This document shows, piece by piece, positions 1 to 33,993 of a stretch of 33,993 nucleotides of DNA. The stretch is from the NCBI GenBank assembly GCA_964583985.1, contig CAZOYD010000039.1, forward strand, positions 1 through 33,993, in the 5' to 3' direction. The position numbers were made by a program, and so were the translations under genes. The notes beneath the pieces are model-generated. The model was not told the DNA's origin and did not search any database. It worked only from the letters and a program-made list of their open reading frames with translations. How positions within the stretch are numbered: the first letter of the stretch is position 1; every line of letters starts with the position of its first letter. Source of the stretch: an uncultured archaeon (GTDB lineage Archaea; Asgardarchaeota; Lokiarchaeia; Sigyniarchaeales; SOKP01).

Positions 1-980
1 CCTCGGCTGCTTTCCCTCGATCGCAGAATTGTAAATCCTGACAGTTTATGAGTTCGGTGATCGTGAAGCAGTCATGAACCTCCGCTGCATCTATTTCCTT
101 CCGTGGATTGGTAATTCCCGCTTCTTTATACGCGTATTCCGCCGCTTTCACGGTTGATGGGAATGATGTGAAGTCAGCACCCGGTCCACCAGGAGGGACG
201 TACCATGGAAAGTTGGTACGGGCTGAAATCGCATTAGCCTTCACCAGCACGTAATTATCTGCATGAGCGTAACTTTCTGCGAGTTCTGGGGTTGTGAGGA
301 TCAACGCGGCAGCTCCATCTGACATCGCGCAGCAATCGAATCTCCCGAGTGGATCAGCAATCATGGGGGCGCTCATCGCAGCTTCAATGGTGATGGGGCT
401 CCTAAAATGAGCTTTTGGATGGTGAGATCCGTTGTCATGATTCTTGACGGCAACTCGGGCTAAATCCTCTTTCGTCCAGCCGAACTCGTGGAAACAGCGC
501 GTTGCAGCCATTGAGAACATTGCTGGTGCGGAAGGTGTCGGATATAATGGATGTCCAAACTGGGTAAAGCCTGGAAGTCCACTGCCGCCCTCGTCCATGA
601 GTCTAGAGCATATTAACAAAATGTTAATATTGTTTCTCCACTCCACAGGCGAGTACCATATCATATGCGCCAGAGGCAACAGCGAAACATGCATTACGAA
701 ACGCGTCCATACCTGAGGCACAGTAATTTTCCACGCGAGTTGCGGGCTTACCATCCAGCTTTAATATATCTTCTACCATTGCACCAGAAAGGCCAGTGAA
801 GTAGTAGAATATGCCGATCCAGCTCGCATCGATCTCATCCTTAGTGATTCCGGCGTCCTTCGTTGCGCTTTGGAACGCTTCGAAGAGCAGGTCGTATTGT
901 GACTTATCCCAGCGTTCGCCATATTTTGTCATGTCGCAACCGATAATCGCGACCTTATCTTTTATACCATGTCTTACCAT
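1..980 (-). CDS. Thiolase (acetyl-CoA acetyltransferase, SCP2/archaeal type), split into exon 1 (980-634) and exon 2 (602-<1) by a 31-nt insert; 3' end runs off the window
   Basis: Exon 1 has VAIIGCDMTKYG, the catalytic ENYCASG and LACGVEK. I translated 601 to 2 by hand; the frame is open throughout and reads LMDEGGSGLPG...VAVKNHDNGSHHPKAHF...DCCAMSDGAAALIL...AEVHDCFTITELI..., all typical of this thiolase type. SD AGGAGGT lies at 995-989. Confidence 0.92.
603..633 (-). other. Putative 31-nt bulge-helix-bulge/loop (BHB/BHL) intron in the thiolase mRNA
   Basis: Insert is ACAAUAUUAACAUUUUGUUAAUAUGCUCUAG (7/31 GC) with an in-frame UAA and a frameshift. It has an inner hairpin AUAUUAACA/UGUUAAUAU, a 4-bp central helix GGAG/CUCU and bulges AAA and AGA. 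Cutting after the 2nd nt of each bulge gives GAG AA|A CUC AUG (E-K-L-M), in frame. Confidence 0.7.
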
Positions 981-995
981 TTTTAATTACCTCCT

Positions 996-2438
996 TTAAG
1001 GTCTCCCCCTCACGGGTCGACATTTCCAATAATAATTTTTAAATTCAGCGCCTTCATGTTCTTTTCTGAAGGTCATCTCGACTTTCATTCCAATCTTGAC
1101 ATTTTCTTCGGGCTTTTCAATCTCAGTCATGTTAACAAGCACTCTTCCGCCACCATCGAGGTCAATAACGCAGCGAGGGACGGGCGTATTGAGATATGCT
1201 CCACCAACCAAGTGATCAAGGGTGAATGTAAAGAGTTCTCCTTTCTTGGCAAGTTTAATTTTTTCGAATTGATCGTCAGCTCTACATACGGAACAAGCGC
1301 GTGAGAGATCTGGATATTGCACGGCACCACATGCTTTGCATTTAACACCATACCACTTGTAAACAGAAGGTGTATCTCGCCAGATCGTAACTGCCGAGCT
1401 CTTGCGCGTATACCTGTCCTTTTCAAGCAATTCTTTGAATTGTATGAACTTGTTGTAATTATTTAGGATAGTCATTGATTTTTGGTGACCAACAAATCCC
1501 ATTCTCCCTTTACCGATATCTCTGACGCCGTCTTTATTGCGAACTTGCATCAGAATGGCATCAGCCCCATCTCCAAAGCCCGCCATGATGATCTTGTCAT
1601 CTTGTTTAGGTCTTCGCAAGCTAGCAATGAGGAGCATGAATGGCATTGGCGTTCCCATATCACCTACTTGAAAAAATAAGCTGTTTTGGGCGACTCCTTG
1701 GCCGAATTTCATGATTTTAGAAATCGTGCTATGCATTCTGGGGTTATTATAGTAATACGCGGCAATTTGGATGTCTGTGGAAGGATTTAAATTATTACGT
1801 TTCATGATTTCAGACATTACTTTAGTGATGCTTTCCACGTAGAATTTCGCATCCATTTTTACTTCGAAAGTTCTTATAAAATGATCTTTTTCTCTTTTCC
1901 ACGGTCCAGTTACATTTGCTGAGACTGAATAATAATCATCGATCGAAATTGGGATGTTTTCCTCATCTGCAACTAATAAAGCTGCGGCTCCATCTGCAAA
2001 CCCATATTCCCACATGGTAGAGGGTTCGGGTTTTCTCGTATCAGCTGCAATAACCAAGATACATTTTATATCTTTATTTGATTTAATTGTATCAACAGCT
2101 CTAGTTAAAGCTGTTGTTCCAGCTTTGGTAGAGTCCGTAAAATCTGCGGTGAGGATGTCTCCTCTCATATCGAGAACGGTTGCTATTAAAGATGCCGAAT
2201 CTTTTTCGGTATATACTTGTGTTGTTGAAGCAAAAAAAAGGCCATCGACAGTCTTTGGATCTATTCCCTCCAAGCAATCAAGGCCTGCTTCTACTGACAT
2301 TGTTAAGCTGTCTTCGTCTTCCATTGCGACTGCTTTAGTCCCAGGAACGGATGGGAAGTCCCAAGCTTTCGCAATGAGTTCTCTGGGTAGCATGTATTTA
2401 GGCAAATAAGCACCATAGCTTTTAATACCAATTGGCAA
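996..2438 (-). CDS. HMG-CoA-synthase-like (probably non-catalytic) domain fused to a C-terminal DUF35 Zn-ribbon/OB-fold domain
   Basis: N-terminal GIKSYGAYLP, DEDSLTMSVEA, ADGAAALLV and GFGDGADA motifs. C-terminal CKACG...CSVC Zn ribbon followed by an OB fold (IDLDGGGRV...KIGMKVEMTFR...YYWKCRP). TTG start with a GAGGT SD; stop is 15 bp upstream of the thiolase start. Confidence 0.88.
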   Translation of the reverse strand: MPIGIKSYGAYLPKYMLPRELIAKAWDFPSVPGTKAVAMEDEDSLTMSVEAGLDCLEGIDPKTVDGLFFASTTQVYTEKDSASLIATVLDMRGDILTADFTDSTKAGTTALTRAVDTIKSNKDIKCILVIAADTRKPEPSTMWEYGFADGAAALLVADEENIPISIDDYYSVSANVTGPWKREKDHFIRTFEVKMDAKFYVESITKVMSEIMKRNNLNPSTDIQIAAYYYNNPRMHSTISKIMKFGQGVAQNSLFFQVGDMGTPMPFMLLIASLRRPKQDDKIIMAGFGDGADAILMQVRNKDGVRDIGKGRMGFVGHQKSMTILNNYNKFIQFKELLEKDRYTRKSSAVTIWRDTPSVYKWYGVKCKACGAVQYPDLSRACSVCRADDQFEKIKLAKKGELFTFTLDHLVGGAYLNTPVPRCVIDLDGGGRVLVNMTEIEKPEENVKIGMKVEMTFRKEHEGAEFKNYYWKCRPVRGRP

Positions 2439-2574
2439 TTATAATTCTACCTCTAATTTTTAATTTTATTTTGTTTATTCTTATTAAAATTGTATTATGA
2501 TGTTCAATTGTTTACCATAAAAATACTTTATTTTCAAAATTAAATTTGAACTTTAAAAATAAGGCCTAATTATA

Positions 2575-2593
2575 TGATATTAATAACTTTGGC
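2575..2593 (-). promoter_or_regulatory. Possible BRE/TATA promoter of the HMGS-DUF35/thiolase operon
   Basis: Minus strand reads GCCAAAG-TTATTAATATCA: a purine-rich BRE-like run followed by a TATA-like box. The AT-rich context makes this weak. Confidence 0.3.
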
Positions 2594-2696
2594 AATATTT
2601 GAATTATAATAATAGCTTTGGTAATCTTTCTTTTTGTAAAATTGACTAAAAGGTTAGGTATTGAAGTATATAAAAAAAGGGATTTTTAGTTAAATC

Positions 2697-3182
2697 TCAT
2701 TCGCTTTCAAACTTATTTTCAAGCACGATTTGAATTGGTTTAAATCCCGTGTCTTCAAACACTTGTAGGATTTTTTCTGGGAATCCCCATGCAACTATTA
2801 TTCGAACGGCTTCGCACCCCCAAGACCTTAAAATCTTAATAGCTCGCTTAGCAAGGATTTTTCCCACCTGTAGACCAATATATTCTTGTTTTGTCGCCCA
2901 ATTATTAAGATATCCAATATATTGTCCTAGTGGATTTTTTACAGCTTCAATCATCCCCATTCCTACTACTTCACTTGTTGCTTTTAATTCAGCAATTAAT
3001 GTGATGCGTTTTAAATTTGGTTTAAATTGCCGTAGACCTGAGGATTGTTTCCATTGATCTTCTTTTAAGCCAATATGAAAATTCTTATCGAGCTGGCGTA
3101 ATATTTCTAATGTAGCTTCATAATCAGATGTTCGATAATTTCTAATAATAATTTCTTCCTTATCCATTACTTTTTCTGACAA
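2697..3182 (-). CDS. GNAT-family N-acetyltransferase
   Basis: IIIRNYRTSDYE start, VVGMGMI strand, motif-A-like TKQEYIGLQVGKIL and C-terminal FEDTGF. TTG start with a GGAGG SD just after the upstream gene's stop. Confidence 0.7.
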   Translation of the reverse strand: MSEKVMDKEEIIIRNYRTSDYEATLEILRQLDKNFHIGLKEDQWKQSSGLRQFKPNLKRITLIAELKATSEVVGMGMIEAVKNPLGQYIGYLNNWATKQEYIGLQVGKILAKRAIKILRSWGCEAVRIIVAWGFPEKILQVFEDTGFKPIQIVLENKFESE

Positions 3183-3195
3183 TTTTTATTGCCTC

Positions 3196-4242
3196 CTATA
3201 AATTTTCTTTTTGCTTACCTAAAGTTGATATATCTATTTTTTGGGATAAAACTCTTCTATTAGTCTCTTGATCTATGATGAAGAAGAGATATTCATTGAC
3301 TTGAGGGGTGAGGGGAGATATAAATACCAATTCTTCTTTTGGAAACCATAAATCAACATATTGAGACATGACTTCTTTCTCAAAAAATTCTTTAACATGA
3401 GTGATTTTGACATAAAGATCCCTCTTCTCATCATCAGAATTGTTTATGACTATTATTTCTAATTCATTACTATTTGAAGTGATCTCAATACTAGAAATTA
3501 AGAAGGGAAGTTTTAATCTTAAAGATTCACTGCGGTTTTTTGAACCATCAAAAAGTTTTACGTTTGAAAAACTGCCGTTACCCTCGTTTGATATGAGATG
3601 AGATACGTCAATTCCTTTTAAAGCTAAATAGGATAGCGCTTTTTGTTGTTTAATCGATGAAACATCCGTTTGTTGTATAACTGAGCTAAAAAATTCGCGG
3701 CATGTTTTTGTAATTAGATCATTTAGTTCAATTTTAATTTTTTCGCCTTCTTTTATGATTTGTTTAATTTTTGGAGTTTTAATAATTTCCACTTTATTAA
3801 TTTCATATTCAATTAACTTGTATAACTTGTCACCAAATTGTTCTTTTATTCTTGCAACAAGCAATCGAATAAAATCATCTCCAAAAATTTCGATATCATT
3901 AGGTAAGGAAACGATAATGATGATGGTTTCAGGAGTGTCTTCTTCCATACCAGCTCTTTTTTTTTCCCTCTTTGATTTAGCAAGGAATTTTTTACCGAAA
4001 AAGATGTATCCTTTAAATTCTAAATCCACGTGATCCAAGGCTTCTTGCTCATCAACAGTTAAAAACCAAATTGGATGATATTTGATAGGACGCATAAAAG
4101 TCTTATTTTCTCGTAATTTTGTGAATTTTTCTTCAGGGTAAATAAAAAGTGGAATATGACCCCTTGATTCATCAAAATACATCAAGTAAATATCAGAAAG
4201 CCCTTCACAAGGATGTTGTTTTGCTGTTTTTAGATCTTCCAT
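3196..4242 (-). CDS. Hypothetical protein with an N-terminal uDENN/longin-like motif and a C-terminal beta-rich (Ig-like?) domain
   Basis: 348-aa ORF. IYLMYFDESRGHIPLFIYP fits the hhhhFDxxxGxxhxxxYP pattern that opens uDENN domains; C-terminal LEIIVINNS...LYVKI...WFPKEELVF is beta-sandwich-like. Confidence 0.6.
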   Translation of the reverse strand: MEDLKTAKQHPCEGLSDIYLMYFDESRGHIPLFIYPEEKFTKLRENKTFMRPIKYHPIWFLTVDEQEALDHVDLEFKGYIFFGKKFLAKSKREKKRAGMEEDTPETIIIIVSLPNDIEIFGDDFIRLLVARIKEQFGDKLYKLIEYEINKVEIIKTPKIKQIIKEGEKIKIELNDLITKTCREFFSSVIQQTDVSSIKQQKALSYLALKGIDVSHLISNEGNGSFSNVKLFDGSKNRSESLRLKLPFLISSIEITSNSNELEIIVINNSDDEKRDLYVKITHVKEFFEKEVMSQYVDLWFPKEELVFISPLTPQVNEYLFFIIDQETNRRVLSQKIDISTLGKQKENL

Positions 4243-4362
4243 GCTGGTAAGTAAGTTTATTTAAATGATTTAATATATCTAAAGAATTTAATATTCAATA
4301 ATCTAAAAGTTTGATCATAGTATGTATTTAATTTAATAAAATATGGATGATGATATTAACAC

Positions 4363-5448
4363 ATGATTATTACTGATATAAAAACGTATTTACTCCAACT
4401 TGATTTTAAAATAAAGATTGGAAGCATGCCAAGACTTCAAGCAGGTGGTTTGTATACTCAATTAATAACGGATGAAGGGATAGATGGGTGGGCCCTCTCT
4501 CATTGGAACTTGAGCAATAAAGCACAGCAAGTTTTCGTTGAGGAAGCTCTAAAAAAGATTGTAATAAAGAAAGATCCTTTCATGGTAGAAGAGATTTATC
4601 ATGAAATGTATCAAAATACGAATCGTATTATGTTTGGCATTCCTCAAGCTACTTCTGCTATAGAGATAGCATGTTGGGATATTATTGGTAAGGCTACAAA
4701 ACAACCAATCTATAAGCTGCTGGGAGGACGCAAGAAGAGGGTAAAATGTTATGCTTCAATGCCAAGAGGATATAAGGCAAAAGCGGTTGTAGGCGCAGTA
4801 GAGCCGGCTCTTGATCCAGAACTTGGTGGTTTCCAAGCTGTTAAATTACGAATAGGAAATGGTCCGGACAATGATGAGGAAATTATCAAGGAAGTAAGGA
4901 ACGCTTTCCCCGATATTGAAATCATGGTCGATGCGAATTCAGCATATCAAACTGTCAATGAGGCATTAAAAGTCGCAAGAGCGTGTGATAAATATGATGT
5001 CAGGTGGTTGGAAGAACCTCTTCCTACTGACAACCTTAATGGGCTAGCTAAATTACGACAATTATCACCCATTCAAATTGCTGGGGGTGAAAATGATATG
5101 GGTATCTTTCGATTTGAAGATATTCTTTCCCGTGAAGCATTTGACATAGTTCAACCTGATGTTACTCGAAGTGGTGGATTTTTACAATTGAAAAAAATTG
5201 ATGCAATGGCAGAAGTTAAGGGAGTACAATGCATCCCACATATTTTTGCTTTTGGTCATATAACTGCTGCCAATCTTCATTTCATAATGTCAACTCGCTG
5301 TGAATGGTGTGAATTTCCCTTTATTCCTGATGAATATCAAATTCTCGAAGAACCAATCAAATGCGTAAATGGTTATGTCAGTGCATTAGAAAAACCAGGA
5401 TTGGGCGTTGAAGTAAATAAGAAGATGCTAAAAGAAAATGTTATATAA
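4363..5448 (+). CDS. Mandelate racemase/muconate lactonizing enzyme family (enolase superfamily), probably an acid-sugar dehydratase
   Basis: SAIEIACWDIIGK...PIYKLLGG, KLR, metal ligands in VDAN, WLEEP and GGEN, then QPD, CIPH and KPGLGVE. Confidence 0.92.
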   Translation: MIITDIKTYLLQLDFKIKIGSMPRLQAGGLYTQLITDEGIDGWALSHWNLSNKAQQVFVEEALKKIVIKKDPFMVEEIYHEMYQNTNRIMFGIPQATSAIEIACWDIIGKATKQPIYKLLGGRKKRVKCYASMPRGYKAKAVVGAVEPALDPELGGFQAVKLRIGNGPDNDEEIIKEVRNAFPDIEIMVDANSAYQTVNEALKVARACDKYDVRWLEEPLPTDNLNGLAKLRQLSPIQIAGGENDMGIFRFEDILSREAFDIVQPDVTRSGGFLQLKKIDAMAEVKGVQCIPHIFAFGHITAANLHFIMSTRCEWCEFPFIPDEYQILEEPIKCVNGYVSALEKPGLGVEVNKKMLKENVI

Positions 5449-5561
5449 GTATTTTTTTTATATTTATCATTCTTACATGCATGTAGGTCTAAATATTTTA
5501 TATATTTATTATCAATCAAATATTTGAGAAAAGTATTCTTAACTTGGAGTAATGTAATAAC

Positions 5562-8500
5562 TTGAATCAGAGAAAAAAATTAGAATTAATCTTTATCCCT
5601 TCATCCTACTGGAATGAACCACTTAGTAGATTTGAATTAATTTCTAAAGCACCAGATTTACCAGCAGATTCTAATTTCTTTATTCTATGGGTCCCTTCTA
5701 ATACCTCGGAAGATCTTCTCAGTGAGAAGATAAAGGAGATTTTGCCAAGCATACCTGTTGAAAAACTACTGAGTTGTAATATTAACCTAGCGATTCCTTC
5801 CTTAATTAGTACAAATAATTCAAAACAAAATTTATCTCTTAATTATTATGAAATAACATTATGTATTGGGAAGATCATACCAATCAGCCCTGCCATAAAT
5901 TTACTTTTACAAATGGAGATGTTTGATGAAAATAACCGCGGAATTCAACATTATAGTAATTCAATTATAACCTGGTCTTTTTTGACCAAGCTTATGTTTG
6001 AAATGTTGAATAAAGGACAATTTATTCCCATATTAGAACCCAAAAATAATATCGTCTATAAAGGAGCTTGGAATTTATTATTAAAGACGCAATTTGATAG
6101 AGATCGATTTCAAATGATAGTGAAAAAAGCGCCTTGGTCATCCTTTTGTATTCCTGCAAATTTCATCCAAGATAATGGGACTTATAAAACTGATGGATTA
6201 TGGCATCCATCATATCTGTTTTCTTTCTTTATAAACTCTGTTGGTGACTATCTTATAAGATTTATGTTGAATAAAATGAAATTTCAAACTTTTAATGAAT
6301 TTTATAGTAAAGAAATTAAGAATGAAAAAAATCTTGGTTACAAACCAAGTTGGGATTATAAATTCCTTAAGTCTCTTATCCTGAAGGACTCGAATTTTAA
6401 AATACAATCATTTCATGAGACCATTCTACCAATATTAATTAAAAATTGGACACACACTGCTTTAGGATTTATCTTAAAGCATGGTTTTATCTTCAATTTA
6501 GAATTAAAGTATCCAAAAACGTCAGATGGAGAATGGTCGTTAAATTTTTACCTATCCTTTCAAGATGGAAGGCAAAACATTCCATTACACGTCTTATGGG
6601 AAGAAGATAATCAAAATAAATTAGAGGGTTTAAATGTTGTAAAAAACAAAGGAGAATATTTAGAGATTATTTTAAGGGCCTTAAGTACAGCTTCTAAAAT
6701 ATTTGCTCCAATAAAAAAGGCGTTATTAGAAAATAACCAAGATAATATTGCCCTCACCTCATCCGAAGTCATAAATTTTCTAAAATATCCAAAAGATTTA
6801 TTGATACAAAGTGGATTTAATGTGATTCTCCCAGAAGTTTTTAGAAAAGGTGGAAAACAAAGACTATCTGCTAGACTTATAATTCGTTCAAGAGAGAATA
6901 TGAAAATTAGAGAAGGAGGGTTCCAAACCTTACCTTCATCTTTCGATATTCATTCAATGCTTGATTTCAAATGGGAAGCCAGTATTGAAGGAAAACAAAT
7001 CTCTGATGAAGAATTCAATAGTTTAATCAATTCAAACGATCCTTTAATAAATTTAGATGGAAAATGGATCTTAGTAGATCAAGAATCATTAGATGATTTT
7101 AAACAAGCAAATCTCTCTGATTTTGAAAATTACATGGATGTTCTTAAAGTTGGAATTCTTGGGAAAATACAATTGCACGAAGATGGAATGGAATATGATG
7201 TAGTTATTGAAGGAGATCTCAATGATATAATCAATAAATTACAATCAATAAAATCATTCGAATATATTCCTTGTCCTCCATCATTTAATGGTACTTTAAG
7301 AAGTTATCAACAAGAAGCTCTGACGTGGATGGGTAACATGGCAAGATATAATTTTGGATTATGTTTAGCAGATGACATGGGTCTTGGAAAAACGATTCAA
7401 GTGATTGCATTTCTCTGTTATCTAAAAAAAGAATTTCCTGAAAAGCCAGGAAATGTAATTATTGTGTGTCCAACATCAATTTTATTTAACTGGTATCGAG
7501 AAATAGAGAAATTTGCTCCTGGCTTAGAAGTAATTCTTCATCATGGAGCGACTCGGAGTAAAGATGCATCAAGTATTCCAGAATTTCTTAAACCACATAA
7601 AATAATCCTTACATCCTATGGAACTTTAAGAAACGATATTGATTTTTTAGAATCAATTAATTTTAGTGGAATTATCGTTGATGAAAGTCAGAACATAAAA
7701 AATTACTCTTCTCAACAGGCGAAAGCTATAAATAAACTCAAGGGGCAGTTTAAAATCTGTTTGAGTGGCACTCCTATTGAAAACCGCTTACTTGAATTAT
7801 GGTCATTATTTAATTTCTTAAATCCTGGTCTTTTAGGGAATGTTAGGGAATTTCAAAACAATTTTATCATCCCAATTGAACGCTTTCAAGATCAAGAGAG
7901 TATTGAGAAATTGAAATCAATAATCGCGCCCTTCATACTAAGGCGTTTAAAATCTGATAAAGGTGTTATTAAGGACTTACCCGATAAAAATGAAATGAAA
8001 ATTATCATCGATTTGACTGAGACACAAGTAAAATTGTATAAAGAACTTGTAGAAAATACTTTAAAGGAAATTGATGATATATCTTCAGATAACCGGAAGA
8101 AAAGAGGATTAATTTTAGGTTTATTAGTAAAACTAAAGCAGATTTGTAATCATCCGGCACAATATCTAAAATATAATATTGAATCCACAGAATGGGATGA
8201 GAATTTACAGGAATTCATATCTCAATCACAAAAGCTAGAACGATTAATTGAAATGACTGATGAAATCCTTTCGAATGGAGAAAAGATCTTAATATTTACT
8301 CAATTCACGCAGATGGGAGATATAATACAAAAAATTCTTGAAAAATACTATAATTTTGAAATACTTTACTTCCACGGTGGTGTCCAAGAAAAAAAGAGGA
8401 GAGAAATTGTTGATCAATTTCAATCAACTGATTTAGAGAGCCCCCCAATATTGATTTTATCATTAAGAGCTGGAGGAACTGGTCTAAACCTCACTCAAGG

Positions 8501-8759
8501 AACCACGGTCATACATTTTGATAGATGGTGGAATCCTGCAGTTGAGGACCAAGCCACCGATAGAGCTTATCGAATTGGTCAAAAATCAGCAGTAAATGTT
8601 TATAAGTTTGTTGCAAAAGGCACAATCGAGGAAAAAATCAACGATCTATTGGAAGAAAAACGTGAATTAGCTGAAAAGATAATATCTTCTACAGGGGAAT
8701 CTTGGATTTCTGATTTAGATGATGATAAGTTAAGGAATTTGCTAAATTTAAGTGATTAA
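5562..8759 (+). CDS. SWI2/SNF2-family helicase/ATPase (DUF3670-type N-terminal region)
   Basis: LRSYQ, LADDMGLGKT, VCPTS, DESQNIKN, LSGTPIENRL, LRRLKSD, LSLRAGGTGLNL and DRWWNPAVEDQATDRAYRIGQ. Confidence 0.95.
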   Translation: MNQRKKLELIFIPSSYWNEPLSRFELISKAPDLPADSNFFILWVPSNTSEDLLSEKIKEILPSIPVEKLLSCNINLAIPSLISTNNSKQNLSLNYYEITLCIGKIIPISPAINLLLQMEMFDENNRGIQHYSNSIITWSFLTKLMFEMLNKGQFIPILEPKNNIVYKGAWNLLLKTQFDRDRFQMIVKKAPWSSFCIPANFIQDNGTYKTDGLWHPSYLFSFFINSVGDYLIRFMLNKMKFQTFNEFYSKEIKNEKNLGYKPSWDYKFLKSLILKDSNFKIQSFHETILPILIKNWTHTALGFILKHGFIFNLELKYPKTSDGEWSLNFYLSFQDGRQNIPLHVLWEEDNQNKLEGLNVVKNKGEYLEIILRALSTASKIFAPIKKALLENNQDNIALTSSEVINFLKYPKDLLIQSGFNVILPEVFRKGGKQRLSARLIIRSRENMKIREGGFQTLPSSFDIHSMLDFKWEASIEGKQISDEEFNSLINSNDPLINLDGKWILVDQESLDDFKQANLSDFENYMDVLKVGILGKIQLHEDGMEYDVVIEGDLNDIINKLQSIKSFEYIPCPPSFNGTLRSYQQEALTWMGNMARYNFGLCLADDMGLGKTIQVIAFLCYLKKEFPEKPGNVIIVCPTSILFNWYREIEKFAPGLEVILHHGATRSKDASSIPEFLKPHKIILTSYGTLRNDIDFLESINFSGIIVDESQNIKNYSSQQAKAINKLKGQFKICLSGTPIENRLLELWSLFNFLNPGLLGNVREFQNNFIIPIERFQDQESIEKLKSIIAPFILRRLKSDKGVIKDLPDKNEMKIIIDLTETQVKLYKELVENTLKEIDDISSDNRKKRGLILGLLVKLKQICNHPAQYLKYNIESTEWDENLQEFISQSQKLERLIEMTDEILSNGEKILIFTQFTQMGDIIQKILEKYYNFEILYFHGGVQEKKRREIVDQFQSTDLESPPILILSLRAGGTGLNLTQGTTVIHFDRWWNPAVEDQATDRAYRIGQKSAVNVYKFVAKGTIEEKINDLLEEKRELAEKIISSTGESWISDLDDDKLRNLLNLSD

Positions 8760-8772
8760 AAGAGTGATTAAA

Positions 8773-9702
8773 ATGGATAGAAAAAAATATTTTATGGATA
8801 ATAGGAGACTGAAAAAAAAAGACGTGCCACCTCAAAGAAAAACAGATTATGAAAAACAAAAAACAAGGGAAGAAGTAGAGCAAATTAAAAAAGATCTTAT
8901 CAATTATGCCCAAACTCCTTGGGGTAAGGAGTGGATAATATCAAACCTGAAAATTGGGCGCCCTTTCAGAATGCAAAGAGGGATTGAATATGCCAATGAT
9001 GAAGATCGTATTGATAATATCACAATTAATTCTGGTCAGATATTTGCTACCGTGCAAGGGACAGCCCCTACTCCCTATCGAGTAAAAATAAATTTTGAGC
9101 CCATTCCTGATGAAGGATGGAAAAAAATTGTAAAAGATTTATCTGCAAGATTATATTTTCTCATTGAATTATTGGAGGGAACTTTACCTCAAAATATCAT
9201 TGCGATCTTTGAAAAAAACGAATATCCCCTATTTCCAGATGCAGATAAAGGATTAGATTCTTCATGTTCTTGCCCCGATAAAGCAATTCCTTGCAAGCAT
9301 ATAGCTGCTATAATTTTATACTTAACTCGAGTTATAGATTATAATCCTTTTTTATTATTAGAACTTCGAGGAAAATCTAAAGAAAAAATTCTTGAAGATC
9401 TAAGTATATTTCATCCAATAGATAATGAAAATAATTCCGAAAACTCTACTAAGACAAAGGATATTGAATTTAAATTTAATGTACCTAAAATGTCAATGCA
9501 AGAACTAGCTAAACATTATATTGAAACTAATCAGGATCCCATGAGATTCAATATAAAAAAGCCAGGAAAAATTATTGAAACGCTGGAAAATTTAGGGATT
9601 CCTCAAACGATTGAAAATAAAGCTTTTGAGATTGTATTCAAATCGATCTATAAAGAAATTACAGCCAAAAGTTATGAAATTTCTTTGCATCATCATAAAT
9701 AA
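8773..9702 (+). CDS. SWIM zinc-finger protein (partner of the SNF2 ATPase)
   Basis: RMQRGIEYA, ATVQGTAPTPYRV and CSCPDKAIPCKH (CxC...CxH). The ATG at 8773, preceded by GAGTGA, is preferred over the GTG at 8752. Confidence 0.9.
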   Translation: MDRKKYFMDNRRLKKKDVPPQRKTDYEKQKTREEVEQIKKDLINYAQTPWGKEWIISNLKIGRPFRMQRGIEYANDEDRIDNITINSGQIFATVQGTAPTPYRVKINFEPIPDEGWKKIVKDLSARLYFLIELLEGTLPQNIIAIFEKNEYPLFPDADKGLDSSCSCPDKAIPCKHIAAIILYLTRVIDYNPFLLLELRGKSKEKILEDLSIFHPIDNENNSENSTKTKDIEFKFNVPKMSMQELAKHYIETNQDPMRFNIKKPGKIIETLENLGIPQTIENKAFEIVFKSIYKEITAKSYEISLHHHK

Positions 9703-9724
9703 TGAGATTAGATTAGAAATCATG

Positions 9725-10165
9725 TTAAATCAAAGATACAAATTTTTCATCTAATGTTTTGATATTAATATTTAAAATTTTACTTAGGGTTTTACGAAAG
9801 TCTTCAAATTGAGTGGAGTTTTTGCCATTATATCTAGTTTTAAATTTTTTCATTATTTTTTTTAATAAAGGTAAAACTCGTTTTTTTATGTATTTATCCA
9901 CATTCTTCTCGTTATCTATTACAACATATGCAATAAATGGTTTTAATGAATGATTATCTTTGATCCAATCCTTTCTAAAAACAACCGTGAACCTGTTGCT
10001 TTGGAAATACTCAATTGGAGAGATCGTGATCTCGGCAAAGCTTAGAATGCTAGATAACAATCCAGAATTTAAAATTAAATTCGCATTCTCTTTCCTAGTT
10101 TCTTTGTGAGATTCAAAAATAATTGGAATTCCACAAGAAATTATACCCACTTCTCTAATAATCAT
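9725..10165 (-). CDS. Small longin-like domain protein (Asgard type)
   Basis: 146 aa: beta-hairpin (IREVGIISCGIPII), then LNSGLLSSILSFAE helix, strands and a C-terminal helix, which is the longin-like order. Confidence 0.55.
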   Translation of the reverse strand: MIIREVGIISCGIPIIFESHKETRKENANLILNSGLLSSILSFAEITISPIEYFQSNRFTVVFRKDWIKDNHSLKPFIAYVVIDNEKNVDKYIKKRVLPLLKKIMKKFKTRYNGKNSTQFEDFRKTLSKILNINIKTLDEKFVSLI

Positions 10166-10346
10166 TATTGTTGATGTAATAATTTGTGAATTCTACAAGG
10201 ATCGACTAATAGTATTCCTATTTATGTACTTGCAAAATTGAATTAACTTGTACTGACAATGTGAAAAAGATGCTTTTTAACTTTATTTAAGAATTTTGAA
10301 AAAAAGAAAAAATAATTAGATAATTTTAACCATATCTTTTATAGTT

Positions 10347-11783
10347 CTACTCGCGAGTTTCACCGCTTTTAACCTTAAAGAAAAAAATCAGAGCAATCAC
10401 AATTAAGAATAATATGAATGGAAACATTATGATATATCGAAAGTCTCCAAATGCATTAAAGGCAGAGAGAATTGCTCCAAATAGAATTGGCGCAACACTA
10501 TATGCCGTTTGATTGAATGTATAATAAATTCCCGTATAGATACCTACTTTTCCTTTAGGTGCCAAAGACCATAATATTGGAAAACTATTAACTATAAATC
10601 CCATCCACGGTATGGCTATCAGCACCAACATAGTACTTACTAAAAGGGGATTATAATTATGATATGTAGTTGGAACAACAAAACCAGCCATTATAATTAT
10701 GGATATTATTAACCAAGCAAGAAATATTTTAATCGCTTTCTTTCGTCCGACCGATTTCTTTTGACCCAAAAGACCAACAAAATAAGCACTTGCAATCATT
10801 GGTGCTGAATAAGCAAGAAATAAAGTTCCAGCGGCGCTTTCTGTAATTTGAAAGTATGCAACAGCAAAACTTGAGAAAAATGATTCTATTGACGCGAATG
10901 CCAAGTACATGAATATGATAGTAGCCAAGAAAAACGAAAAATCTTTATGTTGCTTTACTATATGATAAGCATCTCTATAAGATCTTAATTTATGTTTTGA
11001 AATTTCTTTATCTACTTCGGATAGTTTCTTTTGTCTGGCTAAGAACGTAATTGGATCAATTTCAATCTTAGTTGGTGAAATTTTTAAAAATGTTTCGCCA
11101 GTAGGAGTCTCTTTCACTGTGAAGATTTGGATTAAAATTAATATTATCATTCCAATACCGACTATTATAAAACCTAGTGCGTCAAATAAGAGAGGATCTA
11201 AAGTTCCCTCTAATGCTCCTATTAATATAGGGATAGAAAAGGCGATTAGGCTTCCCATATTAGCAATGAATTGTTGAATTGCACTCCCCTTAGAATACAT
11301 CTTCTCAGGTGTATAATCGGGTAATATAGCGATCGAAGCTGAACGGAAAATAGACATTGCTAGATCGAAAAGGAAAATTATCAAAAACAAACCGGCCAAA
11401 ATACGAATCCAAGGAATAATTACAAAAAATACAGCAGAAGAAACCGTACCGATAATTATGTAAGGCATGCGACGTCCTATCTTACTTTTTGTTCTATCAC
11501 TTAAATCCCCAAAGTAAGGTTGTAAAAAAATAGCAAGAATATTATCCATTGCCATTATAATTCCTTTTACCATATCTTTCAAAACATATGTTCCTAATAC
11601 ATCATCAAGAATTAATGGCACCTTGAAATTGAAATAGGACCAAGCAAATAAAACAATAAAGAATGACAATGAGATCAACATGGTCCTTTTCCCATTCAAT
11701 TTGTTAGGTCCAGAGGGTATCATTCTTGGTTTAAAAGGTAACTCTTCAAACTCTTCGCTATTTTTTCCTTCATTCGAGGTCAT
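10347..11783 (-). CDS. MFS transporter, glycoside-pentoside-hexuronide/sugar:cation symporter-like
   Basis: Multiple hydrophobic helices; motif QPYFGDLSDRTKSKIGRRMPYI. Confidence 0.9.
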   Translation of the reverse strand: MTSNEGKNSEEFEELPFKPRMIPSGPNKLNGKRTMLISLSFFIVLFAWSYFNFKVPLILDDVLGTYVLKDMVKGIIMAMDNILAIFLQPYFGDLSDRTKSKIGRRMPYIIIGTVSSAVFFVIIPWIRILAGLFLIIFLFDLAMSIFRSASIAILPDYTPEKMYSKGSAIQQFIANMGSLIAFSIPILIGALEGTLDPLLFDALGFIIVGIGMIILILIQIFTVKETPTGETFLKISPTKIEIDPITFLARQKKLSEVDKEISKHKLRSYRDAYHIVKQHKDFSFFLATIIFMYLAFASIESFFSSFAVAYFQITESAAGTLFLAYSAPMIASAYFVGLLGQKKSVGRKKAIKIFLAWLIISIIIMAGFVVPTTYHNYNPLLVSTMLVLIAIPWMGFIVNSFPILWSLAPKGKVGIYTGIYYTFNQTAYSVAPILFGAILSAFNAFGDFRYIIMFPFILFLIVIALIFFFKVKSGETRE

Positions 11784-11901
11784 TTCTAATCATCAAATTA
11801 ATAGAATTGTTAATTTTAAATTTCATAATAATCCTACAAATTTAATGTTTTATTACAATCAGGATAAAAAATTTTAAATTAATATTCTAATTATTGCTCT
11901 T

Positions 11902-12711
11902 ATGCTGGAAGCTGAAGAGTGGTTTGAAATCATAAAAAAAGAGGATCATCTCTACATTATTCGAGAAAGACTTGATGAGATTGATCCACGTTATCTCACA
12001 AAATATACCAATCTATATCTTCTGATTGGTAAAAACAAAGCATTATTGATAGATACGGGAAGTGGTTTATACCCATTAAAACCAAAAATTAAAGATTTGA
12101 TTGACTCAAAAGAATTAATGGTAATTAATACCCATTCTCATTTCGATCATCGCGGGGGGAATGAAGAATTTGATGAAATTTTCATTCATGAGAGCGAGTT
12201 AGAGAATGCTTCGATGGTTTTTGATATTTCTTTTTTAAAAGATTCTCCAAAGAAGAGAGTTCAATTATTTGATAAAAGTAATTTTAAATATCACCCACCT
12301 ACCAAATTGCATCCTTTAAAAGACGGGGATAGATTTGATCTGGGAGATCTTACAGTAAAAATAATTCACACACCAGGGCATTCAATTGGTTCAATCTCAT
12401 TACTAACAAGTCACGATGAACTATTTACTGGGGACACAGCACATTTTGGGGCGATGTACTTACCGAAAAAGAAAGATCTTCCAATATTGCTTTCAAGTTT
12501 ATCAAAATTACTTGATTTGTTTAAAGTACATCCAGATATTGAAATATATCCTTCCCATGAAGATTTTCAAGTCAATAAAGTGTTATTAGAATTATTAATA
12601 CATGGTATACATAACATCGAGACAATATGGGATACTAAAGTAAAAAATACATTCTTACAGGCTTGGGTATTAAATGATAATTTTTTTACGTACGTGTTTG
12701 AAAATTCATAA
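11902..12711 (+). CDS. Metallo-beta-lactamase-fold hydrolase
   Basis: LLIDTG, THSHFDHRGG, HTPGHS, LFTGD and PSH. Confidence 0.92.
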   Translation: MLEAEEWFEIIKKEDHLYIIRERLDEIDPRYLTKYTNLYLLIGKNKALLIDTGSGLYPLKPKIKDLIDSKELMVINTHSHFDHRGGNEEFDEIFIHESELENASMVFDISFLKDSPKKRVQLFDKSNFKYHPPTKLHPLKDGDRFDLGDLTVKIIHTPGHSIGSISLLTSHDELFTGDTAHFGAMYLPKKKDLPILLSSLSKLLDLFKVHPDIEIYPSHEDFQVNKVLLELLIHGIHNIETIWDTKVKNTFLQAWVLNDNFFTYVFENS

Positions 12712-12783
12712 AATTTTTATCATTTTTGTTTCTTCACATATTAATAGTGTTATTATTAATAGGAAAAAGGTTTTATAAAAAAT

Positions 12784-14088
12784 ATGACGAAAACACATAA
12801 AATTGTTATTGTGGGAGCAGGTTCCCTTCAATTTGGACTTGGAACCGTCGGTTCTATTATTAATAGTGCCGTTTTAGAAGGCTCAACCATAACTCTACAT
12901 GATATTAATCAAACAAATTTAGATTTAGCTTTAGAAGCTTGTAATGAAGTAATACAACAAGATCATTTAAATTTTTCAGTAGAGGCTACAACAGAAAGAA
13001 AGAAGGCTCTACAAGGGGCAAATTTCATTGTTAATTCAATTGAAGTTGGTCCAAGGTTTGAATGGTTTGATTTAGATTATAGTATACCCCACAAATATGG
13101 TAATAAACAAATTATGGGCGAGAATGGGGGTCCAGGGGGTCTTTTTCATTCTTTAAGAGTCATACCTCCAATTTTAGAAATTTGTGAAGATGTGTCTAAA
13201 ATTTGCCCCAATGCACTTTTTATAAATTATTCTAATCCCATGAGCCGAATTTGTTTAGCAATCAAACGAAAATATCCTTTACTTAAATTTGTTGGATTAT
13301 GTCATGAATTTCATAATTTCAAGATGCATTATGGTCGAATTTTAAATACGCCATTAGAGGATCTTGAAATGAAGGCTGCTGGACTTAATCATTTTGGAGT
13401 GTTGCTTTCTATTAAATACAAGAATTCTGGAAAAGATGCATATCCGGAATTACGTAAAAAAGCTCCTGATTACTTAATGAATTTAAAAGGATTCATGATG
13501 GATGTTAAATTGAATCGATATATTTTAGAGAATTTTGGTTATATACCTTATACAACTGATTCGCATTATGGTGAATATATTGCGTGGGCTTGGGATAAAG
13601 GAGATGTGCAAGGAGCTCGTGATTTTTATAATGGGTATAAACAAGCTACACTATATACTGGGAAAAAAATTCAAAAATTAGTTGAAAAAGGTAAAGGATA
13701 CCGTTTAATAAAACCAGATCCAGAAAGAGCCATTCCAATAATTGAGGGTATATTATCGGATTCGAATCATGAAGAAGCTTCTGTTAATTTACCAAATAAT
13801 GATGTTATTACAAACCTTCCGAATGATTTAGTTGTAGAAGTCCCTGCAATAGTTAATAAGCAAGGACTAAAAGCTGTTAAAGTTGGTGAATACCCGAAAG
13901 GATTGGCCGCTCTTTTGCGCAACCAAGCATCAGTTCAAGATTTAATTGTTGAAGCAATTATTAAAAAATCTAAAGAAATAGCATTTCAAGCCTTGTTATT
14001 GGATCCAACAATAGAAAGCGCTTCAAAAGCTGAAGAAATGTTTGAAGAGATGTTAAAAGTAAATAAGGATCACATCTTTCTTGAGTAA
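12784..14088 (+). CDS. Glycoside hydrolase family 4 (NAD+/Mn2+-dependent alpha-galactosidase/alpha-glucosidase)
   Basis: KIVIVGAGS, ENGGPGG, NYSNP, GLCH, GLNHF and ALLLDP. Confidence 0.92.
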   Translation: MTKTHKIVIVGAGSLQFGLGTVGSIINSAVLEGSTITLHDINQTNLDLALEACNEVIQQDHLNFSVEATTERKKALQGANFIVNSIEVGPRFEWFDLDYSIPHKYGNKQIMGENGGPGGLFHSLRVIPPILEICEDVSKICPNALFINYSNPMSRICLAIKRKYPLLKFVGLCHEFHNFKMHYGRILNTPLEDLEMKAAGLNHFGVLLSIKYKNSGKDAYPELRKKAPDYLMNLKGFMMDVKLNRYILENFGYIPYTTDSHYGEYIAWAWDKGDVQGARDFYNGYKQATLYTGKKIQKLVEKGKGYRLIKPDPERAIPIIEGILSDSNHEEASVNLPNNDVITNLPNDLVVEVPAIVNKQGLKAVKVGEYPKGLAALLRNQASVQDLIVEAIIKKSKEIAFQALLLDPTIESASKAEEMFEEMLKVNKDHIFLE

Positions 14089-14106
14089 ACCTTTTAATCC
14101 CAGCTA

Positions 14107-14154
14107 TTTTTTTTTTTGAGTTAAGAAATTTTAATCTTTATTCCTTTTTTTTTT
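14107..14154 (+). terminator. Oligo-T tracts (T11 at 14107-14117, T10 at 14145-14154), likely archaeal terminator of the GH4 gene
   Basis: Long T runs 19-66 nt after the stop codon. Confidence 0.55.
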
Positions 14155-14167
14155 AATAATAAACCGA

Positions 14168-14181
14168 GAGAAACTTAAATA
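14168..14181 (+). promoter_or_regulatory. Possible BRE/TATA promoter of the 14300/15682 gene pair
   Basis: GAGAAA-CTTAAATA fits an archaeal BRE plus TATA box. Confidence 0.35.
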
Positions 14182-14299
14182 CATGTAACAATATCATATT
14201 ATAAGTATCCTATCCAAAATGGTTTTTCAAAATCTTTACACAATGGAATTTTAGATTATTTAGAACGATCTAAATTAAAAAGTTGTAGTATCATTAAAT

Positions 14300-15667
14300 A
14301 TGACAAACTATAAACCAGAACCCAGTATTCTTGAAAGTTTTGACCTTTTTGTTATACCAAGTTGGGGTCATTTGCTGGGTTATCCCACTTTAGGCAATTA
14401 TTCTCATCAAGATGTTTTAAAAATTTCTCAAGATTTTGTTATATTCTTCAGTGCTGCTGAATGCGCTGTTGAGACAGAAAAAGGGACTCTCTATTATCTT
14501 TTTGGATTAGGATATTATTACACTAAATTTGAACTTCAAAACGGAAAATATATTACTGATAATCGACAATTGACAGGTTTAATTTTATCAGATTTCGTTT
14601 ATGATTATCTTTCATGCTCAAAAAATGTTAACTTAGAAGATGATCGAGATATAATAGTAAGTGAAAACCTGTTTAAATTACCCATAGATTTATCTTTTAA
14701 ATCTGAAAACAAGAGAACCTTCATTCAAGGAACTCTCATGCGAAATTTATTCATTCCTTATAAGAATATTATTCTAGAGTTTATGGAGACATTAAGAAGT
14801 CCTCTATCCTTTCAAATTCAAAAAACGGGACCAATACTCTTGAGTACGTATTGGGATTCTTATAATGATATCCTAATCACTCCTGAAATGTATCATGAAA
14901 TGAAAAATTCCACCGCAGGAATAAATGAGATTATTCCAGATTCTTTAAGACATCTAAAGAAATATTTTTCGATTCAGAATTTAAAGTATATTGAGGAGCT
15001 TCTATTAAAGCTTAAAAGGGTTTATTCAACAATAGATTTTGATCCAATGTATTTGATTTCAATTTTAATCAATGCAGCATTAAAATTAGGAAAAGAAATA
15101 AATCTCTCTAGTATTCAAAAGGTCGAAAAAGCACAAAAAAGAATGCCAAAGGAATCAATATTTCTTTCTGCTGAACCACGAATGAATTCTTTTGTTGAAT
15201 GGCCAGAAAAATTTAGGAGAAGAACAAAAGATGAGATAGAAAGATCAGTTGTTCAAGTAAAAACCAGATTATATCATCCTGAAGAAGAAGATAAAGAAAC
15301 GATAAAAGTTGATAGATTTGAAAGAGAACAAAAACAGTTCAAGATTAGAACCATGAAGCGACCCTCAGTAAAAATAAAAACTCTTCCAATTATTCCAACA
15401 AGTAATTCTCTTGATATTCTTCTTGTTCTTAAAGAAATTGCAAACCAAGATTATGATATTAGATCAATTGCAAGAGCTCTTGAAATTGCTCGAGATTATA
15501 TTAAAAGCATGGTTTTGCATTCTAATGTTCTATGGGAAATGGGTAAACTTATCAATTTATATCAAAAAGCAGAATTAAATGAAGGATTAAGCTCTAAAGA
15601 AAAATTAGAGTTAATAGAACAAATTGAAAAGTGGATAAATTTAATGAGTAATATATTATCATCTTAA
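14300..15667 (+). CDS. Hypothetical protein (globular N-terminus, charged linker, helical C-terminal domain)
   Basis: 455-aa ORF with an ATG start; no enzyme motif recognised. Confidence 0.75.
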   Translation: MTNYKPEPSILESFDLFVIPSWGHLLGYPTLGNYSHQDVLKISQDFVIFFSAAECAVETEKGTLYYLFGLGYYYTKFELQNGKYITDNRQLTGLILSDFVYDYLSCSKNVNLEDDRDIIVSENLFKLPIDLSFKSENKRTFIQGTLMRNLFIPYKNIILEFMETLRSPLSFQIQKTGPILLSTYWDSYNDILITPEMYHEMKNSTAGINEIIPDSLRHLKKYFSIQNLKYIEELLLKLKRVYSTIDFDPMYLISILINAALKLGKEINLSSIQKVEKAQKRMPKESIFLSAEPRMNSFVEWPEKFRRRTKDEIERSVVQVKTRLYHPEEEDKETIKVDRFEREQKQFKIRTMKRPSVKIKTLPIIPTSNSLDILLVLKEIANQDYDIRSIARALEIARDYIKSMVLHSNVLWEMGKLINLYQKAELNEGLSSKEKLELIEQIEKWINLMSNILSS

Positions 15668-15681
15668 ATTGGTGAATTATT

Positions 15682-16314
15682 ATAGTCAATATTAAATCAA
15701 TCATAAAAGATTTGCAAAAACATTATTCAGACGCAACTGAAGTAGTTGTTGTAAATAATAAAGCGAAAATCCTTTTCTCGACTTCCAATTGGAATGTTTC
15801 GAAAGATATTAAGGATCTTTTATCTAGTTGGGGCAGTGGAAACAGTCAATTTGTAAATATGGCAGGTATAAGATATTCAGTTCTTCAAATGGAACCCGAA
15901 AGATTTATAGCTACTAATAGGCAAAATAAGGGACATTTAGTTGGTTCATCCGTGCCAGAAACGGATATGTTTCTCATAGCTCATATAAAACAAAAAGCAA
16001 AAGGATGGATGCACATGGCATATCCTGCCATAGCTAGAGCTGCTGCTATGATGAGAAAAGGTTCAACATCGCAATTTATTGAAACTGAAATAGAATTATC
16101 TAATGATGATGAACTGATAGAAAAAAGTCGTGAAATAATACAACCTTCAATCGATCCTATTCTAAGGACTGAAATTGAAGGATTTTTGGAATGGATAAGA
16201 AATCCTCAAGGATTTACATCTTATCTCTTACATTCATTACAAGAAAACGATCGTTATAAAATAACAAAGCTTGCTGAGATTTATAATGAATTTTATAAAA
16301 CTTTTTATAATTAA
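15682..16314 (+). CDS. Asgard-type profilin with an approximately 80-aa C-terminal extension
   Basis: KILFSTSNWNVSKDI...GIRYSVLQMEPERFIATNRQNKGHLVG matches the pattern I recall for Loki profilins (QTENWNI...GIKYMIVENTEERKIGTNITGKGHV). The start is inferred at ATA 15682 after a GGTGA SD; the ORF track gives TTG 15712. Confidence 0.78.
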   Translation: MVNIKSIIKDLQKHYSDATEVVVVNNKAKILFSTSNWNVSKDIKDLLSSWGSGNSQFVNMAGIRYSVLQMEPERFIATNRQNKGHLVGSSVPETDMFLIAHIKQKAKGWMHMAYPAIARAAAMMRKGSTSQFIETEIELSNDDELIEKSREIIQPSIDPILRTEIEGFLEWIRNPQGFTSYLLHSLQENDRYKITKLAEIYNEFYKTFYN

Positions 16315-16357
16315 GTTTAGGAGATAATTTTATTCAAGCAAGTTTCAGAAATTTCTT

Positions 16358-17494
16358 TTAACGCTTCAGGTAAATCGAAATTATATCGCCATCCTCAATT
16401 ACGTGATCTAAATTTTCAAATTTTTGACCGGGGTGTTTAGCAGATTTCCCCCATATCAACGAGTAACGATAATCATTTATGAAACGTTTGTGAATTTTAC
16501 GACAGAGTTTTTCAAGGGTATCACCTCGGTGGAGAATTATTGGTTCCGTCATATCAGCATCTTCTCTTGGTGGTTTCAAAAAAACTCGTATTAAATTCAG
16601 CTCTTTGAAAATATCATGCTTAAGAGCATCGATATTTTCTTTATTTTTAGCTGAGATCATAACCCAGTGATCATGACCTATTGCCTCTGTAATGGTTTTG
16701 TCTGGAATTCTTTTTAGCATTAAATCTGATTTATTAATTACTACAAATTCTTTTGTGTATATACGATTTCCAAATATGAAATCGATTAATTGATCAGGGG
16801 TAATATCTGGTTCAGAGAAATATACTCCTGCATTTCGAACCTTTAATTCATTCATTAAAGATTTCACTTCATCGGCATCCATAACTTGATGTCCTTTATA
16901 AGTAAAATGAATTCCTCCTCGAGTACGCTCTTTAATAACTATTTTAGGTGGTTTTGTATTTAGCCGTATTCCTGCATTATTCAATTCCATTCTAATAGTT
17001 TCCAAATCAGAAAGGTTAATCGTCCCATCAGGACGAAAGCAGATTATAATTAGCACTAACTCTGCTGAACGTACTGCTGCTAATACTTCCTTTCCTCTCC
17101 CTTTACCTGCAGCAGCACCCAAAATTATTCCTGGTAAATCGATAAGCTGAATATTCGCATCTTCGATATTCATCATGCCTGGTATGGCTGTAACAGTAGT
17201 AAAATCATACGCTGCGACTTTAGAATGAGTGTTACCTTCTGTTAACAAATTTAATAGAGAAGATTTCCCAACTGAAGGAAACCCAATGAATGCTACTTGG
17301 GCATCTCCAGTTCTTTTAATGTGGAAACCACCACCACCACCCTTTTTAGAACTGGCAATGCGAATCAAATCTTCGCGGAGCTTGGCCAATTGTGATTTAA
17401 TAGTATTTACACTTTTTTGCGTCGCCTTGTTTACCTTGGTGGAAGCCAATCGTTCTTCTAATTCTGCTATTCTCTCTTCGACTTTTTCGGACAT
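16358..17494 (-). CDS. DRG/Rbg1-family OBG-type GTPase with TGS domain
   Basis: TKVNKAT, GFPSVGKS, YDFTT, DLPGII, GKGRG, NKSD and C-terminal WGKSAKHPGQ...DHVIEDGD. Confidence 0.95.
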   Translation of the reverse strand: MSEKVEERIAELEERLASTKVNKATQKSVNTIKSQLAKLREDLIRIASSKKGGGGGFHIKRTGDAQVAFIGFPSVGKSSLLNLLTEGNTHSKVAAYDFTTVTAIPGMMNIEDANIQLIDLPGIILGAAAGKGRGKEVLAAVRSAELVLIIICFRPDGTINLSDLETIRMELNNAGIRLNTKPPKIVIKERTRGGIHFTYKGHQVMDADEVKSLMNELKVRNAGVYFSEPDITPDQLIDFIFGNRIYTKEFVVINKSDLMLKRIPDKTITEAIGHDHWVMISAKNKENIDALKHDIFKELNLIRVFLKPPREDADMTEPIILHRGDTLEKLCRKIHKRFINDYRYSLIWGKSAKHPGQKFENLDHVIEDGDIISIYLKR

Positions 17495-17740
17495 TTCATA
17501 CCATTAAAAAAGAAAAAGATGCAAATACAAAAAATTTTTCGAAAATATTTACTCAAAGAGTTGAATAATAAAAAGAGAGAATTATAAAATCCAATGAAAA
17601 GTAAATTTAGTTATTACGAGCTGATTCTAATCCTAATTTAAATTTTTATCGAATTTTAAGATTTATTAAAGTTTCTTCATTTAAGCTATTAGACCGTCAT
17701 GATAGCATTATTTCTATGATTTAACCCAATGGAAAGAAGT

Positions 17741-18571
17741 TCAAATAATATATTTAGGAGTAGCTAAAGTATCTCTATCAGTAATTATTTTGTAATCAGG
17801 ATGATTTCTAATGTGTGTTACAGGATAATCATCTCCAGGTTCACCAAATAAAGCAATTCTTAAAATTGTATTTGCCCAGTCATAAGGACTTCCGTTCCTG
17901 CAATAAAGGCGAATTCTTTTAGCTTCTAAAATCTGTTTCATACCAATTGTATAGGCTTCTTTGGGAAAGTTTTCTAAATTTCCGCCTACATTTGCCCTGA
18001 TCGAATTAATAGTAATGGTATATTTGTTAAGATTAACTTTACGAGGATTTGAGGTAGCAATATTTATATTTGGCTCATTAAATGCAATATGACCGTGAAC
18101 TCCAATCCCTCCATAACAAGAATCTATACCTCCAATCTCGACAATTTTATTTCTAATATTATTTATGTTTTCCTCATTAGGAAAGATGATGTGAGAATCC
18201 TCAATTCCATATTCTTTTAAAGGAAGGAGTAAAGTAGCTTTGGCAATTCTTTTAAAACTTAAAGGATGATTGATTTTAAGTGCAAATCCGCTTTCATCGC
18301 AATACTCATCCATAAAGAAGAACCGACAATTTGATAAACTCAAATTATTTTTCTTAACCATATCTACTAAAAAAGGATATTGGCCGATAGGTCCAATTGG
18401 AAGAATTAAATTTGTAGGTTTGTTATTTTCATTATTTTTATGAATTTTGTTGAAGATATCTTCTGCAAATTTTAAATGTAGTTCTTCTAAGTCTTCACAA
18501 ACAATCAATCGATCTCCTGCCTTCTTAATAACTTCTTCAGGATTTAATTTAAGAAGTGATCTCACTTCCAC
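17741..18571 (-). CDS. Glucosamine-6-phosphate deaminase/isomerase (NagB-like) family protein
   Basis: ILPIGP, FFMDEY and GGIGVHGHIAFNEP; GTG start after AGGAAG. Confidence 0.85.
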   Translation of the reverse strand: MEVRSLLKLNPEEVIKKAGDRLIVCEDLEELHLKFAEDIFNKIHKNNENNKPTNLILPIGPIGQYPFLVDMVKKNNLSLSNCRFFFMDEYCDESGFALKINHPLSFKRIAKATLLLPLKEYGIEDSHIIFPNEENINNIRNKIVEIGGIDSCYGGIGVHGHIAFNEPNINIATSNPRKVNLNKYTITINSIRANVGGNLENFPKEAYTIGMKQILEAKRIRLYCRNGSPYDWANTILRIALFGEPGDDYPVTHIRNHPDYKIITDRDTLATPKYII

Positions 18572-18587
18572 CTTCCTATTGGTAATT

Positions 18588-19364
18588 TTAAATCCCTCCT
18601 AACATCTTTGATATATTTTTATAAAAAATAAGCTCTCGAGTTTTCTGATCTATTTGAAAATTATCCAAACGATTGATATCCTCCGTGAAAATTTGTTGAA
18701 TTGTATTACATATTACATCTGAACCAAAAACAATTTTTTTAAATGCACCTGGCCACCAAAGCCAATGATCCATCCCTATTTTATCTGCTCTTAATCGCCA
18801 ACCATTTGGAGCACCTGAAAGATCAGCATATACATTCTTCTTCATTCGAATTAGCTCTGCAGCGTCATCATTCCAATGGACACCCAAGTGTGCGATGATC
18901 ATCTGTAAATTGGGAAAAGCATTAGCGATGGTCTCAATTCGCATGGGATGCATGTACCATGATGATATTTGTTGATTAGGTTTATGATTAAAGAGAGTTA
19001 CTACTCCGGTATGAAATAAGATTGGCATTTTTAGTTCGCTAGCTGTTTGCCATAAAGGGAAATAATCATAATGATCGTATGGTTTTTTTGGCAAAGTAAC
19101 TTTTAATAACTTAAATCCTTTCTCATTTGCTTCGATTATATCATTCTTAGAGTTAATACCTGGTCGAATGTAAAATGCGCCAATAATTCTATCCGGGTAT
19201 TTTTCCATCGCTTCTTCGACCCCATCATTATTAACACATTTAAATAAATGACCTAATCCACTCAAACAGCATCGTTCAATACCTACTTCATCCATCGCGG
19301 TAATCAAATTTTCAAGATATCCTTGAATATCAAAAAGATGAACATGAGCATCAATAATCCTCAT
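18588..19364 (-). CDS. Amidohydrolase_2-family metal-dependent hydrolase
   Basis: IIDAHVH, ILFHTG, IIAHLG and VFGSD. Confidence 0.9.
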   Translation of the reverse strand: MRIIDAHVHLFDIQGYLENLITAMDEVGIERCCLSGLGHLFKCVNNDGVEEAMEKYPDRIIGAFYIRPGINSKNDIIEANEKGFKLLKVTLPKKPYDHYDYFPLWQTASELKMPILFHTGVVTLFNHKPNQQISSWYMHPMRIETIANAFPNLQMIIAHLGVHWNDDAAELIRMKKNVYADLSGAPNGWRLRADKIGMDHWLWWPGAFKKIVFGSDVICNTIQQIFTEDINRLDNFQIDQKTRELIFYKNISKMLGGI

Positions 19365-19387
19365 CTAAATTATTCTCCATTTGCTTG

Positions 19388-20263
19388 TTAGATTAAATTT
19401 ATCAAAATTTCTTGTATATGGTTAATTGGAACGGAATAATGTCCCTCATTCGGGTAAAAATTGGAAGTACAGTTTGGAATTGTTTTAGATACTTCACGCC
19501 CCACGTTAATTGGAACAATTGAGTCTAATTCCCCATGAAATACAAAAACCTTGAGATCCGGACTGATCTCCTCTAACTTAAAATCCCATGGGTTTGCATA
19601 TAATCTTCCCTCATATGCTACACCCTTACTTCCGTTTTTAAATGCCTCCGCTCCTTCTTTTAAAAACAATGATAATTTTTCAGGATTTGTTAAGATGCTT
19701 TTATCAGCCTCAGGCAGTTTATTAAAACTTTTTTTCCACTTTGATTCCATTTTACTAAGATTTCGTGCTGTACGCCCTTGAAAGTACATTGAAATCCTAA
19801 AAAGAAAGTAGAAATGTTTTATAATGAAGTACAAAATTCGATTTCCTATTACATCTTGAAAATTAGTGGGTCCAATTCCACCAATTACAGCACATGAAGT
19901 TATTCTCTCGGGTATTTTAAAAGCACATGCTAATGAATAAGGAGAACCTCCCGAAACACCTTCTACAGCGAACTTATCTAATCCTAAATGATTGGCTAAT
20001 TCAATAATATCATCAGACCAATCCAATAGTGTTCTTCCTTTTTTAAAATCAGATAATCCCATACCAGGTCTATCTACGCCGATTAATCGAACATTCATAT
20101 CTATCAATATTTTTTCATCAATTAATGTAATTTCTAATCTTGAACCAGGAAAACCATTAAAGTGAAATACTGGTTTCCCATTTGAAGCCCCTTTTTCAGC
20201 ATACCCAAGTGTTCTTCCATCATTGAGTTTTAATGTCTGAGTAAGATTATTTATTTCAATCAT
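19388..20263 (-). CDS. Alpha/beta-fold hydrolase
   Basis: DGRTLGY, DRPGMGLS, nucleophile elbow GVSGG, HGELD and EGH. Confidence 0.92.
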   Translation of the reverse strand: MIEINNLTQTLKLNDGRTLGYAEKGASNGKPVFHFNGFPGSRLEITLIDEKILIDMNVRLIGVDRPGMGLSDFKKGRTLLDWSDDIIELANHLGLDKFAVEGVSGGSPYSLACAFKIPERITSCAVIGGIGPTNFQDVIGNRILYFIIKHFYFLFRISMYFQGRTARNLSKMESKWKKSFNKLPEADKSILTNPEKLSLFLKEGAEAFKNGSKGVAYEGRLYANPWDFKLEEISPDLKVFVFHGELDSIVPINVGREVSKTIPNCTSNFYPNEGHYSVPINHIQEILINLI

Positions 20264-20404
20264 TAGTATTAAGAATCTCGGATTCTTAGAAATAATTTGT
20301 GTGAAACCCTTAAATCCAATATTTTTTACAAAAATAAAAAAATATAAAAAAGCAAAATAGTATGAAAGAAGTGTGTGTGTGTTTTAATTTTAGGGCTAGC
20401 AAAA

Positions 20405-21316
20405 ATGACTAATAATAACAATGGACTAGAATATGATAAACTAACAAAGATACACGTCATTTGTCCCCATTGTAATAAAAGTAAATTCATTAAGATACCA
20501 ACAAACATAATTAACGAGAGTAAAAATTTAACAACTATTTCAATTCCATTAAATCATATATGTGATCATAGTTTTCAAATATTTGTTGATAATCATTTTG
20601 TAATTCGTGGATATCAAAGAGTAGATTTTGATATTTCTAATTTTGAGATATATTCTGATAGTTCAGATTCAAAAGGAGAAGATCTACTTCTTACTTACAA
20701 TTTTTCTATCATTATCAAAAAAATTGTCCAACTCGTAAGGGAAAATATCAACATTAAAGGGATATTCGGGGGACTAGTATTAACAGAAACGGGTAACCTT
20801 ATTTTTTCTTCTCTTCCCAGTGAAATTTCACTAACTATGATTAGAAAATTTGAACTTCAGAATTCTTTCCCTAAAACTATAAATCAAATATTTTTAGTTT
20901 TAAGTAATAACCAAAAGATTATATCTTCAACATTAATAATTGATAATATAAAAATAATTATTACATTATGTTTTTCTGCAGAAATTGATTATAAAACAGC
21001 AAATTATTATCTGGTGGAATTAAAAAAAAATGTTTTACTATACAGTACAACAGATTCCTCTCAAAATATTTATTGGCTGTATTCTGTTATTCCACAATCA
21101 AACGATTTAGATTCTGATGTACTATTCCTCGATTCCATTGGAATCAAGATTCAAAAATCTGCTATTACTAATATTAATGAGATTGATGAGATTTTGAAAT
21201 CCAAGGATTATAATGGGAAAGTATTTGTAAGTGCAAGATATGTGAGATTAATGGAAGGTTTAATCTGGACATTAAACGAAGCTGCATTGATCATCTCGAA
21301 CTTGAATATGTTCTAA
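20405..21316 (+). CDS. Hypothetical protein with an N-terminal Zn-binding module and a roadblock-like central domain
   Basis: CPHC...ICDHSFQIFVDNHFVIRGYQRVDF, then IFGGLVLTETGNLIFSSLP. The ATG at 20405 is preferred to the GTG at 20375, which sits in a GT repeat. Confidence 0.65.
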   Translation: MTNNNNGLEYDKLTKIHVICPHCNKSKFIKIPTNIINESKNLTTISIPLNHICDHSFQIFVDNHFVIRGYQRVDFDISNFEIYSDSSDSKGEDLLLTYNFSIIIKKIVQLVRENINIKGIFGGLVLTETGNLIFSSLPSEISLTMIRKFELQNSFPKTINQIFLVLSNNQKIISSTLIIDNIKIIITLCFSAEIDYKTANYYLVELKKNVLLYSTTDSSQNIYWLYSVIPQSNDLDSDVLFLDSIGIKIQKSAITNINEIDEILKSKDYNGKVFVSARYVRLMEGLIWTLNEAALIISNLNMF

Positions 21317-21472
21317 AACATCAAAAGGGAAACATATGAGAAATACTGGAAAATGAAATTTTACAACTCTCACAAAAAATTAACCAAACAATTTTTATTG
21401 AAAAAATTCATATAATCTAATAGAATTCATTCTTGATGTTATCTTACAATTTTATTAAACAAGGTTTTAAAA

Positions 21473-23341
21473 ATGATTCCAAAACAAATGGATGCTTACC
21501 TAAAAGAACATTTACCAGTAGGAACCTTAGAAAATCGGTTAATCAAAGAAGAGGAGCGAAGATATCTAGAATTTCGCAATATTGATGAACTCCTTTTATC
21601 AAGTTTAGGGATTGTAAGTGATAAGGTAGGGCCCAATCTTGTAATTTGCCTATGGGACGAAGAATCTCCCGAAGAAATCGGAGGTTATTTGGTTGTGGAT
21701 AATTTATCAATGGGACAGCCTTCGATGGGAGGAATTCGTATGCTTCCAAATGTAAAGCCGTCTGACATTCATAATTTAGCAAGGGGCATGACCTTAAAAA
21801 ATGCAGCCGCAAATTTACCTTATGGTGGAGGTAAAGCCGGAATAGTTGCAGAAAGAGGGTTACCATTAGAACAACATCAAAAAATTGTTCGCGGATTTGC
21901 TCGATTAATAAAAAAATATCGAGAAATCTACATCCCTGGTCCTGATGTTGGTACTAACGATTCAGACATGATGACGATTGCTATTGAAAATGGAATAGAC
22001 AGTGCTCTTTCTAAACCATTAGCAATGGGAGGAAATAGAATTGATGAACTGGGAGGTGCTGCTGGCGGTGTAGTTACTGCCCTACAGACGCTTATAGAAA
22101 TAATGCCAAGATTAAGGGTTTTACCTCAATTCTCGAAACTTGAAATTCCCAAGATAGAGGATTTAACAATTATGATACAAGGATTTGGAGCTGTTGGAGC
22201 TCATGCTGCCAGGATTTTTAAAGAAAGGATCCATTGGGTTAAAATAACGGGTATAAGTGATTTAGAAGGATATTTATACAACGAAGCTGGTCTACCGGTA
22301 GAGGAACTATATGGTTATTGGAAAGATAAAGGATTGGTAACCAAAAACTACTACATTGATAAATTACTATCAAAGGGATATGATAGTCCAATAAAATTCT
22401 CTAATAATTCAAATAACCTTCTTTTAGAGGATAGTTTCTGCTTTATTCCTGCAGCACCTATTTTTAACTATTTAGGTGTTAGGAAGAATGAAGGGTTGCA
22501 TGAAAATCCATCTATGACCGTGGATCGAATGGGACGATGGAGCCTAATAATTGAGGGAGCAAATACTTATTCACCTGATCCGAATAGAAAAGCTGCAAGA
22601 ATTAGGATGGAGCAAATTGTATTTAAAGATAAAGGAGTCATGATAGCGAATGATTATTTAGTAAATTCTGGTGGCGTTATTTTTGCGGCTCAAGAAAAAA
22701 TAATCAGTACTCCAGAGCAATTACAAATTCCTGAGAACATGCTTGGTGATCGTGATGCTGTTCTTTCTTGGCTTGAAAAACATAGTCAAGAATTTGCGGA
22801 ACTTTCCAAAAAACGATTAATTGCTGGAGAGGAATACCGTAAAAAAGTTATTCACCATAATATGATAGAATTAGTCGATATATTAGCAGCAAATTCAGAT
22901 TTATTACCATGTATGGCTGCTGAAAAAATTAGCTTACAGAGATTAGTAGCTAAAGAAAAAGAATTGACAGCAAAAGATATAATGGAAACACTTCCAACAA
23001 TTGATATGAATAGTACTGCTCAAGAAGCAGCTGCTTTAATAATTAGTGAAAATAGTGGAATTATTGCAGTTTTAGAAGAAAAAAAACTTGTAGGAGTCGT
23101 TACAGATTGGGATATAACAAAAGCAATGGCAGAAAATGCCTGTGATGTAAATCTTAGCGAAATAATGACAAAAAATGTGATTATAGCTCCCCCAGATTAT
23201 ACTATACTTGAACTCGTTAGAAAATTGGAACAGCATAGAATTTCTGCGATACCAATCGTTGAAGAAGGAAAAGTCATGGGCAAAGTTAGTTCAGATTTAA
23301 TTACTCAAAGATACGTCCTGCAAAATTTAAGAGAAACATAA
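21473..23341 (+). CDS. Glu/Leu/Phe/Val dehydrogenase with a C-terminal CBS-domain pair
   Basis: GGIR, MTLK, GGGKAG, GPDVGT, QGFGAVG, EGAN and NSGGV. CBS motifs from about 22961: TAKDIM, LVGVVTDWDI, SEIMTKNV, ISAIPIV. Confidence 0.92.
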   Translation: MIPKQMDAYLKEHLPVGTLENRLIKEEERRYLEFRNIDELLLSSLGIVSDKVGPNLVICLWDEESPEEIGGYLVVDNLSMGQPSMGGIRMLPNVKPSDIHNLARGMTLKNAAANLPYGGGKAGIVAERGLPLEQHQKIVRGFARLIKKYREIYIPGPDVGTNDSDMMTIAIENGIDSALSKPLAMGGNRIDELGGAAGGVVTALQTLIEIMPRLRVLPQFSKLEIPKIEDLTIMIQGFGAVGAHAARIFKERIHWVKITGISDLEGYLYNEAGLPVEELYGYWKDKGLVTKNYYIDKLLSKGYDSPIKFSNNSNNLLLEDSFCFIPAAPIFNYLGVRKNEGLHENPSMTVDRMGRWSLIIEGANTYSPDPNRKAARIRMEQIVFKDKGVMIANDYLVNSGGVIFAAQEKIISTPEQLQIPENMLGDRDAVLSWLEKHSQEFAELSKKRLIAGEEYRKKVIHHNMIELVDILAANSDLLPCMAAEKISLQRLVAKEKELTAKDIMETLPTIDMNSTAQEAAALIISENSGIIAVLEEKKLVGVVTDWDITKAMAENACDVNLSEIMTKNVIIAPPDYTILELVRKLEQHRISAIPIVEEGKVMGKVSSDLITQRYVLQNLRET

Positions 23342-23351
23342 ATAATGGAAT

Positions 23352-24176
23352 TTAAGTTGGTGGACCTCTATCTATTCTTTGGTGAATGAGTTCCAATTTT
23401 GTTGATGCTCCTATATAAGTTAAACCCCACGTTACACCTACTTGCTCATACTTTTCTATCGTTTTTTTATCAGTAATTCCACTTAATTTCACCACATCAA
23501 ACGGTGTTTTTAAATCCCGATGCTCAAATATGAAATCATGCATCGTTTTAAAGTCTTTATCCGTAAGTTTACCATAAGCACCAGTACTTAAAGGAAAAAC
23601 ACCATCAAGTTTTGCAGATCTGATAAATGGAAGCTTATTTGGCCAGAACCCTGAGCCCCATATTTTTATTCTTGGTTCTTGAAATGGTTTTGGAAGAAAT
23701 TTAACTTGATCTATGTTAAAATGCTTTCCATGATAAGAAAAATCTTTTCCTTCCCATAAACCAAGTAATATGTCTAATCCTTCATCTAATTTTTCAGCTC
23801 TAATTTTTGCATTGGTTTCCTCTCCAAAAGATCCATATTCAACATCAGCTGGAGTCCCAAGACCAATGGAAAGTATTAATCTACCCTTAGAAAGATGGTC
23901 AAGGGTTACCGTCTCTCGAGCCAATTTCCAAGGTCTTCTTCTGGGTAGTGGAGTAACGGTTGTTCCAAACTTTATTTTCTCCGTTTTCATAGCAATTGCT
24001 GATAATGCAATCCAAGGATCTACCATTGGATTTTTAGTTGGCTTTTCTGCAAGAATATGATCAAATATAAAGAATCCATCCCAACCACATTCCTCTGCTC
24101 GATTAGCTAAATCTGCTAAGTTATTTGCATATCCTAAAATTTTACCGTAATTTGGCATGTAAAGACCGAATTTCAT
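23352..24176 (-). CDS. LLM-class flavin/F420-dependent oxidoreductase
   Basis: MKFGLYMP, GWDGFFIFDH, DPWIALSAIA, TLDHLSKGRLILSIGLG and PKPFQEPRI. ATG at 24176 follows GTGAT. Confidence 0.9.
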   Translation of the reverse strand: MKFGLYMPNYGKILGYANNLADLANRAEECGWDGFFIFDHILAEKPTKNPMVDPWIALSAIAMKTEKIKFGTTVTPLPRRRPWKLARETVTLDHLSKGRLILSIGLGTPADVEYGSFGEETNAKIRAEKLDEGLDILLGLWEGKDFSYHGKHFNIDQVKFLPKPFQEPRIKIWGSGFWPNKLPFIRSAKLDGVFPLSTGAYGKLTDKDFKTMHDFIFEHRDLKTPFDVVKLSGITDKKTIEKYEQVGVTWGLTYIGASTKLELIHQRIDRGPPT

Positions 24177-24242
24177 AATTATCACTGGAAAAATTATATT
24201 TAATCATGTATTTCTTTCTTTAAGAAAATTGTTATTTATTGA

Positions 24243-25568
24243 TTGAGAGAATTGAAAGGAGAAATCAATATTGGCGTTATTTGCCTAGCTAGGAAAACTT
24301 TTGACTATAAAGCTGCGTTAGAAATATACAAGAATATTATAACTGATCTGGGTAATATTGAGAATGTAAATTGGGAAGTTATACCAGAATTACTAATCGA
24401 AATAACAGATGCTCAAACTGCAAGTCACCTATTAGCATCCAAAGAAATTGATGCTTTAATATGCATAAGTGGGACATTTGCTTTAGGACATTTGATTTTA
24501 GAGTTTAATAAAGTACTCAAAAAGCCAATATTATTATGGGGATTAAATGAGCTACCTTATGATGGAGGAAAAATTAGACTTAATTCCGTGTGTGGTATAA
24601 ACCTTAATTCTAGTAACTTGTATAAAGCAGGAGTGAAAAATTACCACGTAATTATTGGAGATAAAGTTGATGAAGATTGGCTGGATGCAATACGTATTAT
24701 GAAAGCATTTTCTTCTGTACGTATAGGAATTATTGGATATAGAGCTAATGGTTTTTTTAATTTAGATGTAGATGAACTTGACTTGTATCGAAAGACTGGG
24801 ATCTTAATAGATCATTATGAGCTAAGTGAAATTTTCAATTTTAAAGTGGAGAATGAGCTCATCTTGAAGAGAAAAGAGCAAATTGATTCGATTTTTGATG
24901 TATCATCTATATCTGAACATCAATTAGAGAAAGTTTCAGAACTTACTGCTAAGCTTTCTGAGTTTATGAATTATCACCAATTAACTGCTTTAGCTATTAG
25001 ATGTTGGCCCGAATTTGCTTCAGATTTTGGTATTTCCCCTTGTGCTGCAATGTCAGTATTGCAATCAGAAGGAAAAATATTAGCTTGTGAAGGAGATATC
25101 TTGGGAGCACTTTCAATGTTGGCACATAAAGTCATAGGAGGTGAAACTCCATTTCTATCGGATTTCTCTCAAGTAAATTTTCAAAAAGACTTTGGATTAC
25201 TTTGGCACTGTGGAGTTGCTGCTTGCAATCTTTGGGATAAAAAATGCAATATTTCTTTAGATAGTTATTTTGCTGAAGGAAAGGGGGTTACTGCTGATTT
25301 TGTAATGAAATCGGGAGAATTATCCCTTTTAAGGTTAGATTATTCACCTGGAGAATATCATATCTTTTTACAAAAAGGAAAAGGAATTCCAATGGAGAAG
25401 GAGTTAAAAGGTACGTATGTCAAAGTGGAATTTGAAGATAATGTAAGAGTAATATTAGATAAGATTATTAATAATGGTATCGCACATCATATATCCGTCG
25501 TTTATGGAGATTTTGTTCGCCCTTTAGAAATATATGCTAAATTAATGGAATGGAAAGTGATAAAATGA
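24243..25568 (+). CDS. L-fucose/L-arabinose isomerase-superfamily protein, sulfoquinovose isomerase (SqvD/SftI)-like
   Basis: ARKTFD, GTFA, GGKIRLNSVCG, GFF, LAIRCWPEF, ACEGD, WHCG and HHISVVYGD. The family call is firm; the SqvD-likeness rests on recalled motifs and gene context. Confidence 0.8.
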   Translation: MRELKGEINIGVICLARKTFDYKAALEIYKNIITDLGNIENVNWEVIPELLIEITDAQTASHLLASKEIDALICISGTFALGHLILEFNKVLKKPILLWGLNELPYDGGKIRLNSVCGINLNSSNLYKAGVKNYHVIIGDKVDEDWLDAIRIMKAFSSVRIGIIGYRANGFFNLDVDELDLYRKTGILIDHYELSEIFNFKVENELILKRKEQIDSIFDVSSISEHQLEKVSELTAKLSEFMNYHQLTALAIRCWPEFASDFGISPCAAMSVLQSEGKILACEGDILGALSMLAHKVIGGETPFLSDFSQVNFQKDFGLLWHCGVAACNLWDKKCNISLDSYFAEGKGVTADFVMKSGELSLLRLDYSPGEYHIFLQKGKGIPMEKELKGTYVKVEFEDNVRVILDKIINNGIAHHISVVYGDFVRPLEIYAKLMEWKVIK

Positions 25569-27517
25569 TCAAGTATATGGCAACAAATAGGGGATTTGAC
25601 CTTTTTTTTAAAAACTATAAATTTTTTTCTCATTCAGTCAGTAATCCTTGCTTTGAAATAGGTATTGGTTTTGGCAAATATAAACAAAACCATTCCGCTT
25701 TTACAATAAAAGAAAAGAATTTGAAAAGAATTCCCCTTATTAATTTTAAAGTACTTTCAGAATTGGATAATCAAATCATTATTGAATTCAGTAGTGACGA
25801 AAATAGCATGGTCATAGAATTTTTCGTCAAAGAAAATAAATTAATTATAACTCCTAAATGTGAAACTTCTTTTATTAATCGTTTTTGGATGAATTTAAAT
25901 GCGAATGAGGAAGAGGCTATTTTTGGATGTGGAGAACAATTCCTGAATATAAACTTAAGAGATGAAATTGTTCCAATATGGGTTGAAGATGCCTCGCCTC
26001 CATCAAGAGGAAAACACACATACTATCCTCAACCTAATTTTATATCCACTAATAATTATTTCTGCCATGTTGAGACGAACTTCTATTCAAGTTTTAATTT
26101 TAAGGAGAAAAATAGGCATAAATTGCAAATCTGGGAAATCCCTAAAGAAATTTATATTGGAAAATATGATAATCTTTTAGAAGCAGTTAAAAATCTAAGC
26201 TTTTTTCTTGGACTACAGCCAAAACCAGCAGATTGGATATATGATGGCATTTGGTTAGGAATTCAAGGAGGCCCTGATATAGTTGATATAAAAATAAAAA
26301 AAGCATTACAGCATGGCGTAAAAGTTTCAGCAGTATGGTGTCAAGATTGGCAAGGTATACGATATACCTCATTCGGAAAACAATTATTCTGGGATTGGAA
26401 ATATGATGAAAAAATTTACCCAGATCTCCCAAAATATATAAAAAGTCTGAATAAAAAGGGGATTAAATTTCTTGGATACATTAATATAATGCTCGCTATT
26501 GAAGGTACTCTGTATAAAGAAGCATCTAAAAAGGGTTACTGTATAAAAAACAAAGATGGTGATGATTATCAGGTCCTGATGACTGATTTTCCAGCAGCTC
26601 AAATAGATTTAACAAATCCAGAAGCGATCGACTGGTTGAAATCTGTGATTAAAGAATACATGGTCGGTATTGGATTAAATGGATGGATGATTGATTATGG
26701 AGAATATTTACCAATCGATCCAAAGTTATTCTCAGGAATATCAGGAGAAGAATTTCACAATCAAGTTCCAACGATATGGACAAAACTCAATTATGATGTA
26801 CTTAAAGAGGAAAATTTGTTTGGCGAAGTTATCTTTTTCACTCGTTCAGGTTTCACGGGCACATCTAAGTACTCCTTAATGGTTTTTTCGGGGGATCAGC
26901 GCGTGGATTGGGATGAAAAAGTAGGTCTCCCTTCAGTTATTCCTGGAGCAATCAATATTGGATTAGCAGGAATAGGCTTTTATCATTTTGATATTGGTTG
27001 TTATACTACATATGGTATATTTAAAAGAGAAAAAGAATTATTCATGAGATCAGCTGAAATGGCAACATTTACCATGATGATGCGCACTCACGAGGGAAAT
27101 CGACCAGATAATAATTGGCAATTCGATTCTGATGACGAAACTTTGGATCACTTGGCTAATATGGTTAATATACATCTTGCGTTAAAACCTTATTTAAAAC
27201 ATTTATCAGATGAATATTATGAATCAGGATTACCACCTATCCGAGGGCTTTTCTTGCATTATCAAGATGATCCTGAATTATACAAGATTAAATTTCAATA
27301 TCTGTTTGGAAAAGACTTGCTTGTTGCACCGGTTATTAAACCAAATTGTAAAATTTGGAAAGTTTATTTACCAGATGATAGTTGGATTCATATTTGGACA
27401 GGTAAAGAATACAGTGGTGGATGGATTGAAGTAGATTCACCAATAGGATTTCCTCCAGTTTTTTATCGTCGAGATTGTGAATATCGAACTTTATTTGACT
27501 CTATATCCAAGCATTAA
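25565..27517 (+). CDS. GH31 alpha-glucosidase, YihQ/sulfoquinovosidase-like
   Basis: FGCGEQF, TYYPQP, LGIQGG, QDWQGIRYTSFGKQLFWDW, WMIDYGEY (nucleophile), GDQRVDW (acid/base), DIGCYTT and MMRTHEGN. The start overlaps the isomerase stop (ATGA 25565-25568). Confidence 0.9.
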   Translation: MIKYMATNRGFDLFFKNYKFFSHSVSNPCFEIGIGFGKYKQNHSAFTIKEKNLKRIPLINFKVLSELDNQIIIEFSSDENSMVIEFFVKENKLIITPKCETSFINRFWMNLNANEEEAIFGCGEQFLNINLRDEIVPIWVEDASPPSRGKHTYYPQPNFISTNNYFCHVETNFYSSFNFKEKNRHKLQIWEIPKEIYIGKYDNLLEAVKNLSFFLGLQPKPADWIYDGIWLGIQGGPDIVDIKIKKALQHGVKVSAVWCQDWQGIRYTSFGKQLFWDWKYDEKIYPDLPKYIKSLNKKGIKFLGYINIMLAIEGTLYKEASKKGYCIKNKDGDDYQVLMTDFPAAQIDLTNPEAIDWLKSVIKEYMVGIGLNGWMIDYGEYLPIDPKLFSGISGEEFHNQVPTIWTKLNYDVLKEENLFGEVIFFTRSGFTGTSKYSLMVFSGDQRVDWDEKVGLPSVIPGAINIGLAGIGFYHFDIGCYTTYGIFKREKELFMRSAEMATFTMMMRTHEGNRPDNNWQFDSDDETLDHLANMVNIHLALKPYLKHLSDEYYESGLPPIRGLFLHYQDDPELYKIKFQYLFGKDLLVAPVIKPNCKIWKVYLPDDSWIHIWTGKEYSGGWIEVDSPIGFPPVFYRRDCEYRTLFDSISKH

Positions 27518-27615
27518 CTAAATTAATTAAAGCTATTTGATGCTTCAATAGAAAAGAGAAAGATAATCAATTCGATTTTTAAAAACCATTCCGAAATCAT
27601 TAAAGTGCATCAAGT

Positions 27616-28785
27616 TCAAATTGAATCTAAAAAATCTCTTAACTCAATAATTGGGTCAATTATATCATTATCAAGATTAGTTTGAGCAGTAAAGTTACTT
27701 CCACCTCCTTTTCCACCATATTTCTTAATTAATCCTTGAACAATTCCATTGGCATTTGCCTTTTTAGAAAAAGATACGATTTGATAATGATTTTGTCCCA
27801 ACTGTATAAAAAGTAAGGAATCAGAGGGAAATTCATCTACCACCTTCTTTAGTATTTTACTATCAATCTGATACTCAAACAGAAATATATTAAAACCTTT
27901 GTATACGCTACTCGGACATCTCGAAGTTAATTTCAAATTGTCAGTTTTTAAAGAATTAATAAGTACTTTATTCTCCTCATGTTCCTTCAAGATTGATTGA
28001 ATTTTTGCAGTTACTTTATCCAATCCTGTGTTAAGCTCATTAGAAAGGTTTACTAAATCAATATTTAGATTTGAAATAAGATCTACCGCTTTTTTACCAA
28101 CGATATATTTTAAATCTGTTCCTTTTTTAAAATCCGTAATAATTACCGGCCCTATTTCAATTAACTTTTTTACATGAGTACCTCCGCAACAAACAAGATC
28201 AAGATCGTTGATTTTAATAACCCGTAATTCTTCTTTTTCTGGAATTTCTGATCTTATTAACCGTTCAATCTTAAAAATTTCTTCTTTAGAAAATCTCTCA
28301 GCGGTAATTTCTTTACTACTTGATATACAAATTGCATTTATTTTTTTAAATGCTTCAATCATTTGCGTATCAGTTATCTGTTGATCGAGCTGAATTTGTG
28401 CATTTTCAAATTCTATATTTGCCCTCACCGTCTTAGCATTATATAGATCGAGAAAAATAGCTGAAATAATATGTTGGGAGGTATGAGCTTTCATAATACC
28501 ATAGCGATATTTCCAATCAATCTTTCCAATTATTTCATCTCCAATTTTAACTTTTTTAAGGAATTCTGGAGAAGTATAATGTATTATATTATCATTAGTT
28601 ATTTCAACATAATCTACAGTTGTTTGGATATCATCCCCATATAAAATTCCTCTATCACATGCCTGGTTTCCACTAGTTGGAAAAAATAAAGTTTTGTCCA
28701 GAATAACTCCTCCCTTTTGAATAGAACTTACTTTTGCAGTGAATTCTACAGCATATGGATTATCCCAATATAATTTTTGAGTCAT
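27616..28785 (-). CDS. alaX: AlaX-type alanyl-tRNA editing protein with a DHHA1-like C-terminus
   Basis: MTQKLYW, LDKTLFFPTSG, HTSQH (HxxxH), CCGGTHV (CxxxH) and GGKGGGS. Confidence 0.88.
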   Translation of the reverse strand: MTQKLYWDNPYAVEFTAKVSSIQKGGVILDKTLFFPTSGNQACDRGILYGDDIQTTVDYVEITNDNIIHYTSPEFLKKVKIGDEIIGKIDWKYRYGIMKAHTSQHIISAIFLDLYNAKTVRANIEFENAQIQLDQQITDTQMIEAFKKINAICISSSKEITAERFSKEEIFKIERLIRSEIPEKEELRVIKINDLDLVCCGGTHVKKLIEIGPVIITDFKKGTDLKYIVGKKAVDLISNLNIDLVNLSNELNTGLDKVTAKIQSILKEHEENKVLINSLKTDNLKLTSRCPSSVYKGFNIFLFEYQIDSKILKKVVDEFPSDSLLFIQLGQNHYQIVSFSKKANANGIVQGLIKKYGGKGGGSNFTAQTNLDNDIIDPIIELRDFLDSI

Positions 28786-29075
28786 TTTTCTCAGAAATTC
28801 AAATATTTCTTTTAAACTTTCAAATTTAAGATTTTAAATGATTGAAGTAATTTATATAAACTGAATGTTGATAAAATCGTCAAAATATGCTCAATATTAA
28901 TGCATTTAGGAAGAAAAATTTAATAATTTGCTTTATCTATTCTGTTTCTTAATAAAAATCATTAATTCATATCATTTAATCAATTTAAATTTGATATCTA
29001 AAATATTTTTTTAGTAACTACATGTTATTTATTCAATTGAAAAATTAATTATTCTAAACGTAATCTGCAAACAAA

Positions 29076-32000
29076 ATGAACATTCAAATTCAAGGAGCGC
29101 AAGAAAATAACCTCAAAAATTTTGATATTGAAATCGGTGAAGGATTGACTGCTGTGACTGGAGTATCCGGATCTGGTAAATCTTCGCTTGTTTTTAATAT
29201 TATTTATCATGAAGCACGTAGACGATTCTTAGAACAGTTTTCTTCTAGTTCAAGAGGTATTAGATTGGAACCAGCAAGGGTAGACTCGATTAAGGGTTTA
29301 AAGCCTGTGGTTGCTGTTGGTCAAAATCTATTAAATAGAAATCCAAATTCTATTTTAGCCACGGCATCAGGAATTCACCCTCTCTTAAGGATGTTATATG
29401 CAAGATTTGGAAAAAGGAAATGTCCCAACTGTCTTTCTGATATTTCAATTACTTCGGAAGATGAAATAGTTAAAATATTGATGAAAGAAAAACTGATTGG
29501 AGATATTATAATACTTGCTCAGTTGGTTAAATCTTCTATTGGAACTCATAAGACGTTATTAGGTTTTCTTTATGAGGAATTTGGTGAAAATTTGATTGTT
29601 GATGGAGAACCTTGGAATAAAAATGAACTTGCATCTAATGAACCTCATGATATTGATATTAAAATCTCCGTTCTTGGAAAGAGGAATTCTATAAATGAAG
29701 TTCGTAACACAATTAAAATGATAAAGTCATTAGGAACACATGTTCTACAGATTAAAAATGATGATAATAAAAAAGTTAGTTATTCACTAACTAATACTTG
29801 TTCTGAGTGTGGAGCTTATTTATTTCAAGTGGAACCAAAACATTTCAATATGGAATGTCCTTATTGTAATAGTAAAGGATGTGATAAATGCTCGCAAACA
29901 GGAATGCTTCCCTTAGTTTCTAATATTACGATAGATAATAAGATCTTTCCACAGGTATTAGAATTATCTGTTGAAAAATTTAAAGAAATTATTAATACGA
30001 TTGATCTCCCCCCAACTTCTCAAAGGATTCTTCAAGAAATAACAAAGCGCTTGACAGCATTGCATAAAGTTGGATTAGGATATTTATCTTTAAATCGATC
30101 TTCACCCTCACTTTCAAGGGGAGAAGCTCAACGGGTTAGAATAGCACTTACTTTGATTAATGATTTGGAGGACATTCTTTATGTATTAGATGAACCTACT
30201 ATTGGTCAACATCCATATGATGTTAATCAATTCTTACCAAATTTTCGAGATTTAAAAGGTTCAGTTATTTATGTAGAACATGATAAACTTGCCGTGTCAA
30301 TAGCAGATAACGTTATTGATCTAGGACCTAACGCGGGGCAAAATGGTGGTGAAATCACATTTATGGGCACTCCAACAGAATTGTGGCTATCTAATACACT
30401 CACGGGAAGATATTTTAGTTCAAGAGATAAAATAGATTTGCCCAAATTGAGATCAAGTCCAAAAGAATTTATATTTATTGAGGGGGCAACGCTACATAAT
30501 CTAAAAAAAATTAACGTAAAAATCCCTCTTCATTGTGTTTCTGTCGTTACTGGTGTATCTGGGTCGGGTAAAAGTACTTTAATAGAGGATGTTTTATATC
30601 AATCTTTAGCTAAGAAAAAGCCGATTGGATGCGTCAGAATAGATGCTCCAGAGATAAAAGCAATAATGGTAGATCAGAGCCCTATAGGAAAAAATCCTAG
30701 GTCAAATCCTGCAACTTACACTAAAATCGCAGATATTTTGAGGAGATTCTTTGAAAAAGAAACAGGTCTGGATTCATCATATTTTTCGTTTAACAGACCA
30801 GAAGGTGCTTGTCCTACGTGCAAAGGAATGGGAGCAATCGAAGTTAACATGAAATATTTACCATCGACTTGGATATCTTGTTCTGATTGTGATCAACAAA
30901 GATTTAAAGAAGAGATCTTAGAGAAAAAAATAAAAATTGGGAGCAAAAGGCTATCAATCGCTGATGTTTTTAATCTTAATATTACTGAATTGAAAAATTT
31001 AATCAAATCAGATGATAGGATATCAACTGGAGACTTAGAAAACTTGGTAGCAATGTTAAAAACTCTTGAAGATATTGGGTTAGGTTATTTACCCTTAGGG
31101 CAACCTTCTCCATCACTTTCTGGAGGAGAAGCCCAACGTATTAAATTGGCAAAATATTTAGGCAAAAAAGAACTTAGTGATCATCTAATTATCCTTGATG
31201 AACCATCAACAGGACTTCATACAAAAGATATAGAAAATTTACTTACTATTTTTGATAAATTAACAAGAGAAGGAGCAACTATCCTAATTGTAGAACATAA
31301 TATAGATATTATCAAAGCTGCAGATTGGATTATTGATTTAGGTCCAAAAGCTGGAGAGGATGGAGGAAACCTAATTTATTCGGGTAAATTAGATGGATTA
31401 CTTAAATTGGAAGAAAATTCTCTTACTTCGAAAGCATTAATTATGGATGCCTTAATCAAACCTTCCTCCTTAGAAAAAAAGAGTATACATCATGAAAATA
31501 TTATCATTAAAAAAGCACGTGCAAATAACTTAAAAAATATATCGCTTGAAATACCAAAAAGCAAAATCACCGTGATAACAGGGGTTTCAGGATCTGGGAA
31601 ATCGAGTTTATTGAATAATGTGATTGAGACAGAAGCAAGAAAACGGTTCTTGGAAACTCTGAGCATGTATGAACGTCAAGGAACTAGAGAAAAAGTAACT
31701 GCAGATGTGGATAGTATCTTAGGATTGGGGATAACGTCATCCATAACTCCCACGGAAGAACTTTATTTTACTCGTTTTAAAATACGTAATACCATTGGGA
31801 TAGTTACTGAAATTTCATATCTCCTTTCAATTTTGTTAGCTTTTGTGGGAGAAATGAATTGCCCTCAATGTGGATCCATAACAACAAGGAAAGATACTCT
31901 ATTCCAATGTCAAAAATGTGGATTTGAAATGAGAATTCCGAAACCATCATACTTCCACACTTCATCTTATGTAGGTGCGTGTACAAAATGTCATGGTGTT

Positions 32001-33953
32001 GGAACAATACAACAACCTAAACCTGAAAAACTTATTATAAACCCAGATAAACCAATTTGCAAAGGGGCAATGTATTCACCTGGTTTTTTTCCTAAAGGAT
32101 TTCTATGTAAACCATATAATGGAGGATATTATATGCTTCAAGCACTTGCAAAACATTATAATTTTGATCCTTTCCTAACTCCTTGGAATGAAATGGCTAA
32201 ACCCGCACAACAGGCTTTTCTTCATGGAGATAATGTTAAGCTGAAAGTAACCTATGAGAATAAGAAAGGTCAAGTATACGAAAAAGAAGAAAAATATCCC
32301 GGATTTTACGAAGGTTATATCAGAGACTGGGATATTGGAGGCACTTATACTGAAACCATACCATGTTCAAGTTGTAATGGAGCGAAGCTTAAACCTGAAT
32401 ATTTATCTATCACCTTAGGAGATTTTAATATTCATCAATTAAGTGAAATTCCATTAACAGACCTATTTGAAAAATTAGAATCTTTAAATTTAAAAAATTT
32501 GAAAACCCGCTTGATAAAGAATAGTGCAGAGACAATTTTACGAAGATTAAGTTTTTTAATCAAGACAGGTTTAGGATATGTCAACCTAAATCGAATTGCG
32601 GGTTCACTTTCTGCCGGTGAAACACAAAGAATCAGGTTAGCGGGATTACTTGGAAGTGAGTTATCATCTCTAACCATACTATTAGATGAACCATCGAGAG
32701 GCTTACACCCTACAGAATTAGGCGCTTTACAAGAAGTTTTATATGACCTTCGAGATATGGGAAATACTCTCATCGTTGTGGAACATGACATACAATTGAT
32801 TAAAAATTCTGATTATATAATCGATTTAGGACCAGAGGCCGGGATTAATGGAGGTTATATCACTGCTCAAGGTAATCCTAAAGAATTTATACATGAAAAT
32901 TCAATCACCGCTAAATGGATGAGAGGAGATGTTCAATTTACTATTAACCCAAGAAAATTAAAACCAAAAAAGTGGTTAGAGATTATAGGAGCTAAAGAAA
33001 ATAATCTCAAGGGAAACATTGTTCAAATCCCTCACAATTATTTGGTAGGAATATGTGGTGTATCTGGTTCAGGTAAAAGTTCCTTAATTGTTGATACATT
33101 AGGTAGAATTTTGTCTCCAAAAAAGCAAACCACCTCAGTAGCTTATGAACCAATTTTACCAGGAAAATATGAAGATCTTAAAGGAATATTATCTGAAAAT
33201 ATAATAATTGATCAATCAAAAGAAAAAGTAAATCGCCCATTGAAATTCTTGAAATTAGATAAAGATTTATTAAAAATTTATTCCGACTCAGAGGATGCAC
33301 AACTTAAAGGTTATTCTGAGAGAGATTTAAGTAAAAAATGTTCCGCGTGTGATGGGAAAGGTGTGATAAAAACAGAGATGGGATTTTTACCAGATATTTT
33401 TGATAATTGTGAGATTTGTAAAGGTACTGGCTACTCTCAAGAATCATGGGATATTCGCGTTAATGGTTTTTCCCTTCCTGAACTAAATTATTTAACTTTT
33501 GTTGAAATAGGGAAATTATTTTATTATGTGGAACCAATCAAACGAAAAATAGATTTACTTAAAAAAGTAGGATTAGGATATCTAAAATTAAATCAACCAC
33601 TCGTTACTCTCTCTGGTGGTGAAGTTCAACGCTTGAAAATCGTCAAGGAGCTAAATAGAAAGAGCAAGAAAAAAACTTTATATATTTTAGATGAACCAAC
33701 TGTAGGATTACATTTAGAAGATGTATCGCGGTTGATCAATGTTCTTCAAGATTTGGTTGATGAAGGTAATACAGTAGTCACAATTGAACATCATCCTCAT
33801 TTCTTAGCGTCTTGTGATTGGTTAATTGAACTTGGACCAGTAGGAGGTCCCAATGGCGGATATATAATTGCTGCCGGAACCCCTTCCGAAATAGCATGGA
33901 TGAATACCCCTACCGCACCTTACATAAAAGAAATTTTGGAGGGATCGCAATGA
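29076..33953 (+). CDS. uvrA: Double-length UvrA-family ABC ATPase (two UvrA units in tandem)
   Basis: Four Walker A GVSGSGKS, four signatures (LSRGE, LSGGE, LSAGE, LSGGE), four LDEP and several CxxC pairs. Confidence 0.9.
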   Translation: MNIQIQGAQENNLKNFDIEIGEGLTAVTGVSGSGKSSLVFNIIYHEARRRFLEQFSSSSRGIRLEPARVDSIKGLKPVVAVGQNLLNRNPNSILATASGIHPLLRMLYARFGKRKCPNCLSDISITSEDEIVKILMKEKLIGDIIILAQLVKSSIGTHKTLLGFLYEEFGENLIVDGEPWNKNELASNEPHDIDIKISVLGKRNSINEVRNTIKMIKSLGTHVLQIKNDDNKKVSYSLTNTCSECGAYLFQVEPKHFNMECPYCNSKGCDKCSQTGMLPLVSNITIDNKIFPQVLELSVEKFKEIINTIDLPPTSQRILQEITKRLTALHKVGLGYLSLNRSSPSLSRGEAQRVRIALTLINDLEDILYVLDEPTIGQHPYDVNQFLPNFRDLKGSVIYVEHDKLAVSIADNVIDLGPNAGQNGGEITFMGTPTELWLSNTLTGRYFSSRDKIDLPKLRSSPKEFIFIEGATLHNLKKINVKIPLHCVSVVTGVSGSGKSTLIEDVLYQSLAKKKPIGCVRIDAPEIKAIMVDQSPIGKNPRSNPATYTKIADILRRFFEKETGLDSSYFSFNRPEGACPTCKGMGAIEVNMKYLPSTWISCSDCDQQRFKEEILEKKIKIGSKRLSIADVFNLNITELKNLIKSDDRISTGDLENLVAMLKTLEDIGLGYLPLGQPSPSLSGGEAQRIKLAKYLGKKELSDHLIILDEPSTGLHTKDIENLLTIFDKLTREGATILIVEHNIDIIKAADWIIDLGPKAGEDGGNLIYSGKLDGLLKLEENSLTSKALIMDALIKPSSLEKKSIHHENIIIKKARANNLKNISLEIPKSKITVITGVSGSGKSSLLNNVIETEARKRFLETLSMYERQGTREKVTADVDSILGLGITSSITPTEELYFTRFKIRNTIGIVTEISYLLSILLAFVGEMNCPQCGSITTRKDTLFQCQKCGFEMRIPKPSYFHTSSYVGACTKCHGVGTIQQPKPEKLIINPDKPICKGAMYSPGFFPKGFLCKPYNGGYYMLQALAKHYNFDPFLTPWNEMAKPAQQAFLHGDNVKLKVTYENKKGQVYEKEEKYPGFYEGYIRDWDIGGTYTETIPCSSCNGAKLKPEYLSITLGDFNIHQLSEIPLTDLFEKLESLNLKNLKTRLIKNSAETILRRLSFLIKTGLGYVNLNRIAGSLSAGETQRIRLAGLLGSELSSLTILLDEPSRGLHPTELGALQEVLYDLRDMGNTLIVVEHDIQLIKNSDYIIDLGPEAGINGGYITAQGNPKEFIHENSITAKWMRGDVQFTINPRKLKPKKWLEIIGAKENNLKGNIVQIPHNYLVGICGVSGSGKSSLIVDTLGRILSPKKQTTSVAYEPILPGKYEDLKGILSENIIIDQSKEKVNRPLKFLKLDKDLLKIYSDSEDAQLKGYSERDLSKKCSACDGKGVIKTEMGFLPDIFDNCEICKGTGYSQESWDIRVNGFSLPELNYLTFVEIGKLFYYVEPIKRKIDLLKKVGLGYLKLNQPLVTLSGGEVQRLKIVKELNRKSKKKTLYILDEPTVGLHLEDVSRLINVLQDLVDEGNTVVTIEHHPHFLASCDWLIELGPVGGPNGGYIIAAGTPSEIAWMNTPTAPYIKEILEGSQ

Positions 33954-33993
33954 CCTGGATTCCCTTATTGCTCGCAGATCCATCACCTTCCCT
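33950..33993 (+). CDS. Start of a downstream gene translationally coupled to uvrA (MTWIPLLLADPSPS...), truncated by the window
   Basis: ATGA overlap at 33950-33953, upstream GGAGG, and a frame open to the window end. Confidence 0.6.
   Translation, partial: MTWIPLLLADPSPS

What the first reader, a model, noticed from the sequence alone, without database searches (positions are those of the whole stretch)
588..653. Candidate BHB/BHL intron inside a protein-coding (thiolase) gene of an Asgard-like archaeon
Seen: the thiolase reads ...ACGVEK, hits QY-stop, and resumes in another frame as LMDEGGSG..., open for 200 codons with the later motifs intact. The offset is exactly 31 nt (633-603) of AT-rich sequence in a gene of about 48% GC. 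The mRNA reads CUCG C CUGU G GAG U GGAG AA^A C A AUAUUAACA UUU UGUUAAUAU G CUCU AG^A CUC AUGG A CGAG. It can fold as a 9-bp inner hairpin, a C-G pair, a 3-nt bulge AAA, a 4-bp helix GGAG:CUCU, a 3-nt AGA opposite a single U (3x1 loop), and an exon-exon helix (GAG:CUC, CUGU:AUGG, CUCG:CGAG). Established: the archaeal tRNA-splicing endonuclease EndA cuts BHB/BHL motifs after the 2nd bulge nucleotide and RtcB ligates; the best-known mRNA case is crenarchaeal cbf5. Applying that rule gives GAG AAA CUC AUG (GVEKLMD), restoring the frame with no residue added. Inference: this is a spliced mRNA intron in a metabolic gene that annotators would call a pseudogene. Caveat: the 3' site is non-canonical, because the U can pair with the last A and leave a 2-nt bulge.
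Basis: partly seen in the sequence, partly recalled or inferred. Interest (0 to 1): 0.95.

Follow-up and report, generated by a model that had tools for sequence, protein, structure and literature searches.

The report
tRNA-type mini-intron in Asgard thiolase
A 31-base hairpin insert splits a conserved thiolase gene of an Asgard archaeon, and comparison with about 100 related copies indicates it is a tRNA-type intron cut out of the messenger RNA, a kind of splicing that the papers I could search confirm for only one archaeal protein gene (cbf5).

Summary
On the minus strand a thiolase reads ...ACGVEK, hits QY-stop, and resumes in another frame as LMDEGG... Exactly 31 nt (window 603-633) are extra relative to about 86 uninterrupted orthologues.

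The intron reading is supported on five lines of evidence.
- Orthologues in related Promethearchaeota (Asgard) MAGs and metagenome contigs carry 29-31-nt hairpin inserts at five sites of this gene, up to three per allele.
- At every site, the register with a full or near-full 4-bp central helix, under the canonical bulge-helix-bulge cut rule, is the one that restores the orthologue peptide.
- Removing the inserts gives stop-free proteins of 391-395 aa. dN/dS between alleles that share this intron is 0.02-0.07 at dS 0.5-1.7.
- All 7 intron-bearing alleles, and none of 86 intronless ones, have exon flanks able to form every pair of the proposed helices.
- The genome has two EndA paralogues and RtcB. 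Its only RNA polymerase A' gene and its LeuRS gene carry the same kind of insert.

No RNA evidence could be obtained. The BHB fold is not the predicted minimum-energy fold, and the 3' site is relaxed.

This scan has noted the same phenomenon before on other DNA.

The parts
634..980 (-). Thiolase exon 1: ATG at 980, 115 codons plus the first two bases (AA) of the Lys codon split by the intron.
   Evidence: ORF; Pfam Thiolase_N 1-114; 89-96% identical to congeneric orthologues.
603..633 (-). 31-nt AT-rich intron, ACAAUAUUAACAUUUUGUUAAUAUGCUCUAG. It holds a 9-bp hairpin (630-622 with 618-610, loop 621-619), a C632-G609 pair with A631 bulged, and the 3' strand of the central helix, CUCU 608-605. 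The last base of the 5' bulge (A633) and the first two of the 3' bulge (A604, G603) are intron. The register can slide by one A (602-632) with the same product.
   Evidence: Insert defined by alignment. Unique in the genome. Same insert in 7 other alleles. BHB threading gives H 4/4.
636..639 (-). Exon half of the 4-bp central helix H: GGAG, pairing with CUCU 608-605. It is followed by the 5' bulge A635 A634 | A633, with the predicted cut after A634.
   Evidence: GGAG is present in 7/7 intron-bearing alleles but only 5/86 intronless alleles.
602..604 (-). 3' bulge A604 G603 | A602, with the predicted cut after G603. It lies opposite the single U640, so this is a 3x1 internal loop, not a pure bulge.
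640..653 (-). 5' strand of the exon-exon outer helix: CUCG (653-650), C, CUGU (648-645), G, GAG (643-641), U640.
   Evidence: structure evaluated; all 11 pairs are possible in 7/7 S3+ alleles and 0/86 S3- alleles.
590..601 (-). 3' strand of the outer helix: CUC (601-599), AUGG (598-595), A, CGAG (593-590).
2..602 (-). Thiolase exon 2. It begins with the A that completes the Lys codon, then LMDEGGSG..., and runs off the contig start at residue 316 of about 395.
   Evidence: Pfam Thiolase_N 155-258 and Thiolase_C_1. dN/dS 0.02 against other S3-bearing alleles.
996..2438 (-). Upstream neighbour (context only): a fusion of HMG-CoA-synthase-like and DUF35/ChsH2 OB-fold plus zinc-ribbon domains. In archaea these are the usual partners of the acetoacetyl-CoA thiolase.
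   Evidence: Pfam ACP_syn_III, zf-ChsH2 and OB_ChsH2_C. Uninterrupted in 98 of 99 related loci.

Best explanation
Window 603-633 (minus strand) is a 31-nt bulge-helix-bulge-type intron in the pre-mRNA of an acetyl-CoA acetyltransferase (thiolase) gene of an Asgard (Promethearchaeota) archaeon.

Proposed mechanism:
- In the transcript, four exon bases (GGAG) pair with the 3' end of the insert (CUCU).
- Each strand then has three unpaired bases: AA|A, and AG|A opposite a single U.
- A 9-bp intron hairpin closes one side, and an 11-pair exon-exon helix closes the other.
- The (alpha-beta)2-like splicing endonuclease EndA cuts after the second unpaired base on each strand.
- RtcB joins the exons to give GAG AAA CUC AUG (VEKLMD). 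This restores the frame without adding or losing a residue, and the intron is probably released as a small circle.

Shown here: the insert, its family of relatives at five sites of the same gene, the match between the cut rule and the orthologue junction, purifying selection across the break, the coupling of exon flanks to the intron, and the presence of the enzymes.

Inferred: that EndA is the nuclease, the exact cut positions, ligation by RtcB, and circularisation.
For: 1. Family of inserts. The orthologue carries 29-31-nt hairpin inserts at five sites: S1 after nt 274, S2 near 285, S3 (this one) after 347, S4 near 625, S5 near 893. They occur in 6 species-representative genomes and 6 metagenome contigs, with up to three per allele. 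About 86 alleles are uninterrupted.

2. Cut rule. I tested 13 registers per insert with the rule '4-nt helix, then a 3-nt bulge cut after its 2nd base, on both strands'. In the seven-insert set tested that way, the only register with 4/4 helix pairs is the one that gives the orthologue peptide. The exception is S4 in L009, which has 3/4 at that register and no 4/4 register. The later-found L115-type S4 inserts also score 3/4, and the L119/L120 S4 insert scores 4/4 in a register shifted by one base. The chance rate of 4/4 is 2.4%.

3. Coding integrity. All spliced CDS are stop-free, at 391-395 aa. dN/dS between S3-bearing alleles (L002, L115, L116, L016, L119) is 0.02-0.07 at dS 0.4-1.7, on both sides of the frameshifting insert. 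Intronless pairs give the same values.

4. Exon flanks. All 7 S3+ alleles allow 11/11 outer-helix pairs plus 4/4 H pairs; none of the 86 S3- alleles does. The 39-nt flank differs by 0-2 bases among S3+ alleles, against 3-14 in S3- alleles and means of 5-11 in other windows.

5. Covariation at sister sites. At S2, the central helix is UCGU:GCGA in one allele and CCGU:GCGG in the other, and the stem changes A-U to U-A. At S4, 6 of 19 consensus pairs show compensatory changes.

6. Not an assembly artefact. The same intron is in six independent metagenome contigs and in another species' MAG.

7. Machinery. There are two EndA paralogues. One is closest to the tRNA-splicing endonuclease chains 3p1z_B, 3ajv_B and 2cv8_A. 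There is one intact RtcB. Published work states that Asgard archaea have the (alpha-beta)2 EndA with the L1 loop (PMC5829648).

8. Essential genes carry the same kind of insert.
- The genome's only RNA polymerase A' gene is split between GHFGH and IELARPV by 31 nt. Pfam Rpb1_1 covers positions 2-73 on one piece and 74-312 on the other. All 23 relatives searched are contiguous there.
- LeuRS is split by 30 nt.

9. An intron-rich background. ARAGORN finds only 22 tRNAs, 13 of them with introns, in a genome rated 100% complete.
Against: - No transcript, spliced junction or circular intron was seen.
- The BHB conformer is 2.9 kcal/mol above the predicted minimum-energy fold, about 1.5% of the ensemble.
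- The 3' site is a 3x1 loop, or a 2-nt bulge if U640 pairs with A602, so it is not a canonical 3-nt bulge.
- The S3 intron shows no covariation of its own. It is 31/31 identical in lineages whose synonymous sites are near saturation. Recent lateral spread with co-converted flanks would explain that as well as structural constraint does.
- In this genome the gene runs off the contig at residue 316, so its 3' end is unseen.
- The genome has other thiolase paralogues, so this copy need not be essential.
- My genome-wide structure scan gave only a weak enrichment: a 12% ORF-restoring rate against a 7% baseline.
Confidence: 0.8

Rival explanations
1. The insert is a disabling lesion. A small hairpin-forming insertion has turned this thiolase copy into a pseudogene, tolerated because paralogues exist.
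For: The genome has five further thiolase-like matches. The unspliced frame stops after QY. Annotators truncate such genes, for example proteins ending ...DCCAKN on 11 contigs.
Against: dN/dS is 0.02-0.07, with dS up to 1.7, between lineages that share the insert, including downstream of the frameshift. There are no further stops or frameshifts after removal, in any of 12 interrupted alleles. The same kind of insert sits in the only RNA polymerase A' gene and in LeuRS. Inserts are confined to 29-31 nt and lie in BHB register.
Confidence: 0.04
2. The insert is skipped during translation (ribosomal bypassing, as in phage T4 gene 60 or the yeast mitochondrial byp elements), or is removed from the RNA by a nuclease other than EndA.
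For: There is a stop codon close after the take-off point (KQY-stop) and a stable hairpin in the gap. Both are features of known bypass elements (my own knowledge). The BHB fold is not the minimum-energy fold.
Against: The take-off and landing triplets do not match at any of the five sites: GAG or AAA against AGA here, ATG/AAC, CGT/AAT, GCA/ATG-GTG-GGA and ATC/AAT elsewhere. The BHB register predicts the junction at all sites. The exon flanks that pair with the insert are fixed only in intron-bearing alleles, which bypassing does not require. tRNA genes of the same genome are intron-rich.
Confidence: 0.1
3. The insert is an assembly or binning artefact, or belongs to a contaminant contig.
For: The genome is a 138-contig MAG with 5.25% estimated contamination, and the gene lies at a contig end.
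Against: The identical 41-nt junction pattern occurs in six independent metagenome contigs and in a different species' MAG. The rest of the contig has the genome's GC of about 31%. Orthologues are all from Promethearchaeota MAGs.
Confidence: 0.01

Closest known systems
BHB intron in the cbf5 (pseudouridine synthase) pre-mRNA of Crenarchaeota (Watanabe 2002; Yoshinari 2006; Yokobori 2009, PMC2738675)
   Same: It is a short intron inside an archaeal protein-coding sequence, flanked by a bulge-helix-bulge motif built partly from exon sequence. It is thought to be cut by a hetero-oligomeric EndA and religated. It shows lineage-specific presence and absence.
   Different: cbf5 is one gene with one site. 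PMC2738675 states that no other archaeal pre-mRNA splicing was confirmed. Here a metabolic gene of an Asgard archaeon has five intron sites and up to three introns per allele, with rapid gain and loss among congeners. Like inserts occur in other genes of the same genome, including RNA polymerase A' and LeuRS. Splicing is not yet shown experimentally.
[quoted passage not shown]
   Same: The geometry is the same (a 4-bp helix, then 3-nt bulges cut after the 2nd base), the size range is the same, the enzymes are presumably the same, and gains are repeated and lineage-specific.
   Different: The host is an mRNA, so excision must be exact to the base to keep the frame. The outer helix is made of coding sequence, which constrains synonymous sites. 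The preprint does not mention mRNA introns.
RtcB-dependent non-spliceosomal mRNA splicing in eukaryotes: HAC1/XBP1 (Ire1 plus tRNA ligase), and 'SOS splicing' of hairpin-forming DNA transposons out of animal mRNAs (PMC12779559)
   Same: A protein nuclease recognises an RNA fold, not a sequence-defined splice site. An RtcB-type ligase joins the exons. In SOS splicing, base-pairing of inverted repeats marks the insert.
   Different: The nuclease and recognition motif differ, and those are eukaryotic, regulated or defensive systems. Here the motif is the archaeal BHB, and the insert has no transposon features: it is single-copy, with no target duplication.
Translational bypass elements (T4 gene 60; byp elements of Magnusiomyces mitochondria). 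This comparison rests on my own knowledge.
   Same: They are short non-coding inserts inside otherwise intact coding sequences, with a stop soon after the break and a hairpin.
   Different: Bypassing needs matching take-off and landing codons. These were tested here and not found.

Membership tests
Archaeal BHB (EndA-spliced) intron | [quoted passage not shown] | tested here: inconclusive
   The 5' half is canonical: GGAG:CUCU, then the bulge AAA, then the inner helix. In the 3' half, AGA lies opposite a single U (a 3x1 loop). The BHB conformer scores -17.4 kcal/mol against an MFE of -20.3, about 1.5% of the ensemble. This fits the relaxed forms described for (alpha-beta)2 EndA (PMC5829648), not the strict motif.
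Archaeal BHB (EndA-spliced) intron | Cutting after the 2nd bulge base on each strand yields a functional, precisely joined product | tested here: met
   The product GAG AAA CUC AUG is identical to intronless orthologues. The same rule gives the orthologue peptide at all five sites and stop-free proteins of 391-395 aa.
Archaeal BHB (EndA-spliced) intron | The structure is maintained in evolution, by covariation or by constraint on the pairing bases | tested here: met
   The S3 intron itself is invariant apart from its loop. The exon flanks allow all pairs in 7/7 S3+ alleles and 0/86 S3- alleles. S2 and S4 show compensatory changes. Caveat: alleles are related, and lateral transfer with co-conversion is an alternative for S3.
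Archaeal BHB (EndA-spliced) intron | The host encodes the splicing endonuclease EndA, of a broad-specificity type for relaxed motifs, and the ligase RtcB | tested here: met
   Two tRNA_int_endo paralogues of 207 and 205 aa and one RtcB. The L1 specificity loop was not examined here; it is reported for Asgard EndA in PMC5829648.
Archaeal BHB (EndA-spliced) intron | Spliced RNA and excised (circular) intron observed; cleavage by EndA in vitro | not testable with these tools
   No transcript data could be reached. The closest contiguous protein in the collections (P0124) is an intronless genomic allele, only 87% identical in DNA.
Translational bypass element | Matching take-off and landing codons flanking the coding gap | tested here: not met
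   No match at any of the five sites.
MITE or small transposon insertion (pseudogene) | Multiple genomic copies, a target-site duplication, and relaxed selection on the host gene | tested here: not met
   There is a single copy in the 3.8-Mb genome, even allowing 3 mismatches. No direct repeat flanks the insert. dN/dS is 0.02-0.07.

The most novel reading that the evidence does not exclude
These are not static relics but a turning-over population of about 30-nt endonuclease-spliced micro-introns in Asgard protein-coding genes. They are gained and lost between congeneric species, and some move laterally.

The case for lateral movement rests on the S3 intron. With its 35 nt of pairing exon flank, it is nearly identical in two clades whose synonymous sites are saturated, and it is absent from the lineages between them. 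The RNA polymerase A' insert is present in this genome alone among 24 (G000 and 23 relatives).

That would make the closest archaeal relatives of eukaryotes a living example of intron invasion of coding genes, handled by a protein-only splicing machine. It would also mean that coding sequences evolve under selection to remain spliceable.
Probability: 0.35. Interest if true: 0.92.

Novelty: new variant of a known kind. Interest (0 to 1): 0.85.

Why it matters
In the papers I could search, splicing of an archaeal coding sequence by the tRNA endonuclease is confirmed for one gene, cbf5, in Crenarchaeota. If this reading holds, four things follow.

- Asgard archaea splice ordinary mRNAs, for metabolic and core informational genes alike, with the tRNA-splicing enzymes. 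One gene can hold several such introns.
- Gene callers mis-annotate these genes as truncated or as pseudogenes. Products ending ...CCAKN on 11 contigs are an example. This distorts metabolic reconstructions and completeness estimates for Asgard MAGs.
- Synonymous sites next to an intron are under selection for RNA pairing.
- The presence and absence pattern among congeners offers a tractable system for asking how introns arrive in coding genes, in the lineage closest to eukaryotes.

Tried and rejected
1. Genome-wide discovery by structure. I scanned G000 for 'H 4/4 + hairpin + ORF-restoring' registers (the first attempt, timed out), then used constrained folding energies (one search timed out).
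- The lists are dominated by chance hits next to adjacent genes: 82 real against 64 decoy loci.
- The ORF-restoring rate is 12% against a 7% baseline at -9 to -11 kcal/mol.
- I therefore give no intron count. I used only the hits that Pfam confirmed as split single genes: RNA polymerase A' and LeuRS.
- The hydrolase, VWA and AIRS candidates were only half-confirmed.

2. RNA evidence. A search for contiguous proteins near-identical to intron-bearing alleles led to P0124. Its contigs are an intronless genomic allele, 87% identical in DNA, not a transcript. Exact look-up of the spliced proteins was not possible, because joined exons have no reference.

3. Translational bypassing: rejected on the codon test.

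4. Repeat, MITE or target duplication: rejected.

5. The neighbouring HMGCS-DUF35 gene was checked for like inserts. None was found in 98 of 99 loci; L094 has one small frame break.

6. Unconstrained folding does not return the BHB for this site. For S4, RNAalifold prefers a register two bases off the orthologue-consistent one, so the exact S4 cut sites remain open.

Full report
**The observation**

The window is the first 33,993 bases of contig C39 of a 3.8-Mb, 138-contig MAG with 31.7% GC.

On the minus strand an ORF starts at ATG 980, reads ...GAYDMVLACGVEKQY, and stops at TAA 626-624. A second frame contains ...LMDEGGSGLPGFTQFGHPLYPTPSAPAMF... and stays open to the contig start.

Pfam puts Thiolase_N positions 1-114 on the first piece. 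It puts Thiolase_N 155-258 plus Thiolase_C_1 on the second. The gene upstream (996-2438) is a fusion of HMG-CoA-synthase-like and DUF35 (OB-fold, zinc-ribbon) domains, the usual partners of the archaeal acetoacetyl-CoA thiolase.

Alignment with orthologues shows exactly 31 extra bases, window 603-633. They are 23% GC in a gene of 49% GC. The insert occurs once in the genome, even when 3 mismatches are allowed.

**What relatives show**

Record titles of close hits name Promethearchaeota or Promethearchaeia MAGs, so the organism is an Asgard archaeon.

About 100 orthologues were collected from species-representative genomes and metagenome contigs. About 86 of them are uninterrupted, and they read GAG AA-A CTC across the site. 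L008 is identical, base for base, to the predicted spliced junction.

The gene is nevertheless a hotspot for inserts of one kind. Hairpin inserts of 29-31 nt occur at five sites:

| Site | Position in the CDS | Loci carrying an insert |
|---|---|---|
| S1 | after nt 274 | L081 |
| S2 | near nt 285 | L016, L097 |
| S3 (this finding) | after nt 347 | L002 (the window), L016, L115-L120 |
| S4 | near nt 625 | L009, L115-L118, L119, L120 |
| S5 | near nt 893 | L003, L115, L116, L118 |

Some alleles carry two or three inserts. Six independent metagenome contigs carry the very same S3 insert, which rules out misassembly.

**The cut rule**

I threaded each insert through the canonical bulge-helix-bulge geometry. 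On each strand, read 5' to 3', that is four bases of the central helix followed by a three-base bulge cut after its second base. I tested 13 registers per insert.

In the seven-insert set tested that way, the only register with four of four central-helix pairs is the register that reproduces the orthologue peptide. The exception is S4 in L009, which has three of four at that register and no 4/4 register. The L115-type S4 inserts found later also score 3/4. The L119/L120 S4 insert scores 4/4 in a register shifted by one base.

The background rate of 4/4 in this genome is 2.4%.

For the window's intron the central helix is GGAG:CUCU and the bulges are AA|A and AG|A. The inner helix is a C-G pair, a bulged A and nine pairs.

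**Selection**

After the predicted excisions all alleles give stop-free proteins of 391-395 aa.

Between alleles that all carry S3 (L002, L115, L116, and separately L016 and L119), dN/dS is 0.02-0.07 at dS 0.4-1.7. This holds on both sides of the frameshifting insert and equals the values for intronless pairs. Exon 2 has therefore been read in its proper frame for as long as these lineages have diverged with the insert in place. That excludes a pseudogene.

**Exon flanks**

All seven S3-bearing alleles can form all 11 of these pairs plus the 4 central-helix pairs. None of the 86 intronless alleles can. Among intronless alleles only 5 have GGAG, 9 have CTC and 10 have CGAG.

The 39-nt flank differs by 0-2 bases among S3+ alleles. 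It differs by 3-14 bases in S3- alleles, and other windows of the same S3+ alleles differ by 5-11 on average.

The S3+ alleles fall in two distant clades of the gene tree, with intronless lineages between them. There are two possible explanations. Synonymous sites may be held by selection for the fold. Alternatively, the intron and about 35 nt of flank may have moved laterally. The intron itself differs only in its loop (UUU, CUU or CCU) although synonymous sites are near saturation. I cannot separate the two explanations.

**Covariation at sister sites**

- S2: the central helix is UCGU:GCGA in L016 and CCGU:GCGG in L097. That is a synonymous exon change matched by an intron change. One stem pair switches from A-U to U-A.
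- S4: three unrelated-looking hairpins occupy the same site. RNAalifold, run without constraints, returns a helix, 3-nt bulge, helix, loop and hairpin, with 6 of 19 pairs changed on both sides. Its register lies two bases from the orthologue-consistent one, so the S4 cut sites are uncertain.

**Machinery and genomic background**

The genome encodes two EndA paralogues of 207 and 205 aa. One is closest to the PDB chains 3p1z_B, 3ajv_B and 2cv8_A. From memory these are catalytic subunits of crenarchaeal heterotetrameric EndA; the PDB table names them only as tRNA-splicing endonuclease. There is one intact RtcB.

Published work reports that Asgard archaea have the (alpha-beta)2 enzyme with the L1 loop, which is linked to broad substrate range (PMC5829648).

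ARAGORN finds only 22 tRNA genes, 13 of them with introns, in a genome rated 100% complete. This fits the heavy tRNA interruption described for Asgard archaea (bioRxiv 10.64898/2026.10.13.758758), a preprint that does not mention mRNA introns.

**The same inserts in essential genes**

Earlier first-reader notes on this genome gave leads, which I tested.

- **RNA polymerase A'.** The only gene with an RNA polymerase Rpb1 domain 1 in the genome is split between GHFGH and IELARPV by 31 nt (G000:C2:24757-24787). Pfam positions 2-73 fall on one piece and 74-312 on the other. The central helix is GGAC:GUCU and the bulges are AU|U and AA|A. All 23 relatives searched, including two with 98-99% protein identity, are contiguous there. 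So this is a recent gain in an indispensable single-copy gene.
- **LeuRS.** It is split by 30 nt after residue 144, with helix CUAU:AUAG and bulges AA|A and AA|A.

A cell cannot live with these genes broken. Inserts of this class must therefore be neutralised, and the simplest common mechanism is excision from the RNA.

**Rivals**

- **Translational bypassing** is not supported. The take-off and landing triplets never match.
- **A transposon or MITE** is not supported. The insert is single-copy and has no target duplication.
- **An artefact** is excluded by the independent contigs.

**Weak points of the intron reading**

- No RNA data could be reached.
- The BHB fold scores -17.4 kcal/mol against -20.3 kcal/mol for the minimum-energy fold, about 1.5% of the ensemble.
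- The 3' bulge faces a U, so the motif is relaxed.
- My structure-based genome scan was too noisy to give an intron count.

**Comparison with what is known**

The closest known case is the cbf5 pre-mRNA intron of Desulfurococcales and Sulfolobales. PMC2738675 states that no other archaeal pre-mRNA splicing had been confirmed. My searches found no paper on BHB introns in Asgard coding genes.

The mechanism proposed here is the same as for cbf5. What differs is the lineage, the kind of gene, several sites and several introns per gene, fast turnover between congeners, and the occurrence of like inserts in other genes, core genes included.

This scan has noted the phenomenon on other DNA many times, and some follow-ups report RNA-derived contigs that lack such inserts. 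I did not check those.

**Verdict**

I put about 0.8 on EndA-type mRNA splicing. The finding is of high interest, and transcript evidence is still needed.

Noticed in passing
G000:C2:24757-24787 (minus); locus L121:2758-2788: A 31-nt BHB-register insert splits the invariant GHFGH|IELARPV motif of the genome's only RNA polymerase A' (Rpo1N) gene. All 23 relatives searched lack it, including genomes with 98-99% protein identity, so it is a very recent gain in an essential gene.
   Followed up: yes
G000:C64:4237-4266 (minus); locus L122:2438-2467: A 30-nt insert (helix CUAU:AUAG, bulges AA|A and AA|A) splits the leucyl-tRNA synthetase gene after residue 144. Only one full LeuRS editing-domain match exists in the genome.
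   Followed up: yes
L002, L016, L115-L120 (S3 intron and flanks): The S3 intron is 31/31 identical, or differs only in its loop, in lineages whose synonymous sites are near saturation. It occurs in two distant clades of the gene tree but not in the lineages between them. This points to lateral spread with co-converted flanks, or to very strong constraint.
   Followed up: partly
whole genome G000: ARAGORN finds only 22 tRNA genes, 13 of them with introns, in a genome rated 100% complete. Many tRNA genes are probably hidden by multiple or non-canonical introns.
   Followed up: no
window 996-2438 (minus): The HMG-CoA-synthase-like and DUF35 (zinc ribbon plus OB fold) proteins are fused into one 480-aa ORF directly upstream of the thiolase. 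This neighbour is uninterrupted in 98 of 99 related loci, although the thiolase is an intron hotspot.
   Followed up: partly
window 1-2000 compared with the rest of the window: The thiolase (49% GC) and the HMGCS fusion (41% GC) are far more GC-rich than the rest of the window and the genome (about 31%).
   Followed up: no
proteins P0122 (210 aa, 9 contigs) and P0127 (119 aa, 2 contigs): Public gene calls of this thiolase end in ...RFDCCAKN, exactly where an S4-type insert brings a stop. P0127 also starts just after the S2 site. Multi-intron alleles are therefore common in metagenomes and are annotated as fragments.
   Followed up: partly
L116:6159-6217 (S4 insert): This 30-nt S4 insert has no in-frame stop. 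If left unspliced it would add 10 residues rather than truncate the protein.
   Followed up: no
G000:C1:54025-54055, C2:124178-124207, C26:12729-12759, C31:34232-34261, C123:4513-4542: Further 30-31-nt inserts in BHB register that restore long ORFs: an alpha/beta hydrolase split in its HPHP|QFGG motif, a thiolase paralogue, dnaG, a VWA protein and an AIR-synthase-like protein. Pfam confirmed only part of these as single split genes.
   Followed up: partly
L094:1418-1432: The HMGCS-DUF35 orthologue of one MAG changes frame over a 13-nt gap between residues 74 and 82. This may be a sequencing error, a small indel or a very short insert.
   Followed up: no

Follow-up and report, generated by a model that had tools for sequence, protein, structure and literature searches.

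Coupled SftI-like and YihQ-like genes with a deleted transaldolase gene in an Asgard archaeal genome

Plants and algae contain the sulfur sugar sulfoquinovose in abundance, and about 10 billion tonnes of it are made per year. Among the described systems closest to the locus presented here is the sulfo-TAL (sulfo-SFT) system of Priestia megaterium/P. aryabhattai and Eubacterium rectale, which comprises an SftG/SqvC glycosidase, an SftI isomerase, an SftT/SqvA transaldolase, and an SftR reductase. The sulfonate-binding motif of sulfoquinovosidases is Q/E-RWY (Q288, R301, W304, and Y508), and Arg301 is treated as part of the defining motif (PMC12780224). A 2026 review gives no sulfoquinovose degradation pathway as characterized in archaea (PMC12890257). 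The literature that could be searched contained no archaeal case either, in agreement with the original prediction made for this DNA, which regarded sulfoquinovose degradation as unreported for Asgard archaea. To this we add an analysis of a 33,993-nucleotide stretch (the window) from the genome of an uncultured lokiarchaeial archaeon, whose relatives carry the same three core families as bacterial sulfo-TAL in the same neighborhood.

The window contains an isomerase gene followed by a glycosidase gene of family GH31 (Table 1). The original prediction described these as coupled isomerase-like and sulfoquinovosidase-like genes, and that observation as a whole is confirmed. Both reading frames lie at the coordinates predicted for them, and the TGA that ends the isomerase gene (25566-25568) shares bases with a GH31 start codon, the in-frame ATG at 25565. 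An identical 4-base overlap is called in the related loci L005 to L008 and L099. A second in-frame ATG for the GH31 gene is located upstream at 25550. Two TTG codons are candidate starts for the isomerase, one at 24243 (441 aa) and one at 24252 (438 aa, the form seen in most relatives).

Table 1. Positions of the gene pair and of neighboring features in the window
Feature	Position	Strand	Remarks
NagB/6-phosphogluconolactonase-like protein	17741..18571	-	NCBIfam nagB 94 bits, below cut-off
Amidohydro_2 protein; gene always found together with the NagB-like one	18588..19364	-	Pfam PF04909, 71 bits
Asgard-specific 313-aa protein without family	20375..21316	+	Directly upstream of the transaldolase gene in relatives
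Scar and relic left by deletion of the sulfofructose transaldolase gene	21317..21395	+	Comparison with L099; translated relic
ELFV-dehydrogenase + CBS gene	21473-23341		Between transaldolase slot and isomerase gene
LLM (luciferase-like) oxidoreductase gene	23352-24185		Insertion relative to L099, beside isomerase gene
SftI-like sugar isomerase (fucose-isomerase superfamily)	24243..25568	+	441 aa, intact
ATGA stop/start overlap coupling isomerase and GH31	25565..25568	+	
YihQ-family GH31 glycosidase	25565..27517	+	650 aa, intact

The sole NCBIfam match of the isomerase is the SftI model (NF048012), at 229.4 bits, below the equivalog cut-off of 700. The cut-off is narrow: P. megaterium SftI reaches 829.5 bits with the same model, but an SftI from a gut-type sulfo-TAL cluster no more than 402.7. 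By BLAST, the isomerase shares 30% identity with P. megaterium SftI (E, 2e-63), has no significant match to E. coli FucI (E, 1.3), and has none to AraA. In a tree with unresolved deep forks, FucI and AraA lie on very long branches, apart from each of the three SftI-type groups; clustering with FucI/AraA, the outcome set against the original prediction, is not what these comparisons gave. The four motifs attributed to SqvD/SftI are all present (RKTFD, RLNS, RCWPEF, and WHCG), and SftI is the right name for the isomerase, SqvD being a DUF4867 cupin (PMC11968277). Aligned with other SftI-type isomerases, the protein shows 43 columns without variation, and most of the motif residues, RLN, RCWP.F, and WH.G among them, are unchanged in an alignment with the SftI of the P. 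megaterium cluster. The window isomerase falls in a subfamily separate from that of P. megaterium and distinct from assayed SftI, common to Caloramator and Spirochaetota; in Caloramator proteoclasticus, the same subtype lies beside a canonical QQRWY glycosidase and a transaldolase. No solved structure matching the isomerase was found by sequence.

The GH31 protein scores 749.3 bits (E, 4e-225) with the NCBIfam YihQ model PRK10426, above the cut-off of 553. It is about 42% identical to E. coli YihQ over its full length and 43% identical to the P. megaterium glycosidase, and its best PDB matches are solved sulfoquinovosidases (E. coli YihQ, 5aed; E, 3.5e-184). The YihQ-type motifs that had been reported (LGIQGG, QDWxGIRxTSFG, WMxDxGEY, GDQxVDW, DIGxYTT, and MMRTHEGN) are all there. 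The second of these ends one residue before the Arg301 position. The catalytic nucleophile Asp377 (Asp405) and acid/base Asp444 (Asp472) are kept and align without gaps with the solved enzymes (5aed, 5ohs, 6pnr, and 8r56), as are Gln262, Gln288 (Q260), Trp304 (W276), and Tyr508 (Y480). Arg301 is replaced by Gln273, Ser/Asn474 by Arg446, Ser503 by Phe, Gly507 by Cys, and His501 by Tyr. The pocket signature is QQQWY and not Q/E-RWY, and where all four solved enzymes read K/A-R at the key position, the window GH31 reads K-Q. Gln occupies this position in 31 of 31 sequences of its clade in the tree, Arg446 is a clade-specific gain, and S503F, G507C, and H501Y (E. coli numbering) are pocket-lining changes relative to the canonical clade. 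YihQ-like enzymes have radiated widely in Asgard genomes, and their pockets vary (QQRWF, QQQWF, QQNWF, and QQLYF).

Glycosidases lacking this Arg are also found in bacterial sulfo-TAL loci (L079 to L098), where 19 adjoin a transaldolase gene, mostly in gut and rumen Clostridia. Like the window GH31, they have Gln at the Arg301 position, Tyr508, and a basic residue at 474 (His, where the window GH31 has Arg), and both kinds lie beside a sulfofructose transaldolase gene (for the window GH31, in the loci of its relatives) and an SftI-type isomerase gene. The bacterial enzymes have a clade of their own, whose sister group is the canonical Arg clade, and their partner isomerase is the gut-type SftI (403 bits), unlike that of the window. 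A literature search found no assayed Arg-less YihQ-like glycosidase.

In the nearest relative, whose GH31 is 85% identical to that of the window, the gene pair adjoins a transaldolase gene. The relatives' transaldolase is 65% identical to that of P. megaterium, and its best solved match is BmSF-TAL (8bc3; 319 bits, versus 159 for the best ordinary transaldolase). Because the pair adjoins an SF-TAL-like transaldolase in relatives, we assign it to an Asgard sulfo-TAL cluster; its genes are orthologues of the sulfo-TAL glycosidase and isomerase, as the original prediction implied in naming them sulfoquinovosidase-like and sulfoquinovose-isomerase-like genes. The trio of transaldolase, isomerase, and GH31 genes recurs in Asgard loci L005 to L008, L019, L028 to L036, and L099 and in bacteria, including the characterized P. 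megaterium cluster. The fuller cluster of L019 (transaldolase, YihU-family reductase, isomerase, GH31, and MFS_2 transporter) resembles bacterial sulfo-TAL in its reductase and sugar transporter as well. Ca. Lokiarchaeum ossiferum (L043) carries the transaldolase, a reductase, and the isomerase. Apart from their archaeal hosts, the Asgard clusters differ from the bacterial ones in carrying a NagB-like and Amidohydro_2 pair, and a DUF4867 (SftX) gene was not noted in the annotated loci. In a survey of the genus, the full trio was present in 6 of 17 congeners, and only the window genome has two of the genes; all 6 congeners with the isomerase-GH31 pair also carry the transaldolase.

The transaldolase gene has been deleted from the window genome. 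Bases 1565-2317 of L099, which hold the transaldolase gene and its leader (about 750 bp), correspond to only 60 bp in the window. The relic contains two in-frame stops and, over residues 26-50 of the transaldolase, agrees at 12 of 26 positions, with a score reached in 0 of 300 shuffles. Neither flanking repeats nor signs of mobile elements were found around the deletion or the LLM gene insertion. The genome assembly (138 contigs, rated 100% complete, 5% contamination) has no PF00923 match and no match with the relatives' transaldolase as the query. A genome-wide search for downstream enzymes, of the kind that the original prediction called for, likewise returned no transketolase, class II aldolase, homologue of YihR, YihS, YihT, or YihU, or reductase of the relatives' type; the reductase queries were YihU and the Asgard and Lokiarchaeum beta-hydroxyacid reductases. 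The original prediction had listed the downstream genes as not in the window; the conserved slot of the transaldolase gene, with its relic, lies inside it.

Several candidates for a substitute were rejected. A sulfo-EMP route lacks YihS and YihT homologues and a class II aldolase, and matches to YihV were only weak, generic PfkB ones. A PfkB kinase gene on contig C19 and the two DeoC-family aldolase genes inspected out of four (on C73 and C19) have housekeeping contexts, with genes for DNA repair, proline, histidine, and replication around them. The ELFV-dehydrogenase + CBS gene was considered as a substitute for the sulfolactaldehyde enzyme because of its place between the transaldolase slot and the isomerase gene. 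It was rejected, as 15 of 17 congeners, cluster-less ones included, carry it as a single-copy core gene, and in one genome (G008) it lies on another contig. With the gene for the sugar-splitting step deleted, the genome probably cannot run the apparent route of its relatives.

The reading we favor, with a probability of about 0.55, is that the pair is an orphaned entry module (SftG/YihQ-like plus SftI-like) of an Asgard sulfo-TAL cluster and not a demonstrated working pathway, because the third gene is deleted and the known follow-on enzymes tested were not found. Orthology, gene order, the deletion, and the lack of downstream genes come directly from the comparisons; the substrate and each catalytic step we infer as follows. 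The GH31 would hydrolyze an alpha-sulfoquinovoside with retention (nucleophile, Asp377; acid/base, Asp444) to give sulfoquinovose, which the isomerase would convert to 6-deoxy-6-sulfofructose. In relatives, the adjacent sulfofructose transaldolase would move C1-C3 onto glyceraldehyde-3-phosphate, leaving sulfolactaldehyde, which the YihU-family reductase would reduce. In the window genome, with its transaldolase lost by in-place deletion, the pair would make sulfofructose at most. The suggestion that the organism may use sulfoquinovose is not supported, given the deleted transaldolase, the absence of known downstream genes from the assembly, and a GH31 without the canonical sulfonate-binding Arg. 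Two features of the protein sequences nevertheless weigh against this reading, namely, the replacement of Arg301 of the sulfonate motif by Gln and the isomerase score far under the NCBIfam SftI cut-off. Intact genes under purifying selection also fit a useless remnant poorly, unless the loss is recent.

That intactness is one reason to consider working sulfoquinovose catabolism, with sulfofructose split by an unassembled, unbinned, or unrecognized-family enzyme, which we regard as unlikely. The dN/dS ratio is about 0.15 for each gene, conserved columns show no decay (the GH31 departs from clade-invariant columns only twice), and the accessory genes are kept (NagB-like, Amidohydro_2, and one for an MFS transporter that shows synteny with relatives). 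In an assembly of 138 contigs with 5% contamination, a downstream gene may have escaped assembly or may belong to an unknown type. The transaldolase is, however, missing from its own conserved slot, with a relic left behind, and not from a gap; the assembly that lacks every downstream enzyme sought is rated 100% complete; and no congener with the pair is without the transaldolase. Relaxed selection on the pair after the deletion was not significant against a control gene: the GH31 has 52 private substitutions in the window lineage and 28 in L099, with no difference from the control (Fisher p, 0.57).

Quite unlikely, too, is action on a different sugar, in which the Arg-less GH31 would free an otherwise 6-substituted or plain alpha-glucoside and the isomerase would make the matching ketose. 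Gln at Arg301, the pocket changes S503F, G507C, and H501Y, the clade-specific Arg446, the varied pockets of the Asgard YihQ-like radiation, and an isomerase subfamily distinct from assayed SftI are consistent with it. Against it, the same GH31 clade and isomerase subtype adjoin a transaldolase that scores about twice as many bits with BmSF-TAL as with the best ordinary transaldolase, Arg-less GH31s also serve as the glycosidases of bacterial sulfo-TAL clusters, and Gln288, Trp304, and Tyr508 are retained.

The neighboring genes bear on whether the pathway was replaced. The NagB-like protein is placed with the 6-phosphogluconolactonase family in the Atlas; its gene adjoins the transaldolase gene in at least 12 Asgard loci and, among relatives, is found only in genomes with the transaldolase. 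The Amidohydro_2 gene lies next to both in relatives. Because these two genes are also present where the transaldolase is, they are not its replacement. The 313-aa protein has no Pfam or NCBIfam match, only Asgard hypothetical proteins in the Atlas, and homologues upstream of the transaldolase in L099 (78%), L028, and L035. It is improbable that, since the loss of the transaldolase, the product of the pair has entered an undescribed route, such as a flavin- or F420-linked Entner-Doudoroff-like path built from the inserted LLM oxidoreductase, the NagB-like and Amidohydro_2 proteins, and an enolase-superfamily dehydratase; in that case, the GH31 would grip the sulfonate through a relocated Arg446. 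Least probable is a rewiring of the inserted LLM oxidoreductase, the NagB-like and Amidohydro_2 proteins, and a nearby enolase-superfamily dehydratase into an Entner-Doudoroff-like sulfosugar path. In its favor, the LLM gene directly adjoins the isomerase gene, its family includes F420-dependent glucose-6-phosphate dehydrogenase, and synteny with the cluster extends, in five Asgard loci, to lactonase-like genes and an aldonate-dehydratase-like gene. Against it, the LLM gene was rejected as a cluster member (it is near the cluster in none of the fetched related loci, and its congener homologues lie elsewhere), the models that it matches best are those of generic F420 LLM families and not the glucose-6-phosphate dehydrogenase type, and no candidate keto-deoxy-sulfogluconate aldolase was identified.

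Read as an orphaned entry module, the window genome is a natural case of a sulfo-TAL cluster being dismantled. Together with the presence of the trio in 6 of 17 congeners, this shows the cluster to be an accessory trait, gained and lost within a single genus. A match to YihQ and SftI does not by itself predict sulfoquinovose use. The Arg of the sulfonate motif is missing from whole clades of glycosidases located in sulfo-TAL clusters, and its absence is twice accompanied by a basic residue two positions past the acid/base Asp. Because of this clade-wide absence, motif-based surveys may miscount sulfoquinovose degraders in either direction.

Both genes of the pair, encoding an isomerase and a GH31 glycosidase, are intact and lie in AT-rich DNA (~31% G+C across the window). 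The ATGA overlap noted originally is borne out: the isomerase stop codon TGA shares bases with an in-frame ATG at 25565, and gene calls of five related loci contain the identical 4-base overlap. Named homologues of both proteins are nearly all from Asgard archaea (Promethearchaeota, Heimdall-, Hermod-, Hod-, Thor-, and Lokiarchaeota).

Features of the window and their coordinates
Feature	Positions	Strand	Remarks
Enolase-superfamily aldonate-dehydratase-like gene	4363-5448	+	
SNF2 helicase and SWIM pair	5562-9702		
MFS transporter gene	10347-11783	-	
Metallo-beta-lactamase-fold gene	11902-12711	+	
GH4 (NAD/Mn-dependent) glycosidase	12784-14088	+	alpha-galactosidase-like, 313 bits, below cut-off
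NagB/6-phosphogluconolactonase-like and Amidohydro_2 gene pair	17741-19364	-	
Spacer replacing the transaldolase gene	21317-21376		60 bp
ELFV-CBS gene	21473-23341	+	622 aa; divergent Glu/Leu/Phe/Val-dehydrogenase with C-terminal CBS pair
LLM oxidoreductase	23352-24185	-	277 aa; luciferase-like
Isomerase	24243-25568	+	441 aa from TTG 24243; 438 aa from TTG 24252, matching most relatives
GH31 glycosidase	25550 or 25565 to 27517	+	
UvrA-like protein	29076-33953	+	1,625 aa, ~1.7x normal UvrA; several ABC ATPase domains, UvrA DNA-binding domain

The isomerase has a single NCBIfam match, SftI (229 bits; cut-off, 700), and only a weak Fucose_iso_C match in Pfam. The SftI cut-off is narrow; P. megaterium SftI scores 829 bits, the isomerase of a gut-type sulfo-TAL cluster 403 bits, and that of Caloramator 215 bits. 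By BLAST, the protein is 30% identical to P. megaterium SftI (E value, 2e-63), against an E value of 1.3 for E. coli FucI and no match to AraA. In a tree whose deep branching order is uncertain, three SftI-type groups (Bacillaceae; gut Clostridia; Asgard archaea with Caloramator, Spirochaetota, and Erysipelotrichales) exclude both FucI and AraA, whose branches are very long. Caloramator proteoclasticus DSM 10124 combines the window's isomerase subtype with a canonical QQRWY glycosidase and a transaldolase. The grouping with FucI/AraA that the original prediction named as counting against it is therefore not what was found, and most residues of the SftI-like motifs that it listed (RLN, RCWP.F, and WH.G) are among 43 columns invariant across the SftI-type groups. 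Its name SqvD, by the usage of PMC11968277, denotes a DUF4867 cupin instead.

In the nearest relatives, the gene order is an Asgard-specific 313- to 327-aa gene, a 222-aa transaldolase, the ELFV-dehydrogenase-CBS gene, the isomerase, and GH31; their GH31 proteins are 85% (L099, the nearest relative), 82% (L008), and 70% (L006 and L007) identical to that of the window. The relatives' transaldolase scores 319 bits against BmSF-TAL (8bc3), compared with 159 for the best ordinary transaldolase, and shares 65% identity with that of P. megaterium. A species-genome scan yielded 370 relatives of this transaldolase, the best 80 of which include more than 30 Asgard loci, among them the complete genome of Ca. 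Lokiarchaeum ossiferum; most of these loci have the isomerase within 10 kb and often a YihQ-like GH31. Related locus L019 has the order transaldolase, YihU-family reductase, isomerase, GH31, with an MFS_2 symporter and a sulfatase nearby. The cultured Lokiarchaeum (CP104013.1, 1772181-1792864) has transaldolase, reductase, aminotransferase, Mem_trans carrier, and isomerase; the isomerase lies 5 kb downstream of the transaldolase-reductase genes, which directly adjoin ESCRT genes (Vps4, ESCRT-II, and EAP30), and no GH31 is present within 10 kb. Some relatives encode, between transaldolase and isomerase, a molybdoenzyme of the sulfite oxidase family with a DUF4079 fusion (SorA-like, 104 bits; L006:5595-6617 and L028:10787-11839), an arrangement that hints at sulfite handling; contig C30 of the window's genome carries a copy that is 58% identical.

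At least 12 Asgard loci of several lineages have the NagB-like and Amidohydro_2 pair alongside the transaldolase; among relatives, the pair is confined to transaldolase-bearing genomes, and the bacterial sulfo-TAL clusters examined have nothing equivalent. The pair is a real accessory of the Asgard cluster, possibly a lactonase or deaminase for a sulfonated analogue of a 6-phosphosugar. The ELFV-CBS gene, very divergent from archaeal GdhA (92 bits; cut-off, 750), was rejected as a module part because 15 of 17 genomes of the genus carry it as a single-copy core gene; no copy was found in the 12 other genomes searched from the same taxonomic order. The order of dehydratase, MFS, and metallo-beta-lactamase-fold genes upstream of the cluster is kept in five related loci (L005, L019, L020, L022, and L028), and the SNF2-SWIM pair is inserted among them here. 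L029 and L030 have GH4 copies (72% identical) a few kilobases away from their transaldolase. Because GH4 enzymes often take 6-phospho-glycosides, a sulfonated substrate is conceivable.

DNA of the window and L099 is colinear at 78 to 86% identity with two exceptions. In one, only the 60-bp spacer stands where L099 has the transaldolase gene with its leader (bases 1565 to 2317); a translated stretch there, with two stops, matches transaldolase residues 26 to 50 at 12 of 26 positions (score equaled by 0 of 300 shuffles). The other is an 848-bp insertion separating the ELFV gene from the isomerase; it bears the LLM oxidoreductase gene, present at the cluster only in the window's locus among those compared. 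F420-dependent LLM families supply the best models for this enzyme (TIGR03619, 125 bits, below cut-off), and contig C124 encodes a 41% identical paralogue. The transaldolase was lost in place. The follow-on genes had been noted as missing from the window; no intact transaldolase is indeed present in it, but the relic lies inside. Nor did the genome search proposed for such genes recover them: in the whole assembly (3.8 Mb, 138 contigs, rated 100% complete with 5% contamination), no match was found to the transaldolase family, including with the relatives' enzyme as query, or to transketolase, class II aldolase, YihR, YihS, YihT, YihU, or the Asgard reductases. The assembly does encode 11 PfkB kinases and four members of the DeoC aldolase family; the two DeoC loci inspected both lie amid unrelated housekeeping genes. 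Transaldolase, isomerase, and GH31 occur together in 6 of 17 congeners, and 10 have none of the three; G013, the other congener, has a partial isomerase copy and an ordinary transaldolase. Isomerase and GH31 without any transaldolase are found only in the window's genome.

A pathway that still works in this genome is unlikely given these absences, although both genes have dN/dS values of 0.11 to 0.17 against L099 and L008 and GH31 departs from clade-invariant columns at two positions, inside the relatives' range. GH31 has more private substitutions in the window lineage than in L099 (52 versus 28; binomial P = 0.01), but a control gene (22 versus 16) is no different in asymmetry (Fisher P = 0.57), so relaxed selection is not demonstrated.

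The glycosidase, with three GH31 domains, scores 749 bits against PRK10426 (YihQ; NCBIfam cut-off, 553). Its best matches among solved structures are 8r56, E. coli YihQ 5aed, E. rectale SftG 6pnr, and A. tumefaciens 5ohs, each a sulfoquinovosidase or closely akin to one. In an ungapped alignment to 5aed (native numbering), the E. coli nucleophile Asp405 and acid/base Asp472 are kept as Asp377 and Asp444, as are Gln262, Gln288, Trp304, and Tyr508 (Gln234, Gln260, Trp276, and Tyr480 here); Arg301 is changed to Gln273. Since the sulfonate-recognition motif is given as Q/E-R-W-Y (PMC12780224), one defining sulfoquinovosidase feature is missing. The YihQ-type signatures originally listed are all present, but the list stopped one residue before this position. 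In a tree of 163 YihQ-like proteins, the canonical QQRWY clade (including E. coli, Priestia, and Caloramator) is sister to 19 bacterial QQQWY sequences, chiefly from gut and rumen Clostridia; genes for an SftI-type isomerase and a sulfofructose transaldolase lie beside all 19. Pockets vary within a large radiation of mostly Asgard proteins (QQQWY, QQRWF, QQQWF, QQNWF, and QQLYF). The window's clade is QQQWY in 31 of 31 sequences, with Arg two residues past the acid/base Asp, at E. coli position 474 (GDQRVDW). That position is His in the gut Arg-less clade, Leu in many Gln301 sequences, and never basic among the roughly 66 sequences with Arg301. The basic residues at 474 were gained twice, independently, in proteins with Gln301, a pattern that suggests, short of proof, a relocated positive charge. 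No assayed Arg-less YihQ-like member was found in the literature accessible to search.

By sequence comparison, the pair are orthologues of the sulfo-TAL entry enzymes, and their most likely chemistry would be alpha-sulfoquinovoside to sulfoquinovose to sulfofructose, an assignment held at about two in three because the pocket lacks Arg. That the pair serves another sugar, which this pocket would allow, is doubtful beside the gut clade's clusters and the BmSF-TAL-like transaldolase next to the pair in relatives. A rewired route is very improbable.

The prediction of an entry module holds for enzyme orthology; sulfoquinovose use here is not supported. With its committed step deleted and the searched follow-on enzymes absent, the pair is best read as an orphaned module (probability, about 0.55), in preference to a working pathway, a module for another sugar, or a rewired route. 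In keeping with the original prediction, the searchable literature describes sulfoquinovose degradation in bacteria only; the sulfo-TAL cluster is widespread and patchy in Asgard archaea.
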